DNA of 64,000 bases, taken from positions 186,001 through 250,000 of the IMG/VR virus record IMGVR_UViG_3300011113_000640. One strand, written 5' to 3'. Made by a program: the position numbers and the translations under genes. A model generated the notes under the pieces. The model had not been told where the DNA came from and searched no databases. It saw only the letters and a program-made list of their open reading frames with translations. How positions within the stretch are numbered: the first letter of the stretch is position 1; every line of letters begins with the position of its first letter. Shown here in pieces: positions 1 through 64,000 of this stretch.

Positions 1-26
1 ATCCCCACTGTACTTATTGTGGGGAT
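1..26 (-). terminator. Stem-loop downstream of the 48..839 gene (possible terminator; flank cut by the window edge)
   Basis: ATCCCCAC(1-8)/GTGGGGAT(19-26) is an 8-bp inverted repeat. On the minus strand the loop region reads ATAAGTA, which resembles the late-promoter motif. Confidence 0.45.
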
Positions 27-47
27 TTTGGGTTGGCTACAAAAAAA

Positions 48-839
48 TTAAGTCTTGTAGTTTTCTACGATAGCAAGATCCAGGTTGCCTGTGCTGAGCT
101 GGCTGGTGCCTGCCCATGTGTCAACTTCGGCGCCCGACTTGGCTGTAACGCCTTCGTCGCTGAAGAAGTTGGCTGCAAACTCAACATCGTTGACCACTTG
201 TGCATAATTCCAAACATCGCCGGTGTTGGCATTGCCACCTGTGGCACCGCCAGCAAAGTTCTGCAAGAACTTGTTGGTCAGTTTGCTGATTGGTGTTTCA
301 GAAGAATCGTTGCTGAAGTAGCTGATGCTCATGTTACCAGCTGTGGGGCTTAAATCGCTGGTAAGAACACAGATACCTACTGCGTTTACACGACCAGAAC
401 CTGTGGAGCCCAAGGCAGCTGTGGCTGTGAAGATGGTTCCAAGTGCTGCGTTTGGAGCACCATAGCTGGCCCAGTCTGTGTTGCCTACCACTGTGATACG
501 ATAGGCTTGATTGGCTACCAAGGCTGTTCGGCTTGTGATATCTGCCACCAAGAATTTGTGTGAACCTTTTTGACGTATGATCTGTCCATCGGCTTCAGCG
601 AATCCTGTCACAAACACACGACACTTGACAATAGGATAGTTGGTGCTGGCCACGGTAGGAGGCTGAGCTCCGCCAACCACGCCTAGATATTCCGTGGCCG
701 AATCCCATACAGGACTAGGGTACACAGGTGCTGTCAAACTAGTTAGTGCATTGAAACCAATGTCTACACCTGGATTTGCACCGGTAGTAGAATTATAACC
801 AGTTTCGATAATTTTTTTAATTTTGAGAGGACGTCCCAT
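48..839 (-). CDS. Virion structural protein (hypothetical)
   Basis: Start moved to MGRPLKIKK (ATG 839), which has an AAGGAG SD upstream. Protein is G/T/A/N-rich and has a TAAATA late motif upstream. Confidence 0.75.
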   Translation of the reverse strand: MGRPLKIKKIIETGYNSTTGANPGVDIGFNALTSLTAPVYPSPVWDSATEYLGVVGGAQPPTVASTNYPIVKCRVFVTGFAEADGQIIRQKGSHKFLVADITSRTALVANQAYRITVVGNTDWASYGAPNAALGTIFTATAALGSTGSGRVNAVGICVLTSDLSPTAGNMSISYFSNDSSETPISKLTNKFLQNFAGGATGGNANTGDVWNYAQVVNDVEFAANFFSDEGVTAKSGAEVDTWAGTSQLSTGNLDLAIVENYKT

Positions 840-867
840 TTTTGTTTTCTCCTTAAAGAAGCCCAAT

Positions 868-925
868 GCGAGTTCTAGTCGCTACGCGGTGGGGTTAATC
901 ACCGCATAAAACGCAGGATTGCGTT
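868..925 (-). ncRNA. Structured 5' leader with three tandem hairpins
   Basis: Plus-strand pairs are AACGCA/TGCGTT (910-925), GCGGTG/CACCGC (886-905) and GCGA/TCGC (868-882). The middle stem extends by a U-G wobble only on the minus strand. The element lies between TAAATA and the SD. Confidence 0.5.
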
Positions 926-931
926 GACAAG

Positions 932-938
932 TATTTAT
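932..938 (-). promoter_or_regulatory. T4-type late promoter (ATAAATA)
   Basis: Resembles the gp55-dependent TATAAATA consensus and lies upstream of a structural gene. Confidence 0.6.
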
Positions 939-973
939 GGCAAGGCAAATATTTTAGGTCAGTACATACAAAT

Positions 974-979
974 TAAATA
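974..979 (+). promoter_or_regulatory. Late promoter TAAATA, 5 nt before the ATG
   Basis: TAAATA-GAACC-ATG(985), no SD. Confidence 0.55.
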
Positions 980-984
980 GAACC

Positions 985-2130
985 ATGCATACAGAAGAAC
1001 TCATAGCGTTAGGCAATCAAGCCCGAGAAGACAACAATCCAGAATTGGCCTTGCAGTACTATGTGCAGGCCTTGACTCAAGATCGCAATTCGGCAAGTGC
1101 ATTCAACAACTATGGCAATGTTTTGAGAGAGTGCGGTGATCCTGCGGGTGCCATACCTTTCTTGCAACGAAGCATAACTTTGGCTCCAGAGCATCCCACT
1201 GCGCAATTCAATTTGGCTGTGGCCTACTTGCTCATGGGCGACTACGAGCGCGGTTGGCCACAGTACGAAACACGCTGGAACTACGAACACCTGGCTGGCA
1301 CGTTGCCCAATTACACACAACCGCGTTGGACTGGACAAGATGTCCGAGACAAAACTGTGTTGATCATGGGCGAGCAAGGTCACGGTGACAACATACAGTT
1401 TGTGAGATTTGTTGAGGATATTAAAACCCGCGGCGCCCGAGTTATCTTGGCAGTCAGCGCCAGCCTCAAACCCTTGTTGCAGGGAGAGGCCATACCCGAC
1501 ATTGTTTGCCCGGGCGACGCCTTGCCAGAGTTTGATTATTGGATTCCCATAATGAGCATACCTGCTGTAGTGGGTAGCACCTTGGAAAATCTTGCTCCTG
1601 TGCAGTATTATCTCACAGCCGACACAGCATTACAACGTACCTGGCAACAACGCCTGGGACCAAAAACTCGCTTGCGTGTGGGCTTCTGTTGGTCGGGCCG
1701 CAGAGACACCTGGATCAATCGTCACAAAGGCATGCCTTTTGCAACCATGTTAGAACTGATAAAAAGAAATCCCACGTATGAATGGGTCAATCTGCAGTGC
1801 GATTGTACCCCTGAAGAAGAAGAAGCCCTGGTAGCTGCAGGAGTCACAGCTTATCCAGGTAGCATACAGAGCTTTGCAGATTCAGCGGCCTTGCTCATGC
1901 ACATGGATGTAGTCTTGAGTGTGGACACCGCTGTGGCGCACCTGGCCGGTGCATTGGGCAGACCTGTGTGGGTCATGCTGAGTCAATATGCTTTGGATTG
2001 GCGCTGGCTGTTGGATCGCGATTCAAGTCCTTGGTACACCACAGCCAGACTGTTCCGTCAACCTCAAATGGGTGATTGGAATTCTATCACTGACAAAATA
2101 CACAAATTTCTAAGCTGGTACAAGGTCTGA
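985..2130 (+). CDS. TPR-containing glycosyltransferase (GT9-like, GT-B fold)
   Basis: N-terminal TPRs (AFNNYGNVL, AQFNLAVAYLLMGDY). GT motifs EQGHGDNIQFVRF, VGFCWSG, DVVLSVDTAVAHLAGALG, DWRWLLDRDSSPWY. Confidence 0.85.
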   Translation: MHTEELIALGNQAREDNNPELALQYYVQALTQDRNSASAFNNYGNVLRECGDPAGAIPFLQRSITLAPEHPTAQFNLAVAYLLMGDYERGWPQYETRWNYEHLAGTLPNYTQPRWTGQDVRDKTVLIMGEQGHGDNIQFVRFVEDIKTRGARVILAVSASLKPLLQGEAIPDIVCPGDALPEFDYWIPIMSIPAVVGSTLENLAPVQYYLTADTALQRTWQQRLGPKTRLRVGFCWSGRRDTWINRHKGMPFATMLELIKRNPTYEWVNLQCDCTPEEEEALVAAGVTAYPGSIQSFADSAALLMHMDVVLSVDTAVAHLAGALGRPVWVMLSQYALDWRWLLDRDSSPWYTTARLFRQPQMGDWNSITDKIHKFLSWYKV

Positions 2131-2997
2131 AGGGCCGTAAACACTGTCAATAAACGTAGGATCAATTCCATACCGAATTAGAACTGACCTGGTTACATCT
2201 AAACATCCAGGGTCTTCGAGTTTTCTGCTGTGTTTCCAGATAATTCTGGTGGGTTCTTGATCAAATTGCTGTGCCTGTTCGTGCATGCCTGCCAGGGTCT
2301 GATGCGTCCATCCACCCGCCGACAACATAGGTGCATCTGGATGCGTGAGAAATTTTATAGGTTTTTCGGAGTCGCAACAGGTAAACGCAAAATAGCTGTC
2401 ATATTCGGTTCCCCCTCCTATGAACATGCTGGGCCAGAGTTGATAATCTCCAAATCTGTCAATCATGTAGGTCCAAAATTTCTTTAATTGATCAACATTC
2501 CAGATCCACGGAGGCATGTTTTGTACTCCGGGTATGCGACTCATGTCTTGATCCAGCAGTTGTGTGGAATTAGGGTACACATCAAGATGCCTGAGTCCAG
2601 GCAATCGGTAGGTGGTTCGATATCGGTCTCCGGTTTTGAATGTGGCCAGGTCAGCTGGTCTCAACAAAAAATCTTTGGCATCAAGCACTATCACATCTTC
2701 AAAGCGTGAATCAAGGCTGAACATGACCTTGTTTACTGCTTGTTCTTTGTAGCCATTGCGATCTTGCACACGACCATCAACAAATTCAAGTTGCCAGTCT
2801 GGCAACAAATCACAGGCCACAGATTTGGTTTGATCATAGAATACTTGCCAATCTTGATCAGTAGTATACGGGGTTATAGAATTGACCACAACGGTGAGAA
2901 AACGATGACCTTGCCAGTTTTTGTTCAGGCAATGGCAAAACATTTTAAACTGCAGAGAATCGTGATTGTAAGTGGCAACAAGTAATTTGTGCGTCAT
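2110..2997 (-). CDS. DUF6492-like putative glycosyltransferase (GT-A-like)
   Basis: The GYKEQAVNK...VIVLDAKDFLLRP pattern resembles DUF6492. TAAATA lies 4 nt before the ATG. Confidence 0.55.
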   Translation of the reverse strand: MTHKLLVATYNHDSLQFKMFCHCLNKNWQGHRFLTVVVNSITPYTTDQDWQVFYDQTKSVACDLLPDWQLEFVDGRVQDRNGYKEQAVNKVMFSLDSRFEDVIVLDAKDFLLRPADLATFKTGDRYRTTYRLPGLRHLDVYPNSTQLLDQDMSRIPGVQNMPPWIWNVDQLKKFWTYMIDRFGDYQLWPSMFIGGGTEYDSYFAFTCCDSEKPIKFLTHPDAPMLSAGGWTHQTLAGMHEQAQQFDQEPTRIIWKHSRKLEDPGCLDVTRSVLIRYGIDPTFIDSVYGPSDLVPA

Positions 2998-3001
2998 GCG
3001 T

Positions 3002-3007
3002 TATTTA
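3002..3007 (-). promoter_or_regulatory. Late promoter TAAATA, 4 nt before the ATG
   Basis: TAAATA-ACGC-ATG(2997). Confidence 0.55.
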
Positions 3008-3028
3008 AATGAACTATTGCAGGTCAAC

Positions 3029-3051
3029 AAAAAAGCGCCTTGCGGCGCTTT
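3029..3051 (-). terminator. Rho-independent terminator after the major capsid gene
   Basis: Minus strand reads AAAGCGCC-GCAA-GGCGCTTTTTT. Confidence 0.85.
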
Positions 3052-3095
3052 CTTGCTTCTTCCCATCCCTGAGAAAAATAAACTGTGTTCTCTGA

Positions 3096-4292
3096 TTAGG
3101 AGAATGACAAGTTCTGAACTGCGATCTCGCCAACATAGTCAGCTGCGTTACCAAAGCTGGATGCTGTGTTGGTCAACTCAACGAAGCCATAACGTGTCAT
3201 GAATGATACGACTGGTTCGAATGTTGTTGGGTCAAGAACAACACCGCTGCTCATTAAAGGAATATATGGGCAATAGAACGCGGCAGCATCTGCCTCGCTT
3301 GTGCCCTTATAACCTACCAACACAGAAGCTGTGTCAGAAGCATAGCTGTTTACAAACACACGCATAGCGCCATTCAATGTACCAACAAACTTGGTGTTTG
3401 TAGGTGCTTCAAATGTGCCTTCTGTTGTGCGAGCAAAAGCTGATGTTGTTGCAGATTGCAACACTGTCAAAGATGCTGGAGATACAACTGCCCAGTTACC
3501 AGCGCCACGACGTGTACGCTGAGCGATCAAGTTAGCAACGCGGTTGATCAACACTGCCAAAGCGGCATGCTCATCACCAACAAATGTTGCTGTACCAGAT
3601 ACTGTTGCTTGGTTGTATGTGTACTCTGTTGCAGCCAATGTGCTGAGCGACAAGAGAATCTCTTGATCAATCTCAGCGGTGATCTCTTGTGCAAGAGCCG
3701 CCATAATTTCAGCTTCAACATCAATACCGTGCATGGCTTGTGCATCTTGAGCAGATTCAAATGTCCAACGAGCTTGGAGTTTGCGTGTCTTAGCTTCAAC
3801 AGCTTGCTTCAAGATCTGTACGGAAATTTGCTTACCGCCTGTGCCTTCCATGGTCGCTGTGTTGTTACCAGTGTAACCTGTGGCTGTTGTGGTAGCCTGG
3901 GGTACAGTGGAGTAAGCTGTAGCGATTGTGAATGGGCTCAAAGCTTCAGAACCAGCTGCAACGCTTGTGGCGGCTGCGGATTGGTCATTCAAGCTCTGTG
4001 CATAGCGCACACGTAATGTGTGGATTTGGCCTACAGGACCTGTCATTGGCTGGACACCAACCAACTCGTTAGCAATAACAGTTGGCATTACACGACGGAT
4101 CACTGGCAGAATCACACGGTTTAATGTAGCGATGTTACCAGATACTGTGGAACCTGAACTTGCATTCTCACGCAAGTATTTCTTTGTGTTTTCAAGGATT
4201 ACGCTCATGGATGAACGCTTGGAGCCAGATAAACCCTCCAAGAGTGCGTCTTTAGTTTCGTCCCAACGACCTTCTAATAATTCTTGTGACAT
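3096..4292 (-). CDS. gp23: Major capsid protein, T4 gp23-like
   Basis: GVQPMTGPVGQIHTLR, TRKLQARWTFESAQD, AEIDQEI, FYCPYIPL, FMTRYG. Confidence 0.97.
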   Translation of the reverse strand: MSQELLEGRWDETKDALLEGLSGSKRSSMSVILENTKKYLRENASSGSTVSGNIATLNRVILPVIRRVMPTVIANELVGVQPMTGPVGQIHTLRVRYAQSLNDQSAAATSVAAGSEALSPFTIATAYSTVPQATTTATGYTGNNTATMEGTGGKQISVQILKQAVEAKTRKLQARWTFESAQDAQAMHGIDVEAEIMAALAQEITAEIDQEILLSLSTLAATEYTYNQATVSGTATFVGDEHAALAVLINRVANLIAQRTRRGAGNWAVVSPASLTVLQSATTSAFARTTEGTFEAPTNTKFVGTLNGAMRVFVNSYASDTASVLVGYKGTSEADAAAFYCPYIPLMSSGVVLDPTTFEPVVSFMTRYGFVELTNTASSFGNAADYVGEIAVQNLSFS

Positions 4293-4319
4293 TTAAGTCT
4301 CCTTTATTAATGTCTTGGA

Positions 4320-5417
4320 TTACAGCCCTGCCAAACGCTTTAGATCGATCACGTTGGATTGTTCTTCAACTTGATCTGCATCTGGACTGCGGGCAGATTT
4401 ATCGCCAGTTGCTACGCTTACAGATTCTGTGATCACTTTACGGGCTTTCACAGTGCCTTCGGCGAGGACAGCTGGTAGATACTTTTCAAAAGCATTAGAC
4501 AAACGACTTGTCTGTACGCTTTCGAGCAAGTTCTTCATGATTTCGCGCTTCTCTTCGTTGAGAGGCGCGAGCAATTCTTCCATGGCGTTGGTACGCTGAT
4601 TGGATTCCTTGATCATGCGGATCTCGCGTTCTTTTGATTCAACAAGAACTTTTGCTTTCTTGGTGAACTGGACGGCTTCGGCCAACTTGGCATCCTTGGT
4701 TGCAATGATGTCGTGCAACTTGCGTACTTCGGCTTTCTCATTGAGATGAGTTGCGCCAAATTCTGCGGCGTATGCTTCAAAGATTCTGCGACCAAAATTG
4801 TTCTCACGAGCAACTTGGATGTCTTCTTTGAGTTGGTTGAGTTCAGCCTTGAGATGTGTGCTAACAGCCGTGGACATTTTCTGGGCGCTTTCTGTTACAA
4901 AACGTGCCTTGAGTTGTTCCAACTTGGCGCGAGCTTCTGCCACCAAACGAACTTTTGTCTCAACGACATCACGTTTGTCTTCGGCAAATTCTTGAATCTC
5001 GCGTGCAAGAGCATGAACAACGAATGATTCTAACTTCTCAATTCCTTCGTTGTGTGTCTTGCGGTCTTTACGCAGTTCGCCAATTTCTTCGGCCAGTTTG
5101 GTGATCATGAAGTTGTTAAACTTGGTTGCATCTTCTTTGATCCGGGCTTGGAACTTGACACGGTCTTCGGCCAGAGCTTGCTTTTCAGCTTGCACTGCTT
5201 GGACTTCTGCGGCTAGACCTTCTGTTACCATACGATCCAGGGCTTCTACCATCACTTGTTTGTCGTGCTCGTAGCGTTGTGCAAACTCTTCGCGGAGTTC
5301 TGCACGTACTTGTTCGCGAGCTTCATTTAACTTGGTTTCCCAAGCCTCAGTAATTTCTTGCTGAGCTTCTTCGCTTAACAGTTCGCTATCTAGTAACGGT
5401 TTAATAGCATCTTGCAT
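4320..5417 (-). CDS. gp22: Prohead core scaffolding protein, gp22-like
   Basis: E/K/A-rich coiled coil with the GRRIFEAY motif, positioned between the protease and capsid genes. Confidence 0.85.
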   Translation of the reverse strand: MQDAIKPLLDSELLSEEAQQEITEAWETKLNEAREQVRAELREEFAQRYEHDKQVMVEALDRMVTEGLAAEVQAVQAEKQALAEDRVKFQARIKEDATKFNNFMITKLAEEIGELRKDRKTHNEGIEKLESFVVHALAREIQEFAEDKRDVVETKVRLVAEARAKLEQLKARFVTESAQKMSTAVSTHLKAELNQLKEDIQVARENNFGRRIFEAYAAEFGATHLNEKAEVRKLHDIIATKDAKLAEAVQFTKKAKVLVESKEREIRMIKESNQRTNAMEELLAPLNEEKREIMKNLLESVQTSRLSNAFEKYLPAVLAEGTVKARKVITESVSVATGDKSARSPDADQVEEQSNVIDLKRLAGL

Positions 5418-5428
5418 GCTTATTTCTC

Positions 5429-6067
5429 CTAGATTTTGAGACCACGTATCAAGCGCATTACTTCGCTTTTTACGTATCTCTGTGCTTTGCCGCTCTTGGC
5501 TGGGTCCTTGAACATTTCCAACAGTCTAGCTCCGCCGGCATGATTTAACAGGCCTTCGTAGATTGCTGTGGGATATGCATTGGGGGCGCTGGGCTGAGCG
5601 ACCACATCTACAGTGACAATTTCAAAGTCACTGACATGTCCGTTGGCGTCGTTGACGTTACCGCTGCCACGACTGCTAACACCTAATTTCACACCGCTTG
5701 TGAGCATGGTTTTGACCAACTCACCCATGGGTGTGGGTAGTATCTTTAATTTTCCATAACCTGCAGGACCATCCATCCACATTTTTTCAATCATGTGGCT
5801 CACACGATCCAGATTGATCTTCAGGTCTTCGGGGTGATCTACTTCGCCCAGAACTGAATGACCAGTGGTGATCTGTTCGTTGATGGTGTCCACTGCTTTG
5901 GCTATTTCGTTGACAGGATATACTCGTTCGTTGGCATTGCGAACTCCGCCCTCAATGCAAATGCCTTTGAGGTACAGATTCTTACCAGATCCATCCGCGG
6001 CTTCCTCAGACAAGATTTCTGCTCTTGCCTGAGTGAAGCTTAGATGTTCTCTTAGATAGCGAGCCAT
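5429..6067 (-). CDS. gp21: Prohead protease, gp21-like
   Basis: NANERVYP, LGEVDHP, LGVSSRGSG, VDVVAQPSAPNAY. Confidence 0.95.
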   Translation of the reverse strand: MARYLREHLSFTQARAEILSEEAADGSGKNLYLKGICIEGGVRNANERVYPVNEIAKAVDTINEQITTGHSVLGEVDHPEDLKINLDRVSHMIEKMWMDGPAGYGKLKILPTPMGELVKTMLTSGVKLGVSSRGSGNVNDANGHVSDFEIVTVDVVAQPSAPNAYPTAIYEGLLNHAGGARLLEMFKDPAKSGKAQRYVKSEVMRLIRGLKI

Positions 6068-6076
6068 ATCTAACTG

Positions 6077-6943
6077 TTAAGCCTTAGGAAATGGAGTTTT
6101 GGTGTTTACACCAGTGGCTTGTGCAAGGTGTGGCTTGGTAGCTGGTGTCATTTTCTTGTCACCGCCTACGCTGTTTTGCACTTTGCCAATCAACTCACCA
6201 GCTTTGGGAGCTGTGCGACCTTCGGCTGTGTCACCAGTCATTTTTACAGGACTAGCTACAGCACCTTTGGCGCCACTGTTGTTGGCATTGGTGCTCTTGG
6301 TGTTTGTGCCAGCTGGTTCAGATGTAACAGGAGCAGGAGCTTTGGCAAGATTAACTGCTTCCATCATGCCCATTTCAATTTCTTCTGAATCAGACTCTTC
6401 CTCTTCTTCGCCGTTGCCCATGTCAAAATCGGCTGTTTCTGTGTCGTCCATTTCTAAGTCGTCACCGCCCATTTCGTCACCAACTGCATCACCGCCTTCG
6501 TCGCCCATAAGGGACTCAAATTCGGCCATGAGTTCGTCTAATTTGTCTTCTAAGTCGACTACGCGATCTTCAAGATCTTCTTCGCCTTCGCCTTCTTGCA
6601 TTTCCATGCCTTGTTCTTCGGCTTCAACGTCGTTCATGAGTTCTTCATCGGCCATCATGGACTCGTCCATTTCTTCGTCTTCTTCCTCGTCCATGCGCTC
6701 TTTACGATCTTTTTTGTCGTCGTACTCGATGTCCTTGGTGACTTTCTCGCCGGCTTTTTCAGCTTTTTCGTCTTCTTTGTCAGTGGACTCGGCTTCGTCT
6801 AACTCTTCCTCTTCTTCTTCAGTCATGAGGTTTTCGTAGATTTCGCGGCTTTTTTCTACTACTATTTCGTGGAATAGTTCTTTGGCTTTCGCCTCTTCGT
6901 CGTTGATCACGTATTCGATCAACTGTTCAAATTTCGATGTCAT
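6077..6943 (-). CDS. Highly acidic prohead core/internal protein (gp67-like position)
   Basis: D/E-rich low-complexity protein in the head module, with an AAGGAG SD. Confidence 0.7.
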   Translation of the reverse strand: MTSKFEQLIEYVINDEEAKAKELFHEIVVEKSREIYENLMTEEEEEELDEAESTDKEDEKAEKAGEKVTKDIEYDDKKDRKERMDEEEDEEMDESMMADEELMNDVEAEEQGMEMQEGEGEEDLEDRVVDLEDKLDELMAEFESLMGDEGGDAVGDEMGGDDLEMDDTETADFDMGNGEEEEESDSEEIEMGMMEAVNLAKAPAPVTSEPAGTNTKSTNANNSGAKGAVASPVKMTGDTAEGRTAPKAGELIGKVQNSVGGDKKMTPATKPHLAQATGVNTKTPFPKA

Positions 6944-6976
6944 ATTATCTCCTTCGTAGGTTATGGCTCGTGATAA

Positions 6977-6982
6977 TATTTA
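6977..6982 (-). promoter_or_regulatory. Late promoter TAAATA for the head operon
   Basis: TAAATA ~35 nt upstream of ATG 6943. Confidence 0.55.
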
Positions 6983-7043
6983 CATATTATCTAAAATATT
7001 GGTACTTTTGAGGTGTAAAACTGGAGGTTTTATGACTGCAATA

Positions 7044-7265
7044 TTACAGTGCAGGTGCCGCCGGCGGAGGTGCGTACTGCTTCTTGATATCTTTGAGTTT
7101 TTCTTTGTATTCAAAACTTCTTACATCATTCATCTGACGCAGTTTGTTCAACTGTTTCAGAGTCAATCGTGTCTTGCGCAGATCACCCAGGCGTGGCTGG
7201 CTATTGTCCTGCGACACATCCTGATAGGCTTCGGGGCTACGCTCGTAGATTTCGTTGAGGATCAT
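7044..7265 (-). CDS. Small head-module protein (73 aa, MILNEIY...)
   Basis: Start moved to ATG 7265, which removes the overlap with the portal gene. TAAATA (7270-7275) lies 4 nt upstream. Confidence 0.7.
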   Translation of the reverse strand: MILNEIYERSPEAYQDVSQDNSQPRLGDLRKTRLTLKQLNKLRQMNDVRSFEYKEKLKDIKKQYAPPPAAPAL

Positions 7266-7275
7266 ACTGTATTTA

Positions 7276-9111
7276 TTAGAGTCCAGGCACGCCAGCTGGT
7301 GCCGGTGCTCCAGCTGTACCAGCGGTTCCGGGTGCAGTGGTAGGTGCTCCTGGTATGCCCTGCGGTGCGCCACCTTCGGCACCCAGTTCAGCACCAGCCA
7401 GTTCTTGGCCTGTGGCTATGTCGCTTTCTAGTCCGGCAGGTGTGATGCCTATGGCCCGCAGATCTTGTCCTTGCGTGGTGGCCAATTCAGGCTCGTCGCG
7501 CTCTTCCTTCCACATCTGTTCGTTTTCCATGATCTCTTCGTCGGACAGACCCAGGTAGCGTTTCATCATAAAACGCTTGCTGAGATACGGCAAAGGTTCC
7601 AAGCTGGTAAATGCCTGTATGCGGCTGGTGTCCAATTCGGCTTGACGATAACTGGCAAAATTCTGTGGTTCGCACAGCGCAATCGTGAACAAGCCAGCAT
7701 CAATGTTGAAACCTCTCCAGCGCAGGAACATCTTGAATTCGTCGTCCAGCTTCTGCATGATCAGGCCTTGCAGACGCTCGCAATACTGGTTGAAGCGATA
7801 TTCTTGTATAAGTGCGGTGCCTACTCGACCATCGTTCATGGCTCGATCTGAGTCGTCGGGACCTGTGGGCAGGTAGCTGCTTGGCACACGCAGACCACGT
7901 GCCATCTTGTTGTTGAAGTATTTTAAATCGTCGATTTCACCTAGATTGGCGCCACCGGGCAGGGTAGTGACGTCCGAACCTTTGCTGTCTGCGCTGACCG
8001 GAAAAAAGTAGTCTTCGTTGATACTAAGCGGGTTGTAGCTGGCATCCATCATGTTGGCACCACCACCGGTGTTGGTAGGGATCCTGCGTTGATGCATTTC
8101 GTTTTTGACCCGTTCCACAAACTGCATGGCCATGTGGCTGGGCATGTTGCCCACGTCAATCTTGAATATCCTACGTTCTGGAGCACGTTGCACACGGTAG
8201 ATCAACACTGAATCTTCCAGCAATTCTTTTTGCTTGAATACCTTGAATATGTTTTCCAAGATACTTTGTCCAAACGGCCAGAAAAAATCCAAGCCTTCGT
8301 TCAAGCTGAGATGCACCACATGCCTGGCATCAATACAGGTTTCGTTCATGGCCTGTGTGAATCTACTGTTGCCTGTTCCGCCACCTGCACCGCCATAGCC
8401 ACCACCATTGGGTGCTGTGTAGTTGTTTTGTCCGGCCACGCCTGTGGCACGGCTTACGTAGTAGTCTGACGTGGTCTTTTGTGCCACGCTCATGTTCTGG
8501 AAGTTAGGGTTGATGTCACGTATGATATACTGCTCAGGACGCTTGCCTTCGCTTTCGTTGACAATCACACGGGCCACTTTGACCATGTCTACCCACATCA
8601 TTTCAAAGGTCTCTGGGTCACGCACAAACACCTGATCGCCATACTTGATGGTGTTGCGGAACAGTTTAAATATGCGCTGATCCAGCTTGTTGAGCTTGGT
8701 CCACTGTTGCAACTGTTTTTTGATGATTTCTACTTCGTGGTCAGTGGGTTTGTCTGTAAACTGTATTTCAAACGGAGTCTTGTTGTCTTGATTGATCTGT
8801 GTTGAAAATTCTGCTATGATATCCAAACAGGCATTGACTTCACTATCGCAGTCCATGTTTTCATACTGATTGTAGCGTTCAATACGGTTGGGATGTCCGC
8901 TGTAAACTTCGGGCAAGCGTGACGCATAGTTGCGGAAAGCAAAATCGTTGGGTGTGCCTGTGCCGTCAGCATAGCCCACTCCGGTTTGTCTGGGATAATT
9001 TGGAAGTCCAAATTGGTTTTGTCCGCTGATTGGACTGAGTTGGCCGCCGGTGTTGGCGACCTTGAAATACTTTTTCCAGCCGCGTTTACGGTTATTGTCG
9101 TTGTCTGCCAT
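7276..9111 (-). CDS. gp20: Portal protein, gp20-like
   Basis: LLEDSVLIYRVQRAPERRIFKIDVGNMP, EDYFFP, TTLPGGANLGEIDDLKYF, LRVPSSYL. Confidence 0.96.
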   Translation of the reverse strand: MADNDNNRKRGWKKYFKVANTGGQLSPISGQNQFGLPNYPRQTGVGYADGTGTPNDFAFRNYASRLPEVYSGHPNRIERYNQYENMDCDSEVNACLDIIAEFSTQINQDNKTPFEIQFTDKPTDHEVEIIKKQLQQWTKLNKLDQRIFKLFRNTIKYGDQVFVRDPETFEMMWVDMVKVARVIVNESEGKRPEQYIIRDINPNFQNMSVAQKTTSDYYVSRATGVAGQNNYTAPNGGGYGGAGGGTGNSRFTQAMNETCIDARHVVHLSLNEGLDFFWPFGQSILENIFKVFKQKELLEDSVLIYRVQRAPERRIFKIDVGNMPSHMAMQFVERVKNEMHQRRIPTNTGGGANMMDASYNPLSINEDYFFPVSADSKGSDVTTLPGGANLGEIDDLKYFNNKMARGLRVPSSYLPTGPDDSDRAMNDGRVGTALIQEYRFNQYCERLQGLIMQKLDDEFKMFLRWRGFNIDAGLFTIALCEPQNFASYRQAELDTSRIQAFTSLEPLPYLSKRFMMKRYLGLSDEEIMENEQMWKEERDEPELATTQGQDLRAIGITPAGLESDIATGQELAGAELGAEGGAPQGIPGAPTTAPGTAGTAGAPAPAGVPGL

Positions 9112-9160
9112 GGTTGTATATTTAGCGGAGCCCAGCCTAGCTACAGCAGATTCTCAGTGC

Positions 9161-11257
9161 CTAAACTCCAGCATATTGCGAAGTTTTCTTTGTGTAATCG
9201 GCTATGTCTCGCATGACACGTGTCTGCGCATCCATTTGATCGCGCAGAACCGAAATGAGACCTTCCAGTTTCATGCCCATGTCGGCTCCGGGCAAGGCTG
9301 CCTGGGCGCCTGAGTTCAAGGGCACTATGGCTTCGGTGCCGTGCATGGTCAGATTGGGTTTGTATCCGCTCATGGGTCCGCTGAGTATGGCTCCGTTTGC
9401 AGCCGATACTTCGGCATGGAAATGCCCGGCAGTGGCTCTACTGCTAGGGAAGTTGTATTCGTCTTTGGCATAACTGGCACCAAGATTTTTCAGCTGAGCA
9501 ACAATGTTGCGCCCCTCTTCAGGTGACGGTTGGCGTCCTAGAGCAAAGTCCAAGGCCAGGCCTTTGTTGTGTTTGCTATCGCCAAGACCTTGATGATATT
9601 TGTCGTTGAATCCAGAAAAGTATGCAAATCCCGGCACTGCTTGTTGTATCATTCGGGCCAGACTCAACAAGTTGTTGCTGACGCCCGCACCTTCGGCCTG
9701 AACATCGCCGGTCTTGATTTTGAAACCCATTTTCTGCAGATCGCTTTGGCTCACAGCACCGGGTGCGGCTCCACCGCCCGGAGCTGAAGGGGTTGCTCCT
9801 GGAGCACCTGCACCGCCTGCAGGACCCTGGGCACCACCGCCTGATAGCCCTTTGCCAGTGAGTATACCTGTAACGCCTTGCACAACCTTGCCAAAACCTT
9901 CCATGATCGGTGTGGTGTGTTTGCCCACAGTGTCGCCTAGTTTCTGCAAGCTATCTCTGGAGCTCATCTGTGCTTGGCGCAGTGCTACCTGCGAAGCTGT
10001 ATTGGCATCGGTTCCTTTGGCATTGGCATCCACAGAAGCCACAGCATCTCGCAGACCTTTGGCATAGTCTTTGCCTTGCAGTATGTCGGCGTCTATAATT
10101 TTACCATATGTATCATGTGCAGCGCCTAATTGTCCCAAACTGGTCCTGAGCGGATCTGTTTCTGCGTAGGCAGCTTTTAGGCCTTCCATGAACTGCTCCA
10201 TGGTAATCTTTCCATCTCGAAGCGAATTACTCAATGTAACGCTGGCACCATTGGTGGCCAGGAACATTTCACTGGCTTCGTCGCTGGCGCCTACTAAACC
10301 GCTGGCAGTGTCGGCCATGCCCTTGGCCAACCTAGGGCTTATGGCGTTCAAGGCCAAGAAGCTGTCATACAAGCGTTTTTGAGCGTCTGGATCTAGGGTT
10401 TTGAGCGTAGCATAAAATATTTCAATCTGGTTGGCAGCTTCGCGTTGCTTTTCCAGTTCTTCGCGCTGTTGTCCTGTGAGCCGAGACAATATTTCCATTT
10501 CACGGATATAGGCCTTGGCCCCGGTGCTGATTTCAGCTTGTGTTTTGTTTTGTAATTGTCCCAGCTGACCTTGCATCTTGATATAGCCCATGATGCCTTT
10601 GTTGATGTCGTCCACGCTCATGCCCATGCGCATGAACTGGCCTTGTAAGTCGCTGTGCTGTATTTCGGTAGCCACATTGGCCACTTGTTGTATGCCTTGT
10701 GCCACAGTGGGTGCAAATCGACCTAGGTCGGCACTGTTTTCTCGAACCAAGCTGATCATCTTGTCCAGCTCTTCCAGGCCATAGCCAAACTTCTGCATGG
10801 TTGGGAACACTTCGCTCATGCCTTGTGCAGTGGCCATGCCCGAACGACTCAATTCTTGGTATGACTTGAACAATTGGTCCTGCTGTTTGGCTGCGGCATT
10901 TACTGCTTTGCCAAACAGGGCCAGTCCTCCAGCCACAGTGGCAAATATCCGTAGTGCCGGATTAATTATTGCAACCACGGCCAGGAGGCCGGCTATGGCA
11001 TCAGTTACTTGGCTGAGCTGTTCAGTAAAGACCTGAGCACCTTGCTTGCCTTCGTACATGGCCTTGCCAATGTCCACGGCACTTTTGGTAAGAATCTTGG
11101 TGAGATTGGTCTGTGCATCGGCATAGCCTTTGACGCCTTTGCTGGCGTCTTTCATGCGATCGGCCAGTTCCTTGGTTATAGGGCTGCCGGTTTTGAGAGC
11201 TTCGTTGTACTCGGCAAATATGCGCTGGATTTCTTCTGGGGTCATTTGTTCGGCCAT
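9161..11257 (-). CDS. Tape-measure-like tail protein with a C-terminal M15-type (LAS) zinc peptidase domain
   Basis: Long helical A/Q/G-rich body. SKHNKGLALDF and GHFHAE resemble zinc-ligand motifs; tail motif HGTEAIVPL. Start moved to MAEQMTPEE (11257). Confidence 0.75.
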   Translation of the reverse strand: MAEQMTPEEIQRIFAEYNEALKTGSPITKELADRMKDASKGVKGYADAQTNLTKILTKSAVDIGKAMYEGKQGAQVFTEQLSQVTDAIAGLLAVVAIINPALRIFATVAGGLALFGKAVNAAAKQQDQLFKSYQELSRSGMATAQGMSEVFPTMQKFGYGLEELDKMISLVRENSADLGRFAPTVAQGIQQVANVATEIQHSDLQGQFMRMGMSVDDINKGIMGYIKMQGQLGQLQNKTQAEISTGAKAYIREMEILSRLTGQQREELEKQREAANQIEIFYATLKTLDPDAQKRLYDSFLALNAISPRLAKGMADTASGLVGASDEASEMFLATNGASVTLSNSLRDGKITMEQFMEGLKAAYAETDPLRTSLGQLGAAHDTYGKIIDADILQGKDYAKGLRDAVASVDANAKGTDANTASQVALRQAQMSSRDSLQKLGDTVGKHTTPIMEGFGKVVQGVTGILTGKGLSGGGAQGPAGGAGAPGATPSAPGGGAAPGAVSQSDLQKMGFKIKTGDVQAEGAGVSNNLLSLARMIQQAVPGFAYFSGFNDKYHQGLGDSKHNKGLALDFALGRQPSPEEGRNIVAQLKNLGASYAKDEYNFPSSRATAGHFHAEVSAANGAILSGPMSGYKPNLTMHGTEAIVPLNSGAQAALPGADMGMKLEGLISVLRDQMDAQTRVMRDIADYTKKTSQYAGV

Positions 11258-11262
11258 AATTA

Positions 11263-11270
11263 TATTTATA
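11263..11270 (-). promoter_or_regulatory. Perfect T4 late promoter TATAAATA
   Basis: TATAAATA-TAATT-ATG(11257). Confidence 0.75.
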
Positions 11271-11282
11271 GAGGTAAAATCC

Positions 11283-12122
11283 ATGAATCCTACGAATCCA
11301 CTCAAGCAGTATTTCCGGCAACCTGCTATCTACATACGCCTGCCCAGCCAAGGACAGGGCTATGCAGCCGGTGCTATAACAATGCCGCCCACAGGCGAAT
11401 TGGCTGTGTATCCCATGACAGCCATAGACGAAATCACTTATAGAACACCAGATGCACTCTACAACGGCCAGGCCACTGTGAGTGTTATACAAAGCTGTGT
11501 GCCCGAAATCAAGGATGCCTGGTCGCTGCCCTCAGTGGATCTGGACACCATCTTGGTGGCCATACGGGTCGCCACCTACGGACATGAAATGGATTTTGGT
11601 ACTACCTGCCCCAAGTGCAAAAACGAGTCAGAACATACCTTGGATCTGCGCACAGTGCTGGACAATTTGCGCACAGCAGACTACAGCCAGACCGTAAAGT
11701 CTGGAGACATGGAGATATTTTTCCGTCCGCTCAACTACAAAAACATCAACGACAACAATCAAGCACAGTTTGAAAATCAAAAACTACTGCAGGCCTTGCC
11801 CGATACCGGTGTGCCCGATGCAGAAAAATTTGGGGCGCTCAGTGATGCACTCAAAAAGATCACCGAAATCACAGTCAACATCCTGGCACAAAGCATAGCC
11901 ACTATCAAGACACCACAGGCCTTGGTCACCGAACCTGAATTCATACAGGACTTTTTAAAAAACTGTGATCGCAACTTGTTCAATCAGATACGTGATTTTA
12001 TTATAGACCTCAAGACCAAAAGTGAGATGCAACCATTGAAAATAACTTGTGATGCCTGCAACAACCAATACGAGCAGGCCATAACCCTGGACATGTCCAG
12101 TTTTTTCGCGTCCGCCTCTTAG
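11283..12122 (+). CDS. gp26: Baseplate hub assembly chaperone, gp26-like
   Basis: NPLKQYFRQP, YPMTAIDEI, DLDTILVAIRVATYG, and CPKC/CDAC zinc motifs. GAGGT SD lies before ATG 11283. Confidence 0.8.
   Translation: MNPTNPLKQYFRQPAIYIRLPSQGQGYAAGAITMPPTGELAVYPMTAIDEITYRTPDALYNGQATVSVIQSCVPEIKDAWSLPSVDLDTILVAIRVATYGHEMDFGTTCPKCKNESEHTLDLRTVLDNLRTADYSQTVKSGDMEIFFRPLNYKNINDNNQAQFENQKLLQALPDTGVPDAEKFGALSDALKKITEITVNILAQSIATIKTPQALVTEPEFIQDFLKNCDRNLFNQIRDFIIDLKTKSEMQPLKITCDACNNQYEQAITLDMSSFFASAS
12101..12107 (+). other. Putative -1 programmed frameshift slippery site T TTT TTC
   Basis: In-frame X XXY YYZ heptamer ending four sense codons before the gp26-like stop. The -1 frame is open from here into the 12161 ORF. 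Confidence 0.6.
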
Positions 12123-12160
12123 TCTCTACCCCTGAGCAAATTGCCAAAATTGTAGATCAA

Positions 12161-12337
12161 ATGGAAAAAGAAACCCTTGACATGCGCAAAGAAGCCCTGC
12201 AAATGGCCTGGTACATGCGCGGCGGCCTGACCTACGACCAGGCTCTGCAACTCAGTGTCAGCGAGCGAACCTTGATCAACAATCTGATCAAGGACAATCT
12301 TGAAACAACCAAAAAATCTGGACTGCCGTTTTTCTGA
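12161..12337 (+). CDS. Small gp51-like baseplate assembly protein (58 aa, MEKETLDMRKEALQMAWYMRGGLTYDQALQLS...), probably the -1 frame extension of gp26
   Basis: Translated by hand because it is below the ORF track cut-off. Its stop overlaps the next ATG; no SD. Confidence 0.7.
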   Translation: MEKETLDMRKEALQMAWYMRGGLTYDQALQLSVSERTLINNLIKDNLETTKKSGLPFF

Positions 12338-12840
12338 TGCTAGACCTAGAACGAGTCACCTACGACATAGAACGCTGGATCGCAAACTTTGTAGAAGTTC
12401 CACATCCAAGTCTGGGTGGCTGGGCTCCGTGTCCTTATGCCAGAAAGGCCAGGCTGGATCGTGACTTTGAAGTCAGGCTGGGTGTGAATCCTTATTTTGA
12501 TTTGAAAGTTGTTGCTCAAACTGGCATTGCCAAAAGTGTTGTAATTTTTGTTTACGAATCAACAGCTTACAACTACGAGCAGTTCCATGCTCACGTTGAG
12601 TCAGCCAACACAGAATTTTTATTGGGACAAGACCTGCTGGCCTTGGAGGATCATCCCGACAGTGCCGAGATAGTCAACGGTGTGAGCATGAATCAAGGTA
12701 CCTATGCCTTGGCCTTGGTACAATGTCTCAGCGACTTGGACAACAAAGCGCAGTTGATGGCCGGCAAGGGATTTTACGAGACTTGGCCAGAAGATTACTT
12801 GCACGAATTGTTCCAGCACAGAAAGGATCCCAGATCATGA
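12337..12840 (+). CDS. DUF1415-like hypothetical protein
   Basis: WIANFVE...PCPYARKA and EDHPD motifs resemble DUF1415-type proteins. Translationally coupled. Confidence 0.55.
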   Translation: MLDLERVTYDIERWIANFVEVPHPSLGGWAPCPYARKARLDRDFEVRLGVNPYFDLKVVAQTGIAKSVVIFVYESTAYNYEQFHAHVESANTEFLLGQDLLALEDHPDSAEIVNGVSMNQGTYALALVQCLSDLDNKAQLMAGKGFYETWPEDYLHELFQHRKDPRS

Positions 12841-13271
12841 CCTATCAGTTTGCCAGAATTAATCTTGACCAAGTCACATATCAACCCACCGTGTCTTGGG
12901 AATACTTGCGCGAACCCAATATACCTGTGTTGCAGGACATCTATCGAACCTACTGTATCTACAAGCACTTTGCCAGCGTCATGCCCTTGTTTGACAGCCA
13001 ATTCCGTGATACCATGACTGATGTGATCGGTTATAGAGAAGACGGTGAACTGGTGGCTTTTAGTTTGATGAAACGGCTAGATGATCGAAATGTATTGGCC
13101 AGTCAGTTTGCGTGGACCTATCACAATCCCAAGACTAGACTGGGCATGGAGAGTTTGAAGACCGAATGTGCTATCTATAGAGATCGCGGTTTTAGTTACT
13201 TGTACTTGGATCAAGCACACCTGTACAAACAAGGCCTTGAAGGCTTTGAAATTTTAGGACCTATACAATAA
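12837..13271 (+). CDS. Aminoacyl-tRNA-protein transferase-like protein (ATE_C/Bpt GNAT domain)
   Basis: GYREDGELVAFS...FAWTY...RLGMESLKTEC...RGFSYLYL...YKQ follows the ATE C-terminal domain pattern. ATGA-coupled start at 12837. Confidence 0.65.
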   Translation: MTYQFARINLDQVTYQPTVSWEYLREPNIPVLQDIYRTYCIYKHFASVMPLFDSQFRDTMTDVIGYREDGELVAFSLMKRLDDRNVLASQFAWTYHNPKTRLGMESLKTECAIYRDRGFSYLYLDQAHLYKQGLEGFEILGPIQ

Positions 13272-13606
13272 TGGCAGACTTATACACAATTTGGGCAAAC
13301 AAAGAAGGCGATATCAGTGATATTGATTGGGTCAACGGAATGAAAAGTTTCTTTGACCACTTGGTAACTGAAGGCAAAATGCAAAGCTACAGGATCACTA
13401 GATGCAAAATGGGATTCCGTAGCATTGCAGACATGCCCGAATGGATGATACTCATGGAGTTCCGAGACATGGCACAAATGGATGCAGCATTCCGACGTGT
13501 TGCTCCGCTTGAAGGCGAACTCGAAACAAAACACAAATCATTTAATCAGTTTGTCGCCGGAGACATACAACACGCACTGTTTAGGGATTGGCCTGATCAG
13601 TTCTGA
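13271..13606 (+). CDS. DUF6614-like small alpha/beta protein
   Basis: YRITRCKMGF, PEWMILMEFRDMAQMDAAF, ALFRDWPD. Confidence 0.6.
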   Translation: MADLYTIWANKEGDISDIDWVNGMKSFFDHLVTEGKMQSYRITRCKMGFRSIADMPEWMILMEFRDMAQMDAAFRRVAPLEGELETKHKSFNQFVAGDIQHALFRDWPDQF

Positions 13607-13609
13607 TTG

Positions 13610-14017
13610 TTCAAGATCTCTAACGAGATCTATTGATTCGCTTTGCTCATCAATGCTTTGCTTTTCCGTATTATCCAGATCTTGTGGTCACAATTCACCC
13701 AGTAACGGGTGAATTTGATCTGCATTATCCGAGTCGGAGCAGTCACTTCATTCCAATGAGATTGTAGTTTCCTACACGGAGGCGGTTGACCGGTACCCCC
13801 TACTCAAGCTTCACACGTCAACGGAACCCTAGTGACCCGAGAAAGAACCAAGTCCTATGAGCATGAGTTGTGTCTTTTTCACAGAGCTCAAACCATTTGT
13901 TGCCTTAAGTTAGCAATTGCCTTTCACACACAAGATCATCCGGACCGGGTATCTCACCGTTCCTCCTTGCGAGTCGAGCTACCTCGACCAAACAGAGTGT
14001 GTTGTTGCCTGTCTAGT
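13610..14017 (-). ncRNA. Candidate large structured ncRNA downstream of the GIY-YIG nuclease
   Basis: About 400 nt with no credible ORF. Contains multiple perfect hairpins, a GAAA tetraloop on the minus strand, a 9-bp long-range helix and a possible pseudoknot. Confidence 0.65.
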
Positions 14018-14446
14018 TTAAATTTTGTTTTTTATGTGACTACCATGTATACGGCAAACTATCTGTCCGTTGTAGTAGTCGTCTGACTCTAATACTCTAT
14101 GATTAAATTGTTCTCTGGCTTCTACGTAACTACAAGCTGCCTTTGAGTTGCAATAAAATAATATTTCTCTTGTGAAGTTGTCTGAGCCTAGCTCTGCAAT
14201 GTCTCGGTTGAGTTGATCGTTGCTTCCATAGTATAGTTGCCAGTCTGAATCTATTTTGCTTCTTATTTTCTTACGTTTCTTGTTGCCGTTCTTTAATTTT
14301 ACTACTTTGTATGTTGTCTTACTGAATTTTGCTAATTTTTTTCCAATATACTTTCTGCCGGTTACGTTATTTGTGATCAAATAAACAAAACCAACACAAT
14401 CATCGGGCAGTGTTTCAATTTGTGTGTTTTCGTACAACCATACCAT
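14018..14446 (-). CDS. GIY-YIG endonuclease (T4 EndoII/Seg-like)
   Basis: GFVYLITNNVTGRKYIGKK, YYGS, FTREIL, EAREQF, YYNG. Confidence 0.88.
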   Translation of the reverse strand: MVWLYENTQIETLPDDCVGFVYLITNNVTGRKYIGKKLAKFSKTTYKVVKLKNGNKKRKKIRSKIDSDWQLYYGSNDQLNRDIAELGSDNFTREILFYCNSKAACSYVEAREQFNHRVLESDDYYNGQIVCRIHGSHIKNKI

Positions 14447-14464
14447 GGACTAATAGTTATCATT

Positions 14465-15475
14465 TTACCACTCAGTTGCATATTTTTCATCCACCCTGCT
14501 GGCTATACACTTAGTCTGGCACTCTTGCCATCCAAACGTTTTAAATGTTGTCGCCCAAAAATCATCAGTTACAGCATCAGCAAGTGTGCGACGATTCAAA
14601 TCAAATTTAGCGGCAATAGCTTTCCATTCTGAGTTGTGGCTGTAGCGGTTTGCCACCCAACAGCAAGGAAACAATCTACCTTGTGCGTCAATGTAAAGTC
14701 CTTTGTTGCCAATTTCACACAGGGGTTTTACACCGTTGACCTCTGTTGCTGATTTGTATAATTGTATGTTCTTGGTGTTTGCCTGTGAATTGAGCCCACG
14801 CGAGCTTAACAAAACAACATCTCTTTCAAATCTATGCGAGCCGCTGACAAACTTTCTGCTGGGTTCTAGTGGATCGTCTTTGCCGTACCCGGGATAGATT
14901 GTTCCAAACTTGGTGCTTTTTGTTAATTGAAATGCATCCATGCCCAAGGACAGGGCTAAATTTTTCATATGATCTATACGATCTTCGTTAAATTTAAATG
15001 CAATAGCGGCCCAAACTAACCGACAGTTGCTGTTATCTCGTAGTACCTCGACCCCGGTAACAATACTGTTAAAATCACTGTTTACTCGATACAAATTATT
15101 GCTGTCATTGTCGTAGCCATCAACGCTAAAATGTACAGTGTCCTGTTCAGTGAGCACACGGCCTAGTTCTTGCCACCATTCTGGTTTCTTGTGTGATCCA
15201 TTGGTGACAATAACGATCTCTACAGGTTTGATGGACTTGATATATTCAATCACTGGTACAAGATCGTGGGCATAGATAGGATCACCGTCGTCGCCGCAGA
15301 ATGTGATCTTTTCTACATGGTCAAGCACAAATTCTGCGGTAAAGTTTCTTTTGAAAAATTCTAAATCTAGTTCAGTGTTTACTAAACTGTCAGGAACTTC
15401 TTGTCTAGCACAACGAGGACAACGCAAGGTACACTTTGAACTGATTTCAATGTGAAAATGCCAAGTGGCTAACAT
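14465..15475 (-). CDS. Radical SAM protein with a C-terminal SPASM/twitch-like domain
   Basis: CTLRCPRC, CGDDGDP, TNGS; C-terminal C...PCCW...CQTKC. GAGGT SD lies before ATG 15475. Confidence 0.9.
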   Translation of the reverse strand: MLATWHFHIEISSKCTLRCPRCARQEVPDSLVNTELDLEFFKRNFTAEFVLDHVEKITFCGDDGDPIYAHDLVPVIEYIKSIKPVEIVIVTNGSHKKPEWWQELGRVLTEQDTVHFSVDGYDNDSNNLYRVNSDFNSIVTGVEVLRDNSNCRLVWAAIAFKFNEDRIDHMKNLALSLGMDAFQLTKSTKFGTIYPGYGKDDPLEPSRKFVSGSHRFERDVVLLSSRGLNSQANTKNIQLYKSATEVNGVKPLCEIGNKGLYIDAQGRLFPCCWVANRYSHNSEWKAIAAKFDLNRRTLADAVTDDFWATTFKTFGWQECQTKCIASRVDEKYATEW

Positions 15476-16335
15476 AGTTGTACCTCTCGTTGCCATTGAT
15501 CTTGAAATACTGTTTTATTTTTGTTTGTACTACAAGCACTGGCACACACTGAATTGGGGGTGTCTGTTTTCCAGGTCAATTTTACAGTTGCCAAATCATC
15601 TTTGACAAAATCTCGTTGAGTGGCTCCAAGCCAGCAACAGGCACTGACACGACCTTGCGCATCGATGTACATGCTTTTTTCATTGAGCACATGACATTTG
15701 ATAGGCCCTGGCTTGACCGCGGGCTGCTGCCATCCTATGGGAAATTCCAAATGGTCAGTGAATCCGCGTTTGCTGACCTTGGCACGAAACCACTTGAATC
15801 CCATGTCACGGGCCAATTGCTCGCAAGCATCCACCTGATGTTGATTGTGTTTGTATACCAGCATGTCCCAATGGGCACTTCCGCCCGCGGCAATGTAGGC
15901 TTGAACATTGCTCATCAGCTTGGCCCAATTGACATTTTTTCGATAAACATGATTGGTATCTTGTAATCCATCTATGCTAAACACGCAGTAATCTTTGGGC
16001 TGATCAAACAAACGTCCTAGTGCATGCCAAAAGAACGTGCTCTGCACAGCACCATTGGTATTCATGCCCAACACAATGTTGGGATTGATTTTTCTAAAGT
16101 ATTTGTAGATGTCCATGGTATAGTAGCCTGCAGCCGGATCGCCATAGTTGCCACACATGAACATTTTGTCCAGATTACCAATCACTCGGTCACTGAAATG
16201 TTGTTGTATTTGTTCCATCCGCAGGTGATGCTTGACGTCTTTTCTGAATTGCGTATCAGTCTCTCTGGCACACATGGGACATGCGGCCTGGCAAACGTCT
16301 GTGGGTTCAATGTGCAAGACCTTGATTCTACGCAA
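15469..16335 (-). CDS. Radical SAM protein with a C-terminal SPASM/twitch-like domain
   Basis: CQAACPMC, CGNYGDP, TNG, SIDG; C-terminal SACCW...CASAC. Confidence 0.9.
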   Translation of the reverse strand: MRRIKVLHIEPTDVCQAACPMCARETDTQFRKDVKHHLRMEQIQQHFSDRVIGNLDKMFMCGNYGDPAAGYYTMDIYKYFRKINPNIVLGMNTNGAVQSTFFWHALGRLFDQPKDYCVFSIDGLQDTNHVYRKNVNWAKLMSNVQAYIAAGGSAHWDMLVYKHNQHQVDACEQLARDMGFKWFRAKVSKRGFTDHLEFPIGWQQPAVKPGPIKCHVLNEKSMYIDAQGRVSACCWLGATQRDFVKDDLATVKLTWKTDTPNSVCASACSTNKNKTVFQDQWQREVQLC

Positions 16336-18091
16336 TTTCTACATCCGTGTTGTAACTGGTAAAGCCGCCTTCTTTGACTACCCGCAGTATGTTTTCCACA
16401 CGCCCGGCCAACTCATCTCTGTGGCTGACCAACCAAATAGATTTGTGACGTTCGCGACTCATGTGCTTGAGCAAGGCCAAGGCGTTCTCCACGCCCTGTG
16501 TGTCTAGACCCGAATCGATCATTTCGTCTATGAACAGCACATTGATTGGCTGATACAGGCTTTCAAACACATCACGGAAGGCCCAGCTCATGCTGAGGAT
16601 CAATCTATTGCGTTCGCCACGTGAAAGGTTATCAAAGTCCAGTTCACGACCCAACTCTTCAATGCTGACTGTGAGATCGTTCTGGAACACTACGGTGTGT
16701 GGCAAGCCGATCCTGTCCAAGTAGTGTGTGAGTCGTGAATTCAAATAGCTCAGATTCTGTTCAATGATCTTTTTGCGTATGAAACTGTCCTTGCTGGTCA
16801 GAAGTTTGAGCAAGAAGTCTTGATGTTCCTGCAACCTGGTCAGCTCATTGAGTGTATCATATGTAATCACCTGCAAGGCCTGTCCCTGCATGTCTTCTAT
16901 CTGTTCGCCATAAGGATCTGTTTCGGCCTGTTTGTTTTCCAACTGCGTTTGCAGTGCGGCCAGACTAGACCTATGATCGATGGCATCCTCCTCACGGTCA
17001 TAAAACATCACAGGAGGTTTACCTAGCGTGCCCAAGGCGGTGTGGGCAGTCTCAAGTTCTGATAAGATTCGTGTATGTTCTTGGCACGCCGTTCGCGCTG
17101 CCACCAGATCAGCCTGCTTACCCGCCAGGACCTGTTGGTGCTTATGGTCGTGGAAAGCCTGCCCGCAAGTGTGACATGTGTGATTTTCAAGTGTCGCAAT
17201 CTCCTTGCCAAGCTTCTCAATGCTTTTTGTCTCGCGGTCCTTATCAAGCTTCGTGCGGGAGATCTGTCCAGCCAGGTCGTTAAGGTCCTTGCGCTTCTGG
17301 TCCCATACTTTATGGGCCTTGTGGGCCGCGATCTCGGCTTCAATGTCAATCTTCTTGAGCTCTTCGAGCGCGGTTTCAAGTTTGGTAATCTCTTCTTCAT
17401 GCTTGGTCGTCCATAGTTGTTGACGCCGGCGCAAGGCTTCAATCTGTTCTTCGATGCGCTTGTTGGCTTCTTGTACCGCACGTATGCGGAATTCTTCCTG
17501 CTGTATAGCCTCTTTGGTTTGTCTATTGTGTTCTTTGATACGATCGGCACGCTCACTGAGCATGGTAATGCCCAAGAGCTGTTCGATGATTGTGCGTTGA
17601 TCATTGGCCTTCAAACTCAAGAATGGTTCGGTGTAGGTGTTGAGCGCCAGGATATGTTTGAACATGTCGTGGCTGAGACCCAGAGTATGTTCTATAGCAT
17701 CTTGAGTTTCTCTACTATCACCTTGTGCTTCGTCGGTGATGGCCTGTTCTTTGTTGTTGACATAAAATCTCAGCACATTGGGCTTGCGGCCTCGTTCGAT
17801 CTTGTACTCTTGATTGTTCACAATAAAATCCAAGCTGACCAACATGTTCTTGCCATTGGTCTTGTTCACAAGATTGTCTTTGCGTATGTTGCTGAGAGCA
17901 TTGCCATACAAGGCATAGCTGAGAGCATTTATGATTGTGGTCTTGCCAGTGCCGTTACGGCTTCCGTCGCCGCCCAGGTCCAGATTTTCTCCCAGCACCA
18001 AGGTTAGATCTCTGCGATCAAAGTCAATGCCTTGTGTGTTGTTGCCCACACTCATGAAGTTTTTGACCGTGAGTTTTTTTATCTGTATCAT
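16328..18091 (-). CDS. gp46: Recombination endonuclease ATPase subunit, gp46/SbcC/Rad50-like
   Basis: KNFMSVG, Walker A NGTGKTT, zinc hook CHTC, LSRGE signature, LFIDE, VSH. Confidence 0.95.
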   Translation of the reverse strand: MIQIKKLTVKNFMSVGNNTQGIDFDRRDLTLVLGENLDLGGDGSRNGTGKTTIINALSYALYGNALSNIRKDNLVNKTNGKNMLVSLDFIVNNQEYKIERGRKPNVLRFYVNNKEQAITDEAQGDSRETQDAIEHTLGLSHDMFKHILALNTYTEPFLSLKANDQRTIIEQLLGITMLSERADRIKEHNRQTKEAIQQEEFRIRAVQEANKRIEEQIEALRRRQQLWTTKHEEEITKLETALEELKKIDIEAEIAAHKAHKVWDQKRKDLNDLAGQISRTKLDKDRETKSIEKLGKEIATLENHTCHTCGQAFHDHKHQQVLAGKQADLVAARTACQEHTRILSELETAHTALGTLGKPPVMFYDREEDAIDHRSSLAALQTQLENKQAETDPYGEQIEDMQGQALQVITYDTLNELTRLQEHQDFLLKLLTSKDSFIRKKIIEQNLSYLNSRLTHYLDRIGLPHTVVFQNDLTVSIEELGRELDFDNLSRGERNRLILSMSWAFRDVFESLYQPINVLFIDEMIDSGLDTQGVENALALLKHMSRERHKSIWLVSHRDELAGRVENILRVVKEGGFTSYNTDVEIA

Positions 18092-18098
18092 TTGCTTA

Positions 18099-19256
18099 TT
18101 ATAATTGATTATTGATCAAGTTTTCGACCATGGTTCCACCAAAAACTTGCAGGTAATGATCAAAGTTGTATTCTAATATGTCCTGCATTTCTAAAGCAAT
18201 ATTCTGTAACTGATTTTGATCATAATGGCAAAACTTTGATAGTGCCCGGAGGGCAACATCACATCTACCTGCAAAGTATTTCTGGTTGTCGTAAGATTCG
18301 TCGATCCAACGATCGAATGTTTTGAAACCTAGGTTTTTGATCTGATTCAGTGAATGATGTCCGCCCAGTAAAATAAATGGGCGTTTGGTTAAAACCGCTT
18401 TCCAAGTTTTTTCAGTAAAATAAGAGTAAGGATATTCGCCCACAGTTTCGGTTACTACATTCCATAGTGCTAGTTGTAAAAAATTGGCCTGATACTTTGA
18501 ATCATGTTCGTTCGGGTTTCCTTCGAGTATGGAAGAACGGTGTTTGGTCAATTTGTCAACCCATTTTAACATTATAGTTCTTTGTTCGCGAGTTAGTATC
18601 AACTGGTCATTTATCCGAGAGAGATTACTTGTCAGGCACAGATCCAAATTTTTTAGGATTGACAGATCGGCGGTGGTGTTCTTTGTAAGAGAGCCGGGTT
18701 TGTTTTCAAACCACAGCGAAGTTGCTCCTAAATCAAAAATCTCAAGCTCTTTCATCATGGCCAGAGTGTACATTCTATGCGATCTAGCCTCACCATTCAT
18801 GCACAAAAATGCAGTTTTAATTTTGTCGGTGTTTATATCCAACGACCTTACATATTGTGGCTCCAGGCACCATTGATATGGGCAATACACTGTCTGCATC
18901 CCCGGAACGTGGTATTGTCTGGCCAATCTTTCAGATTCGTCATGGATGTCATAGCTTGTGTGTAAAAATATCACATACTCGCTGGAAACATTTAGATAAG
19001 AAAAAACTTTGTAAAGATTTTGTAAAAAAAATCCCGAACTGTCTGATTCATAATAATATTCGGTGTCTTTTTGATGAATTACAATTCTTTGATCATGGTT
19101 TAACTCTTTATTTGCCCATGGTAAAAATCTTTCATAAAGTTTGTTTGGCAAAATATCAACGGACTCTCTCATAACGTCTATCCAGTCAATTATGTTATAT
19201 TTTTGTTCAAGGGCCTGGCGTATGCTGGGCCATACATTACCATGTTTATAAATCAT
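18099..19256 (-). CDS. Putative glycosyltransferase-like protein (GT10/exostosin-like C-terminus)
   Basis: FLCMNG...HR, VVTET...FTEKTWK...PF...GFKTF...DESYD. Paralog of 57754..58935. Confidence 0.55.
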   Translation of the reverse strand: MIYKHGNVWPSIRQALEQKYNIIDWIDVMRESVDILPNKLYERFLPWANKELNHDQRIVIHQKDTEYYYESDSSGFFLQNLYKVFSYLNVSSEYVIFLHTSYDIHDESERLARQYHVPGMQTVYCPYQWCLEPQYVRSLDINTDKIKTAFLCMNGEARSHRMYTLAMMKELEIFDLGATSLWFENKPGSLTKNTTADLSILKNLDLCLTSNLSRINDQLILTREQRTIMLKWVDKLTKHRSSILEGNPNEHDSKYQANFLQLALWNVVTETVGEYPYSYFTEKTWKAVLTKRPFILLGGHHSLNQIKNLGFKTFDRWIDESYDNQKYFAGRCDVALRALSKFCHYDQNQLQNIALEMQDILEYNFDHYLQVFGGTMVENLINNQL

Positions 19257-20313
19257 AATTGACCATTTGATTTTGTTCTTGTATGAGATTCACACGATCT
19301 CCACATAACCAAGCACACCTTTCAAGTTGATTACTACCCCAAGAGTTATGTATAGATGTAAACCACGGTCCGTCAACAATTTGTTTCAAAGGAGTGGAAA
19401 AACAGTTGGCTATGTGCTTGCCTCCGCTCTGTTCCATCATATCAAACAAGATTTTTCGATCTACCGAATTTTCACTTTCAACTCCGTACAGTCTATCATG
19501 TAACCAACCACAGGGAAAGACAAACCCATCAGCACCAATGTAAATTTCATTTTTATGCAAATAATAGCAATTTATTTTTGCAGTTGTAGTATAAGAGTCA
19601 GTGTCAATCCTGTGTAGTATATCATACTGCTGATTCAAATAGGCTGGATCGGTAGAAGGTTTGATTTGATAAACAGGTCGAAGATCGTCGTCAAGAACTT
19701 GCACAAAGGGAACAAGTTTGTGTTGCTTGTTGAAAAATCGAGAGGTTTTTTTCACATTGAATGTGTTGAACCCCAACTGTTGGCTGAGCAATCTGGCCCC
19801 TTCGACTTGATGCTGATTGTGCTCAAATACAATAAAATCCCAGTGAGCACATCCTCCTGAGTCAATAAAAGTTTGGACGTTGTTCATCAAACGATTCCAA
19901 CTTGCGTTTCTACGATAAAGATGATTGGTGTCCTCCAACCCGTCGATTCCAAATGCCATAAAGTCTGCCAATTGTGCCAGCTCTTGATATTGCCCAGGAC
20001 GCCCTAACGACCCATTGGTATGGATGCCTATTTGCAATTCAGGGTTGGCAGTTTTCAACCACGAACACATGTCAACTATATTTTTGTTGAACATGGGGTC
20101 TCCATAGGTGCCACAAAAATATATGAATTCTAATTGATTTATAAAATCGATGTCAAGTATATTTTTTAAATCCTGGAGACTCCAGTTGATTAACGGTAAA
20201 TCGGCAACTGTTGGCCCACCATAATGATTTCTAGGACATTGGGGACAGGCAACATTGCAGTGCGAACTTATCTCAAGTTGCAAAGACTGAATGTTTTGAT
20301 AGGCATACCTCAT
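19246..20313 (-). CDS. Radical SAM protein with a C-terminal SPASM/twitch-like domain
   Basis: CNVACPQC, CGTYGDP, HTNGS, GIDG; C-terminal FPCGW...CAWLC. Confidence 0.9.
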   Translation of the reverse strand: MRYAYQNIQSLQLEISSHCNVACPQCPRNHYGGPTVADLPLINWSLQDLKNILDIDFINQLEFIYFCGTYGDPMFNKNIVDMCSWLKTANPELQIGIHTNGSLGRPGQYQELAQLADFMAFGIDGLEDTNHLYRRNASWNRLMNNVQTFIDSGGCAHWDFIVFEHNQHQVEGARLLSQQLGFNTFNVKKTSRFFNKQHKLVPFVQVLDDDLRPVYQIKPSTDPAYLNQQYDILHRIDTDSYTTTAKINCYYLHKNEIYIGADGFVFPCGWLHDRLYGVESENSVDRKILFDMMEQSGGKHIANCFSTPLKQIVDGPWFTSIHNSWGSNQLERCAWLCGDRVNLIQEQNQMVNYDL

Positions 20314-20396
20314 TTGGATTCACCCACCACAACATAGTCGTGCAAGGCTTTGCTGATGCTTCGTGACAAATCACCGATTCCTAAAATTAGTATCAT
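20310..20396 (-). pseudogene. 28-aa mini-ORF (MILILGIGDLSRSISKALHDYVVVGESK), possible remnant of a Rossmann-fold gene
   Basis: Fills the gap exactly, with ATGA overlaps at both ends. Begins with a hydrophobic strand followed by GxG. Confidence 0.45.
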
Positions 20397-21406
20397 AAAT
20401 TTTGATAGATTTTCAACAATAACTTGGGATCGTAAAAGTCGCTTTCAATATTGGTCAGCTGATCTGTGACGATCTGATCCACGCTTTCAAACTTGACTTC
20501 ACCGGGCGCCATATCCGTATCTACCGCTGTGCTTTTAACTGGAATCAGGGCCATTTCTCTCAGGCTGTAATCTCGGACAAAGGTGTCCTTGATAAAATTA
20601 GCTTCTTCATAGCTGATGTCAATGTCCAGTTCCACACGCACATGCATGTTCCGGGCCAACAATGTGGGTGCGTTGTCAATGACCTGGCTCAGTTTCAATA
20701 CTTTGTAAAGAGGTTGTCCAGGCCAAGCATGGAACACAGGTTCCTGACCCCACGCTAAGGTCATCATGCCACGTGCAGCATCGCCGGCGTCGGCATAGTT
20801 GTGTGGAAAGCAGTTGCCGATGTAGTGTATGTTCTTTTTCTGTTGCCGTAAATGGAAGTGCCCAGAGAACACACGTTCAAAGTTGCCAAAGTGGTCAACC
20901 TGTATGTCGCCGTGATCGGGCATTTCCACCATGGCATTCATTTTGAAATGTGGCAGTTCAAAGTGCCCAAACATGTACTGGCCTTTTAATTTTGGTATCT
21001 TTTTATGATCATCTCCGACCAGCCAAGGTGCTATGACTACATCGCCGTCTTGAAACCAGTCATTGACGATTTGGATGTTGGGTATGTGTCGGGCCCATTC
21101 GGTTGAATAGATATCACGCTTGTCACGATAGTACAAGTCATGGTTGCCAGGAATAAAGTAAAATCTATCAAAAGCCGCTGATAATTTTTCCAGGCTACGC
21201 AAACTATACTGTAGCGTTTGCATATTGATTGCCGCACGCTGATGGCTCCAGTCGCCTAGGAACATACCGGTTTCGCAACCATTGGCCTGGGCCGTGGCAA
21301 TAAACCAATCAATGAAGTCACTGCAATCTTGATTGTGGACCAGGCTGTTTGACTTTAAGCCAAAGTGGATATCGGTGCAAACAGCAACTTTACGAAATAA
21401 ATTCAA
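20393..21406 (-). CDS. gp47: Recombination endonuclease nuclease subunit, gp47/SbcD/Mre11-like
   Basis: TDIHFG, LGDW, GNHD, GHFE and SGHFH metallophosphoesterase motifs. TTG start overlaps the upstream stop. Confidence 0.95.
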   Translation of the reverse strand: MNLFRKVAVCTDIHFGLKSNSLVHNQDCSDFIDWFIATAQANGCETGMFLGDWSHQRAAINMQTLQYSLRSLEKLSAAFDRFYFIPGNHDLYYRDKRDIYSTEWARHIPNIQIVNDWFQDGDVVIAPWLVGDDHKKIPKLKGQYMFGHFELPHFKMNAMVEMPDHGDIQVDHFGNFERVFSGHFHLRQQKKNIHYIGNCFPHNYADAGDAARGMMTLAWGQEPVFHAWPGQPLYKVLKLSQVIDNAPTLLARNMHVRVELDIDISYEEANFIKDTFVRDYSLREMALIPVKSTAVDTDMAPGEVKFESVDQIVTDQLTNIESDFYDPKLLLKIYQNL

Positions 21407-22209
21407 AATTTATACTTTTTTTCAATGTAATGTAAAATGGCATTTGAAATCGCTGTGTTGACCAGATGTCCTGGGTGGGCACCGTCGTCAGCATAATCTC
21501 TCACCAAAGTTGGATCCAGTCCATAAATCGTCTCGATGCGATTATATCCTATGCAGTTTGATTTGTCTATAGATAGGTAAGCCAAAATAAGAGATGACAA
21601 TTTTTTGTAAAGATAGTCATCAGAATTGTCATCAAAATTTAGTAGGTCTTTGATGCAAGATGGAATATTCAAGGAAGGAATATTGTCTTTAGGCCACTGT
21701 TCTGCTAATGTTTCAAGTTCTGGTATATAATTTATAGATCCTCTTACAAACACATAAGGTATACAATTTTTATTTAAGAAAGATTGTATCATGATCTGAT
21801 CATGCAACCAATGTTTTAAAGCCATGTAATCATTTAGATAATGGGATACTAGCAGTTTTTCAATTGTGTATGGAGCATTGCCAACTGTCATACGTCCCTT
21901 CGCCGAAGGCAAGATCTGAGTCTCGTCGTCAACATTGTTGAGTTCCTCATACAACCAAAATCGATGCAAACTACTCCATTGCACTATACAAAAATCATAA
22001 TGATCTGACAGACAATTCTCTACAGTTCTTTGAGCTATTTCTCGATTGCTGCATCCACCCATTGCCCGATTGGTAATTTTCCATCCGGTTTTAGCTTCTA
22101 TTATACCGTGGTAGGTTTTGTCTAAGTTGTTTTCCTTCCACCCAGATTGTTCATTATTTGCGCTATAAGAACATCCTGTAATGAGAACTTTTTGGATATT
22201 GTGGGTCAT
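21403..22209 (-). CDS. SGNH/GDSL-fold hypothetical protein (esterase or acyltransferase-like)
   Basis: ITGCSYS (block I), NRAMGGCSN (block II), DDGAHP (DxxHP, block V). Visibly AT-rich. Confidence 0.6.
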   Translation of the reverse strand: MTHNIQKVLITGCSYSANNEQSGWKENNLDKTYHGIIEAKTGWKITNRAMGGCSNREIAQRTVENCLSDHYDFCIVQWSSLHRFWLYEELNNVDDETQILPSAKGRMTVGNAPYTIEKLLVSHYLNDYMALKHWLHDQIMIQSFLNKNCIPYVFVRGSINYIPELETLAEQWPKDNIPSLNIPSCIKDLLNFDDNSDDYLYKKLSSLILAYLSIDKSNCIGYNRIETIYGLDPTLVRDYADDGAHPGHLVNTAISNAILHYIEKKYKF

Positions 22210-22221
22210 TTAGCGATTATA

Positions 22222-23124
22222 CTACTGTTCAGAGATGATTACGACCTCTCCGGCAACGTGAGCAGGATTCTTTCGACCAGCATTCTGGCGAGTCCACGAT
22301 GGATTGAGTCCGGCTTGTTCCAGCATGTCATCACGAATGTTTTGATTTTTCTTTTCTAGATTCAAGATTCTTGTAAAACTATTTGTGATGGCCGCTGTGT
22401 AATAGGCAAAAGGATTTTGACTTTTTGATTCATCAAATTGCAGGCCGATCTGGCTGAGTTGTAACAGCGCCTGGCCACGCATTTCTTCGTTGTAGGTATA
22501 GCCACGCCAGTTTGATCTAGTGGCATAGCGTTCGCATAATTTCATAAACATGGTGGCCAAGATACGGGTCATGGTGCCGTGATCCTTGCTGAACTCGCCG
22601 TGCTCGAGGTCACCCTTCCAGTGGCTCTTGCCCACCAGGTATGGCACCTTGTTTTCGTCCAAGCGATAGTGATAAAAAGGAGGAAAGTTCAAGCGCACAT
22701 GTTTTTCATCCAACACAGGTTGTTCCAACAATTCAGCAAGTGGATCGTCCTCATCCAACACGTCCAGTTCAAATATGTCTTCTATTTTCTTTTTCTTTTG
22801 CTGACTTTTTGGAATTTTTTTGGGTGCCATGGGTATGTGTTCCCAGCAGGTTATGCGGAACACCAGATCTGTGTTGGGGATTTTTTTAGGATCAACGTCT
22901 ACGCCAGTTTCGCGTCGTATACGATCTGCACGATTTCTCCTGGCTTCCGCCACGGTGCGCTGATTGATTTTAGCCACTGTGGGCAAAATTATGTCATACT
23001 GGTGATCTGTCGCAGGGTCACGATAGGTGCAGTAGGTATTTTTGCTTAGGTGTATCTGTTTTAAGATGTCTCTGTTGTTGAGATAGTTGGTTTTTGCTGG
23101 GGTTCTTGTGACAGTGTTTGGCAC
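22222..23124 (-). CDS. gp55: Late-transcription sigma factor, gp55-like (extended)
   Basis: NYLNNRDIL, NWRGYTYNEEM, FDESKSQNPFAYYT...NSF. GTG start with an AGGAG SD. Confidence 0.9.
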   Translation of the reverse strand: MPNTVTRTPAKTNYLNNRDILKQIHLSKNTYCTYRDPATDHQYDIILPTVAKINQRTVAEARRNRADRIRRETGVDVDPKKIPNTDLVFRITCWEHIPMAPKKIPKSQQKKKKIEDIFELDVLDEDDPLAELLEQPVLDEKHVRLNFPPFYHYRLDENKVPYLVGKSHWKGDLEHGEFSKDHGTMTRILATMFMKLCERYATRSNWRGYTYNEEMRGQALLQLSQIGLQFDESKSQNPFAYYTAAITNSFTRILNLEKKNQNIRDDMLEQAGLNPSWTRQNAGRKNPAHVAGEVVIISEQ

Positions 23125-23143
23125 TAAAATTCTCCTGAGATAT

Positions 23144-23180
23144 TATTTATTGTAGCACAAAAAGCCAGGTTGTCAACCTG
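23144..23180 (-). promoter_or_regulatory. sigma70 promoter of gp55 with an overlapping late motif and an operator-like palindrome
   Basis: TTGACA(23171-76)-16 nt-TACAAT(23149-54), with TG in the extended -10 position. ATAAATA at 23144-50. Palindrome CAGGTTGnCAACCTG at 23166-80. Confidence 0.7.
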
Positions 23181-23210
23181 AATCATAATATAGGTGGTTT
23201 ATTTTTACGG

Positions 23211-23216
23211 TAAATA
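23211..23216 (+). promoter_or_regulatory. Late promoter TAAATA for the baseplate operon
   Basis: TAAATA followed by an AGGA SD and ATG 23235. Confidence 0.6.
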
Positions 23217-23234
23217 CGGTATAGGAAAACAACA

Positions 23235-24476
23235 ATGGCCGACCAACCACCACTACCAGTAGATCCTGCTGTAGATCCTGATGTACCGCAAGGCACTGTG
23301 ACCATTACAGGAGCTTCCTCTATCTTTGACAATGCACTGCCTGTGGATCCTGCTGTAGATCCTGATGTCCCACAACCCAACAATCAAAATAATTTGCCTG
23401 TAGAACAAGAATTTGGCAACACCGATGGTTACGGTGCCCAGAATGAGATTGCGGTTTCTATCACAGATATAAACACTGAGCCTTCTATCATTGGCGACGA
23501 AGATGCGCAACAGCGAGCATTCCGAACAGGTGTTGCACCCGGCGACGAAGATGCGCAACAAAGGCCATTCCAAACATTTGCCGCACCCGGCGATGAAGAT
23601 GCGCAACAGGCAGCATTCAGGAGCAGTGAAGTACAGGTAGGCACCATACAGGCTCGGAATCAACAAACCAATGCCAGCCTGGCCCAGGCCACGTTTCCAC
23701 AAAACAACGACTGGCGTGTGACCCTGCGTCTAGCGCCCAATGCCAACTACCTGTACAAGGCCGGATACAGCAAAGACAATCCCAACGGTCCCGGTATCCT
23801 GGCACCCTTGGCCGTGACCAATGGTGTGGTGTTCCCCTACACTCCTGCCATCAGCACTGCCTACAAGGCTGACTACAGTAGCTATGATCTAATACACAGC
23901 AACTACCGTGGCTATTTTTACAAAAACAGTTATATGGATCAAATCACCATGAATGCAACCTTTACGGCCCAGAGCACATCTGATGCACAATATGTGTTGG
24001 CCGTGATACATTTTTTCCGCAGTGTGACCAAAATGTTTTATGGTCAGGATGCACAGAAAGGAAGCCCTCCTCCTTTGGTGTTCCTCAGCGGACTTGGAGA
24101 TTTTCAATACAACAATCATCCCTGCTTGGTCAGCCAGTTCAACTACAAGTTGCCGGCCGATGTTGACTACATCAGTTCAGGCACACCCAACAATCTTGGC
24201 CTGAACCTGGCTCCCTTGCAAAATCTTTTTTCCACTACCATAAATTCTTTTGGACCCACGGCTCAAAGATTGGCCCAGGCCTTTTTGCCACCAGGTGCGC
24301 AGAATGCCTTGCCAGCACCCCTGCAACAGTTGATCAATTCCAATCCCACATATGTTCCCAGCAAGATAGACATTGATCTGATCTTGTATCCGGTACAAAC
24401 ACGTCAGCAGGTCAGCACGCAGTTCAGTCTCAAAAACTTTGCTTCTGGACAACTACTTAGAGGAGGGTTCTGGTAA
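23235..24476 (+). CDS. Baseplate/tail-tube initiator-like protein (gp48/gp54-type)
   Basis: VVFPYTP, HSNY, FFRSVTKMFYG, GSPPPLVFLSG, LPADVDYI. Lies directly upstream of the gp53-like gene. Confidence 0.6.
   Translation: MADQPPLPVDPAVDPDVPQGTVTITGASSIFDNALPVDPAVDPDVPQPNNQNNLPVEQEFGNTDGYGAQNEIAVSITDINTEPSIIGDEDAQQRAFRTGVAPGDEDAQQRPFQTFAAPGDEDAQQAAFRSSEVQVGTIQARNQQTNASLAQATFPQNNDWRVTLRLAPNANYLYKAGYSKDNPNGPGILAPLAVTNGVVFPYTPAISTAYKADYSSYDLIHSNYRGYFYKNSYMDQITMNATFTAQSTSDAQYVLAVIHFFRSVTKMFYGQDAQKGSPPPLVFLSGLGDFQYNNHPCLVSQFNYKLPADVDYISSGTPNNLGLNLAPLQNLFSTTINSFGPTAQRLAQAFLPPGAQNALPAPLQQLINSNPTYVPSKIDIDLILYPVQTRQQVSTQFSLKNFASGQLLRGGFW
23250..23608 (+). repeat. Intragenic repeats: 2x LPVDPAVDPDVPQ and 3x GDEDAQQ (48-nt period)
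   Basis: Copies at ~23250 and ~23334. GGCGAYGAAGATGCGCAACA at 23493, 23541 and 23589. Confidence 0.85.
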
Positions 24477-24778
24477 TGGCCGGACAATACACTTCGACCA
24501 GTCCATATTTCTTGACTGGCTACAGCCAATTCTTTCTGGATGTTATGACCAACAGGCCCATACCCAGGGCCACAGATGATCTCCTGTTTACCATCAATAC
24601 CACGTTCCAGTATAGACCCGATCTTTTGGCCTATGACCTTTATGGTGATGCTGGCCTATGGTGGGTGTTCTATCAACGCAACCCTAATAGTCTGACTGCA
24701 CCGCCCATGGACTTTGAAGCCGGTGTTCCTATCTATCTTCCCAAGTTGGAAACACTGAAAACAGTGCTAGGATTCTAA
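24476..24778 (+). CDS. gp53: Baseplate wedge protein, gp53-like (LysM-like)
   Basis: YRPDLLAYDLYGDAGLWWVF...N. Confidence 0.85.
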   Translation: MAGQYTSTSPYFLTGYSQFFLDVMTNRPIPRATDDLLFTINTTFQYRPDLLAYDLYGDAGLWWVFYQRNPNSLTAPPMDFEAGVPIYLPKLETLKTVLGF

Positions 24779-24779
24779 C

Positions 24780-26132
24780 ATGAGTAGTTTGACTGCTGTT
24801 CCAGGGTACACCGAACTCAACAATCGTATTGAAGCTTTAGTAGCTCAAAACAGTGCATTGGCCGAGCAAGAATCAGCTGCACTTTCAAGCGGGAATACTC
24901 AAGCAGCCGAAAGTTATAGAAATCAATCTGCGGAGTTAATAATACAGATATCTGAACTACAGGCACAACGGCAAACCTTGGTTGAGGACTATGTGACATC
25001 TGGACAAAATTTGGCCAGCCCTGCAGTGACCACGAGTCAAAGTCAAAGCACTCCGCCTGCCAATGCCCGAGACGATGGCCTCGCACAAGCCCCAAGTCAA
25101 GGCGGCGTGGGCGCTGGTACGAGCAACAACTCTCAAGCCAGTATTAATGCTGACAACAATCCCACACCCACTGGTGTGTCTAATCAGGTATCTATCAGCA
25201 CGTCCACAGCCGCACTAAACAAGCTGATTCCCACCCAGCCCAATCAGCTGGATCAGTACAGCAGTTATACCTACAACATTGGTTGGTATCTGCTGACACC
25301 ACAGCAGTTCAATGCCATGCAAAGAAGTCAGAAACCCAGTGCGGCTGGTTGGCAGTTGCTGATGCAAAGTGGAGGCGCACCCATTGCCGGTCGCAGTCCA
25401 GCATTTCCACTTGACTACTACATGGACGATCTGGAAATTGATACTAGAATACTTGGCGGCGGCAGCAACTTGGCCAACATAGCCACGGATATCAGATTCA
25501 AGGTGGTCGAACCCAATGGCATAACCTTGATTGAAAACTTGTTCAGAGCCGTGGTTTCTGCCTACGGTCGAGCACAACAACCACAGGCCACGACTACCAA
25601 CAATGGTGCCTCATCTGCCACAGCACCAGTGACCAATCAGACTCCAAATTACGTAGCGGCCTTTTATTGCTTGGTTATCTCTTTTTACGGCTACGACAAA
25701 GATGGCAATGTCGTGGCTCCTGTCAAGGGCGGTTTTAACACCGAGACCGGTTATGGCAAAACTGATGTGATAACCAAGTACTATCCTTTCAGGATCACAG
25801 ACATCAAATTCACCGTGGCCAACCGTGCCATAGAGTACTCAATCACAGCCAAACCACAGTCTTATAGCATGCATGCCACCACGGACCGTGGCACTGTGCC
25901 GTTTCCATTTGTCATGACCGGGCAGACTGTACAACAACTACTCACAGGCAGTCCTGTGGGCACTACCTATGGCACCAATCAAGCTGATCCTGCAGCTCGC
26001 CAAGATCAGCCTGCCCCAGTCAATCAAGCAGTGGCTGCATCGGTGTTGGTCGAACAAAGCCGTGCAGGTGTTGATGCCAACGGTAATTTCACTGGTGAAA
26101 CCACCAGTCCCTTTAATATAGTAGCTCCATAA
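24780..26132 (+). CDS. Baseplate hub-like protein, N-terminal part
   Basis: PNQLDQYSSYTYNI, DYYMDDLEI, FKVVEPNG. Lies between gp53 and gp5. Confidence 0.6.
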   Translation: MSSLTAVPGYTELNNRIEALVAQNSALAEQESAALSSGNTQAAESYRNQSAELIIQISELQAQRQTLVEDYVTSGQNLASPAVTTSQSQSTPPANARDDGLAQAPSQGGVGAGTSNNSQASINADNNPTPTGVSNQVSISTSTAALNKLIPTQPNQLDQYSSYTYNIGWYLLTPQQFNAMQRSQKPSAAGWQLLMQSGGAPIAGRSPAFPLDYYMDDLEIDTRILGGGSNLANIATDIRFKVVEPNGITLIENLFRAVVSAYGRAQQPQATTTNNGASSATAPVTNQTPNYVAAFYCLVISFYGYDKDGNVVAPVKGGFNTETGYGKTDVITKYYPFRITDIKFTVANRAIEYSITAKPQSYSMHATTDRGTVPFPFVMTGQTVQQLLTGSPVGTTYGTNQADPAARQDQPAPVNQAVAASVLVEQSRAGVDANGNFTGETTSPFNIVAP

Positions 26133-26134
26133 TC

Positions 26135-27778
26135 ATGACAAATCTATTTGAAGCTGAATTTGGAGGAGCGGCCGGCATAGCCGAAGCCACAGGCACCACG
26201 TCTCGAGGCTTTACCGCAGGTATTACCAACACCAGTGCGCCACCCAATGCCTCGGCAGCACCCACAGCGGCCAAAGAAAACATATTCACTGGTCTGTGCG
26301 AAGCCCTTAACACTTATCAGCAAGGCCTGATCAAGGCCAAAAAGCGTGAAGTGGCCGATCAGTATGTGATTGAATTTGCACCACCTCAAATTGGCGCCAG
26401 CACTGTACAACGCCCAGGACCACAGGATACCACTACGGCACCCATGCAGACTCCCAACTCCGCAAGCAAACTTAATCCTGCAGAAAACAAAGTCAATCGC
26501 TCCGGTAGGACCTGGCCCATTGAAGCCGGCACCCAGATCATCAAGGTTATAGATGATGTCATGCGCAACAGCAGTTATATCACCGATCAACAAAATGTCG
26601 AAGTATCAACAGCCACAGACCCTGTGACCGGTATACAACAGCAAAAAAGAAATGTCAAACCCGGATCTGGCGATATGCGTTGGTACAAAATAAACCTAGC
26701 GGTGGAATGGCTGGCCTATGACAATATCATCAGAGATCATGCCTATAAAATGACATTCTTGATCACACCATATCCAGTAGGACAGATGACCAGCATCTAT
26801 TTTCCTGACAGCAGATACCGCGGTGTTCACAAGGCCTACAACCATTGGTTCACCGGCGACAACACACAGATTCTGCAGTATGAACAGCAGTACAACAACA
26901 CATTCCGCATAGTGATGAACGGCACTGGGCCCAACCCACAGCCACCTAGTCGGATTGATTTCCGTGATCAGAATCGTTATATCTACATGGCCACCAGTAG
27001 TGATCAGGCCACCGGAGCAAAAAATTATGCCAACGCACCCGGCGACAGTGCTGCCAGTTTTTTCTACGATCCCAAAAGTTTAAGCCAGGTCAAACTGCGC
27101 ATTGTGGGCGATCCGGCCTGGATGCAACAGGGCGAAGTTGCCACTGGAGTCACAGCTAGAACCTTTGATTTTAATCCATTCAATGCAGATGGAACCATAA
27201 ATTATGACAGTCAGGCCGTGATGTTTAGCGTGGCATTTAACGCACCCGATGACTACAATCTCGCCACAGGCCTGGTAGACGTAAACAAACAACGACGCGG
27301 TGGACAACCACAGGAATACTACACGTTCCAGGCTACCAAATGCAAAAACGTATTCAGCAAAGGCAAATTTGAACAAGAATTGGAAGGCAAATTGGTAACA
27401 GAAAAGAACACGCAACCCAATCGCGCCACCGCAACCACGGCCAGTGGCAGAACCACCACACCCGGAGCCGGCACAGTGACCCCTGGTATCGCAAGAACAA
27501 CCGGCGTTCCTACCTCATTGCCTTATGATGGCTCGTTGGGTTATGCCATACAGGACGAAACCGGGCAGGTCAGTGACCTTAGACGCAACGAGTATGGGGA
27601 CCTTTATGAACCAACAGCCCAGAACTATGACACCACTGGCATACCCGCACCACAGCCGGCCAATCCACCCGAACCACCTGACAGCACCGGCGACATTGAT
27701 GTTTTTGCTGGATTGGCAGGAACAGATCCAGGGTCAACCAGTCAAGGACCACAAATCATAGCCAAGGATGATGCATAA
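26135..27778 (+). CDS. Baseplate hub-like protein (gp27-type), C-terminal part
   Basis: LRIVGDPAWM and KNVFSKGKFEQELEG resemble hub C-terminal motifs. Precedes gp5. Confidence 0.6.
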   Translation: MTNLFEAEFGGAAGIAEATGTTSRGFTAGITNTSAPPNASAAPTAAKENIFTGLCEALNTYQQGLIKAKKREVADQYVIEFAPPQIGASTVQRPGPQDTTTAPMQTPNSASKLNPAENKVNRSGRTWPIEAGTQIIKVIDDVMRNSSYITDQQNVEVSTATDPVTGIQQQKRNVKPGSGDMRWYKINLAVEWLAYDNIIRDHAYKMTFLITPYPVGQMTSIYFPDSRYRGVHKAYNHWFTGDNTQILQYEQQYNNTFRIVMNGTGPNPQPPSRIDFRDQNRYIYMATSSDQATGAKNYANAPGDSAASFFYDPKSLSQVKLRIVGDPAWMQQGEVATGVTARTFDFNPFNADGTINYDSQAVMFSVAFNAPDDYNLATGLVDVNKQRRGGQPQEYYTFQATKCKNVFSKGKFEQELEGKLVTEKNTQPNRATATTASGRTTTPGAGTVTPGIARTTGVPTSLPYDGSLGYAIQDETGQVSDLRRNEYGDLYEPTAQNYDTTGIPAPQPANPPEPPDSTGDIDVFAGLAGTDPGSTSQGPQIIAKDDA

Positions 27779-29280
27779 TGAGTGAACAAACCCCGTCGAC
27801 CTCGCAGTTACCAAGCAACTACCGAGATCCTTTACCGCCTGGAGCCTATCTTGGTGTGGTCAAGAACAATGTGGACTCGGCACGCTCGGGACGTTTGCAG
27901 GTCTACGTGCAACATCGTGGGGCTGCCGATCCCAACAATCCGGCCAACTGGCAGACCGTGGTCTACTGTCCACCATTCTATGGCACCACACCTGTTGGAG
28001 CCCAGGCCGGCACAGGGGCTTACTTACAAGGCAATCCACAGAGCTACGGCATGTGGTTCACACCACCTGATCTAGGCACACAGGTCTTGATACTGCAGGT
28101 GAGCGGAGAAGCCATGGCCTACTATGTAGGGTGTGTGCCGTCCTTGTATGCCACGCACATGATTCCGGCCATTGGCAGCGTGCCCAAAAGCCAAGCCCAA
28201 ACTCAGAATTCGGCACAGTCCAGTTATTTTGCTGGCAGTGCTAGATTGCCAGTGACAGAAATCAATGTGACTGATACCCGGATCAGCCAGAATCCCAAAT
28301 ACTTTGATCAACCCAAACCAGTTCACAGCTACGTGGCCGGCATCTTGTTTCAACAAGGTCTGATCAATGATCCCATACGTGGCACCATAGGTTCAACCAG
28401 CCAGCGTGAAAGCCCCAGCAACTGTTATGGTATCAGCACACCTGGTCGCGCTATCTATGCCGGAGGCATTGGGGCCGGCACTGGTGGTGACGAAGGCATA
28501 GATGCCAACCAACTGCAGGGGCTACCGCCCAGCGCAGCCAAGATCATAGGACGGCGTGGCGGTCACAGCATAGTCATGGACGATGGAGATCTCAACGGTG
28601 AAGACAATCTCATCAGGATAAGGACCAGCAAAGGTCACCAAATAACCATGAGCGACGACGGCAACTGTTTTTATATCTGCCACGCCAACGGACAAAGCTG
28701 GGTAGAACTGGGCCAAGAAGGCACCTTGGATGTGTACAGCACCAACAGTATAAACCTGCGCACCGACGGCACTATAAATCTACATGCCGACAAAGATGTC
28801 AATATCTATGCCGGTGAAAATCTCAACATGAGAGCCAAACAAAACGTGGCTCTCCAGGCTGAAGAAGATCTCAATGTGGCCAACAAAGGCAAGATGACCA
28901 TATTCAGTCAAGGCGCCATAGGTATCAAGAGCAAGAGCACATTAAGTCTGGACAGCCAGCTGGGATCATGGAGTACCAAAGCCGCGCTAAGCCTCAAAGG
29001 GTCGGTTTTGTTGCTCAACAGCGGACCTGGCTTGCCAGTGTCCGCCCCCAAGGGCATTACCAAGTATCTGCAACCCAGCACAGAATACAACGCCAGCACA
29101 GGCTGGGCAGTATCGCCCACAGGCACAGAAAGCATCTGCACACGAGCTCCTACACACGAACCCTACCCTTATCACAATCAAGGTGTAAATGCAATGACCA
29201 CGCTCAGTGATGATTTTGATTCATCACCGCCCGACACACCCAACTTGCCCGACGGTGTTTCTATCCGAGCCGAAAACTAA
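27778..29280 (+). CDS. gp5: Baseplate central spike, gp5/VgrG-like (OB-fold plus beta-helix, no lysozyme)
   Basis: GVVKNNVDSARSGRLQV, YGMWFTPPDLGTQVL, GHSIVMDD, RTSKGHQITMSD, beta-repeat region, RAPTHEP. Confidence 0.85.
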   Translation: MSEQTPSTSQLPSNYRDPLPPGAYLGVVKNNVDSARSGRLQVYVQHRGAADPNNPANWQTVVYCPPFYGTTPVGAQAGTGAYLQGNPQSYGMWFTPPDLGTQVLILQVSGEAMAYYVGCVPSLYATHMIPAIGSVPKSQAQTQNSAQSSYFAGSARLPVTEINVTDTRISQNPKYFDQPKPVHSYVAGILFQQGLINDPIRGTIGSTSQRESPSNCYGISTPGRAIYAGGIGAGTGGDEGIDANQLQGLPPSAAKIIGRRGGHSIVMDDGDLNGEDNLIRIRTSKGHQITMSDDGNCFYICHANGQSWVELGQEGTLDVYSTNSINLRTDGTINLHADKDVNIYAGENLNMRAKQNVALQAEEDLNVANKGKMTIFSQGAIGIKSKSTLSLDSQLGSWSTKAALSLKGSVLLLNSGPGLPVSAPKGITKYLQPSTEYNASTGWAVSPTGTESICTRAPTHEPYPYHNQGVNAMTTLSDDFDSSPPDTPNLPDGVSIRAEN

Positions 29281-31044
29281 ATGAACAAGTTTACCTACAC
29301 TCTTCCGTCGGGCAAACGCTTTACCATGACCACTCCAGATTCAGTAACGCAAATACAAGCGGATGCGATCTTTTACGGTCAGGTGGCGTCGGGTGCCTTG
29401 GCAGGATTTGTAGCTGGACAGACCAAAAGCACGTTGCAAACTCAAGCAGTAAAGTTTTTGCTCAGTCGTCTGGATCGTGGCACAGCCGGAGTAGATGATC
29501 GTGTGATTTTGAGCATAGTCAGTGGTATCCCTAACATCACGGGCTTGCCCAACCTGATCAATGTGCCTTTAGAAAATCCAATCACGCAAGGTGATCTGGC
29601 CAACATTGGATTTGATAATTCTTATACACCTCCGTCCATAGGACCACTGAACTCCAGTCAGGTGCAAGGATTGTTGGCTCAGATTGCCAACTATGTGGCA
29701 CAAGCTCCTGATGTCATGTCCGATACCACAGGTGTAGGACAGTATGGTTTTGATTGCCAGCAACTTGAACAATCTGGTTACGTCAAACCTGGCACCTATA
29801 GAGAGTTTATATTTGACCCCAGTCCGTTGACCAGTGTGCTGAGTGCGCCTGGGATCTGGACCGGAAGAAATGGTATCAATTCGGCCACTGAGTTCTTGAA
29901 TAATCCAGTGGCACAAAACAATGCCATGGCCACCCTGTTGCAACAGAGTTATACCAGTCTCACAGCCAATGGCACCATAACTCCGCCATTTGCACCTCCA
30001 GTGACTGCCGCAGTGGGACAAGTTTTCACACAGAGTGGCCTGCAGACTGTGTCACGATTGAGTGCTGCCACTGGTATCTCTTTACCGGTGCCTACCAACT
30101 TGGTGCCGGTCTTGAGCAACACCAACATCTCCAGCCTGATATCTACTCCTTTGACCAACATTGGCAGTCTGGCCAGCGGGGCTCTAAACAACTTTGCTGG
30201 CGGCAGTCTTCCAAACGTGAGCAGTATTGCCAGTAGTCTTTCAAACACTGTCACTGGCGGAGTTGCTGCCTTGGTTTCAAATGGTAGTATATTTGGCACA
30301 TCAGCAGTGACACAGTGGGCCAAGAGCGGTAGCCTTGACCAATTGTTAACAGGAGGTGGTGGCATTGGAGGTGCTCTAACCAGTGGAGTAACTTCACTGA
30401 CCAACAACATAGCCGGACTCAACGTGCTGGGCAAGGCTTCACAGTTTGCATCCGGTTTTTCAAATCCCTTGACCAGTCTCAGCAACTTGGGCAATTTCAA
30501 TATCAGCAGCCTTACTTCTGGACTGCCCGACATAGGTAGTCTAAGCAATCTAAGCAGCACTTTGACCGGCAGTCTTTCCGGACTATCGTCAAATCTCACT
30601 GGATCGCTCACAGGTCTAGTATCGGGGCAACTGAGCAGTATCACAGGTGCTCTTTCGGGACAACTGGGCAGTTTGACCTCTAGTCTAGGCAGCCTAGGAA
30701 ACTTTGGTAGCCTGGCCAGCCTGCCGGGCCTGGGCAGTCTAGGTGATATAGGTGGCTTGTTTGGTGGTGGTGGCGATGCCCTGGTTAGCTCGGTTCAAGT
30801 GGCACCTGGCTACAGCAACACAGTCAACAGAGCTGAGGTTGATGTGGCCTTTGGCAAAATATTGGGTAGCGCCAAGATACCCAGGCCCTCGTTTGATTAT
30901 TCCGGCCCAGGCAGTGCATCGTTGGGTGCCAACGGAGACATAGCATTTGCACAAAATGCCTTAAAAGCCCTGCAAGGTGCCGGCAACAGAATATTAGAGC
31001 TGGGCACCACGGTGTTTAATCCTAATGAAACTGCTTCTGCCTAA
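29281..31044 (+). CDS. Baseplate-associated protein with a possible lysozyme-like domain and S/L/G-rich amphipathic repeats
   Basis: GVGQYGF..QQLE.SGYVKPG...WTGRNGI...FLNNP.AQ, followed by a long low-complexity S/L/G/T tract. Confidence 0.55.
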   Translation: MNKFTYTLPSGKRFTMTTPDSVTQIQADAIFYGQVASGALAGFVAGQTKSTLQTQAVKFLLSRLDRGTAGVDDRVILSIVSGIPNITGLPNLINVPLENPITQGDLANIGFDNSYTPPSIGPLNSSQVQGLLAQIANYVAQAPDVMSDTTGVGQYGFDCQQLEQSGYVKPGTYREFIFDPSPLTSVLSAPGIWTGRNGINSATEFLNNPVAQNNAMATLLQQSYTSLTANGTITPPFAPPVTAAVGQVFTQSGLQTVSRLSAATGISLPVPTNLVPVLSNTNISSLISTPLTNIGSLASGALNNFAGGSLPNVSSIASSLSNTVTGGVAALVSNGSIFGTSAVTQWAKSGSLDQLLTGGGGIGGALTSGVTSLTNNIAGLNVLGKASQFASGFSNPLTSLSNLGNFNISSLTSGLPDIGSLSNLSSTLTGSLSGLSSNLTGSLTGLVSGQLSSITGALSGQLGSLTSSLGSLGNFGSLASLPGLGSLGDIGGLFGGGGDALVSSVQVAPGYSNTVNRAEVDVAFGKILGSAKIPRPSFDYSGPGSASLGANGDIAFAQNALKALQGAGNRILELGTTVFNPNETASA

Positions 31045-31048
31045 CGAG

Positions 31049-31054
31049 TAAATA
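31049..31054 (+). promoter_or_regulatory. Late promoter TAAATA, 4 nt before the ATG
   Basis: TAAATA-CATC-ATG(31059). Confidence 0.6.
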
Positions 31055-31058
31055 CATC

Positions 31059-31433
31059 ATGCCCACTTTTATAGGATTCAATACCATCAATCAGAACAAA
31101 AAATTCACAGCCGTGGATTTTGATCTGATCAAGATAGATCTTCTCAATGCTTTCAACATACGTCAAGGTGAGTTGCCAGGAAGACCCGGCTATGGAACCA
31201 TAATCTGGACTTATCTGTTTGAAAATCAAACGCAGGAGACCCAGGCTGCCATAGTCAACGAAATCCAGCGTGTGGCTGGTGGAGATCCCCGAGTCTACAT
31301 CAGTGGCGTGCAGTTATTTCCACAGCAAAATGGCATCTTGATCCAGCTGGGTTTGGCTGTGGTACCCAGCACACAGGCACAACAGTTGAGCATATTTTTT
31401 GATCAACAACAACGTTCTGCCAGCTACGTTTAA
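31059..31433 (+). CDS. gp25: Baseplate wedge protein, gp25-like
   Basis: LIKIDLLNAFNIRQGELPGRPGYGTIIW, DPRV. Confidence 0.9.
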   Translation: MPTFIGFNTINQNKKFTAVDFDLIKIDLLNAFNIRQGELPGRPGYGTIIWTYLFENQTQETQAAIVNEIQRVAGGDPRVYISGVQLFPQQNGILIQLGLAVVPSTQAQQLSIFFDQQQRSASYV

Positions 31434-31454
31434 CTACCCAGTTTATAATATTGG

Positions 31455-31460
31455 TAAATA
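31455..31460 (+). promoter_or_regulatory. Late promoter TAAATA
   Basis: Intergenic, upstream of the gp6-like gene. Confidence 0.55.
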
Positions 31461-31478
31461 TTAGAACAGGGAACATTC

Positions 31479-34400
31479 ATGGCCACAACGTCTAGACAAA
31501 CAGCGATTTTTGGTGTAGAAGATTGGAAGCAGATCTATCAAACCTATCAAGAAGCCAACTTTCAAAGCTATGATTTTGAAACACTGCGCAAGACTTTTGT
31601 GGATTATTTGCGCACCTACTATCCAGAAACATTCAACGACTACATTGAAAGTTCAGAATTCATTGCCTTGCTGGATGTCATGGCATTTATGGGCCAGGCC
31701 CTGGCTTTCCGCACAGATCTCAACACCAGAGAAAACTATTTAGACACTGCCGAGCGTCGCGACAGTGTGGTCAAGCTGGCCAACTTGGTAAGTTATAGTC
31801 CCAAGCGAAATACCGAAGCTTCGGGCTTGCTCAAGGTATTCAGCATTTCTACTACAGAAAACATCATAGACTTTACTGGAGCTAATCTGGCCAACATCAC
31901 GGTCAACTGGGCCGACCCTACAAATTTAAACTGGCAAGAACAGTTTACCACCATCTTGAATGCGGCCTTGGTCAACACACAAAAATTTGGTAACCCCGGT
32001 GCAAATCAAGTCATCCTGGGAGTTGACACACAAGAATATACCATAAACCTGGTTCCTGGATACTTGCCGGTCATACCCTATACCTCCACCATAGACACAG
32101 TCAACATGCCATTTGAAGTGGTCAGTAGCACCACCTTGGGCGAAAATTTCATCTACGAACCTCCGCCTTTACCTAATGGTCAGTTCAACATCCTGTTTAG
32201 GAATGATCAACAGGGATTTCTTAGTGCCAACACTGGTTTCTTTTTCTTGTTCAAACAAGGAGTACTACAGAATCAAGATTTCAACTTGCCAGAACGCATA
32301 ACCAATCGTGCTGTGGCCATCAACATTGAAGGGGTAAACAACACTGATGTATGGTTGTATCAACTTGACAACGTGGGCAACATTTCCAACTATTGGCAAA
32401 AGGTACAAAGTGTTTATGCGGCAGCAGTTGAACAGTTGGCACCCGGAACAAGAAATATCTACAGTGTGACCAGCCGTACCAATGATCAGATCACTCTTAA
32501 CTTTGGCGACGGTGTGTTTTCTACCATACCAGTAGGTACCTTCCGTACCTATGTGCGTGCCAGCAATGGTCTTACCTACATTATCAACCCGGTAGAGATG
32601 CAAAGCGTGGCCATACCCATCAGTTATGTCAGCCGCACAGGGCAGATCGAAACCATGACTCTTACCTGTGGATTGACCAATCCTGTGACCAACGCCCAGG
32701 CACGCGAGACCATAACCACCATCAAACAACGAGCACCTGCACAATATTACACACAGAACAGGATGGTCAACGGTGAAGACTATTCGCAGTTTCCATTCAC
32801 ACAATACAACAGTATTTTAAAAAGCACAGCCGTCAATCGTGCCAGCATTGGTACCAGCCGTTATCTCGATCTAGTGGACCCCACTGGAAAATATTCCAGC
32901 ACCGACATTTTTGCCAGCGATGGCGCACTATGGGAAAGCAATGATCTCTATAGCTTTCAATTTTCTTGGTTGACTACCAACGATATTTCAGATGCTGTAA
33001 TCAACCAGATCTCGCCCTTGGCGTTGCGTGCAGGGCTACAACAATTTTACTATGCCAATTATGTCAGACCCAATTTAGCAGTGCTGAATTTTACTTGGAA
33101 TCAAAGCACAGTGCTGACCAATGAGACCACGGGCTATTTTCAAAACGCAGCCGGCAATCCTGTGCCCATTGGTATCTTTACCAGCAACAATGCCAAATAC
33201 ATAACAGAACGAAGCCTGGTACAATTTGCTGCACCCACTGGCTTTTACTTCGACGCAAACAATCACCTGGTGGTAGGAGTCCCCACACGTGCCGATGACA
33301 AGCTGACCATATGGGCCAGCCCCACCGCGGTGTACGAAGCCGGCAATGCCCAGGGCTATGGCAATCTTCCGTCTGGAGTGGGTCCTGTGGTACTCAACAA
33401 TTACGTGCCCACAGGTGCTATACCTGTGCAGGTCATTCCGGTTTTTATCACTGACATTCCTGTGTCTGTGCAACAAAGCATAGTATCACAGATAGCATTG
33501 AATCAGAATTTTGGACTGGGATATAATAATCTCACAGCTACCTGGTATGTGATCACTTCCAATAATCTAGCAACAAATGCTGCATTTAGCTTGGCCAATG
33601 CCCAAAGCACAACTGGAACCAACCAGGATGCCAGTTGGTTGGTACAGGCCACCTACAATGGAACAAGCTACACCGTGGTATCCAGGAGTCTAGATTATTT
33701 CTTTGGCAGTGTATTACAGACAAGATTTTTCTTTTATACCAGCGATCCCATCTACGACAGCAGGACCGGCACTGTGATCAGTGACTATGTGAACATACTT
33801 AAAATCAACACACAACCAGATTTGGCTGAGCCATTGGGATCTGACACAGTGTTGAACATAATAGATCAACCTGTGCTCAGTGATGGACTGGTGGACGATT
33901 TCCAGGTTGTGGTCAGTTTTGCCCAGGCACCCGACAATCTCACTCCAGTGAATCCAGACTTCTTTACTGATATAGTGGCACCCACAGTGGATGCCAATTC
34001 TAAATTGGTTTTCTTTGAAGCCACAGTGGATTTTGACAACCTACAGCGTTTCCTGTTGCTGGAACCTGGTGTGGTCAACAGTGATTATGCCACAAAAACC
34101 GCCATACAAGCTGTACAGACTCAATATGTCACAGGACAAGTTTTCTATGCCTATAGCGAGGGAAATTTCTATGTGTTGAGTCTAGACAGTCTAGGTGATC
34201 CTACCTTGCTTTCAAGCACAAATTATTTGGCAAAAACAGGCAGACAAGACTTGTATTTCCAATACAGACACAATAGTCCGTTGACCAGTAGAATCGATCC
34301 AGGCAGTACCAACATCATCGATGCCTATGTGGTCACCAATGCTTACTATACTGCTTATATCAATTGGTTGCAAGATACCACAGGCACAGTTGTTGAACCT

Positions 34401-34883
34401 TTGCCTCCTACCATCGATGAATTAAACACGGCCTATCAAGGACTACAAGATTTCAAGATGTTGTCTGACAACATGATCCTCAACAGCGTGGATTTTCAAC
34501 CCTTGTTTGGGCAAAAGGCCGACCCAGCCTTGCGTGGAATAATCAAGGTCATACGTGCAGCTGGTAGCACAGCCAGTGTAAGTACCATAAAAAATCTTGT
34601 GCTGGCCAATCTCAATGCATTTTTTGATATAGCTAACTGGAACTTTGGCGACACCTTTTATTTCAGCGAACTATCGGCCTACATACATCAAAACATTGGT
34701 GACACCGTCAGCAGTGTGGTCTTGGTTCCACTTAATACACAAAAGAGCTTTGGTGACTTGTACGAGATAAGATGTGCCCCCAATCAGATTTTTGTCAACG
34801 GTGCCACGGTCAATGACATTGAAGTGATCACTGCTTTGACCAGCACCAATCTGCAGACTGCTCCTGGTAGTGGAGTGATTTAA
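31479..34883 (+). CDS. gp6: Baseplate wedge protein, gp6-like
   Basis: YDFETLR, ENYLDTAERRDSV..LA..VSY.PKR, FGDG, ET...IKQRAP..YYTQNRMVNGEDY. Confidence 0.9.
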   Translation: MATTSRQTAIFGVEDWKQIYQTYQEANFQSYDFETLRKTFVDYLRTYYPETFNDYIESSEFIALLDVMAFMGQALAFRTDLNTRENYLDTAERRDSVVKLANLVSYSPKRNTEASGLLKVFSISTTENIIDFTGANLANITVNWADPTNLNWQEQFTTILNAALVNTQKFGNPGANQVILGVDTQEYTINLVPGYLPVIPYTSTIDTVNMPFEVVSSTTLGENFIYEPPPLPNGQFNILFRNDQQGFLSANTGFFFLFKQGVLQNQDFNLPERITNRAVAINIEGVNNTDVWLYQLDNVGNISNYWQKVQSVYAAAVEQLAPGTRNIYSVTSRTNDQITLNFGDGVFSTIPVGTFRTYVRASNGLTYIINPVEMQSVAIPISYVSRTGQIETMTLTCGLTNPVTNAQARETITTIKQRAPAQYYTQNRMVNGEDYSQFPFTQYNSILKSTAVNRASIGTSRYLDLVDPTGKYSSTDIFASDGALWESNDLYSFQFSWLTTNDISDAVINQISPLALRAGLQQFYYANYVRPNLAVLNFTWNQSTVLTNETTGYFQNAAGNPVPIGIFTSNNAKYITERSLVQFAAPTGFYFDANNHLVVGVPTRADDKLTIWASPTAVYEAGNAQGYGNLPSGVGPVVLNNYVPTGAIPVQVIPVFITDIPVSVQQSIVSQIALNQNFGLGYNNLTATWYVITSNNLATNAAFSLANAQSTTGTNQDASWLVQATYNGTSYTVVSRSLDYFFGSVLQTRFFFYTSDPIYDSRTGTVISDYVNILKINTQPDLAEPLGSDTVLNIIDQPVLSDGLVDDFQVVVSFAQAPDNLTPVNPDFFTDIVAPTVDANSKLVFFEATVDFDNLQRFLLLEPGVVNSDYATKTAIQAVQTQYVTGQVFYAYSEGNFYVLSLDSLGDPTLLSSTNYLAKTGRQDLYFQYRHNSPLTSRIDPGSTNIIDAYVVTNAYYTAYINWLQDTTGTVVEPLPPTIDELNTAYQGLQDFKMLSDNMILNSVDFQPLFGQKADPALRGIIKVIRAAGSTASVSTIKNLVLANLNAFFDIANWNFGDTFYFSELSAYIHQNIGDTVSSVVLVPLNTQKSFGDLYEIRCAPNQIFVNGATVNDIEVITALTSTNLQTAPGSGVI

Positions 34884-37800
34884 TGGCCAAGCAAGTACGC
34901 AGTGTAGATTTTCTTCCAGAGATCTTCCAGACTCCGATCAACAAACAATTTTTGTCAGCCACGCTGGATCAGCTGATACAAAATCCTGAGTTCTCTCAAA
35001 CACAAGGCTTTGTGGGTCGGCGCATAGGCCCCGGAGTCAATGCCAATGACTACTATGTGATTGAACCTACCAAGACCCGTACTGACTATCAGTTAGAGCC
35101 CGGAGTAGTGCAGGTAGATCCAGACAACATTCAACAAGTGGTAGATGCCATAACCTATCCCGGAATCAACGATGGCCTGGGCACACAAGGCGCATATACC
35201 AACAACGCCGATCGCTTGTATACCAGCGATTATTATACTTGGGATCCATTTGTGGATTTTGACAAGTTTGTCAACTATGCACAATATTATTGGTTACCAG
35301 GAGGTCCCTTGCCCGTGGATGTCAGCAGCACTGAAATTCCACTCACAGACACTTTTACAGTGACACGAGCCAATGGTGCCTACACCATCACAGGTGCGAC
35401 CGGAACCAATCCAGAAATCACGCTGGCACGTGGAGGCAGTTATGAATTTAAGGTAGCACAAAACGCCCAAGAAACTGAAACATTTTCAGTTAGAAACGCT
35501 GACACCAGCAACTGGAACATAGACTTCCAGGCCAATCCTACCTTGACCTTGACACGTGGCAACACTTATGTGTTCAATCTCACACAGACATTTCCTTGGA
35601 GTTTTTGGATCAAGACCGAGGCCACTCTGGGCACCACCAACATCTATGATCCAACCTTGCCCAATGGCATCAAGGCCATCAGCAACAACGGTGCCGGCAC
35701 TGGCTTGATCACATTTACAGTGCCACAAACGGCACCTGATACCTTGTACTATGCCAACGATGTAGAATTCAACTTGCGTGGCCAGATCAACGTCATAGAC
35801 GCAACCCCCGGAACCGGTGCTGGTTTTTGGATACAAACAGATCCCGGTGTAAATGGACGTATTCCGTCTACGCCCAATATCAGCAGCCGACTTGGCACCG
35901 AACAAGGAGTGATCAACAACGGAGAAGATTTAGGTACTATTACATTCAATGTGCCTGCAGTGACCGCACAAGATTTTTACTTCAACATGCCTAACATAGG
36001 ACTAGTAGATGTGGTCACTGATCTAGGCTTCAATGATATCAATGGTGTGTACCTTGACGACTTTTTTGCTGCATATCCCACTGGTATAGATGGTACTACT
36101 AGTTTGCAAAATCTCACCTTGGTATTCCTTAGCCAGGATGCTAATCCGACCCCAGCAAATCTCTATGATCTCTGGCGCATTCAGTATTTGACCGACGTCA
36201 ATGGAACTTATTTTAATTTGCAATACGTTGAAAGCATTGATGTTGAAAACAAATTTGTGGTTGGATTTGGCGAGGTCACATCCAATACCAGTTGGTACAA
36301 GACCACCGACGGATGGTTTGAACAAATACCTTTGTTGACCGCAGATCGTGATGTGTTGTTTTATCAAGATGGTACTGACCCAGGAATATTTGGTCGCATA
36401 CGCTTGGTAGATGCTGTGGGATCGCCTTTGCCTGTCAACGAAATCATTGGCGCCAAGAACTACACAAGTCCCAATGGAGTCGCATTCAGCAACGGAATGA
36501 AAGTGGTATTCCGTGGTCCTGTGACACCTGCCTCTTATCAAAACAACGAATACTATGTGGAAGGTGTAGGAACGGCCATTCAACTATTGCTGACTGATGA
36601 ATTTGTAACTCCAGAAACTTATACTCAATCAGCTTTGGTACCATATGATACTACTCCGTATGACACTGACCCTTTTGATGACAGCCTAAACCAACCTCTA
36701 GTACCGGATTATCTCACCATCAACCGTGCCAGTCCAGATCTCAATGCCTGGACCCGAAGCAATCGTTGGTTTCACATAGACGTAATCAACGCATCTGCGG
36801 CCTACAATAATTTTGTACCTACCCTGGACAATCGTTTTAGAGCACGCAGACCAATCTTGGAGTTCCGTGCAGGAACAAGATTGTATAATTCAGGCACGCA
36901 AGGCTTGCCACCTGTCAACCTAGTGGATCTTGTGACCACTGATGCCTTGAGCACAGTCAACGGTAGCCTTGGTTACAGTTCAGATGGTTACACTCTGCTT
37001 GATGGAAGTACGGTAATCTTTGCTGCAGACACAGACCCAGAAGTGCGCAATAAAGTTTATCAAGTACAGTTTGTTACTGTGGACACCAATGCAGAAGATT
37101 CTACCATAGTTGATGTGCCTGTGATAGTATTGACACCAATAGCCACAGCCCAAGTAGACAACACCGTGGTATGTTTGGACGGAATAGAATACCAGGGTTT
37201 CACATACTACTACGATGGGGCAGAATGGGTAGAAGCACAACTCAAAATCAGTGTCAATCAACCTCCGCTGTTTGATGTCTATGATACCAATGGCATAAGT
37301 TTCGGCAATCAAACCATTTATCCTAGTTCAAATTTCACAGGCAGTCCGTTGTTCAGTTATGCCATTGGGGATGCAGAGCCTGATTTGGTGCTGGGATTTC
37401 CTTTGACTTATCTCAGCTTGACCAATATAGGTGACATAGTATTTGACAACAACCTTTACAAGGACTCATTTTCATACACTGTAAACAGTCAAGGCCAATC
37501 TGTGCCTATCAGCACAGGTTTTGTAAGACAGTATTCTGATCGTTTGAACTATCAACGCGAGTTGGGCTGGCAAACAGGTATTACCTCCAGTCTGGTCCGT
37601 CAACAGTTCCGTTTTGTCTATGATGGTGCTCCTTTGTTGTTGGATGTGGCGGTAACTACCGATAACACAGTACCTGCCGTACAAATATTCATCAATGGAC
37701 TGTTTGTAGAATCCAATAATTATACCTACACCATTGGTACCAACACAACAACCATAAATTTCTCTACTACCTATGTGCCCAGCGATGTGATTGAAGTGTC

Positions 37801-40800
37801 GGTGTTGAGTGACCAGATCAGTGTGCAAGGATTTTATCAGGTTCCTATGAATCTCAGCAACAATCCCTTGAACGGCAACAGTGATCAATTTACTCTAGGA
37901 ACTATAAGGAATCACTACAGCACCATTGGTCAAAATTTGGTAGATCTCACAGGTCCTGTGATTGGTGCCAACAACAGCCGAGACCTTGGCAACATTGTGC
38001 CCTACGGTCTGCAGATACTACAACAAAGTTCGCCTTTGACCCTGACCGGTTATTTCATGCGCGATCGCAGTTACAATATTTTTGCATCCTTGGCCTACAA
38101 CAGCGGAGAATATGTCAGCTTCAAGGAACAATTACTCAGTGCGGTGTCCACTTTTGGCATAGCCGACTATGGCAACTGGAGCACGGCCACATTACTGGAC
38201 AACTGCATAGCCAAGATTACCTCGGGTCGCACCAACCTTAACAGTTTTTATTGGAGCGACATGTTGCCCACAGGCACCACGTTTGTGTCCAACAGTTACA
38301 CCGTAAATCCTATAACCACCAATCGATTCAATTTGATCCAGAGCTATGATTTTACCACATCAAACTATCAAGGCTTGTGCGTTTACATCAACAATGTGAT
38401 TCTGGTGCGTGGCCGTGACTATGTGGTCAGCACCGAAGGACCTACACTCACTATCACAGTAACATTGAACATTGGTGACGTGGTCGTCATCAATGAATAC
38501 ACCGACACGGCTGGTAATTTTGTACCCAACACACCGACCAAACTGGGACTTTATCCCAAGTATGAACCGCGTTATTTCTATGACACCAACTATGTGAATC
38601 CTACCTGGGTCATACAAGGACACGATGGATCAATCACTGTGGCCTTTGGCACACCCACCGAACCAGATCCTAGAGACGCTGTGTTGCTGGAATTTGAAAC
38701 CAGGATCTACAGCAACCTCAAAAATGATGGCAATCCTCCACCCCTGGTGGCCGAAGATGTGATTCCTGGCTATTTCAGAACCACTGATTATACCGCCGCA
38801 GAAACAACCACTATTTTGGGCGAAAGTTTCTTGACCTGGGTGGGCGCCAACAAGTTGGATTACACACAACAAACCTACCAGGTCACAAACGAATTTACCT
38901 ACAACTACAGCCAAGCCGCCAACAGACTAGACAATCAACCCTTGTTGGGCGCATGGCGTGGTATCTATAGATATTTCTATGACACACTCACACCCAACTC
39001 CACTCCTTGGGAAATGTTGGGTTTCAGCGAACAACCCATCTGGTGGGAAGACCAGTATGGTCCAGCACCTTACACCAGCGACAACTTGGTGCTGTGGGGC
39101 GACCTTGAGGCCGGCCTGGTCAACGATCCAGTGGCACCGTATGTGATACCCAAATATCGTAGACCTGGACTTACTTCGGTGATTCCTGTGGATGATCAAG
39201 GACAACTACTGCCTCCATTCTACAGCGTGATGGGGGCATACAACCCTCAAGGATTCCAGAAAAGTTGGCAGGTCGGCGATGGTGGCCCAGTAGAAGCTTC
39301 GTGGTGGCAGAGCTCAAATTATCCATTTGCTGTCATGCGATTGTTGTTGCTTACAAGACCAGCACAGTTTTTCAGCCTGTTTGCTGATCGTGATCTCTAC
39401 AGATACGATGTTGAATTTGATCAGTATCTCTACAATGGCCGCTATCGATTAAGACCCCAGGACATCCAAGTCTATGGCAATGGAGTCAGCAAGGCCAGTT
39501 ACATAAACTGGATAGTGGATTACAACCAACAGTGGGCAGTCAACAGCACCAGCGCATTGACCACAGATTTGAGTAATATTGATGTGCGTTTGTGTTATCG
39601 TTTTGCTTCGTTTGTGACAGGATCAAACCTAAGACTGTTTTTAGAAAAAGGCGCACCACAAAGTGAGAATGACAGCTTGTTGATACCGCCTGAAAGTTAC
39701 AACCTATTTGTTTATAAAAATCAACCAGCCAATCGTCTGAACTACAGTGCCGTGGTCGTAGAAATTGTTGAAGGTGGCTACAGTGTGTACGGATACAGTA
39801 CCACAGATCCTTATTTCAGCATTTATTCCAGCCGCACAGCCGGCACTGGACAAACTATCAGTGCCGGAGGTTACAGTGTGACAGTGCCGGCCGAATACAG
39901 TTCTACTGTGATTGAAATTCCTTATGGTTACACATTTACCAGCCGTGCCAGCGTGGTAGATTTCTTGCTCAGCTATGGCAAATATTTAGAAGGCCAGGGT
40001 CTCAGTTTTGTAGTGCAGGAAAATGGTTATACTTTGAACTGGGCACAAATGGCTCAGGAATTCCTTTACTATGCTGGACAAGGTTGGACCACAGGCACCA
40101 TAATAAATCTCAATCCGTCGGCCACACAGATACAGGCCTTGAAACCCGGGGCTGTGGTTGATTCTCTACAGACATACACGCCTGAAAATCTCATACAGGA
40201 TCAGAATCGTAGAGAATTGCCGGCCAAGAATCTCATAATCTATAGACAGGACAACACTTTCCAACTCAATCCTGATCCAGCCGGCAATCAAACTGTGAGT
40301 TATCTACAATTACAGTTTACGGATCTTGAAGACATCTTGATCCTGAACAATCGCACCATATTCAATGATCTGATCTATGACACTGTCACAGCTGAGAGAC
40401 AACAACGCCTGCGGTTGGCTGCTACCACCAGCACACAGTGGAATGGAACTCTCAATGCTCAGGGTTTCATACTGAACCAAAACAATGTGGTAGCTTGGCA
40501 ACCCAATGAGAAATATACCAAGGGCGAAATTGTATTATACAAAAACAATTATTGGCAAGCAGCTGCCTTGGTCCAGCCCAAGGAAAAATTCGAGTATTCT
40601 GATTGGTACAAGAGCAACTTTGATCGAATCCAACAGGGATTGTTACAGAACCTGGCAACCAAGGCCGATCAGTTGGCCAACAGCTACAATACTCAAACGG
40701 CCAATCTCAACCGAGACAACGATCTATTGGCCTATGGGCTGATAGGATTCCAGCCAAGACAGTACATGATAGATCTCAATCTCACTGATACTAGTCAGGT

Positions 40801-43800
40801 CGGTTTGTATCAACAGTTTATCAAGACCATGGGTAGCCGTCGTGCCACGCAGTTGTTGACACAGGCCAACTTGAATCCCTTGACCGCACAATACAATATC
40901 TATGAAACCTGGGGCATATTGGTCGGCACCTATGGAGCACAGGCCAATCGCAGCTGGTTTGAGGTCGATCTTGATGAAGCCTTGTTGAGTGGCAACCCGA
41001 GCACATTCCAAATAATAGAACCTGGGCAAACCACAGAAGCCAATCAAGCAATTCTGTTGCAAAATCTCTGGGCTGAAAGCTATGCCATACCCAACACCAA
41101 CATACTGCCTACTACCTATTCGAGAAATCTAGACACTGCTTTGCCATCGGCCGGCTATGTCAATGTCAATGATGTTGATATCACAGTGTTCAACTTGAAT
41201 GACCCTACCAACATAGCTGCCAATCTTTCTCGCATAGGTTTAGGCACCCGTATTTGGGTAGCACAAGACAACAGCTACGATTGGAACATTTACCAGTGTG
41301 CTCAAGTGCCAGGTCGTTTGACATCAATATCAGACAATCTCAACGGTACCTCTCGCGCCACATTTAGTTCACAGATCAGTCTTGTTCGCGGTGATCTTAT
41401 CATCATCAGATATTTCAGTGATTTGGTAGATGGTGTGTATCGAGTACTCAGTGTGCCTAACATAAACTCCGTGGTCATAGAATATGCTTTTGTCAATACC
41501 AATCAAACCACACTGACCGGTACAGGGTTAGCATTCTATCTCCAGACCATGCGTGTGGCTCAGGCCAGCGATGTTATCACGTTGCCGTACGCAAACCAAC
41601 TGATTCCAGGAGCACAGGTCTGGGTCGACGACAACGGTTCTGGACACTGGACAGTGCTGGAAAAAACTGATCCTTTCCAACCCACACAGGCATTGACAAA
41701 CCCAAATCAAGGTGTCAATTCTAGATTTGGCGCCAGCGTAGCACAGTCCAGCAACCATTTCTCGATGGTGGCCGGAGCCCCCAATGATGAATCAGGTGAT
41801 GGTGCTGTTTACACTTATCGTATAAATCTTTTCAATCAATACGTGGAAAACGTCATACTGTTTTTGATAGCAACTGGTGCGGCAGGGTATGGCAACAGTG
41901 TGGACTTTGGAGACAGGACCTGGGCAGTGGCTGGTGCCAGTGCCAGCAACGGCGGAACCGGCTATGTGACACCGATCTATCTTGTGCCCGGCAGCAATAC
42001 ATTCTTACAAACTCAACTGTTGGTGGCTCCGGACCCTGACTACAGCACCATCAGTGAATTTGGAGCTGCAGTCAAACTCAGTGGTGACGAACGCTGGTTG
42101 TATGTGGGCGCACCAGCTACCAACACTGTGTATGCCTATGCCCGAGTAGACATACCGCAACAATCTGCGACCTATACAGCCAATGGCACAACTCAGAGTT
42201 TCAACTGGTCAAACACAATACAGATAGATTACACCAAGCCCGACCAGATGATCGTGGTTGTCAACAACACCGTGCAACAATACGGCACAGATTATACACT
42301 GACCAACAATTTGGTATCATTTTCCTCTGTGCCTACGCTCAACAACCAGATCAAATTCACCCGTCGCACGTTCAAACAGCTAGACTCAAACACCTACCTC
42401 AACGTGACTCAAAACAGTGCCACTGGATCTGGTTCAGGAGCTAGATTTACTGTGACCAATACACGTGGCGATTATCAGGTCAGTATCACCGCACCTGGCA
42501 CCAGTTATGCTCCAGGCGATCAGCTGACAATCAGTTATACTCAGGTTGATCCTATTGGAAGCGCGGCCAACAATTTGATCATCACTGTGGTTTCCGTGGT
42601 CAGTGGAGGAATCACAGGGTTTACCACAGCAGGCAGCGGGGTTGGCAACACTGCTGTGTTTGATCTGTCAGACTCATTGTATACAGCCACCAACATATGG
42701 TCATTTACAGTCACAGTCAATGGAGTATTGCAACGTCCATACCTGGATTATACCTTTGCAGGAACCACTATTACTTTTGTCACAGTGCCACCAGCTGAAG
42801 CAGTGATTTACGTTGACAGTGCCAGCCAGGGAGCTTATTGGCAGTACGTGGACCAAATGCAAGTGGCCGGCATAGATGCCAACGCAACTCTTGGCGCCAG
42901 CATAACCACAGACGGTCTTGGACGTCAGATACTGTTGGGTGCACCGCAGGCATCGGCCGACGATGCCGAGGGCGATCCCATAGCCAATGCCGGTGCTGTG
43001 TATGCGTTTGATCGCAGCGTGTACAGATATATTGTTGACAACTCAACACAGCTGACCTATGCCATACCGGGCACATTGACCGGTCCAATAGCAGTGAGAT
43101 TAAACAGCCAATATCTCACCAACTCGGCACAATACATCAACGGCGAATTCACAGTATCGGGTTCTAACGTAGTGCTATCTAGCTCGGTGGCATTGACCGT
43201 GGGCGATTTTTTAGAAATTGAAACCAATCAATTCCAACAGTTGCAAAAGTTTGCCAGCAACACAGTGATAGACGAAAGCCAATTTGGCGCTAGCCTTGAT
43301 ATATGTTCCAACAGTTGCAGTCTGTATGTTGGAGCACCCAAAGACACCTACGCTTCCGAGGTCATACAGTCAGGCATGGTCCAGCGCCAGGTCAATCAAT
43401 CAAGGATCTATGGAATTATCTCCAGCACCATAGCTAACCCAAGTCTTACCTCGGGTGATACCATCAGGATAAATCTTGAACTGGTTGCTGTTCCAGCATC
43501 ACCCAACAACACTGTGGCAGGTCTAGCGGATGCTATAAATTCTTCAGGCATACCCAATGTCAGAGCAACCCCCACCGCAGATGTTTATTACATTGGTGAT
43601 GGCAACACCAAGATCTACAGCATAGGCAATATGTATTCAGCGGCCGAGTCTTATACTTCGGTAGTTTATGTCAACGACGTGTTGCAAACACAGGGCGTGA
43701 ACTATACTTACAACAACACCACTCAAGAAATAAGTTTTGTTACAGCCCCGGCTCTTGATGCCAGCATACAAATAGTGTCAGGTCGTTTGGTTCTAACAGT

Positions 43801-46800
43801 GATCAATGCTGCAGCTGCCGTGGAGTTTGACAAACTCACTGTGTTACCGGGAACATCTGGCACGGCCTTTGATGATCTGGGATTTGTGACTTATGCCTAC
43901 ACACAGACCATAGTAAGCCCCAACCCCACGGACTATGCCAATTTTGGCACCAGCCTCAGCGTCAACACCGGCGCGGTCAATCTCGTGGTTGGCGCCCCCA
44001 ATGGCGATGTGTATGAACCAGTTATCTTTGACAACGGCAACACATATTTTGACGATCGTAGCACCACATTCTTTGACTACACAGTGAATTCTGGGGTGGT
44101 TTACACCTATGATTTCCTGCCCAGCGCCACTACTAGTCTAGCCAACCCTGGAAAATTTGTGTTTGGACAACAGGTATATGTTGACAACATGGCCGCCCTG
44201 GATCAGTTTGGATTCTCTGTGAACTACCGAAGTGGTAGATTGACAGTGGGTTCTCCCGGTGCTGACTTTGGGGACAGCACAGCAAATTATGGTGGAGTAT
44301 ATGTGTTAGACAATGCCGACAATGACTCGGTATGGAAACCGATTTACACCCAATTGCCAGTTGTTGACGTCGATCTGTTGAATTCTGTGTATTCTTACAA
44401 CAAGTTTTTGGGTAGCACCCAGACTTATTTTGACTATATTGACCCATTGCAAGGCAAAATACTCGGGGTTGCCCGCAGAAACATAGACTATATTGGCGCA
44501 GTAGATCCTGCCAGCTACAACGCCGGTCCGGTGCACAATATTGGCACCAGTTGGGGAGCTGCGAATGTGGGAGAAATTTGGTGGGATACCAACACAGTGA
44601 GATTTATTGATGCCAATCAAGACAATCTGGTCTATGCCAGCCGACAGTGGGGACAGGTTTTTCCTGGCAGCGTGATTGACATTTATCAATGGACAGCCAG
44701 CGACACGGCCCCAGCCAACTACACTGGTCCTGGTGTGCCCTTGAGCACAGTTAGTTACACGGTAAGATCGGCCCTAAATGATCAAGGGATCATTGTCACT
44801 ACCTACTATTTCTGGGTCAAAGGCATAACGACCACTGCTGCTCAGTATGGCAAAACCTTGAGCCCAGTGGCCATAGCCTCATACATCTTGAATCCTATCA
44901 GCAGTGGCCTGCCTTACATAGCCGCTATCAATGCCAACTCGGTGGCGCTTTACAATGCGGCAGGACTTTTATCGGCCAACGACACTATCTTGCATGTGGA
45001 ATATGATCGCCAGGCCGCCGGTGGTGGCAATGACATCCATACCGAATACGAATTCATAGGTCAGGGCAAGGCCAACGACTTTTTGAATCCAAACCTGTAT
45101 CGAAAGTACCTGGACAGTTTCTGCGGTGTGACCACATCTGGAGCAGCTGTACCAGACCCATTGTTGAGCCCAGGCATGCGTTATGGTCTACAGTTCCGTC
45201 CACGCCAAAGCATGTTTGTCGATCGTTTCCAGGCTTTGGAAAATTATCTTAGCTACTGCAACAAGATCTTGGCACAGTATCCTATCACAGAAATACGCAC
45301 ATTCAATCTCTTGAACAGTCAAGAGCCCACACCAGCAGCTAACTCGGGTGCCTGGGATTATCAGGTACCCAACCTTACCATACTGAGCTATCAGAACCTC
45401 AATACAGTGCCCTTGGGTTATCTATATCTAGTGGATTCAGACAGTGGGCAAGATGGACGCTGGACCATTTATGAAGTACAGGCCACATCCACTCCGGGTC
45501 AACGCACCTTGGCTCTGGTGCGTGTGCAGAACTATGACACACCCTTGTACTGGAATTATATTGATTGGTATCTGCCCGGTTACAACAACACCATACAGCC
45601 CGTGGCCACAGTGACCAACACAGCTGGCCTACAAACCTTGAGCTTGGACACAGCACCCATAGGTAGCAGTGTCAAGATCAGCAACAATGGGCAAGGCAAG
45701 TTTGAAGTGTACCTGCGTGTGGCTGCAGATCCTGTGACCGGTTGGCAACGGGTGGGACTTGAAGATGGAACCATAGCTATCAGTGAAGTAATCTGGAATT
45801 ATCCTGCTGGTGGGTTTGGGTTTGATGCTGAAGTGTTTGACGCACAGTATTTTGATCAAGAGCCAGTGATAGAAACCCGTTATATCCTGCGGGCTATCAA
45901 CGAAGAACTGTTTACTGGTGACTTATTGATTTTCAGGAATGAAGCACTCATGCTCATGTTCCAGTTTATATACACAGAGCAAGCCAGCCCTAGCTGGTTG
46001 ATTAAGACCAGTTATATTGAAGTGGATCATGTGGTGCGAGGCCTTTATCCGTATGAACTTTACCAACCCGACAATCAGACTTTTGTAGAGGATTACCTTA
46101 CCGAAGTCAAACCCTATCATGTGCAGACTTTAAACTTCAACCTAATCTATGAAGGTCTGGACACTTATCCAGGCGGAATAGCCGACTTTGACGTGCCAGC
46201 ATATTGGTTACCAGGACCAGCCTTGCCACAATTTGTGAGCCCGGTCCTAACACCTTACACTTACAGCGACAGCGTGGTACAAAGTTTGGTCAGTGATGCC
46301 GCCACAGATGCGCAAGTTTGGTTGACCTGGCCCTACTCCAATTGGTTCAACAACTATAGTCTCAGCTTAGACAGTGTTACAGTGTATGATACCACCACTG
46401 TATATGCAGACATTCCTGTGATCACCATTGGTCGTGATTGGCAGGCCAACACTGCATATGCACTGGGTCAACAAGTGTCCTATGGAACAAATTTATACAC
46501 AGTGGCCCAGGCAGGAACCACTGGGGACTCGGCACCCACATTTACCAATGGCAACAAAGCCAACGGGTCTGCCACACTGACCTATGCAGGCCTGCGAGCT
46601 CAAGGCACGGCTATACTATTTGCCAATGGAACCATAAGTCATGTCACTGTGACACAACCCGGCAATGGGTATTTGTTGACTCCTGATATAGGTATAAATG
46701 GAGTATTTCCTAATTTTGCCGCTGGAACTTTTGATGGTGCTGTGGCCAAACTACTTGCTGTCATGGGCAACAATCTGGTGCGCGATTTCTCTACTGTGAT

Positions 46801-49648
46801 CAAATATGACCGATATCAGTATGCCAGCACTATACAAGCCTGGCAGGCCAACTTGGTTTATGCGGCCGGTGATCGTGTGAGATACAACAATCTTGTGTGG
46901 AGTAGCGACACCACCCAGTCCTCATCCACTTTTGTACTGGCTGATTGGACCTTGGTACCTGCAGATGAACTCAGTGGTGTGGATCGTACCATGGGATATT
47001 ACACACCCACTGTCAGCATGCCTGGGCTGAGCCTGCCCTTGTTGATCACTGGAGTGGAATATCCCGGAGTGCAGGTACAAGCACCCGGATTCAATCAGAA
47101 CACTGGATTTGATGTAGGTAACTTTGACATCAATCCATTCGACAACATCACTGTTGGACCTGAAGGTCGTCCAACCTATAGCTACAGCATACTGGATGCT
47201 AGATACATGAGTTCATATCTGGACACATATCTAGGCACCCGCCCCTCAGACATCAATGTAGATGGCGGCGGCTACATAGATACCTACAGCAGTTATGCTC
47301 CAGAAGAGCTGATTCCTGGCAGCGAGTTTGACACCCTGGACCTGCGTGTTTACACCACACCTGGCACAGATTGGACCGGCGGAGGACACGGATTCCCAGC
47401 TGGCAATCGTAGATATGTGTATGAAAGTGCCAATCCTACTGTGAGTTTCGCAGGCATCGTTGATTACCCATTTACTGTGCAAATATTTAATGCCACCCTG
47501 GGCATAGCAATAGAACCTGTGAGCTATGATTGGGCCAATTACGAGGTCACTCTAGGGCTTACTGAAACCGACGGCGACACAATCAACATTTATGTAACCG
47601 GTGTAGGCGGGGGTAATCAACTGTATCTCAATACCTATTTAGGCAACACCATTGGCGATACTGTAGTTGTACCATTTCCTTACGATGCCATTTATGAATT
47701 CTTGATCTACAATGGCGAACAGCGCCTTGAACCCGGAACTGATTACACCTGGGCTGAGGAAACATCAACAAGCACTCGAGTAACATTTACCTCTACTTAT
47801 GGTGCCACCGATCGAATAAATCTCTTGGCCTTGGGATATGCTCCAAACAATCAAACTACTCGCAGCTGGAGCCTGCCTGTTTTCCAAACTGAAACGTCAG
47901 ATGGCTCATTGAGCATACCAGTAACAAACAGCCTACAGGGCACCAATCCTGCCAACATGATAGTGACCAGCAATGGCGCCAGATTAAGGCCACCCGAGGA
48001 TGCGAAATACACAGCCGACGGATCAACTGTATTGTTTGCCTTGCCCGCCGATGGTGGCTATAGTCCAGGTTTGATTTCCGACAACGATGTCACAGTTTAT
48101 GTAAACAATCAATTGATAGTGCAGAATATTGATTATGTGGTGGATGCCTACGATGGCTCAACCGCCAGAACTATAACTTTTTTCACAGCTCCCAGCGCAG
48201 GAAGCCAGGTGTTGATTTCAGTGCGTACTGCAGCAGAATATTGGGTGCTTGACACAGACCTGGTATTCCAACCAGCCAATGGATACACACCTGCTCCAGG
48301 AGATATCATTGATATAGTGACCTGGAATGACACCAGTGAACAAGACATATTAACACAGGTGTTTGTGGGCCCCGGTGCCTTGCCCAACAATACCTATGAC
48401 ACGGGTCGACTCATTGAAAATCCTGACAGACTGTTGGTCACCCTAGACGGCGAGTGGTTATTTGCTGGATTGAATTATACAGTGTTGGATGGAACCAAGA
48501 TCAGTATTGCCGAACCTGTGTCTGGCAGTTCGGTCATAGCTGTGACCAATTTCACACAGAGTGTGGTTCCGGGTGCCATGGCCTTCCGCATATTCCAAGA
48601 CATGCGTGGGGTGCAGGCCACATACAGGATTACCGCTGACACTACCACGGTCACAACTGCTCCTGTGGCCATAACCGATGACGTAATTTATGTGGCTAAT
48701 GCTGCCGCACTGCCAGAACCAAATTTTGCCAACAACAACAATATCTGGGGCATGATAACCATTGGTGCTGAACGCATCATGTATCGCGATAGAGATTTGA
48801 TAGCCAACACAGTCAGTGGTCTGCTGAGAGGCACAGCAGGCACAGCTATAACCACACATCTATCTGGAGCCACAGTTTACAACATAGGTACAGGCAATTT
48901 ACTACCAGCAGAATATCAAGATTACATTGACATCAATACGTTCACTGGTGACAACACCACCACAGAATTTACCACAGACATCGTGGTCGACAATCGGCCA
49001 CTGGTGTATATTGGTGGCACGGTGTCTGTGTCTATAAACGGAACACTGCAACCTGCCAACAGTTACACTATCACACAGGTTGAGCCAGTGGCTGTTAGCT
49101 TCACCGTGCCGCCGGCGCAGGGATCCAGTGTTCTGATCACCATAACCTATCTGGATTTGACCACAGACAGCGAATTGTTTACCGCCACTGGAAGCCAGGT
49201 TATAACCACAACCATGCCTATTGGTTTGGTCGAGCAGACCTCCAGCGCTTATGTGATCGACAGCTTTGATCCTGTGATAATCACGTTTGACACACCACCA
49301 CCAGCACAGCACGTGGTTTATATCCGTAATCAACGCGGTGCTGAAAATGAATTTGATTTTAGCATAGCCAATGGCACAGCAACCACATTCAATACCAACA
49401 TAAACCTTACCATACCTGTGCGTGTTTATGTGGCAGGAATTGAACAAGATCCCAGCACGTATCAGGTCACATCATTGGATCCGGTAACAGTGCTGTTTGA
49501 CACTGCGCCGCCAAGTTCAGTAGAAATAGCTATATTTGTAAGATTAGGAGTGACCTGGTATGCACCTGGAGCTGGTACGCCCAGCAATGGAGTACCCTTG
49601 CAAGATACCAACACACCGGCAGCAAGGTTTTTACGGGGCTTGATTTAA
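34883..49648 (+). CDS. Giant (4921 aa) baseplate/adsorption structural protein, gp7-like position
   Basis: Uninterrupted ORF after gp6. Contains FG-GAP-like repeats, CBM5/12-like W...Y..G..V.Y modules, Ig-like repeats and an EVKPYH motif. Confidence 0.85.
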   Translation: MAKQVRSVDFLPEIFQTPINKQFLSATLDQLIQNPEFSQTQGFVGRRIGPGVNANDYYVIEPTKTRTDYQLEPGVVQVDPDNIQQVVDAITYPGINDGLGTQGAYTNNADRLYTSDYYTWDPFVDFDKFVNYAQYYWLPGGPLPVDVSSTEIPLTDTFTVTRANGAYTITGATGTNPEITLARGGSYEFKVAQNAQETETFSVRNADTSNWNIDFQANPTLTLTRGNTYVFNLTQTFPWSFWIKTEATLGTTNIYDPTLPNGIKAISNNGAGTGLITFTVPQTAPDTLYYANDVEFNLRGQINVIDATPGTGAGFWIQTDPGVNGRIPSTPNISSRLGTEQGVINNGEDLGTITFNVPAVTAQDFYFNMPNIGLVDVVTDLGFNDINGVYLDDFFAAYPTGIDGTTSLQNLTLVFLSQDANPTPANLYDLWRIQYLTDVNGTYFNLQYVESIDVENKFVVGFGEVTSNTSWYKTTDGWFEQIPLLTADRDVLFYQDGTDPGIFGRIRLVDAVGSPLPVNEIIGAKNYTSPNGVAFSNGMKVVFRGPVTPASYQNNEYYVEGVGTAIQLLLTDEFVTPETYTQSALVPYDTTPYDTDPFDDSLNQPLVPDYLTINRASPDLNAWTRSNRWFHIDVINASAAYNNFVPTLDNRFRARRPILEFRAGTRLYNSGTQGLPPVNLVDLVTTDALSTVNGSLGYSSDGYTLLDGSTVIFAADTDPEVRNKVYQVQFVTVDTNAEDSTIVDVPVIVLTPIATAQVDNTVVCLDGIEYQGFTYYYDGAEWVEAQLKISVNQPPLFDVYDTNGISFGNQTIYPSSNFTGSPLFSYAIGDAEPDLVLGFPLTYLSLTNIGDIVFDNNLYKDSFSYTVNSQGQSVPISTGFVRQYSDRLNYQRELGWQTGITSSLVRQQFRFVYDGAPLLLDVAVTTDNTVPAVQIFINGLFVESNNYTYTIGTNTTTINFSTTYVPSDVIEVSVLSDQISVQGFYQVPMNLSNNPLNGNSDQFTLGTIRNHYSTIGQNLVDLTGPVIGANNSRDLGNIVPYGLQILQQSSPLTLTGYFMRDRSYNIFASLAYNSGEYVSFKEQLLSAVSTFGIADYGNWSTATLLDNCIAKITSGRTNLNSFYWSDMLPTGTTFVSNSYTVNPITTNRFNLIQSYDFTTSNYQGLCVYINNVILVRGRDYVVSTEGPTLTITVTLNIGDVVVINEYTDTAGNFVPNTPTKLGLYPKYEPRYFYDTNYVNPTWVIQGHDGSITVAFGTPTEPDPRDAVLLEFETRIYSNLKNDGNPPPLVAEDVIPGYFRTTDYTAAETTTILGESFLTWVGANKLDYTQQTYQVTNEFTYNYSQAANRLDNQPLLGAWRGIYRYFYDTLTPNSTPWEMLGFSEQPIWWEDQYGPAPYTSDNLVLWGDLEAGLVNDPVAPYVIPKYRRPGLTSVIPVDDQGQLLPPFYSVMGAYNPQGFQKSWQVGDGGPVEASWWQSSNYPFAVMRLLLLTRPAQFFSLFADRDLYRYDVEFDQYLYNGRYRLRPQDIQVYGNGVSKASYINWIVDYNQQWAVNSTSALTTDLSNIDVRLCYRFASFVTGSNLRLFLEKGAPQSENDSLLIPPESYNLFVYKNQPANRLNYSAVVVEIVEGGYSVYGYSTTDPYFSIYSSRTAGTGQTISAGGYSVTVPAEYSSTVIEIPYGYTFTSRASVVDFLLSYGKYLEGQGLSFVVQENGYTLNWAQMAQEFLYYAGQGWTTGTIINLNPSATQIQALKPGAVVDSLQTYTPENLIQDQNRRELPAKNLIIYRQDNTFQLNPDPAGNQTVSYLQLQFTDLEDILILNNRTIFNDLIYDTVTAERQQRLRLAATTSTQWNGTLNAQGFILNQNNVVAWQPNEKYTKGEIVLYKNNYWQAAALVQPKEKFEYSDWYKSNFDRIQQGLLQNLATKADQLANSYNTQTANLNRDNDLLAYGLIGFQPRQYMIDLNLTDTSQVGLYQQFIKTMGSRRATQLLTQANLNPLTAQYNIYETWGILVGTYGAQANRSWFEVDLDEALLSGNPSTFQIIEPGQTTEANQAILLQNLWAESYAIPNTNILPTTYSRNLDTALPSAGYVNVNDVDITVFNLNDPTNIAANLSRIGLGTRIWVAQDNSYDWNIYQCAQVPGRLTSISDNLNGTSRATFSSQISLVRGDLIIIRYFSDLVDGVYRVLSVPNINSVVIEYAFVNTNQTTLTGTGLAFYLQTMRVAQASDVITLPYANQLIPGAQVWVDDNGSGHWTVLEKTDPFQPTQALTNPNQGVNSRFGASVAQSSNHFSMVAGAPNDESGDGAVYTYRINLFNQYVENVILFLIATGAAGYGNSVDFGDRTWAVAGASASNGGTGYVTPIYLVPGSNTFLQTQLLVAPDPDYSTISEFGAAVKLSGDERWLYVGAPATNTVYAYARVDIPQQSATYTANGTTQSFNWSNTIQIDYTKPDQMIVVVNNTVQQYGTDYTLTNNLVSFSSVPTLNNQIKFTRRTFKQLDSNTYLNVTQNSATGSGSGARFTVTNTRGDYQVSITAPGTSYAPGDQLTISYTQVDPIGSAANNLIITVVSVVSGGITGFTTAGSGVGNTAVFDLSDSLYTATNIWSFTVTVNGVLQRPYLDYTFAGTTITFVTVPPAEAVIYVDSASQGAYWQYVDQMQVAGIDANATLGASITTDGLGRQILLGAPQASADDAEGDPIANAGAVYAFDRSVYRYIVDNSTQLTYAIPGTLTGPIAVRLNSQYLTNSAQYINGEFTVSGSNVVLSSSVALTVGDFLEIETNQFQQLQKFASNTVIDESQFGASLDICSNSCSLYVGAPKDTYASEVIQSGMVQRQVNQSRIYGIISSTIANPSLTSGDTIRINLELVAVPASPNNTVAGLADAINSSGIPNVRATPTADVYYIGDGNTKIYSIGNMYSAAESYTSVVYVNDVLQTQGVNYTYNNTTQEISFVTAPALDASIQIVSGRLVLTVINAAAAVEFDKLTVLPGTSGTAFDDLGFVTYAYTQTIVSPNPTDYANFGTSLSVNTGAVNLVVGAPNGDVYEPVIFDNGNTYFDDRSTTFFDYTVNSGVVYTYDFLPSATTSLANPGKFVFGQQVYVDNMAALDQFGFSVNYRSGRLTVGSPGADFGDSTANYGGVYVLDNADNDSVWKPIYTQLPVVDVDLLNSVYSYNKFLGSTQTYFDYIDPLQGKILGVARRNIDYIGAVDPASYNAGPVHNIGTSWGAANVGEIWWDTNTVRFIDANQDNLVYASRQWGQVFPGSVIDIYQWTASDTAPANYTGPGVPLSTVSYTVRSALNDQGIIVTTYYFWVKGITTTAAQYGKTLSPVAIASYILNPISSGLPYIAAINANSVALYNAAGLLSANDTILHVEYDRQAAGGGNDIHTEYEFIGQGKANDFLNPNLYRKYLDSFCGVTTSGAAVPDPLLSPGMRYGLQFRPRQSMFVDRFQALENYLSYCNKILAQYPITEIRTFNLLNSQEPTPAANSGAWDYQVPNLTILSYQNLNTVPLGYLYLVDSDSGQDGRWTIYEVQATSTPGQRTLALVRVQNYDTPLYWNYIDWYLPGYNNTIQPVATVTNTAGLQTLSLDTAPIGSSVKISNNGQGKFEVYLRVAADPVTGWQRVGLEDGTIAISEVIWNYPAGGFGFDAEVFDAQYFDQEPVIETRYILRAINEELFTGDLLIFRNEALMLMFQFIYTEQASPSWLIKTSYIEVDHVVRGLYPYELYQPDNQTFVEDYLTEVKPYHVQTLNFNLIYEGLDTYPGGIADFDVPAYWLPGPALPQFVSPVLTPYTYSDSVVQSLVSDAATDAQVWLTWPYSNWFNNYSLSLDSVTVYDTTTVYADIPVITIGRDWQANTAYALGQQVSYGTNLYTVAQAGTTGDSAPTFTNGNKANGSATLTYAGLRAQGTAILFANGTISHVTVTQPGNGYLLTPDIGINGVFPNFAAGTFDGAVAKLLAVMGNNLVRDFSTVIKYDRYQYASTIQAWQANLVYAAGDRVRYNNLVWSSDTTQSSSTFVLADWTLVPADELSGVDRTMGYYTPTVSMPGLSLPLLITGVEYPGVQVQAPGFNQNTGFDVGNFDINPFDNITVGPEGRPTYSYSILDARYMSSYLDTYLGTRPSDINVDGGGYIDTYSSYAPEELIPGSEFDTLDLRVYTTPGTDWTGGGHGFPAGNRRYVYESANPTVSFAGIVDYPFTVQIFNATLGIAIEPVSYDWANYEVTLGLTETDGDTINIYVTGVGGGNQLYLNTYLGNTIGDTVVVPFPYDAIYEFLIYNGEQRLEPGTDYTWAEETSTSTRVTFTSTYGATDRINLLALGYAPNNQTTRSWSLPVFQTETSDGSLSIPVTNSLQGTNPANMIVTSNGARLRPPEDAKYTADGSTVLFALPADGGYSPGLISDNDVTVYVNNQLIVQNIDYVVDAYDGSTARTITFFTAPSAGSQVLISVRTAAEYWVLDTDLVFQPANGYTPAPGDIIDIVTWNDTSEQDILTQVFVGPGALPNNTYDTGRLIENPDRLLVTLDGEWLFAGLNYTVLDGTKISIAEPVSGSSVIAVTNFTQSVVPGAMAFRIFQDMRGVQATYRITADTTTVTTAPVAITDDVIYVANAAALPEPNFANNNNIWGMITIGAERIMYRDRDLIANTVSGLLRGTAGTAITTHLSGATVYNIGTGNLLPAEYQDYIDINTFTGDNTTTEFTTDIVVDNRPLVYIGGTVSVSINGTLQPANSYTITQVEPVAVSFTVPPAQGSSVLITITYLDLTTDSELFTATGSQVITTTMPIGLVEQTSSAYVIDSFDPVIITFDTPPPAQHVVYIRNQRGAENEFDFSIANGTATTFNTNINLTIPVRVYVAGIEQDPSTYQVTSLDPVTVLFDTAPPSSVEIAIFVRLGVTWYAPGAGTPSNGVPLQDTNTPAARFLRGLI

Positions 49649-49660
49649 GGTAAATACTTC

Positions 49661-49804
49661 ATGACGCAAAATAACAAACCAACTGATCACACAACCAAAC
49701 CCAGCAACAAGCGGCCCAACGAAACTGGCACCGTTAGAGTTGAAGGATTTGTGAGAATTTTTGATCCAAAAACCCAACAAGTATTTGTGGAGAAACGAGC
49801 ATGA
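49661..49804 (+). CDS. Small 47-aa protein (MTQNNKP...VEGFVRIFDPKTQQVFVEKRA)
   Basis: Translated by hand. TAAATA (49651-56) lies 4 nt upstream and there is an ATGA overlap with the next gene. Similar to the N-terminus of the next protein. Confidence 0.7.
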   Translation: MTQNNKPTDHTTKPSNKRPNETGTVRVEGFVRIFDPKTQQVFVEKRA

Positions 49805-50418
49805 TCCAGCCTGGACTTTGTCGCATCGAAGGCTTTGTGAAAATATCTGACCCAAACACGGGTGAAATTTTGGTTGACAAAAAGAATGCCATACATTACG
49901 AGAATATTTCAATTGCCATGGCCGAAACTCTCAGCAACAGAACCAGTGCGCAGGGCGGAGGCTGGATCTATGAAATGGCCTTTGGCAACGGCGGCAGCGC
50001 TGTGGATCCAACTGGTGTAATAACTTATCTACCACCCAACACAACTGGAGCCAATGCCAGTCTTTACAATCAAACTTATCAAAAAGTCGTGGACGACAAT
50101 TCAGCGTCCAACACAGATCCAGCCAACAACTACATGACCGTGGTTCATACTTCGGGTGCGGTTTATACCGATATCATCACCACCTGTTTGCTGGACTACG
50201 GTGAGCCCTTGGGCCAGCAGGCCTTTGACAACAGCACAAATTTCAACGGTGAGTACGTGTTTGATGAACTGGGTCTTAAAGCCTGGAACGGCAGTGCTTC
50301 AAATCTGTTGCTGATCACGCATGTGATTTTCCATCCAGTACAAAAGAGCTTGAATCGCCAGATACAGATAGATTATACCCTGCGTATACAGACACTTACA
50401 AACTTGAGTGCCGCATAA
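49801..50418 (+). CDS. Virion structural protein (baseplate/fibre attachment)
   Basis: NAIHYEN, MAFGNGG, CLLDYGEP, FDELGL, THVIFHPVQKSLNR. Structural gene context. Confidence 0.7.
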   Translation: MIQPGLCRIEGFVKISDPNTGEILVDKKNAIHYENISIAMAETLSNRTSAQGGGWIYEMAFGNGGSAVDPTGVITYLPPNTTGANASLYNQTYQKVVDDNSASNTDPANNYMTVVHTSGAVYTDIITTCLLDYGEPLGQQAFDNSTNFNGEYVFDELGLKAWNGSASNLLLITHVIFHPVQKSLNRQIQIDYTLRIQTLTNLSAA

Positions 50419-50446
50419 ATATATGCAGATAATAGAGCGATAAATA
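50416..50446 (+). promoter_or_regulatory. Tandem late promoter motifs (ATAAATA x2)
   Basis: TAAATA at 50416 and 50441, with a GGAG SD before ATG 50466. Confidence 0.55.
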
Positions 50447-50465
50447 TAGGATAATGGAGTAAACA

Positions 50466-51869
50466 ATGGCATATACAATTAGTCTAACCGATGGCAACGT
50501 GTTTGCTACCATAGCCGACGGCACCATCAACACAGCCAGTTCCATGGTGCTGGTTGGTAGAAACTACGCTGGATACGGACAGTTTTTAGACACTAATTTT
50601 ATACACTTGTTGGAAAATTCCAGCAATACAACAGCACCCGGCGCACCACTTACTGGTCAACTATGGTGGGATTCAGGCAATGGCCTGCTCAAGGTCTACA
50701 ACGGAAGCACATTCAAAACAGTTTCGGCAGCCACGGCCAGCAGTTCAGCTCCCAGCGGTGCCAACAGCGTCGTGGGCGATCTTTGGTATGACACTGTCAA
50801 TGCACAGTTAAATGTCTACACCGGCGCAACTTGGTTGTTGGTAGGTCCACAAAGCACATCAGGACAAGGCACTTCGGGTGCGATCGTTTCCACGGTCACA
50901 GACAATCTCAGTGTGAATCACGTTGTGGTCCAACTCTGGGTCAACAACAGCATTGTGGGCATGATCAGCAAAGATGCCACTTTTGTGCCTGGTACAGCTA
51001 TCGGCGGAGGATGGGGCATACAAGCGGTCAGTCCAGGTATAACCTTGGCCACCACAGTGGGCACACAGACACCATTGTTCAATGGCACAGCCACTGTGGC
51101 TCAAAGTTTGTTGGGATTCAATCCTTCGGCATTCATGCAGACCGGCAACAACACCGGCACCACAGGCACTCTCAGCGTGACCAACAACACTGGTTTGTTT
51201 GTGGGCCTCAACAGCGATTTCCGTGCATTTATTTCGGGCACGCAAGTCAACCTACAGAATCAAACCACCAATGGCAATCTTGTTATTGGTGTATCTAACT
51301 TTGCCAACTCCATACAAGTCAATGGCACAACCGGGGTGGTCACTATTCCAAGCCTGTCATTCTCAGCATTTGGTGACATAACGGTTGGTAATGTTATAAA
51401 TGCCAATGGTAATGGCGTAGGCAACATCGGTAATTCAACAGGCTACTTTAATACTATATTTGCCCAGGCCACTAGTGCCCAGTACGCAGACGTGGCTGAA
51501 AGATTTGCCTCAGACCAAGAATATCCAGCTGGCACTGTGGTGGAACTGGGCGGCACAGCCGAAATTACCAGTAGTAAGCAGGATTTGAGCGATAATGTGT
51601 TTGGAGTCATAAGTACACGTGCAGCCTATCTAATGAACAGTGCAGCAGGAAATGATCAAACTCATCCTCCTGTGGCTATCACAGGCCGTGTGCCAGTTAG
51701 AGTGATTGGCAGTGTTAAAAAGGGAGATAGATTGGTTGGTGCAGGCGGCGGGTTGGCTCGAGCAGCCAAGGCAGGAGAAATTACTGCTTTCAATGTGATT
51801 GGACGAGCATTGCATGACAAATCGGATGATGGACTAGGCTCAATAGAAGCCATTGTAATGATTAAATAG
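50466..51869 (+). CDS. Tail fibre protein with a C-terminal autocleaving chaperone-like (peptidase G2/S74-type) domain
   Basis: LVGRNYAGYG, GQLWWD/GDLWYD repeats, ATSAQYADVAERF...PVAITGRVPVRVIG..KGDRLV. Confidence 0.8.
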   Translation: MAYTISLTDGNVFATIADGTINTASSMVLVGRNYAGYGQFLDTNFIHLLENSSNTTAPGAPLTGQLWWDSGNGLLKVYNGSTFKTVSAATASSSAPSGANSVVGDLWYDTVNAQLNVYTGATWLLVGPQSTSGQGTSGAIVSTVTDNLSVNHVVVQLWVNNSIVGMISKDATFVPGTAIGGGWGIQAVSPGITLATTVGTQTPLFNGTATVAQSLLGFNPSAFMQTGNNTGTTGTLSVTNNTGLFVGLNSDFRAFISGTQVNLQNQTTNGNLVIGVSNFANSIQVNGTTGVVTIPSLSFSAFGDITVGNVINANGNGVGNIGNSTGYFNTIFAQATSAQYADVAERFASDQEYPAGTVVELGGTAEITSSKQDLSDNVFGVISTRAAYLMNSAAGNDQTHPPVAITGRVPVRVIGSVKKGDRLVGAGGGLARAAKAGEITAFNVIGRALHDKSDDGLGSIEAIVMIK

Positions 51870-51903
51870 AGGACAAAATCACCCAGCGATCGGCAACGAT
51901 TGC
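51863..51903 (+). promoter_or_regulatory. Late motif TAAATA followed by a GCAA-tetraloop leader hairpin
   Basis: TAAATA at 51863-68; GCGATCG-GCAA-CGATTGC at 51886-51903. Confidence 0.5.
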
Positions 51904-51942
51904 GTTGAGATTGATCAACTAATACAAAGGGAAAAAAGTAAA

Positions 51943-52926
51943 ATGACATATTCAGTTGGCGGACTAATAGAAGCAACAGACTATAACGGGTTTGTTAGCA
52001 CCACAGCAAATGCAAATATCAATGCTACCTGGAACAGCACCTATGGCCAAACTGCATTGAGCACTGTCAGCGCCGGCGGGGTAGTAACAGCCACACAATG
52101 GTCCACATTGAACTCGACCATTTCTACCATGGCCAGCCATCAGAATACCACAATTACTAGTAGGACCAACCCAACTGCAGGTAATACCATCACCATATTG
52201 AACAACGTCAACACCGACATTGGCAGTTGCTATACACGACGTTTTTTTGCAGCTGGCAGTGGTGCTCAATTCACAGGTTGGACCGGAACTGCCAGCCAGA
52301 CCAGCAAGGTTGGAGACACCAATACCAACTGGACAATCACGTTCACAGACACCATTACCTTTGCCAACGCCACGGCCTGTACCAACTTTTTTGGCGCCGG
52401 TGGCTTGATCAAGACTGAATTCAGCAAGACCAGCACCGGTGAAGATGCCGATCCAGAGTGGAACAACCTGGTCAATTCCATCTGCGGAGACGTGTATTTT
52501 TCTTCTGATGCATCCAGCAAGACCATAGCAGGCACGTCATACACAGGAACCACGGTCATTGGTGGCTCAGGAACACCATCCACTTTGGCCACTGGCACAG
52601 GATTCAATCAACTGTCTACCGGCGTGCCGGTAACCATCTACAAACAGTTTGATACGGCTTATACCTATACCACCAACTATGTTGAAGTCATTGTTACCAA
52701 AACTTCAGCCACAGTGTTGACCTTTACCACAAACTGGTTCTCGGCGGCACGAAGCACATCTGGAAGCAGCCGAAGCATTTCAGGCGGTACAGCCACAACA
52801 GGCATCACGTTTGGAACAGCTCCTACCACGGTGGTTACATATTTCCCACCATCAACATCTTTCTTGACCAACACCTGGGGTGCACCCACAGTGGCCAGCA
52901 CAGTCAGCGCAACACCTTACAGTTAA
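51943..52926 (+). CDS. Thr/Ser-rich virion structural protein
   Basis: MTYSVGGLIEATDYN, YGQTAL, NFFGAGG. Follows the tail-fibre gene. Confidence 0.7.
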   Translation: MTYSVGGLIEATDYNGFVSTTANANINATWNSTYGQTALSTVSAGGVVTATQWSTLNSTISTMASHQNTTITSRTNPTAGNTITILNNVNTDIGSCYTRRFFAAGSGAQFTGWTGTASQTSKVGDTNTNWTITFTDTITFANATACTNFFGAGGLIKTEFSKTSTGEDADPEWNNLVNSICGDVYFSSDASSKTIAGTSYTGTTVIGGSGTPSTLATGTGFNQLSTGVPVTIYKQFDTAYTYTTNYVEVIVTKTSATVLTFTTNWFSAARSTSGSSRSISGGTATTGITFGTAPTTVVTYFPPSTSFLTNTWGAPTVASTVSATPYS

Positions 52927-52945
52927 AGCAATCCAATTTGCTCAA

Positions 52946-52965
52946 AAAGGGGCTTCGGCCCCTTT
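52946..52965 (+). terminator. Rho-independent terminator ending the tail operon
   Basis: AAAGGGGC-TTCG-GCCCCTTT with a cUUCGg loop. Confidence 0.8.
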
Positions 52966-52991
52966 ACCTTATCTAGTTTTTGCTGTATAAT
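52963..52991 (+). promoter_or_regulatory. sigma70-type promoter for the glycosyltransferase/radical SAM operon
   Basis: TTTACC-17 nt-TATAAT. ATG 52998 sits at the expected +1, implying a leaderless transcript. Confidence 0.65.
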
Positions 52992-52997
52992 ATCTAC

Positions 52998-53300
52998 ATG
53001 GATACCAACGAACTCATCTCCCACAGCCGCGCCCGTTTCGATCATCACCAAGCACGCCAGGTATTGAAAGAAAAATATCAAGCTAAATTTGTTTTTGCCC
53101 ATGCTGGCGGCATGTGGCAAGCTGGCCCAGAATTATTGACCTTGTTGAAATGTTGTTCAGGCCCAGTGGTCATTTTGGACCTGTATGAAACACCTGTGCA
53201 AGTCAACGCCGAAGAATTTTATGAACAAGTTTTACAACGCTGGCAAGAACAACTCAATGCCTGGTTGGTAGAATATCAGGAAATGAACAAAAATAGATGA
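52998..53300 (+). CDS. Hypothetical protein
   Basis: Start moved to MDTNELISH. ATGA-coupled to the next gene. Confidence 0.7.
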   Translation: MDTNELISHSRARFDHHQARQVLKEKYQAKFVFAHAGGMWQAGPELLTLLKCCSGPVVILDLYETPVQVNAEEFYEQVLQRWQEQLNAWLVEYQEMNKNR

Positions 53301-54103
53301 CACGCGGTGTACTGATTTTTGCTTTCAACAACGAGCATGTGGACTATTTGAGCATGGCCGCTTGGTCAGCTCAACGAATTCACCGACACCTTGATTTACC
53401 TGTGTGTGTAGTAACCGACAGGACCGACGCCTGTGACAACAAACATTTTGATCGAGTAGTGCTAGTAGATCTGCCCAGCTCGGGCCGTCCACGCTATTTC
53501 AAAGACTACAAAAAAGTAGCAGTGTGGCACAACACCAATCGAGCCAATGCTTATGAATTGTCACCCTGGGACCATACTTTGGTCTTGGATGCGGACTATG
53601 TGGTGGCCTCCGATCAATTGGCCTGTTTGTTTGATGTTGACCAAGATTTTCTAGCCCATCGATGGGCGCATGATGTGTCCGGTCAAGGGGCATTCTACGA
53701 CAACAACTGGTTTGGCATGTATCGCATGCCCATGAGCTGGGCCACGGTCATGTGTTTCCAACGCAGTAAAAAAGCTCAATTCATATTTGACACCATGCAA
53801 ATGATACGCGACAACTGGGATCATTACCGACATCTTTATCACATTGGGGAAAACAGCTATCGCAACGATTACTCAATGAGCATAGCTCAAAATCTAGTGG
53901 ATGGACACACGCTGTCATCGCCACACATACCCTGGAGTCTGGTCACAGTTACTCCAGAAACCAAGCTGGAACAAGTTGATCAAGATACATACAAAATCAC
54001 CTATGAAACCGCAGAATCAAAAATCAAATGGATGTATTTGAAACAAGATTTCCATGCCATGGGCAAACAGGCCTTGGAGACCATAATTGCCGGTAACAGC
54101 TGA
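53297..54103 (+). CDS. Putative GT-A glycosyltransferase (GT8-like)
   Basis: RGVLIFAFN, AYELSPWDHTLVLDADY (DxD), WATVM, YRND. Confidence 0.7.
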   Translation: MTRGVLIFAFNNEHVDYLSMAAWSAQRIHRHLDLPVCVVTDRTDACDNKHFDRVVLVDLPSSGRPRYFKDYKKVAVWHNTNRANAYELSPWDHTLVLDADYVVASDQLACLFDVDQDFLAHRWAHDVSGQGAFYDNNWFGMYRMPMSWATVMCFQRSKKAQFIFDTMQMIRDNWDHYRHLYHIGENSYRNDYSMSIAQNLVDGHTLSSPHIPWSLVTVTPETKLEQVDQDTYKITYETAESKIKWMYLKQDFHAMGKQALETIIAGNS

Positions 54104-54827
54104 ACGCGGCTATGTCATACCGGCCATAAATTCAGGCCAGGTTGATTTTGTGGCCTGTGCCGAACAGTTAGCAGACAGTCTACGCCAATATCACCCCGAC
54201 GCCAACATAACCATACTCACAAAAGAAATGTTGCCATACGGTGATCAGGGTGGTTGGGCCAATGATTGGCAGTGTTTTCAAGCCAGCCCTTACCGACAGA
54301 CCATCAAACTGGAAGCCGACATGTTGGTAACCAGTCCTGTTGATCATTGGTGGACCTTGTTTGAAAACCGCGATGTTGTGATCAGTCAAGGTTGCAGAAA
54401 TTTTTACAACGAATCTGCCACATCAAGAAAATACCGACAGTTGTTTGACAACAACCAACTGCCCGATGTTTACAATGCTATAACCTACTGGCGTCTCAGT
54501 GCTACAGCGCAAGAATTTTTTTCGCGGGTGCGAGAGATATTTGAAAACTGGGAACGATTCAAATGTCTTTTAAAATTCCCCGATGAAGCGCCCAGCACTG
54601 ATGTGGTCTATGCCATGGTAGCAGTGATCATGGGACCAGAACGAGTGATGTTGCCGCAAGGACTAGGGCCGTCGATAACGCACATGAAACAGTCAATCAT
54701 TCCTACGCAAACATCTGACTGGACCAAAGAACTGGTCTGGGAAAATACAGATCCAGGCTTGCGTGTACAGACTGTGGCACAGTCGGGATTGTTTCACTAT
54801 CACATCAAAGATTGGAGAGCAACATGA
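54087..54827 (+). CDS. Putative GT-A glycosyltransferase, paralog of the upstream gene
   Basis: RGYVIPA, ASPYRQTIKLEADM (ExD), STDVVYA, THMK. Confidence 0.65.
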   Translation: MPVTAERGYVIPAINSGQVDFVACAEQLADSLRQYHPDANITILTKEMLPYGDQGGWANDWQCFQASPYRQTIKLEADMLVTSPVDHWWTLFENRDVVISQGCRNFYNESATSRKYRQLFDNNQLPDVYNAITYWRLSATAQEFFSRVREIFENWERFKCLLKFPDEAPSTDVVYAMVAVIMGPERVMLPQGLGPSITHMKQSIIPTQTSDWTKELVWENTDPGLRVQTVAQSGLFHYHIKDWRAT

Positions 54828-55096
54828 GTGATGATTCGCAACGTATCAAACACAGCCGACGCATCAGCAGAACACGTGATGCAGAATTGCGCCAGGTCAG
54901 AATAGCCCGGGCCCATGGTATCACTGTAAAAGAATATCATAGATATGCCAAACATCACGCCATGAACTGTGGCCGTCCAAATTGTTTGCTTTGCACAAAT
55001 CCCCGTCGCACCTGGAAAGAAAAAACCATACAGGAAAAAAGTTTCGAGGGGCAGATACGTGCCGATCAGAGAAAACCCGACGACCATGATGACTGA
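54824..55096 (+). CDS. Small basic protein with a His/Cys motif
   Basis: HHAMNCGRPNCLLCTNPR. ATGA-coupled start. Confidence 0.65.
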   Translation: MSDDSQRIKHSRRISRTRDAELRQVRIARAHGITVKEYHRYAKHHAMNCGRPNCLLCTNPRRTWKEKTIQEKSFEGQIRADQRKPDDHDD

Positions 55097-55442
55097 ACAA
55101 GAGTTTTTAGAGATATGGCTTAGTCAAACCGTTACTCAAGTTGAAATTGAATATCGACTCTACTATGATGCGCAAGGATGGCCCTTATTTTACAGCACCG
55201 AACAGGTAGAAGGTAATTACATTGTTGTTGACCGACAAACATACCTAGACAGCCCCAAGCACATTCGAATTGTCGAAGGTAAAATCAAACGCATCAAAGT
55301 TTTATTTGGAAAAAAATTAGTACCTGCGGAACAGGGACAATCCTGTGATTCAGCAGATGTGTGTGTGATAGTCGCAGATCAGTTGTCCAGTAAAAAATGG
55401 GCCATAAAACACGAGGAACCCGAGGAAGATGAAGCAAGTTGA
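55086..55442 (+). CDS. Hypothetical protein
   Basis: Start at MMTEQEFLE; contains EYRLYYD. Overlaps both neighbours in the operon. Confidence 0.65.
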   Translation: MMTEQEFLEIWLSQTVTQVEIEYRLYYDAQGWPLFYSTEQVEGNYIVVDRQTYLDSPKHIRIVEGKIKRIKVLFGKKLVPAEQGQSCDSADVCVIVADQLSSKKWAIKHEEPEEDEAS

Positions 55443-56358
55443 CATAGCAGATTTAGATTGCATATATTTGACCTATGATGAGCCACAGAAAGAGGAATTC
55501 TGGGTGCGAATCAAGAACATGATTCCCTGGGCCAAACGAGTAGATGGAGTCCAAGGAAGTGACGCTGCACACAAAGCAGCCGGCGAGGCCAGCGACACTG
55601 AACGTTTCATATTGATCGATGGCGACAACATACCCAATGAACGTTTTTTTAACCTGACCTTGGAATTGCCAGATGGCGAATGGGAAAATGCTGTATTCCG
55701 CTGGCGGGCGAGAAATCATGTCAATGGCCTTATGTATGGCAATGGTGGAATCAGTTCGTGGACTAGAACTCATGTGCGTAACATGCGCACCCACGAAGCT
55801 TCCGAAGGAGCCACCGAAACCGAAGTAGAATTTTGTTTTCATCCACTATATTGGCCCATGCACGATTGTTACAGTACAACATATCCCAATGGCAGTGCCT
55901 TCCATGCCTGGCGTGCTGGATTCCGTGAAGGTGTCAAGATGTGCTTGAATTATGGAGCCAGACCCACAGTGTCTGCTTTCCGTGAGCGAGTGCATCAACG
56001 CAATCTTGATCACTTGACCATATGGCACAATGTGGGTCGTGATGTAGAACATGGAATCTGGGCCATAGCCGGCAGCAGGATGGGCACTTACATGACCATG
56101 ATCACGCCGCAGTGGGATCATCGCATGGTGCAAGACTTCGCAGAATTACAAAAACTTTGGGACACAGTCAAAGATTCGAACCCAGAAATCGTATGTGGTC
56201 GTGTGGCCGAAGATCTTGCTACACAGTTGAATCTGCCCATGACGGTAATGCAGGCTCCAGAAAGTGTTTTTTTCAAACAACACTATAGGTCAAACTGGCA
56301 CAATCAAGGTGTCATGGTTAGAGAAATGGATGTGATTCGGAGGCAAGAAGGGTGGTAA
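55429..56358 (+). CDS. Putative glycosyltransferase-like protein (DxD)
   Basis: YLTYDEP, RVDGVQGSDAAHKAA, FILIDGDN, NGLMYGNGG, AWRAGFREGVKM. Confidence 0.6.
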   Translation: MKQVDIADLDCIYLTYDEPQKEEFWVRIKNMIPWAKRVDGVQGSDAAHKAAGEASDTERFILIDGDNIPNERFFNLTLELPDGEWENAVFRWRARNHVNGLMYGNGGISSWTRTHVRNMRTHEASEGATETEVEFCFHPLYWPMHDCYSTTYPNGSAFHAWRAGFREGVKMCLNYGARPTVSAFRERVHQRNLDHLTIWHNVGRDVEHGIWAIAGSRMGTYMTMITPQWDHRMVQDFAELQKLWDTVKDSNPEIVCGRVAEDLATQLNLPMTVMQAPESVFFKQHYRSNWHNQGVMVREMDVIRRQEGW

Positions 56359-57770
56359 ACAACAAAGGTGACGAAGTTACCAAAGAGTTTAAAAGTGTTT
56401 TTTTAAACAGCGCAGAACAAATGCAACAGGCTCTAGGCAAAGGTTTGTGCCTGGCCAAGTGGAAACAGGTCAGCCTGCACTTACCCACAGGATTAAATAA
56501 CAGTTGCTATCATCCACCCTTGCACGAAATACCCGCTGAATTATTGGCAGATAATCCCAGCGCCTTACACAATACTCCATACAAAAAACAACAAAGAAAG
56601 ATCATGCTCAAGCATGAAAGACCCACGGAATGTGGATACTGCTGGGCCATGGAGGATAATGGCAAACTCAGCGATCGTCATTATAGATCAGGCGAGCCTT
56701 GGGCCGCTAAAGATTTTGATAGTATTATAAATTCAACCGGAGATGAGGATGTTGTACCTAGTTATGTTGAAGTTAACTTTAATCACGCTTGTAATTTGGC
56801 ATGTAGCTACTGTAGTCCTCAATTTAGTTCAACCTGGCAACAAGAAATGGATCAGCATGGCGCTTATCCTACTAGCACTAGACACAACGATCCTAGTCAT
56901 TTTGTTGGCCGCAACCGTCCTATCCCCGTTAGAGAAGATAATCCTTATGTAGATGCCTTCTGGTCTTGGTGGCCCGCACTGTATCCAGAACTCAAACATT
57001 TCCGCATGACCGGCGGCGAGCCTATGTTGGACAAAAATACCTATCGTGTGTTTGATTATGTGTTGGCCAATCCCAAACCAGACTTACATTTAAATGTAAC
57101 CAGTAACTTCAGCGTGGATGAGAAGTCGTGGCAGAAGTATTTAGGCTATGTCAAAGAGCTATGTGAAGGCGAACGGATCGAACACTTCATGCAGTACATT
57201 AGTCTCGATAGCTTTGGACCTCAAGCCGAATACATCAGACACGGCTTGGATTTTGATTTGCTGTGGGATCGTGTGAATCAATTCTTGACAGAGATCCCGG
57301 GCCGTAACAGCGTAACATTTATTGTGACCATGAACAATTTAAGTGTCACAGGCTTACCACATTTGTTTGCTGGCATACTGGGACTTAGAAAGATCTATTC
57401 AACAACCTATCAACGAGTATGGTTTGACACACCAGTGCTACGTCAACCCACCTGGCAAAGTCTGCAACTGTTGCCAGAAAGCTATGTGGAGCAACTGGAA
57501 CATCTCTGGGCCTGGATGATACGACAGATCGAAACTGAATCAACCCGCTTCCAAGGATTCAAAGACTATGAGATAGCACGCCTGGATCGTGACATAGCCT
57601 GGATGCGCGACGGACAGAAACTAGATTCTGCATACGTCAAACAAAACAAGGCAGATTTTTATAAATTCTTTGCCGAGCATGATCGCCGTCGTGGCACTGA
57701 CTTTCTACGGACTTTTCCTGAAATGAAGACCTGGTGGGCAGAATGTGAGTATCATGCTAGGCAATCGTAA
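56352..57770 (+). CDS. Radical SAM protein with an N-terminal twitch-like domain
   Basis: CLAKW...SCYH...CGYC; CNLACSYC; TGGEP. Confidence 0.9.
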   Translation: MVNNKGDEVTKEFKSVFLNSAEQMQQALGKGLCLAKWKQVSLHLPTGLNNSCYHPPLHEIPAELLADNPSALHNTPYKKQQRKIMLKHERPTECGYCWAMEDNGKLSDRHYRSGEPWAAKDFDSIINSTGDEDVVPSYVEVNFNHACNLACSYCSPQFSSTWQQEMDQHGAYPTSTRHNDPSHFVGRNRPIPVREDNPYVDAFWSWWPALYPELKHFRMTGGEPMLDKNTYRVFDYVLANPKPDLHLNVTSNFSVDEKSWQKYLGYVKELCEGERIEHFMQYISLDSFGPQAEYIRHGLDFDLLWDRVNQFLTEIPGRNSVTFIVTMNNLSVTGLPHLFAGILGLRKIYSTTYQRVWFDTPVLRQPTWQSLQLLPESYVEQLEHLWAWMIRQIETESTRFQGFKDYEIARLDRDIAWMRDGQKLDSAYVKQNKADFYKFFAEHDRRRGTDFLRTFPEMKTWWAECEYHARQS

Positions 57771-58935
57771 ATTAATCATAGACGATCACTCCGAGGTTTA
57801 TAGAGAACTGTGGCCTTGGGCCGACGGCGAGTTTTGGGATATCACCCAACACCAGATTGTTCCAGGTGCAGTTTACATATTTTGTAGAGAGCATGTCAAC
57901 AAATACAATTATGAAATACAACAGCTGGCTCGCAGTGACCAGGTAACTGTGGTCATAGAAAATGCTGCCGAAGGTTCCGAAACTCTGGTAACCTGGTGTT
58001 TTATCAAAGGGTTAGTGCCACTGATTGAACAAGGCAAGATCCTGCTCATAGGCGGCGGGGACATGGATCCTGACAAGTGGCCCTACATGAGCTACGAATA
58101 TTTCCTGCCAAAGATCTTTGATTTTGATGAAAATGTCGAAGCCGGCGCCAGGCTAGATAAATATTTCAGTCAAACAGTTAAACCTTATAAATTTTTGTTT
58201 TTGAATGGCCGACTGCGAGCACATAGGAAATATCTACAGGAAAGATTCCGGACCACTGGCGTTTTAGAACAAAGCCTGTGGACCAACCTTGACACAGATC
58301 TTGCCTTGATCAAAAGCGTACCACAACAACGTTGGCAAAATTTCAACAATCTCAAATCCGTAAAATTGGAATATTTGCACAATGGCGTTGACATGATAGA
58401 AGCGCCAACATCCTTGAAACTGCTATCCGAGTCCTATGAGGCACCCAGATTCAGGACCAATCTTGACAAGATACCCAGTGGTGGAAATGTCAAACGCAAC
58501 TTGTTTGACAATGCCTGGGGAGATGCCACAGTAGATGGTAACGCCTACAGAGACACCTATTTCAGCCTGGTCACCGAGACAGTGTTTAACTATCCCTACA
58601 GTTTTAGGACAGAAAAGATCTGGAAACCCATGGCTGTAGGGCATCCTTGGATAGCAGTGGCTAACACAGGTTTCTATAGAGATCTACACCACATGGGATT
58701 CAAAACATTTGCACATGTCTTAGATGAATCATTTGACTCAATCGCAGACAACCAATCGCGTATTGAAAGAATAGCACAGGTCGTGGAAGACTTATGTCGC
58801 CAAGATCTTGCAAGTTTCTATCAAGAATGCTATAATGTATGTAAATACAATCAACAGCATTATGCGGAATACAGACACCGTGTTCCGCAAGAACTTCCGC
58901 AACAGTTCCAACGATTTATAGAAAAATATCAATGA
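57754..58935 (+). CDS. Putative glycosyltransferase-like protein (GT10/exostosin-like C-terminus)
   Basis: FLFLNGRLRAHR, LVTET...RTEKIWKP...GFKTF...DESFD. Paralog of 18099..19256. Confidence 0.55.
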   Translation: MLGNRKLIIDDHSEVYRELWPWADGEFWDITQHQIVPGAVYIFCREHVNKYNYEIQQLARSDQVTVVIENAAEGSETLVTWCFIKGLVPLIEQGKILLIGGGDMDPDKWPYMSYEYFLPKIFDFDENVEAGARLDKYFSQTVKPYKFLFLNGRLRAHRKYLQERFRTTGVLEQSLWTNLDTDLALIKSVPQQRWQNFNNLKSVKLEYLHNGVDMIEAPTSLKLLSESYEAPRFRTNLDKIPSGGNVKRNLFDNAWGDATVDGNAYRDTYFSLVTETVFNYPYSFRTEKIWKPMAVGHPWIAVANTGFYRDLHHMGFKTFAHVLDESFDSIADNQSRIERIAQVVEDLCRQDLASFYQECYNVCKYNQQHYAEYRHRVPQELPQQFQRFIEKYQ

Positions 58936-60269
58936 CGGATTTAGAATTTCGTAGACAACACCTTGACACCAAAAGTGCCAGCTTCTGTGGCGCCAAATGG
59001 TACAATGCCACCATATGGTTGGGATCTGGTCAGACCACCAGTTGTCATCATCCACCAGCTCATGCCATAGACACAGAAGCTATCAAAACCAATCCCAAGG
59101 CCATACATAATACCCCACAAAAGAAACAAGATCGAAATCAAATGCAACAGGGACAACGTCCTGCCGGATGTGAATACTGTTGGAAGATTGAAGACATGGG
59201 AGTGGATGCCATCAGTGATCGTGTGTATAAAAGCAAAATATATTCCATAGAGGCCTTGGATGAAGCATACAACAAAGACTCTCAAGAGGACATGAATCTT
59301 CGTACTCTTGAAATAGCGTTTGACCGCACTTGTCAATTTGCTTGTAGTTATTGCAATCCTGCCTTTAGTTCAACCTGGGTCAAGGATATCAAAAACAACG
59401 GTGCTTACACAAATCTTGTCAGTGATGGTCGCAATCATTTCACACACAAACACGACAGTGCTCAGTTGTATCAATTTGGCGAAACCAATCCTTACGTAGA
59501 AGCCTTCTTTGCTTGGTGGGAGTCTGACCTACACAAGACCTTGCAGGAGTTGAGAATCACTGGAGGAGAACCTACCATGAGTGGCGAGCTGTGGAAGTTG
59601 ATTGACTGGTTCAAATCCAACAAAGGAAAAAGCTCAACTCGGTTGGCCATCAACAGTAACTTGGGCATGGATAGACCAAAGCTGTTTGAATTTAGAGATG
59701 CTTTGAAGGACATTCCGCACGTGGAAATCTACACCAGCATGGAAGCGGTAGGAACGCAGGCTGAATACATACGAGACGGCCTGGACTATGATCTATGGAT
59801 GCACAACGTACAAGAACTTCTTGAACACGATCACATACGTGCAGTCCACTGTATGGCTACCATCAATGCCCTGTGCCTGGACAGTTTGGATGAATTTTTA
59901 GATCAATGGATACGATTGAAAAAGGTGTATGGCCGCGAAAGAGTGAACTACACATTGAATATATTACGTTTTCCCAGTTTTCAAAGTCCGTTGGTGTTGC
60001 CAAAAAATCTTTTGGAACTCTACAGTGATAAGTTAACCCAGTGGTTGGATCAACATCGTGATCAACCATACATGCATGAACATGAAATCAATCACATGAC
60101 TCGTTTGATCGAGTATCTAAATCGTGTAAAAAAACCACACAGCGAAGCATTTGAAATGCCCAAACTTTTCAATGACTTTAAACAATTTTACACACAATAC
60201 GATCAACGTCGCAACAAAATTTTTGTTGCGACATTTCCTCGCTTGGCAGAATGGTATCAAACACTATGA
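58932..60269 (+). CDS. Radical SAM protein with an N-terminal twitch-like domain
   Basis: CGAKW...SCHH...CEYC; CQFACSYC; TGGEP. Confidence 0.9.
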   Translation: MTDLEFRRQHLDTKSASFCGAKWYNATIWLGSGQTTSCHHPPAHAIDTEAIKTNPKAIHNTPQKKQDRNQMQQGQRPAGCEYCWKIEDMGVDAISDRVYKSKIYSIEALDEAYNKDSQEDMNLRTLEIAFDRTCQFACSYCNPAFSSTWVKDIKNNGAYTNLVSDGRNHFTHKHDSAQLYQFGETNPYVEAFFAWWESDLHKTLQELRITGGEPTMSGELWKLIDWFKSNKGKSSTRLAINSNLGMDRPKLFEFRDALKDIPHVEIYTSMEAVGTQAEYIRDGLDYDLWMHNVQELLEHDHIRAVHCMATINALCLDSLDEFLDQWIRLKKVYGRERVNYTLNILRFPSFQSPLVLPKNLLELYSDKLTQWLDQHRDQPYMHEHEINHMTRLIEYLNRVKKPHSEAFEMPKLFNDFKQFYTQYDQRRNKIFVATFPRLAEWYQTL

Positions 60270-61582
60270 CAAAAATTTTAGGCAAATACAACTGGAATGA
60301 TCGAGTACCTAGTTATATTCCGTTGGAGCAGTTGACAGACGTTCAGCGTCATAGGCTCATAGACAGTGAAACATTTTGCATGTTGCCTTGGATACACTTG
60401 CATGCCTGGCCCGATGGACGTGCATATCCCTGTTGCATGGGTCGAGCCCAGCATTCTGTAGGCAACTTCAAAGAAAAGCCCATGCGTGAAATCTGGAATG
60501 ATCAACCCATGCGCGAGATGCGCTTAAACATGCTGGAAGATAAACCTTGTGCCGAGTGCGGTCACTGTTATGAACAAGAGAAATCTGGATTTGCCAGCAT
60601 GAGAAACAATTCAAACAAGAATTTTGGACAACACATTCAAAAAATAGATGATACCCGTGCCGACGGCAGTCTGCCTGATTTTAAACTACACTATTGGGAC
60701 GTGCGATTTAGCAATATCTGTCAACTGAAGTGCCGCAGCTGTGGAAGCATATTCAGCAGTCGCTGGTATGACGATGATGTCAAACTCTGGGGCAAAGAGC
60801 TAAGACCTCGTGTGAGCTTTGCTGGACGACACGAAGAGGATGTATGGGAGCAGATGCAGGAACATGTTCCCCACTTGGACCAGATATACTTTGCTGGCGG
60901 TGAGCCCTTGATCATGGAGGAACATAATCGCATACTTAAACTGCTGATTGAAAAAGGCAACACCAAGGTGCATTTGATCTACAATACCAATCTCAATGAA
61001 CTGCGATACAAACGTGAATCGGTGTTGGACCTGTGGAAGCATTTTCCTAATATTTGTGTAGCGGCCAGTTTAGATGACATGGGAGCTCGGGCTGAAATCA
61101 TACGCAGCGGTACTGATTGGGACAAAGTAGAACAAAACATTAGAGATTTAAAACGAGAATGTCCGCATATAGATTTCATGATCAGTCCCACCCTGAGTGT
61201 CATGAACATCTGGAACTTTACACGATTTCATCGTTACATGGTCGAGTCTGGATTTATTGAAGCCAAAGATTTCAACTTGAATATCTTACAAGGGCCCAAG
61301 GAATATAGAATAGACTTGTTACCTCAGGATATAAAGTTTCGTTTCAAGCAAGAATTTGAACAACATATCGAATGGTTACGCCCCTTGGATACAATACAGC
61401 GAGCAACTGGCGGATTTGAAGCTGCCATACAGTTCATGATGGCACAAGATAACAGTTATTTGCTTGGCGAGTTTTGGGAAACCACCAGCGATATGGATTG
61501 GAGTCGTGATGAACGTTTGATCTCGGCTGTTCCTGAACTGGCCGAAATATTACAATACAAACCAGCACACACACGAGTATGA
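60266..61582 (+). CDS. Radical SAM protein with an N-terminal twitch-like domain
   Basis: CMLPW...PCC...CGHC; CQLKCRSC; AGGEP. ATGA-coupled start at 60266. Confidence 0.9.
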   Translation: MTKILGKYNWNDRVPSYIPLEQLTDVQRHRLIDSETFCMLPWIHLHAWPDGRAYPCCMGRAQHSVGNFKEKPMREIWNDQPMREMRLNMLEDKPCAECGHCYEQEKSGFASMRNNSNKNFGQHIQKIDDTRADGSLPDFKLHYWDVRFSNICQLKCRSCGSIFSSRWYDDDVKLWGKELRPRVSFAGRHEEDVWEQMQEHVPHLDQIYFAGGEPLIMEEHNRILKLLIEKGNTKVHLIYNTNLNELRYKRESVLDLWKHFPNICVAASLDDMGARAEIIRSGTDWDKVEQNIRDLKRECPHIDFMISPTLSVMNIWNFTRFHRYMVESGFIEAKDFNLNILQGPKEYRIDLLPQDIKFRFKQEFEQHIEWLRPLDTIQRATGGFEAAIQFMMAQDNSYLLGEFWETTSDMDWSRDERLISAVPELAEILQYKPAHTRV

Positions 61583-62799
61583 AACTACCACACGAAAAAT
61601 TCTGTGTACTACCTTGGGTCAGCCTGGAAGCCAGTCCCATTGGCACGGTCAGACCCTGTTGCTTGGCCGATGATGAAATTGTGGACAACAACGGAGAAAA
61701 ATTCAATCTTGCCGCAGCCAATTTTGCCAACATACAAAACAGCAACGACATGCGCAGTTTACGTCAACAATTTTTGGATGGACAACAACCACAGACCTGT
61801 AGAAAATGCTGGCGTGAAGAGCGCAGTGGCCGCACCAGTAAACGTCAGCATACCTTGGACAGATTAAAACACATCTTGGCCGACCATGATTCGTGGACAG
61901 CAGATGCCAAGCCATTGATATTTTTAGATCTCAAACTGGGCAATATCTGCAATCTCAAATGCCGAATCTGTGGTAGTTGGAGTTCCAGTACATTTGCCAC
62001 CGAAGAGTTACAATGGCTCAAACGCGGTGAAGACAAAAAACAAAGCCATCACTATCAAATGTTGCGACAAGGTGCTTGGCCCAGAGAAAATCAGCAGTTT
62101 TGGTCAGAGATAGATCAGATAGTGAATCAAATACGATACATAGAATTCACTGGTGGCGAACCTTTCATGATACAAGAACACTTTGACATGTTGCAAGGGT
62201 TGATAGATCGTGGCATAGCCCATCAGGTAGAAATACACTACAACACCAATGGAACCCAATGGCCAGAACAAGCCGAAGCGATATGGCGTCATTTCAAAAC
62301 TGTTGAGATTGCGTTCAGCATTGATGATGTGGGTGCTAGATTTGAATATCAACGGACCAATGCAGTTTGGGATGAAGTAGTGGCCAACATTGAAAAATTT
62401 AAACAGTTGCGTCAACGTCACAGCAACATAAAACTACAAGCGTGCATCACAGTCAATGTTTTCAATGTATATTATTTGGAATCAGTGGCCTTATGGGTTG
62501 CACAGCAAGGTTTTAATTTCGTTTATTGGAACATGTTGCATGATGCATATTATTTTAGCATAGCCACACTGCCAGAATCAGCCAAGATTGGAATAGCCAA
62601 AAAATTACAACAGGCACAGGTACCAGAATCAATCCGACGAGAGTTTGAAAAAATAATTGAATTTATGAACAACGGTGCTGGTCTTGATGGCAAGTTATTG
62701 AAAATTAGAACCACAGATTTTGACTACAAACGCGGTCAAAACTTGGCCGTGGTTGCACCTGAATATGCTGCCCTGATAGATTATGCCGGCCCCAATTAA
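61579..62799 (+). CDS. Radical SAM protein with an N-terminal twitch-like domain
   Basis: CVLPW...PCC...CRKC; CNLKCRIC; TGGEP. Confidence 0.9.
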   Translation: MKLPHEKFCVLPWVSLEASPIGTVRPCCLADDEIVDNNGEKFNLAAANFANIQNSNDMRSLRQQFLDGQQPQTCRKCWREERSGRTSKRQHTLDRLKHILADHDSWTADAKPLIFLDLKLGNICNLKCRICGSWSSSTFATEELQWLKRGEDKKQSHHYQMLRQGAWPRENQQFWSEIDQIVNQIRYIEFTGGEPFMIQEHFDMLQGLIDRGIAHQVEIHYNTNGTQWPEQAEAIWRHFKTVEIAFSIDDVGARFEYQRTNAVWDEVVANIEKFKQLRQRHSNIKLQACITVNVFNVYYLESVALWVAQQGFNFVYWNMLHDAYYFSIATLPESAKIGIAKKLQQAQVPESIRREFEKIIEFMNNGAGLDGKLLKIRTTDFDYKRGQNLAVVAPEYAALIDYAGPN

Positions 62800-64000
62800 T
62801 CGTCCTGAAACCCTGTGCATGGCCCCATGGACACACACATATCTCAGTCCACAAACCGAAAGACGCATGTGCTGTGCCAGCCGAGAACCCGCACAAAACT
62901 TCGAACAGTATATAGACACAGCTGCAGGTTCTGGAAAATATACACCTGTGAGCCTGGATGAGCACTGGAACAATCCTCACATACGAAGTGTGCGACTGAG
63001 GATGATGCAGGGAGAAATTTTGCCCGAGTGTGAAGTATGTAACAATAAGTTATTGAACACTGACGTATACAGAGACTACTTCAATCGATTATTTGGTCAC
63101 AAATATGAAGAGTGCATGCGTGCCACCGATCGCTATGGGTTCACCAAAGTAAGACCAGTCAGTTGGGATTATAGGTTCAGTAATCTATGTAACTTCAAAT
63201 GTCGCATGTGTGGAGACATGCTGAGCAGTGCCTGGGAAAGTGAACAACGACAGCACAATATGATTGACTGGTCAAATCCAAAAAATACATGGATGCGACC
63301 CGAGGTACGAGAAAAGATTTCAGCTTATCAAGATTCGCAGATTGAGGCCGAATTCGCTTTGGCGGTAGAGCAACATCGTGTGGAAGAAGTATACTGGGTG
63401 GGTGGTGAACCACTCATGTACGAACAACACTGGCGTTATATGCAACGTATTATTGAACTTGGAGATGGACCACGTGTGTATGCCAGATACAACACCAATC
63501 TCAGTAGGGTAGATTATCGCGGAACAAATCTTTATCGTGATATTCTGGCACACATACGTGATTGGCAAATCTGTGCAAGCCTGGATGGCACTGGTGCTAC
63601 GGGCGAATATATAAGGACAGGGTTGGATTATGTTGCATGGTTAGAGAATTTCAAACAAGGGCTAGAAATTACACATCATCGCAGACAGATGCGCATTGAT
63701 TTCACGTTGACATTGCCTGGCCTGTTTGAAGTTGTAAATATCCAGAGACTGGCCGATGAGTTAAATGTAGACATACTGGCCAAAGTAATATTTAGTTTTA
63801 CTCCAGACATTGTAATGAGTCCCTTGGCATTGCCCAGACCTGTTTTAGAGAGAGTGGTTGATGAACTTGCTGACCAAATACCCAACGGAGCACTCCGAGA
63901 TGTGCTAAATCAACTCAAACAACGACCGACCTTTGCCGAACAATGGCCAGATTCTTATCAGGCAGGACTTGCAAAAGGCAAGGCTCGTGTGCTAAAATTA
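62783..64000 (+). CDS. Radical SAM protein with an N-terminal twitch-like domain (runs off the window end)
   Basis: Translated by hand: MPAPINRPETLCMAPW...MCC...CEVC...RFSNLCNFKCRMC...VGGEP. Absent from the ORF track because no stop occurs in the window. Confidence 0.88.
   Translation, partial: MPAPINRPETLCMAPWTHTYLSPQTERRMCCASREPAQNFEQYIDTAAGSGKYTPVSLDEHWNNPHIRSVRLRMMQGEILPECEVCNNKLLNTDVYRDYFNRLFGHKYEECMRATDRYGFTKVRPVSWDYRFSNLCNFKCRMCGDMLSSAWESEQRQHNMIDWSNPKNTWMRPEVREKISAYQDSQIEAEFALAVEQHRVEEVYWVGGEPLMYEQHWRYMQRIIELGDGPRVYARYNTNLSRVDYRGTNLYRDILAHIRDWQICASLDGTGATGEYIRTGLDYVAWLENFKQGLEITHHRRQMRIDFTLTLPGLFEVVNIQRLADELNVDILAKVIFSFTPDIVMSPLALPRPVLERVVDELADQIPNGALRDVLNQLKQRPTFAEQWPDSYQAGLAKGKARVLKL

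What the first reader, a model, noticed from the sequence alone, without database searches (positions are those of the whole stretch)
13610..14446. GIY-YIG nuclease followed immediately by a ~400-nt highly structured candidate ncRNA
Seen: this is the largest ORF-free gap in a densely packed genome, and it begins right after the nuclease stop on the same (-) strand. Local hairpins (+ coordinates): GTCGAG/CTCGAC 13973-88, TGTAG/CTACA 13763-76 (GAAA tetraloop on the minus strand), AATTCACCC/GGGTGAATT 13692-715, ATTGAT/ATCAAT 13632-54 and AGATCTC/GAGATCT 13614-31. Long-range helices: GATCTTGTG 13678-86 with CACAAGATC 13929-37 (9 bp enclosing ~240 nt), and GTCACT 13742-47 with AGTGAC 13831-36. On the minus strand the stem GGGGGU/GCCUCC (13800-13778) holds GUCAAC in its loop, which can pair with upstream GUUGAC (13822-17) to form a pseudoknot. 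GU wobbles and the GNRA loop favour the minus strand. Known: nuclease-plus-structured-RNA pairs exist (HEARO/omega RNA with IscB; group I introns with GIY-YIG enzymes), but I see no group I core and no interrupted gene. Inference: this may be an undescribed nuclease-RNA ribonucleoprotein, a ribozyme or a replication-origin RNA.
Basis: partly seen in the sequence, partly recalled or inferred. Interest (0 to 1): 0.88.

Follow-up and report, generated by a model that had tools for sequence, protein, structure and literature searches.

The report
Large structured phage RNA, Polynucleobacter-1 relative
The gap after the GIY-YIG gene encodes a real, about 385-base, pseudoknotted non-coding RNA that is an unrecognised phage variant of an orphan RNA family (Polynucleobacter-1) also found in freshwater bacterial chromosomes, and the neighbouring nuclease looks like a syntenic neighbour rather than its partner.

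Summary
Window 13610-13999 (minus strand) is non-coding, conserved in 265 related loci (171 distinct sequences), and folds into about 14 helices and 3 pseudoknots with many compensatory changes. Its 9-bp long-range helix is not, and its GTCACT/AGTGAC helix conflicts with a better-supported one.

The window RNA has no Rfam hit. Homologues that share its 3' two-thirds begin with Rfam Polynucleobacter-1 (RF01718, function unknown). The same architecture occurs in bacterial chromosomes, next to integrases and with no nuclease nearby. The 2010 paper that described RF01718 already noted these RNAs lie downstream of the PSSM2_218 gene family, which is this GIY-YIG family.

The nuclease-RNA complex idea is not supported. 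The upstream gene is GIY-YIG, a PD-(D/E)XK nuclease, a phosphorylase, a redoxin or an unknown protein. The GIY family occurs without the RNA in cultured phages, and no GIY residue tracks the RNA.

One feature is unexplained. Two 7-9 nt segments about 54 nt apart are identical within every phage RNA (171/171) but differ between RNAs (at least 16 variants), and I found no complementary partner in cis. My best guess is a trans-acting RNA that reads one external partner twice.

The parts
13610..13999 (-). The whole structured ncRNA ('type A'), about 385 nt, from the 5' strand of P1 to the end of the terminator-like hairpin
   Evidence: nhmmer homologues in 265 loci. Covariation. No 3-base periodicity (p=0.68) against p=0 for coding controls. 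No Rfam hit.
13925..13999 (-). 5' three-way junction. P1 is 13997-13999 with 13925-13927. H1 hairpin is 13972-13989. P2 is 13968-13971 with 13929-13932. P2 encloses hairpin H3, 13942-13963.
   Evidence: P1 89% with 3/3 compensatory pairs; P2 96% with 4/4; H3 84-91% with 6/6. H1 compensation is visible in A1.
13864..13916 (-). Hairpins H4 (13900-13916, invariant loop AACUUAA) and H5 (13864-13890, loop GAAAAAGA)
   Evidence: H4 87% with 5/5; H5 91% with 6/8.
13826..13862 (-). Long hairpin H6. Its loop (13840-13847) pairs with 13751-13754 (pseudoknot H7).
   Evidence: H6: 86-92% pairs, 13/14 compensatory. H7: 4 covarying pairs. H7 is kept with different sequences in L193 and in type B (by eye).
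13757..13822 (-). Most conserved core, a double pseudoknot. PK-A is 13817-13822 with 13785-13790. The P7-like helix is 13795-13800 with 13778-13783. Pa is 13803-13806 with 13757-13760. A variable GNRA-type hairpin lies at 13763-13776.
   Evidence: PK-A 96% (GUUGA/UCAAC changes to GUUGU/ACAAC); P7-like 98% (G-C to A-U in 46 sequences); Pa 94% with 4/4. Invariant columns are listed.
13716..13746 (-). Unit 1 hairpin (UGAC...GUCA-type base, inner stem) presenting ACUC plus X1. X1 = GGAUAAU at 13724-13730.
   Evidence: X positions. 93% of 168 sequences fold with at least 3 bp enclosing X1, against 62% for shuffled flanks. Stem covariation is visible.
13692..13715 (-). Hairpin H13, between the two X copies
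   Evidence: 91% pairs, 5/9 compensatory.
13655..13690 (-). Unit 2: second UGAC box (13686-13690 region), AUCU plus X2 (X2 = GGAUAAU at 13670-13676), then an A-rich linker (13655-13669)
   Evidence: X1 equals X2 in 171/171 phage RNAs. Mutual information between the X1 and X2 columns equals their entropy. There is no local hairpin around X2.
13632..13654 (-). Hairpin with tandem G-A/A-G internal motif (UGAGC...GCGAA)
   Evidence: outer stem 93% with 6/6; inner 2 bp 94% with 2/2. Present in 82 of 88 bacterial members (that pattern later matched unrelated chance loci too, so the count is loose; the motif is readable in the listed tails).
13614..13631 (-). Terminator-like 3' hairpin. The U-run is weak in the window and clear in many homologues.
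   Evidence: 95% pairs, 7/7 compensatory. The simple terminator scan does not call it.
14018..14446 (-). Upstream neighbour: a 142-aa GIY-YIG nuclease. It belongs to phrog_447, the PSSM2_218 family, often mislabelled 'NAD synthetase'.
   Evidence: 38% identity to PSSM2_218, E=2e-18.
14447..14461 (-). Conserved motif GATAACTAYWAGTCC directly before the GIY start codon. It travels with the gene while sequence further upstream varies.
   Evidence: ATAACTAY occurs only twice in the window.

Best explanation
The gap encodes a stand-alone, about 385-nt, highly structured non-coding RNA on the minus strand. It is read after the GIY-YIG gene and ends at a terminator-like hairpin.

It is a phage variant ('type A') of a wider RNA family. 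The bacterial chromosomal members ('type C') and some phage members ('type B') begin with the Rfam Polynucleobacter-1 motif. The window RNA has a different 5' domain, so the Rfam model misses it.

Inferred mechanism: it works in trans as an RNA.
- A compact double-pseudoknot core gives a fixed fold.
- Two copies of a 7-9 nt purine-rich sequence X act as specificity elements. X1 sits in a hairpin loop. X2 is single-stranded and is followed by an A-rich linker, a tandem-GA hairpin and a terminator.
- X1 and X2 are identical within each RNA and differ between RNAs. The simplest reading is that both read the same external partner, most likely a nucleic acid, at two sites or on two molecules.
- Phage copies probably enter the host RNA's pathway with their own X.

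The GIY-YIG gene is one of several alternative upstream neighbours, not a required partner.

Shown: the RNA is real, its fold, its family links, its gene contexts and the X1=X2 rule. Inferred: trans action, base pairing by X, and mimicry of a host RNA.
For: - Conservation and fold: 265 loci and 171 distinct sequences. 32 of 71 RNAalifold pairs have compensatory changes. Helix table with slid controls.
- Non-coding.
- Family link, type B: RF01718 covers the 5' 136 nt of type B at 110.5 bits. 23 loci are type B. The type A profile matches their 3' part at 50-85 bits.
- Family link, type C: 10 of 10 bacterial loci tested have full-length RF01718 about 250-400 nt upstream of the twin X on the same strand. 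They share the same 3' layout.
- Bacterial context: efflux pump and histidine kinase genes, with tyrosine integrases just downstream. The published flanks of the Polynucleobacter genome copy show the twin AACUC-AGCGAAAGU / AAUCU-AGCGAAAGU.
- Independence from the nuclease.
- X rule: identical in 171/171 phage RNAs, with at least 16 variants. Full mutual information between the two copies and none with any other column. No cis complement.
Against: - No transcript data, so the 5' end, any processing and even expression are inferred.
- No partner for X was found. It is not in the RNA, not in the 64-kb window, and not in 1.43 Mb of flanks (real counts 100 and 75; controls 118+/-11 and 88+/-9).
- If X simply paired with a partner that tolerates G-U, mixed G/A states in X1 and X2 should be common. 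They are absent in phages and seen in only 3 bacterial loci.
- About 85% of phage loci do have a small nuclease gene just upstream, or one gene further upstream.
- Type C is linked to type A only through type B and shared layout. nhmmer does not join them directly.
Confidence: 0.5

Rival explanations
1. Nuclease-RNA complex. The RNA binds the adjacent small nuclease, GIY-YIG or the PD-(D/E)XK alternative, both of which lack an obvious DNA-binding domain. The two identical X segments would guide it to a target with two identical half-sites.
For: - A small nuclease gene is the immediate upstream gene in 72 of 90 RNA-defined phage loci with an upstream ORF, and lies one gene further up in more.
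- Two unrelated nuclease families occupy the same slot almost exclusively: 239 versus 14 loci, with 1 locus carrying both.
- The GIY protein is only 142 aa, essentially the catalytic domain.
- X behaves like a programmable specificity element.
Against: - Bacterial members have no adjacent nuclease.
- Some phage members follow a phosphorylase, a redoxin or unknown proteins, with no GIY in the locus.
- The GIY family is widespread in cultured phages with no RNA after it.
- No GIY residue covaries with X.
- One RNA serving two unrelated nuclease folds is hard to picture.
- The PD-(D/E)XK protein is the homologue of PA5oct gp342 (annotated as a RusA-like resolvase), next to gp46/47. That suggests synteny within a recombination module.
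Confidence: 0.07
2. Cis-acting 3' element. The structure only protects or terminates the upstream operon's mRNA (a 3' exonuclease block, a processing site) and has no trans function.
For: - It always lies at the 3' end of a co-directional gene run and ends in a terminator-like hairpin.
- No own promoter was found.
Against: - About 385 nt with three pseudoknots and long invariant single-stranded stretches is far more than a stabiliser needs.
- In bacteria the gene upstream is divergent, so the RNA is its own transcription unit.
- A cis role does not explain the X1=X2 rule.
Confidence: 0.1
3. Ribozyme. The invariant double-pseudoknot core is catalytic, for example self-processing. X1 and X2 would be the two identical processing sites that release the roughly 54-nt piece between them.
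For: - The core (13757-13822) is nearly invariant, including unpaired bases.
- Its topology recalls the P3-P7 pseudoknot of group I introns.
- Two identical sites would suit a single active site.
Against: - No match to any ribozyme family in Rfam.
- No internal guide complementary to X.
- No P4-P6 or P8 equivalents.
- No cleavage data.
Confidence: 0.1
4. DNA-level element. The two direct repeats X, with the inverted repeat between them, are protein-binding or crossover sites (recombination site, iterons). That would explain identity within a genome and difference between genomes.
For: - Direct repeats that are identical within an element and differ between elements are typical of recombinase or initiator sites.
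- Bacterial members sit next to tyrosine integrases, and sequence diverges right after the RNA.
Against: - X1 is embedded in a hairpin whose stems covary and use G-U pairs.
- The repeats are only 48-72 nt apart, and the phage loci have no integrase.
- In bacteria, flanks diverge after the terminator, not at X.
- Genes converge here, which argues against an origin.
Confidence: 0.05

Closest known systems
Polynucleobacter-1 RNA motif (Rfam RF01718; Weinberg et al. 2010, PMC2864571)
   Same: - It is the 5' domain of homologous RNAs in bacteria and in type B phages, which share the window RNA's core, twin X, GA hairpin and terminator.
- Same freshwater habitat.
- The same position downstream of the PSSM2_218 (GIY-YIG) gene family was noted in 2010.
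- Function unknown.
   Different: - The window RNA does not match the 141-nt model at all. Its 5' domain (P1/H1/P2/H3/H4/H5) differs.
- The Rfam model covers only about a quarter of the full RNA.
- I found no mention of the twin X rule, the double-pseudoknot core or the bacterial integrase context in the 2010 supplement text read, or in the only paper of the searched library that names the motif.
- In 2010 it was not found in any sequenced phage.
Large orphan ncRNAs linked to phages (GOLLD, ROOL) and HEARO/omega RNA of IscB
   Same: Several hundred nucleotides, an ornate fold with pseudoknots, found in phages and metagenomes. HEARO sits next to a nuclease gene.
   Different: - No sequence or structure match.
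- No IscB-type RuvC/HNH protein.
- No variable guide at an RNA end. The variable part is an internal 7-9 nt segment present twice.
Free-standing GIY-YIG (Seg-type) endonuclease genes of T4-like phages, and group I introns carrying GIY-YIG genes
   Same: The neighbour has a SegE-type GIY-YIG domain and behaves as a cassette with its own conserved 5' motif.
   Different: - Only 142 aa, with no DNA-binding extension.
- Present in about 90% of related loci and under purifying selection, unlike sporadic homing genes.
- No intron core and no split host gene.
Regulatory RNAs with repeated identical motifs (RsmZ/CsrB GGA loops, RsaE/RoxS C-rich motifs, alpha-proteobacterial 'cuckoo' sRNAs). Comparison from my own knowledge.
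   Same: Several copies of one short motif exposed for binding the same partner. An A-rich stretch and a terminator at the 3' end.
   Different: Those motifs are fixed within a family. Here the motif changes between RNAs and both copies change together, and the RNA is far larger and pseudoknotted.

Membership tests
Polynucleobacter-1 RNA (RF01718) | Covariance-model match at or above the gathering score (37 bits) | tested here: not met
   No hit in window 13300-14300 even at E<=10 or in the whole window. Type B and type C homologues score 89-110 bits.
Polynucleobacter-1 RNA (RF01718) | Position downstream of the GOS11034 / PSSM2_218 gene family, as described in 2010 | tested here: met
   The upstream GIY-YIG protein is 38% identical to PSSM2_218, E=2e-18.
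Polynucleobacter-1 RNA (RF01718) | Homology of the region 3' of the motif (the 'tail' with hairpins and a pseudoknot in the original alignment) | tested here: met
   The type A profile hits the 3' part of type B RNAs at 50-85 bits. Pseudoknots and Pa are kept through compensatory changes (by eye). The shared twin X, GA hairpin and terminator are also in type C.
HEARO / omega RNA with IscB | Rfam HEARO match and an adjacent IscB/IsrB (RuvC with or without HNH) gene | tested here: not met
   No Rfam hit. The neighbour is GIY-YIG.
Group I intron with GIY-YIG gene | Group I core (Rfam Intron_gpI) and an interrupted host gene | tested here: not met
   No Rfam hit. Downstream is the end of a convergent gene. 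Only a P3-P7-like pseudoknot topology is present.
tmRNA / tRNA-like RNAs | tRNA-like domain and tag reading frame | tested here: not met
   ARAGORN finds no tRNA or tmRNA in the window. No tmRNA family hit.
Seg-type free-standing homing endonuclease (for the neighbouring gene) | GIY-YIG catalytic domain | tested here: met
   PF19835, E=5e-33, covering residues 3-129. Motifs GFVY...YIGK are readable.
Seg-type free-standing homing endonuclease (for the neighbouring gene) | C-terminal DNA-binding region and sporadic presence among close relatives | tested here: not met
   142 aa, with the domain filling the protein. Present in 227 of 265 RNA loci. Codon-phase pattern of purifying selection. Homing activity itself is not testable here.

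The most novel reading that the evidence does not exclude
The two identical, co-varying 7-9 nt segments are programmable specificity elements of a new class of large RNA shared by freshwater bacteria and their large phages. Each RNA would read the same external sequence twice, at two identical half-sites or on two molecules. In phages it might recruit the adjacent small nuclease (GIY-YIG or PD-(D/E)XK) or another effector to that target. That would be an RNA-programmed system unrelated to CRISPR, IscB/TnpB or bridge RNAs.
Probability: 0.1. Interest if true: 0.9.

Novelty: new variant of a known kind. Interest (0 to 1): 0.62.

Why it matters
Polynucleobacter-1 has been an orphan Rfam entry since 2010: 141 nt, 16 examples, no function. 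The only paper in the searched library that names it is its original description.

This analysis changes the picture in four ways.
- It is the head of a 400-550 nt, multi-pseudoknot RNA.
- That RNA is a chromosomal gene in abundant freshwater bacteria, and integrase-bearing islands lie immediately downstream of it, as is typical of tRNA and tmRNA genes.
- Large T4-like and jumbo phages carry their own versions, including one with a swapped 5' domain that current models cannot detect.
- Two copies of a short sequence change in step in every RNA, which is a concrete handle for experiments.

Polynucleobacter is cultivable, so function is directly testable.

It also corrects an appealing but unsupported reading, a new RNA-guided nuclease. 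The 'NAD synthetase' label on this GIY-YIG gene family also looks wrong.

Tried and rejected
- Protein-coding or pseudogene reading: stops in all six frames and no codon periodicity.
- Known RNA families: Rfam gathering and E<=10 searches; ARAGORN.
- GenBank phages by blastn: no match.
- RNA at the equivalent site of the closest cultured relatives (PA5oct, Atu_ph07), or after the GIY gene of Melnitz, S-SRM01 and phiM12: nothing by nhmmer or core-motif patterns.
- Hammerhead reading of UGAUGAGC...GCGAA: rejected because variants lack CUGANGA.
- k-turn reading of the same hairpin: there is no bulge, so it is a plain tandem G-A motif.
- X1 pairing with X2, a palindromic kissing pair, or a bulge-helix-bulge-like symmetry: not general across variants.
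- A partner for X inside the RNA, in the window, in 1.43 Mb of flanks or at the GIY start region: none found.
- Covariation of X with GIY or DUF6614 residues: none convincing.
- ATAACTAY as a general promoter: only 2 sites in the window.
- A translational-bypass reading (GGA plus stop, matching GGA about 50 nt later, as in T4 gene 60): rejected because there is no ORF and the identity extends beyond the codon.
- Parallel homo-base-paired X1/X2 helix: fits the identity rule in phages but has no precedent at this length, and 3 bacterial loci have G versus A.
- Genome-contig scan with the core motif: 72 of 75 hits were chance. The 3 real ones are in Haliscomenobacter and Flavobacterium MAG contigs, probably phage DNA.
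- Pfam on the 243-348 aa genes inserted between GIY and the RNA: no domains.
- A local hairpin around X2: no support.
- Full covariance model of the RNA: not attempted, because at about 385 positions it exceeds the calibration limit.
Full report
**1. What is at the coordinates**

The window comes from IMGVR_UViG_3300011113_000640, a 320.5-kb phage contig. It has T4-type baseplate and gp46/gp47-like genes. Its closest cultured relatives by gp46 are the jumbo phages PA5oct (52.8% identity) and Atu_ph07.

- Positions 13607-14017 lie between the stop of a plus-strand DUF6614 gene (13271-13606) and the stop of a minus-strand 142-aa GIY-YIG gene (14018-14446).
- The stretch has stops in all six frames and is the largest ORF-free gap in the window.
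- The minus strand folds better than shuffled sequence (z=-2.69). The plus strand does not (z=-1.15).

**2. It is a conserved structured RNA**

Searches with the flanking proteins and with an invariant core motif brought in 354 loci.

- A profile of the gap finds a homologue in 265 loci, 171 of them distinct and full-length.
- Column variability shows no 3-base periodicity (p=0.68). The GIY and DUF6614 genes from the same loci show strong periodicity (p=0).
- RNAalifold on 67 sequences gives 71 pairs, 32 with compensatory double changes.

A helix-by-helix count on all 171 sequences, with slid-partner controls, supports this model, listed 5' to 3' in window coordinates on the minus strand:

| Element | Positions |
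|---|---|
| P1 | 13997-99 / 13925-27 |
| H1 | 13972-89 |
| P2 | 13968-71 / 13929-32 |
| H3 | 13942-63 |
| H4 | 13900-16 |
| H5 | 13864-90 |
| H6 | 13826-62 |
| Pseudoknot PK-A | 13817-22 / 13785-90 |
| P7-like helix | 13795-800 / 13778-83 |
| Pseudoknot Pa | 13803-06 / 13757-60 |
| Variable GNRA-type hairpin | 13763-76 |
| Pseudoknot H7 (H6 loop with 13751-54) | 13840-43 / 13751-54 |
| Unit 1 hairpin | 13716-46 |
| H13 | 13692-715 |
| Tandem G-A hairpin | 13632-54 |
| Terminator-like hairpin | 13614-31 |

Most helices show 84-98% standard pairs, against roughly 5-70% for slid controls; the GNRA hairpin (81%) and the misaligned H1 (58%) are lower. For the P7-like helix and Pa the slid controls reach 78% and 74%, so their support rests on compensatory changes. 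Many conserved G-U pairs fix the strand as minus.

Its 9-bp long-range helix is not (48.8%, equal to controls). Its GTCACT/AGTGAC helix is weak and overlaps the better-supported H6.

**3. Identity**

The window RNA hits nothing in Rfam 15, at gathering thresholds or at E<=10. It is not a tRNA or tmRNA, and blastn finds nothing in GenBank phages. The family is nonetheless not wholly new.

- *Type B (phage).* In a subgroup of homologues (23 loci, 18 distinct RNAs), the type A profile matches only the 3' two-thirds. The 5' 136 nt are a full-length match to RF01718, the Polynucleobacter-1 RNA (110.5 bits). That motif was described by Weinberg et al. 2010 from 16 freshwater and estuary sequences and one Polynucleobacter genome, with unknown function.
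- *What the 2010 supplement says.* The 3' half is not always detected. Most examples lie downstream of gene family GOS11034, possibly related to PSSM2_218 of cyanophage P-SSM2. None was found in a sequenced phage. PSSM2_218 is 38% identical to the window's GIY-YIG protein (E=2e-18).
- *Type C (bacterial).* The published flanks of the Polynucleobacter chromosome copy (NC_009379.1) contain the twin motif AACUC-AGCGAAAGU / AAUCU-AGCGAAAGU. A metagenome scan with that motif returned 120 loci. About 102 are real and 18 are chance. All 10 tested carry full-length RF01718 about 250-400 nt upstream on the same strand. After X2 they show the same 3' layout as the window RNA: an A-rich linker, a UGAGC...GCGAA hairpin and a terminator.
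- *Bacterial context.* These contigs are bacterial chromosomes, with AcrB/HlyD/OEP efflux genes and a histidine kinase. A divergent DUF6641 gene lies upstream. A tyrosine integrase, or other variable cargo, lies downstream, and the flanks diverge right after the terminator. This is the pattern of an island insertion hot spot, as at tRNA and tmRNA genes.

The family therefore has a common 3' body (H6-like hairpin with H7, PK-A, P7-like helix, Pa, twin X, GA hairpin, terminator) and at least two alternative 5' domains. The link from type A to type C rests on type B and on shared layout. nhmmer alone does not join them.

**4. Is the nuclease a partner?**

In 265 phage loci, GIY-YIG is directly upstream in 170 and further upstream in 57. 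It is absent in 20 loci that have room for it.

In an unbiased set of 96 distinct loci found through the RNA core alone, 90 have an upstream ORF. It is GIY in 60, a PD-(D/E)XK nuclease (PF24608) in 12, and something else in 18: unknown 243-348 aa proteins with no Pfam domain, a PNP_UDP_1 phosphorylase, or a redoxin.

- The stable frame is gp47-gp46-[variable cargo]-nuclease-RNA, converging on DUF6614 and baseplate genes.
- GIY and PD-(D/E)XK almost never co-occur: 239 versus 14 loci, with 1 carrying both. The PD-(D/E)XK protein is 41% identical to PA5oct gp342, annotated as a RusA-like resolvase and sitting next to gp46/47.
- The GIY family (phrog_447, often mislabelled 'NAD synthetase') is widespread in Kyanoviridae, phiM12-like and Melnitz phages. 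There it sits in other contexts with only 0-148 nt before the next gene.
- It carries its own conserved 5' motif, GATAACTAYWAGTCC-ATG. It evolves under purifying selection.
- No GIY residue covaries with the RNA's variable segment.

I read the two nucleases as alternative members of the recombination module, or as mobile cassettes using the same slot, and as syntenic neighbours of the RNA. An RNA-nuclease complex is not excluded, but nothing requires it, and the bacterial members argue against it.

**5. The unexplained feature**

Every phage RNA holds two segments 48-61 nt apart, flanking hairpin H13. They read ACUC-X and AUCU-X, each preceded by a UGAC box.

- In the window, X = GGAUAAU at 13724-30 and 13670-76.
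- X is identical within each RNA in 171 of 171 sequences and differs between RNAs. At least 16 variants occur, with consensus RGAURAN.
- Mutual information between the paired X columns equals their entropy. No third column tracks them.
- X1 sits in a hairpin loop: 93% of sequences fold that way, against 62% for shuffled flanks. X2 has no local hairpin.
- The two copies are not complementary to each other.
- No complement exists in the RNA, in the window or in 1.43 Mb of flanks.
- In bacteria X is AGCGAA(A). Three loci show G versus A at position 1, the only exceptions seen.
- Read as its reverse complement, X resembles codons for a hydrophobic tripeptide with synonymous-type toggles. That hints at a coding target but is only an idea.

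**6. Mechanism and verdict**

The best-supported reading is a stand-alone, trans-acting RNA whose fixed pseudoknotted body presents one short specificity sequence twice to an external partner. Phage copies would carry their own specificity.

- Shown: the RNA, its fold, its family links, its contexts and the identity rule.
- Inferred: trans action and base pairing by X.
- Rivals, with my confidences: cis 3' stabiliser (0.10), ribozyme (0.10), nuclease guide (0.07), DNA-level repeats (0.05).

The finding is a genuine and interesting RNA, but it is a new variant of a catalogued orphan family rather than a categorically new nuclease-RNA system.

Noticed in passing
window 837-926 (-): Full-length freshwater-2 RNA (RF02980, 66.3 bits). 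It lies directly before an AAGGAG ribosome-binding site and an ATG near 838, so it looks like a 5' leader of the gene that the ORF list starts at 866.
   Followed up: partly
window 34883-49648 (+): A single 4921-aa ORF, preceded by an 1134-aa ORF (31479-34883). I did not examine either.
   Followed up: no
window 14465-16335 (-): Two adjacent radical SAM genes (343 and 288 aa) lie between gp46 and the GIY gene. This segment is variable cargo among related phages.
   Followed up: partly
window 14447-14461 (-) and related loci: The motif GATAACTAYWAGTCC lies immediately before the GIY-YIG start codon and is conserved even where sequence further upstream differs. It could be a cassette boundary, promoter or operator. 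A similar AUAACUAUG is visible upstream of the Polynucleobacter chromosomal RNA in the 2010 alignment flanks.
   Followed up: partly
L360-L479 (bacterial metagenome contigs), e.g. L407 3070-4688, L436 2912-3847: Tyrosine integrase genes and unrelated cargo follow the RNA's terminator, and flanks diverge there. The RNA gene appears to be a genomic-island insertion site. A DUF6641 gene is the usual divergent upstream neighbour (41 loci).
   Followed up: partly
L358 (PA5oct NC_071039.1) about 10018-11530 of the locus: About 1.5 kb between the RusA-like gene and the baseplate hub is annotated only with 38-50 aa ORFs. It may be non-coding. It holds no homologue of this RNA by nhmmer.
   Followed up: no
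L033 and L072, inside the hairpin equivalent to window 13763-13776: This hairpin takes large insertions: about 45 nt forming a perfect extra hairpin in L033, and about 25 nt in L072. It is a tolerated expansion site.
   Followed up: no
L251 5475-5648 and 9679-9753: Three tRNA genes lie near a very divergent RNA homologue whose upstream gene is a redoxin.
   Followed up: no
L177, L186 (Haliscomenobacter MAG EUL_031), L193 (Flavobacterium MAG EUL_072): Genome-collection contigs of 148-183 kb carry type A RNAs. They look like phage contigs binned into bacterial MAGs.
   Followed up: no
GenBank phage records, e.g. P-SSM2 PSSM2_218, phiM12 gp201: The small GIY-YIG family is widely annotated as 'NAD synthetase', which looks like a propagated misannotation.
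   Followed up: partly

Follow-up and report, generated by a model that had tools for sequence, protein, structure and literature searches.

Known systems for viral glycosylation and radical tailoring

Several viruses encode their own glycosylation machinery. In mycobacteriophages and giant viruses, virus-encoded glycosyltransferases (GTs), accompanied in giant viruses by NDP-amino-sugar pathways, lie next to structural genes and decorate capsid, tail or fibril proteins (giant viruses: PMC4691112). No radical SAM (rSAM), amidinotransferase or carbamoyltransferase component is known in these systems. Sugar C-H chemistry is performed by twitch/SPASM rSAM enzymes such as BtrN, DesII, AprD4 and BlsE, which carry one auxiliary cluster in a C-terminal domain and work beside DegT aminotransferases, dehydratases, amidino- and carbamoyltransferases and GTs in aminoglycoside and deoxysugar pathways. 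In the mycofactocin pathway, the rSAM/SPASM enzyme MftC acts on a ribosomal peptide that is later oligoglycosylated by the GT2 enzyme MftF (PMC7491314). This pathway has a single rSAM with a C-terminal SPASM domain and an RRE partner, and yields a redox cofactor. Finally, the Aeromonas jumbo phage vB_AerVM_332-Vera (Chimallinviridae) carries eight rSAM genes among the baseplate, portal and tail-fibre genes of its structural gene cluster, an arrangement referred to as "highly unusual" and for which no function has been proposed (PMC12390700).

Here, a gene island from an abundant, uncultured freshwater jumbo phage is compared with these systems. The window analysed is a stretch of 64,000 nucleotides (IMGVR_UViG_3300011113_000640, positions 186,001 to 250,000) from a genome of 320 kb. 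The island follows the tail-fibre-like genes directly and combines six N-terminal-twitch rSAM enzymes with GT-like proteins and amino-sugar enzymes. The GT-like proteins g02, g03, g06 and g08 reach no curated GT model and differ in this from the GT families of the mycobacteriophage and giant virus systems, and none of the features peculiar to the mycofactocin pathway listed above is seen. The phage vB_AerVM_332-Vera belongs to a different phage family and was not detected by tblastn searches of the phage collection with g10 and g07.

Gene organization of the island

The original prediction described an operon of at least twelve overlapping, coupled genes directly after the tail-fibre genes, with five twitch-type rSAM enzymes and four GT-like genes behind one sigma70-like promoter. 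This observation was confirmed. From position 52,998 to the window end, twelve genes with overlapping or abutting ends follow the only intergenic gap (72 nt), and four junctions are ATGA overlaps (Table 1). The start first assigned to g01, at 52980, is a TTG inside the promoter, and the in-frame ATG is 18 nt further on. The promoter-like motif matches the consensus at 10 of 12 positions. Such matches are common in this DNA (40 found against 27 expected from shuffles), so that the motif alone is weak, but it is located in the only gap, just after a hairpin seen by eye that was not listed as a terminator by the scan.

Table 1. Features of the fibre-like module and of the part of the island contained in the window.
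Feature	Position	Strand	Description	Supporting observations
u3	49801-50418	+	205-aa conserved structural-module protein upstream of the island	phrog_11259, 250 bits; median 80% identity in 31 collinear loci
u2	50466-51869	+	467-aa fibre- or spike-like virion protein	PHROG "virion structural protein" hits; weak C-terminal Peptidase_G2/IMC domain; relatives in PA5oct-type phages annotated virion structural protein or tail pin
u1	51943-52926	+	327-aa Ser/Thr-rich (34%) fibre-like protein, candidate substrate	No family hit; collinear with the operon in 50 loci; orthologs with 27-35% S+T against 11% in the enzymes
Hairpin and promoter-like motif	52949-52991 (hairpin 52949-52962, motif 52963-52991)	+	GGGGC-TTCG-GCCCC, then sigma70-like TTTACC-17-TATAAT	Consensus match only
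g01	52998-53300	+	100-aa acidic protein of unknown function	Conserved in 53 loci, median 59% identity; no family hit
g02	53297-54103	+	268-aa GT8-like (GT-A) candidate	D98-x-D100 invariant; paralog of g03 (hhalign 99.4%, E 6e-21); no Pfam hit
g03	54087-54827	+	246-aa GT8-like (GT-A) candidate	E76-A-D78 motif; phrog_1903, unknown function
g04	54824-55096	+	Basic Cys-containing protein of about 90 aa	Sub-clade only, in 9-10 of 58 loci; no family hit
g05	55086-55442	+	118-aa acidic protein of unknown function	In 54 loci but only 37% identical; no family hit
g06	55429-56358	+	309-aa GT-A/nucleotide-sugar-fold candidate	D64-G-D66-N67 invariant; median 72% identity
g07	56352-57770	+	472-aa N-terminal-twitch rSAM, C-x-C[YH]HPP subtype	NF033640, 314 bits; always next to g06, also in RsoM2USA
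g08	57745/57754-58935	+	393-396-aa GT-B-type GT candidate	RTEKIWKP block invariant; 40% identical, 1-4 paralogs per locus
g09	58932-60269	+	445-aa N-terminal-twitch rSAM, sister of g07	NF033640, 314.5 bits; 50% identical homolog in RsoM2USA near a carbamoyltransferase
g10	60251/60266-61582	+	438-443-aa N-terminal-twitch rSAM	NF033640, 403 bits; SPASM at residues 43-106; nests among bacterial homologs in the tree; two divergent alleles in the lineage (80% and about 48% identical)
g11	61579-62799	+	406-aa N-terminal-twitch rSAM	NF033640, 344 bits; SPASM at residues 9-78
g12	62783-64000	+	N-terminal-twitch rSAM cut by the window end	NF033640, 283 bits; complete (435 aa) in locus L001, positions 15039-16346

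The operon does not end at position 64,000 but is the left part of an island of about 23 kb. Beyond the window lie a NodU/CmcH-type carbamoyltransferase (Carbam_trans_N/C, E 3e-49), a sixth rSAM, an amidinotransferase that retains the catalytic Cys (E 5e-14 to AGAT, StrB1 and SxtG), a DegT/DnrJ/EryC1 aminotransferase (E 1e-58), an NDP-sugar epimerase/dehydratase (E 9e-46), a cytidylyltransferase-like gene (E 1e-12) and further g08-like and g06-like paralogs. No island protein has a hydrophobic segment long enough to span a membrane (maximum KD19 1.46).

The order u3-u2-u1-g01...g14 is collinear in about 55 independent viral contigs from many metagenomes, which is more than expected by chance, and each rSAM paralog has its own ortholog. 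A reduced version occurs in the cultured Ralstonia phage RsoM2USA, where g02-g03-x-g06-g07 directly follow the giant fibre gene block. The rSAMs (except g10, 48%), g06, g13, g14 and g16 are 63-78% identical across the lineage, whereas the GT-B-like g08 is 40% identical and varies in copy number. This pattern fits a conserved core chemistry with variable decoration.

The radical SAM enzymes

The five rSAM enzymes of the window contain intact CxxxCxxC (followed by SS) and GGEP motifs, and four auxiliary Cys (C..C...CxxC) are conserved in all paralogs. Pfam places a SPASM hit at the N terminus of g10, g11 and g12. All six rSAMs of the island pass, over their full length, the cut-off of NCBIfam NF033640 "twitch domain-containing radical SAM protein" (N_Twi_rSAM; 216-403 bits against 170), with which they share the N-terminal C..C(C)...CxxC domain and the CxxxCxxC-SS and GGEP motifs. 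This family is only a named subfamily for which no biochemical or structural characterization was found. The island differs in gathering six deep paralogs, 19-30% identical, in one phage locus. The paralogs are ancient, which fits the distinct sequential roles originally proposed for them.

The analogy with BtrN and MoaA drawn in the original prediction is not supported as a relationship. No solved structure or characterized enzyme was detectably close, the search against the PDB giving no hit, and only marginal similarity was found to BlsE (E 3e-4) and MoaA (about 1e-6), both far below the cut-offs. Membership in the sugar-acting twitch/SPASM group is not supported, and these enzymes remain a mechanistic analogy for sugar C-H chemistry.

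The glycosyltransferase-like proteins

Three DxD/ExD GT-A-like proteins and one TEK-motif GT-like protein had been predicted, and these assignments survive in softened form. The motifs are invariant across 24-25 orthologs (D98/D100 in g02, A77/D78 in g03 with E76 nearly invariant, D64-G-D66-N67 in g06), as is the RTEKIWKP block of g08. However, none of the four proteins reaches a Pfam or NCBIfam GT model, and the Foldseek E-values against the PDB are 0.01 or worse. The resemblance of g02 and g03 to GT8 is weak but consistent, their joint profile hitting glycogenin-1/2 at E 0.005. The predicted structure of g06 (AF2 pLDDT 75) gives a weak GT-A/nucleotidyltransferase fold signal, with IspD, GtrB, RmlA and STIV A197 as best Foldseek hits (E about 0.01, TM 0.4 or less). 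The g08 protein is modeled as GT-B (AF2 pLDDT 88): its PDB hits are nearly all GT-B at E 0.01-0.5, and BFVD hits include viral proteins named "GTB-type domain" and "Glycosyltransferase".

Bacterial contexts of the island families

The g06 family comprises 1,344 clusters, including fusions behind GT-B domains in bacterial clusters that resemble ribosomal-peptide (RiPP) biosynthesis clusters. Three such glyco-RiPP-like loci (L221, L222 and L225), undescribed as far as could be found, share the g06 domain (193-228 bits) and GT-B and GT-A-looking partners with the phage island. L221 and L222 also encode full-length N_Twi rSAMs (about 200 bits), whereas L225 has the same cluster without an rSAM. 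The bacterial clusters contain double-glycine-leader, Pro/Ser/Thr/Gly-rich precursor peptides, a C39-peptidase ABC exporter and HlyD. The phage island has none of these and no RRE or peptidase, and instead contains amino-sugar synthesis and fibre-like genes. PqqD lies next to four bacterial N_Twi loci. The radical chemistry may therefore act on a polypeptide rather than on a sugar. Nevertheless, most bacterial N_Twi rSAM loci show neither GTs nor peptides, and their neighbors include ChaN, PhoX, GDSL and SDR families. Some Bacteriovoracaceae loci pair the rSAMs with a carbamoyltransferase, DegT, a Zn-ADH, an amidohydrolase and a weak g13-like ORF, which looks like a small-molecule pathway. Two plasmid-borne bacterial N_Twi rSAMs are located in polysaccharide clusters with GT2/GT4/GT39 genes and ABC transporters.

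Proposed function

The original interpretation, a phage-encoded pathway building an unusual radical-modified glycan for virion proteins, DNA or the host surface with paralogs acting sequentially, is supported in part. The block is phage-encoded, with baseplate and fibre-like genes upstream, and its immediate flank is sugar-related. On present evidence, the preferred but tentative reading is that the island of this jumbo myophage is a wholly cytoplasmic system that glycosylates and radical-tailors phage structural proteins, most likely the Ser/Thr-rich fibre-like proteins encoded just upstream. In this view, the cytidylyltransferase-like protein, the epimerase/dehydratase and the aminotransferase of the right arm would make activated, unusual amino sugars, to which the amidinotransferase and the O-carbamoyltransferase would add guanidino and carbamoyl groups. 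The GT8-like g02 and g03, the g06 family and the variable GT-B-like g08 family would transfer the sugars to the protein and extend the glycan. The six rSAM paralogs would each abstract a hydrogen atom from a distinct C-H position, either on the sugar (epimerization, oxidation or deoxygenation, as in BtrN, DesII or AprD4) or on the polypeptide itself, as in RiPP maturases.

The analysis establishes the gene content, the family memberships, the conservation, the collinearity with fibre-like genes, the absence of membrane proteins and the peptide-linked bacterial context of two component families, while the substrate (virion, DNA or host surface), the product, the order of steps and late expression are inferred. 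There is no direct evidence of any glycoprotein, and there are no expression data, no RNA run having been listed. Adjacency to fibre genes may reflect only shared late transcription, and RsoM2USA has no obvious u1-like protein with 30% Ser/Thr. The lack of membrane-spanning segments nonetheless fits a soluble target.

Alternative functions are considered less likely. The enzyme set parallels aminoglycoside clusters, with an amidinotransferase of the StrB1/SxtG family, a carbamoyltransferase, a DegT aminotransferase, a dehydratase, twitch-type rSAMs and GTs, and the island could make a free aminoglycoside- or aminocyclitol-like guanidino/carbamoyl glycoside acting as a secondary metabolite or signaling compound. 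The Bacteriovoracaceae loci and the carbamoyltransferase-based metabolite cluster predicted in jumbo cyanophages by Iyer et al. (PMC7824862) are in line with this possibility. It remains doubtful since no exporter or resistance gene was seen in the island, which is strictly collinear with structural genes, the g06 family is linked to ribosomal peptides in bacteria, and the variable GT-B copy number resembles surface-glycan diversification more than a fixed metabolite. Hypermodification of phage DNA to evade restriction, in which the transferases and the carbamoyl- and amidinotransferases would decorate hydroxymethylated bases and the rSAMs would tailor the appended group, is also unlikely. T4-type DNA glucosyltransferases have the GT-B fold, a NodU-family carbamoyltransferase reportedly acts on 5hmC in phage DNA (MetaGPA study), and the pathway is soluble and highly conserved. 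However, no dNMP hydroxymethylase, kinase or other base-modification gene was found in the 64-kb window or in the 15 kb annotated beyond it. Several GT types and amino-sugar synthesis genes point to an oligosaccharide, the island lies inside the structural module, and the contig assembled readily from ordinary metagenomes.

Remodeling of host LPS or capsule, to block superinfection or prevent progeny from re-adsorbing to lysed cells, was proposed for GT clusters of jumbo cyanophages (Iyer et al. 2021, PMC7824862). GT8 includes LPS glycosyltransferases, and the two plasmid-borne polysaccharide clusters are consistent with such a role. This reading is unlikely as well, as no polyprenyl-phosphate transferase, flippase, polymerase or transporter is encoded, the core-like conservation across a diverse lineage is unexpected for host-serotype-specific enzymes, and the GT-like families are virus-specific. 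Phage accessory regions often accumulate paralogs and the bacterial N_Twi rSAM contexts are heterogeneous, but a selfish or neutral paralog array with incidental adjacency to GT-like genes is very improbable. Every paralog keeps all catalytic motifs and is maintained as a separate ortholog at 48-75% identity in about 50 contigs, in fixed order and with translational coupling, and the paralogs diverged before the lineage did.

Genomic setting of the operon

The region belongs to a viral contig of 320,541 bp (IMGVR_UViG_3300011113_000640). Upstream of the operon lies a structural module on the + strand, coding for virion proteins, a baseplate hub, gp25-like and wedge proteins (phrog_10646 at 939 bits), a 4,921-residue ORF and three fibre-like genes referred to as u3, u2 and u1. 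The large ORF is located directly after the baseplate wedge gene and presumably codes for a giant fibre or baseplate-attached protein. Its Ser + Thr content is 17%, rising to 24% locally, and the cultured Ralstonia jumbo phage RsoM2USA has a comparably placed gene of about 7.6 kb. A block of about 23 kb of minus-strand genes, coding for proteins of up to 714 residues, precedes the structural module. A near-identity DNA search against phage records returned no match, and the closest cultured relatives, jumbo phages of the Rak2/121Q/CBB/Atu_ph07/SCTP-2 type, share only about 35% amino-acid identity in the wedge protein. The DNA runs that hold the region are lake and freshwater metagenomes. The element is therefore a novel freshwater jumbo myophage.

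The u1 stop codon is followed by a 72-nt gap holding a GC hairpin and a TTTACC-17-TATAAT motif. This motif is by itself weak evidence for a promoter, since the region contains 40 such matches against 27 expected. Twelve + strand genes (g01 to g12) follow with overlapping ends, several of them ATGA overlaps. Five of the twelve (g07, g09, g10, g11 and g12) code for radical SAM proteins. The observation on which the original prediction was based, i.e. a run of overlapping genes combining five radical SAM enzymes and four glycosyltransferase (GT)-like genes after the fibre genes, is confirmed.

Location of the features and loci (window position p equals contig position 186,000 + p)
Feature	Location	Strand	Description
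Minus-strand block	window 48-23124	-	genes preceding the structural module
Giant ORF	window 34883-49648	+	4,921 aa, directly after the baseplate wedge gene
u1	window 52,926 (stop codon)	+	fibre-like gene upstream of the operon
g01	window 52998 (start)	+	first gene of the operon
g04	window 54824-55096		small, strongly basic protein (net +7) with a CGRPNCLLC motif
g10	window 60251-61582		radical SAM protein with two divergent forms
L059	L059:5600-6577		RsoM2USA_358, inside the fibre/g02-g07 block of RsoM2USA
L076	L076:7905-15536		bacterial tandem array of radical SAM paralogs (Halobacteriovoraceae and Oligoflexia MAGs, with L080)
L080	L080:5141-12546		bacterial tandem array of radical SAM paralogs (as L076)
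L142	OZ196521.1:161548-168284		Vibrio phage K566 radical SAM cluster
L221	Logan SRR22411500 contig		bacterial RiPP-like cluster
L222	GCA_036320465.1, JAYDYW010000017.1:148965-167214		bacterial RiPP-like cluster
L223			bacterial RiPP-like cluster
L225	GCA_039187085.1		bacterial RiPP-like cluster

Radical SAM proteins

All six radical SAM paralogs of the island, including g15 located beyond the window, are members of the NCBIfam subfamily NF033640 (N_Twi_rSAM, 'twitch domain-containing radical SAM protein'). They exceed its curated cut-off of 170 bits over the full model (positions 1-3 to 392-398), with 314 bits for g07, 314.5 for g09, 402.6 for g10, 344.1 for g11, 282.6 for g12 and 216.2 for g15. 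The cluster motif CxxxCxxC (C157/C161/C164), followed by SS in the five proteins of the operon, and the GGEP motif (G216-G217-E218 invariant) are retained in all six paralogs. The Pfam Radical_SAM model is above its cut-off for g10, g11 and g15 and below it for g07, g09 and g12.

The Cys-rich auxiliary domain of twitch/SPASM type is N-terminal to the radical SAM core. Pfam places SPASM at residues 43-106 in g10, 9-78 in g11 and 12-87 in g12, ahead of the Radical_SAM hit, and the conserved C..C(C)...CxxC lies in columns before CxxxCxxC. A twitch domain, with one auxiliary [4Fe-4S] cluster, is expected to carry three to four Cys ligands, as opposed to the seven-Cys motif of the full SPASM domain with two clusters. 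Four Cys are conserved in all paralogs and g10 has six in the domain, a count that rests on sequence alone.

The original prediction drew a parallel with BtrN and MoaA. Membership of the BtrN/DesII/AprD4-type sugar radical SAM enzymes or of MoaA was rejected, since no PDB sequence hit was obtained at E<=0.01, the equivalog models score far below their cut-offs and the auxiliary domain is at the opposite end of the protein. The resemblance to BtrN, DesII or AprD4 is one of proposed mechanism and pathway context only, and no homology beyond the superfamily was detected. The family NF033640 has no solved relative and no characterised member in the literature that could be searched.

Glycosyltransferase-like proteins

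None of the four GT-like proteins (g02, g03, g06 and g08) reaches a Pfam, NCBIfam or PADLOC-independent curated model. PHROGs likewise gave nothing usable, nor did PDB searches with single sequences and with first profiles. Softer evidence nevertheless supports in part the proposal that they are GT-like.

The proteins g02 and g03 are paralogs (hhalign 99.4%, E 6e-21). No Pfam or NCBIfam hit was found for 42 members, but a joint profile of 42 sequences hits glycogenin-1/2 (GT8, GT-A fold) over the first 100 or so residues, including the DxD region, at the weak E-value of 0.005, the top 19 hits being all glycogenins. The DxD-type metal/nucleotide-sugar motif is conserved: D98 and D100 are invariant in g02, A77 and D78 are invariant in g03 where E76 is at least 90% conserved, and D100 is invariant in the joint alignment.

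The AF2 model of g06 has a pLDDT of 74.8. Its best Foldseek PDB neighbours (IspD/IspDF, GtrB, RmlA, KdsB and STIV A197) are all nucleotide-sugar-binding GT-A or nucleotidyltransferase folds, but only at E 0.01-0.07 and TM 0.40 or less. The D64-G-D66-N67 motif is invariant. No Pfam hit was found, and hhalign showed no relationship between g06 and g02/g03.

The protein g08 models well (AF2 pLDDT 87.9, pTM 0.86). Its PDB neighbours are almost all GT-B enzymes (glycogen synthase, PglA, SenB at TM 0.42/0.50, MurG, TagF), but at E 0.01-0.5. In the viral structure library BFVD, 26 hits were obtained at E<=1e-3, including the giant-virus protein Indivirus 'Glycosyltransferase' (E 4e-5) and a phage protein fused to a UDP-glucose/GDP-mannose dehydrogenase domain, and the Moumouvirus 'GTB-type domain' protein is just weaker (E 2e-3). 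Atlas structural neighbours of this family are fused to NDP-sugar epimerase/dehydratase or methyltransferase domains. The original prediction noted a TEK motif in g08, a motif that resembles one of GT10 fucosyltransferases. An assignment of g08 to GT10 was rejected, as 22 members gave no Pfam hit and no PDB profile hit was found. The only signals are an Atlas feature score of 0.80 to PF00852 clusters and E 0.017-0.07 to viral proteins named fucosyltransferase.

Extent of the island

Two further loci of the same contig extend the view by 15 kb beyond the window. Downstream of g12 are found g13 and the carbamoyltransferase g14. The 368-residue g13 gave no Pfam, NCBIfam or Atlas signal and only a marginal aminoglycoside-acetyltransferase hit (E 0.013). 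The protein g14 is of the NodU/CmcH O-carbamoyltransferase type, with Carbam_trans_N and Carbam_trans_C at 167 and 122 bits against cut-offs of 27 and 24 (Pfam E 3e-49), although the NodU equivalog itself is not reached (133 bits against 1000). The sixth N_Twi_rSAM g15 and the amidinotransferase g16 follow and are convergently transcribed. The g16 protein is homologous to AGAT (E 4.6e-14), StrB1 (E 4e-12) and SxtG, and the alignment GGISCCTQDLRRRG against GGGFHCWTCDVRRRG keeps the C-terminal catalytic Cys, whereas Pfam itself gave no hit. Next come a g08-like paralog, a 598-residue protein with a g06-like domain, a DegT/DnrJ/EryC1 aminotransferase (E 1e-58), an NDP-sugar epimerase/4,6-dehydratase (E 9e-46), a cytidylyltransferase-like protein and another g08-like paralog. 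The island therefore spans about 23 kb and holds genuine nucleotide-amino-sugar genes. No island protein has a membrane-spanning segment. No leader-bearing precursor peptide, RRE/PqqD domain, leader peptidase or exporter was found among the island proteins by Pfam or NCBIfam, and the small ORFs g01, g04 and g05 show no double-glycine leader.

Conservation of the island

A scan of viral contigs with g08 returned 58 loci. In about 55 of them the order u3-u2-u1-g01-g02-g03-(g04)-g05-g06-g07-g08-g09-g10-g11-g12-g13-g14 is the same and each radical SAM paralog has its own ortholog. Median identities are high for g06 (72%), g07 (75%), g09 (68%), g11 (69%), g12 (73%), g14 (68%) and g16 (78%), and low for g02 (50%), g03 (54%), g05 (37%), g08 (40%), u1 (53%) and u2 (50%). 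The gene g01 is conserved in 53 loci, whereas g04 is inserted between g03 and g05 in only 9-10 of 58 loci. Extra g08-like paralogs are inserted at variable places, giving one to four per locus. The gene g10 exists as two divergent forms within an otherwise collinear island, about 80% identical in a few contigs and about 48% in most (the comparison included loci L005 and L006), while the neighbouring radical SAM proteins stay at 68-75%, which suggests allele replacement at this one position.

The search with g16 alone retrieved 78 loci at 77-88% identity, and g10 has more than 7,000 close relatives among the candidates scored in metagenomes. The phage RsoM2USA carries g02-g03-x-g06-g07-g06' directly after its giant fibre gene and, elsewhere, a g09 homolog (50% identical) next to a carbamoyltransferase (44% identical). 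Inside its fibre/g02-g07 block, the protein RsoM2USA_358 has an N-terminal GxxGxxG Rossmann motif and reads, judged by eye only, like an NDP-sugar epimerase/dehydratase. Additionally, GTDB MAG contigs labelled Porticoccaceae, Legionellales, Haliscomenobacter and Rickettsiales (loci L063-L066 and L135) carry the phage island itself, with g06 59-72% identical and g13, g14 and g16 68-80% identical. They are probably phage contigs binned into MAGs and give at best a weak hint about the host, with two Haliscomenobacter contigs of 148 and 183 kb.

Origin of the radical SAM paralogs

The paralogs are 19-30% identical to each other. In a tree with 106 bacterial homologs, obtained by a quick search and weak in its deep branches, they do not form one clade. 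The protein g10 nests among bacterial sequences, g07 and g09 group with the RsoM2USA proteins and one Bdellovibrionales sequence, and g11 and g15 branch separately, g15 with Vibrio phage K566. The duplication is therefore ancient, or the genes were acquired more than once. K566, a cultured or assembled Vibrio jumbo phage, has a cluster of four divergent N_Twi-type radical SAM genes whose surrounding hypothetical proteins match none of the GT-like families of the island. Bdellovibrionota also carry tandem arrays of up to five N_Twi_rSAM. In Halobacteriovoraceae and Oligoflexia MAGs (loci L076 and L080), arrays of five paralogs are flanked by PhoX and Ppx/GppA-type phosphatases and interleaved with proteins of about 230 residues of unknown function.

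Genomic context of the bacterial relatives

The evidence that relatives bring on the substrate is mixed, and this is the main uncertainty. Two plasmid-borne bacterial N_Twi_rSAM sit in polysaccharide clusters. A glycan context was expected for bacterial loci, but a Pfam survey of 138 neighbours in 72 chromosomal loci showed no GT enrichment: the counts are Radical_SAM 11, ChaN-like 9, PhoX 5, PqqD 4, GDSL 4 and GT2 only 2. The argument that the family context proves sugar substrates was therefore abandoned. In some Bacteriovoracaceae MAGs (loci L139, L083 and L073), two or three N_Twi_rSAM are clustered with a carbamoyltransferase, a DegT aminotransferase, a Zn-dependent alcohol dehydrogenase, an amidohydrolase and a weak g13-like ORF. 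This gene set overlaps that of the phage and resembles small-molecule amino-sugar or cyclitol pathways.

A profile search with g06 found 1,344 clusters at 50% identity. Many are proteins of about 740 residues in which the g06 domain follows a GT-B domain (Glyco_tran_28_C or EryCIII-like_C). In L221 and L222, the latter a 278-kb bacterial contig, these fusions lie with a C39-peptidase ABC exporter, HlyD, a GT2-looking protein and one or two full-length N_Twi_rSAM (about 200 bits to the g10 model). They also lie with one to five small ORFs of 56-72 residues that share a double-glycine leader (..DFLL.GL.ELSE.EL.A.GGG) and have Pro/Ser/Thr/Gly/Cys-rich cores, the L222 precursor measuring 72 residues. 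L225 has the same cluster without a radical SAM protein, and L223 has a fusion plus a leader peptide. Across these four loci the precursors measure 56-77 residues and the GT2-looking protein about 230 residues, and no description of this class was found. In bacteria, therefore, the g06 domain, often together with this radical SAM family, works in clusters built like ribosomal-peptide (RiPP) pathways. The features of such pathways that are missing from the phage island are present only in the bacterial clusters L221, L222 and L225.

Proposed function and alternatives

Combining the content of the island, its conservation and the peptide-linked bacterial clusters, a cytoplasmic protein-maturation system is favored, although only tentatively. 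In this view, the right arm would supply activated amino sugars that can be guanidinylated and carbamoylated, g02, g03, g06 and the variable g08 family would transfer them to phage structural proteins, and the six radical SAM proteins would each perform one C-H abstraction, either on the glycan or on the polypeptide. The obvious candidate substrate is u1, which is encoded immediately upstream, is collinear in 50 loci and has 27-35% Ser + Thr against 11% in the enzymes. The gene content, the family memberships, the conservation, the solubility and the peptide-linked bacterial context were established by the analysis, whereas the target, the product, the timing of expression and the order of steps are inferred, as is the presence of any glycan on a virion protein, for which only adjacency to and collinearity with structural genes and a Ser/Thr-rich neighbour speak. 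The interpretation given in the original prediction, a pathway building a radical-modified glycan for virion proteins, DNA or the host surface, is partly supported: the sugar pathway is retained, the kinship with BtrN/MoaA and the GT family names are not, and for the target, which is inferred only, new evidence points to a protein substrate.

Other explanations were considered less likely. The production of a free aminoglycoside-like metabolite is the least improbable of them, DNA hypermodification and host-surface remodelling are each more doubtful still, and an array of unconnected paralogs is very unlikely. A bolder reading, less likely than not on present evidence but compatible with it, is that the island is a previously unrecognised kind of virus-encoded protein-maturation machine. 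An assembly line of six N-terminal-twitch radical SAM enzymes and virus-specific transferases would install radical-tailored, guanidinylated or carbamoylated glycans, or glycan-peptide crosslinks, on tail-fibre proteins. It would be evolutionarily related to an undescribed class of bacterial glycosylated RiPPs using the same g06 domain and radical SAM family on double-glycine-leader peptides. If so, a function would be given to the orphan N_Twi_rSAM family, a new RiPP class would be defined and a new layer of receptor-binding chemistry would be revealed in very abundant freshwater jumbo phages.

Relation to described systems

Virus-encoded glycosylation is found in giant viruses (PMC4691112). 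Mycobacteriophages also encode their own glycosylation. Jumbo cyanophage GT clusters and a carbamoyltransferase-based metabolite cluster were predicted by Iyer et al. (PMC7824862). None of these is known to include radical SAM enzymes, and no virus carrying its own glycosylation machinery is known with radical SAM, amidino- and carbamoyl-transfer chemistry. The island is built from an orphan enzyme family without any assigned reaction and is very widespread. Literature searches on the radical SAM family, on N-terminal SPASM/twitch domains and on jumbo-phage radical SAM/GT clusters found no description of this system. The only similar remark found concerns the Aeromonas phage 332-Vera, whose eight radical SAM genes inside the structural cluster are called 'highly unusual' by its authors (PMC12390700). 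Homology to the present genes was not detected.

Given the number of relatives of g10 and g06, an unknown chemistry is therefore, as inferred from sequence, being run on a large scale in lakes. If the target is the tail fibre, the island would be a new determinant of adsorption, host range or virion stability. The bacterial RiPP-like clusters are a separate lead for natural-product discovery. The cultured phage RsoM2USA carries a minimal version of the island (g02-g03-g06-g07, plus g09 with a carbamoyltransferase), which makes the question accessible to direct experiment.
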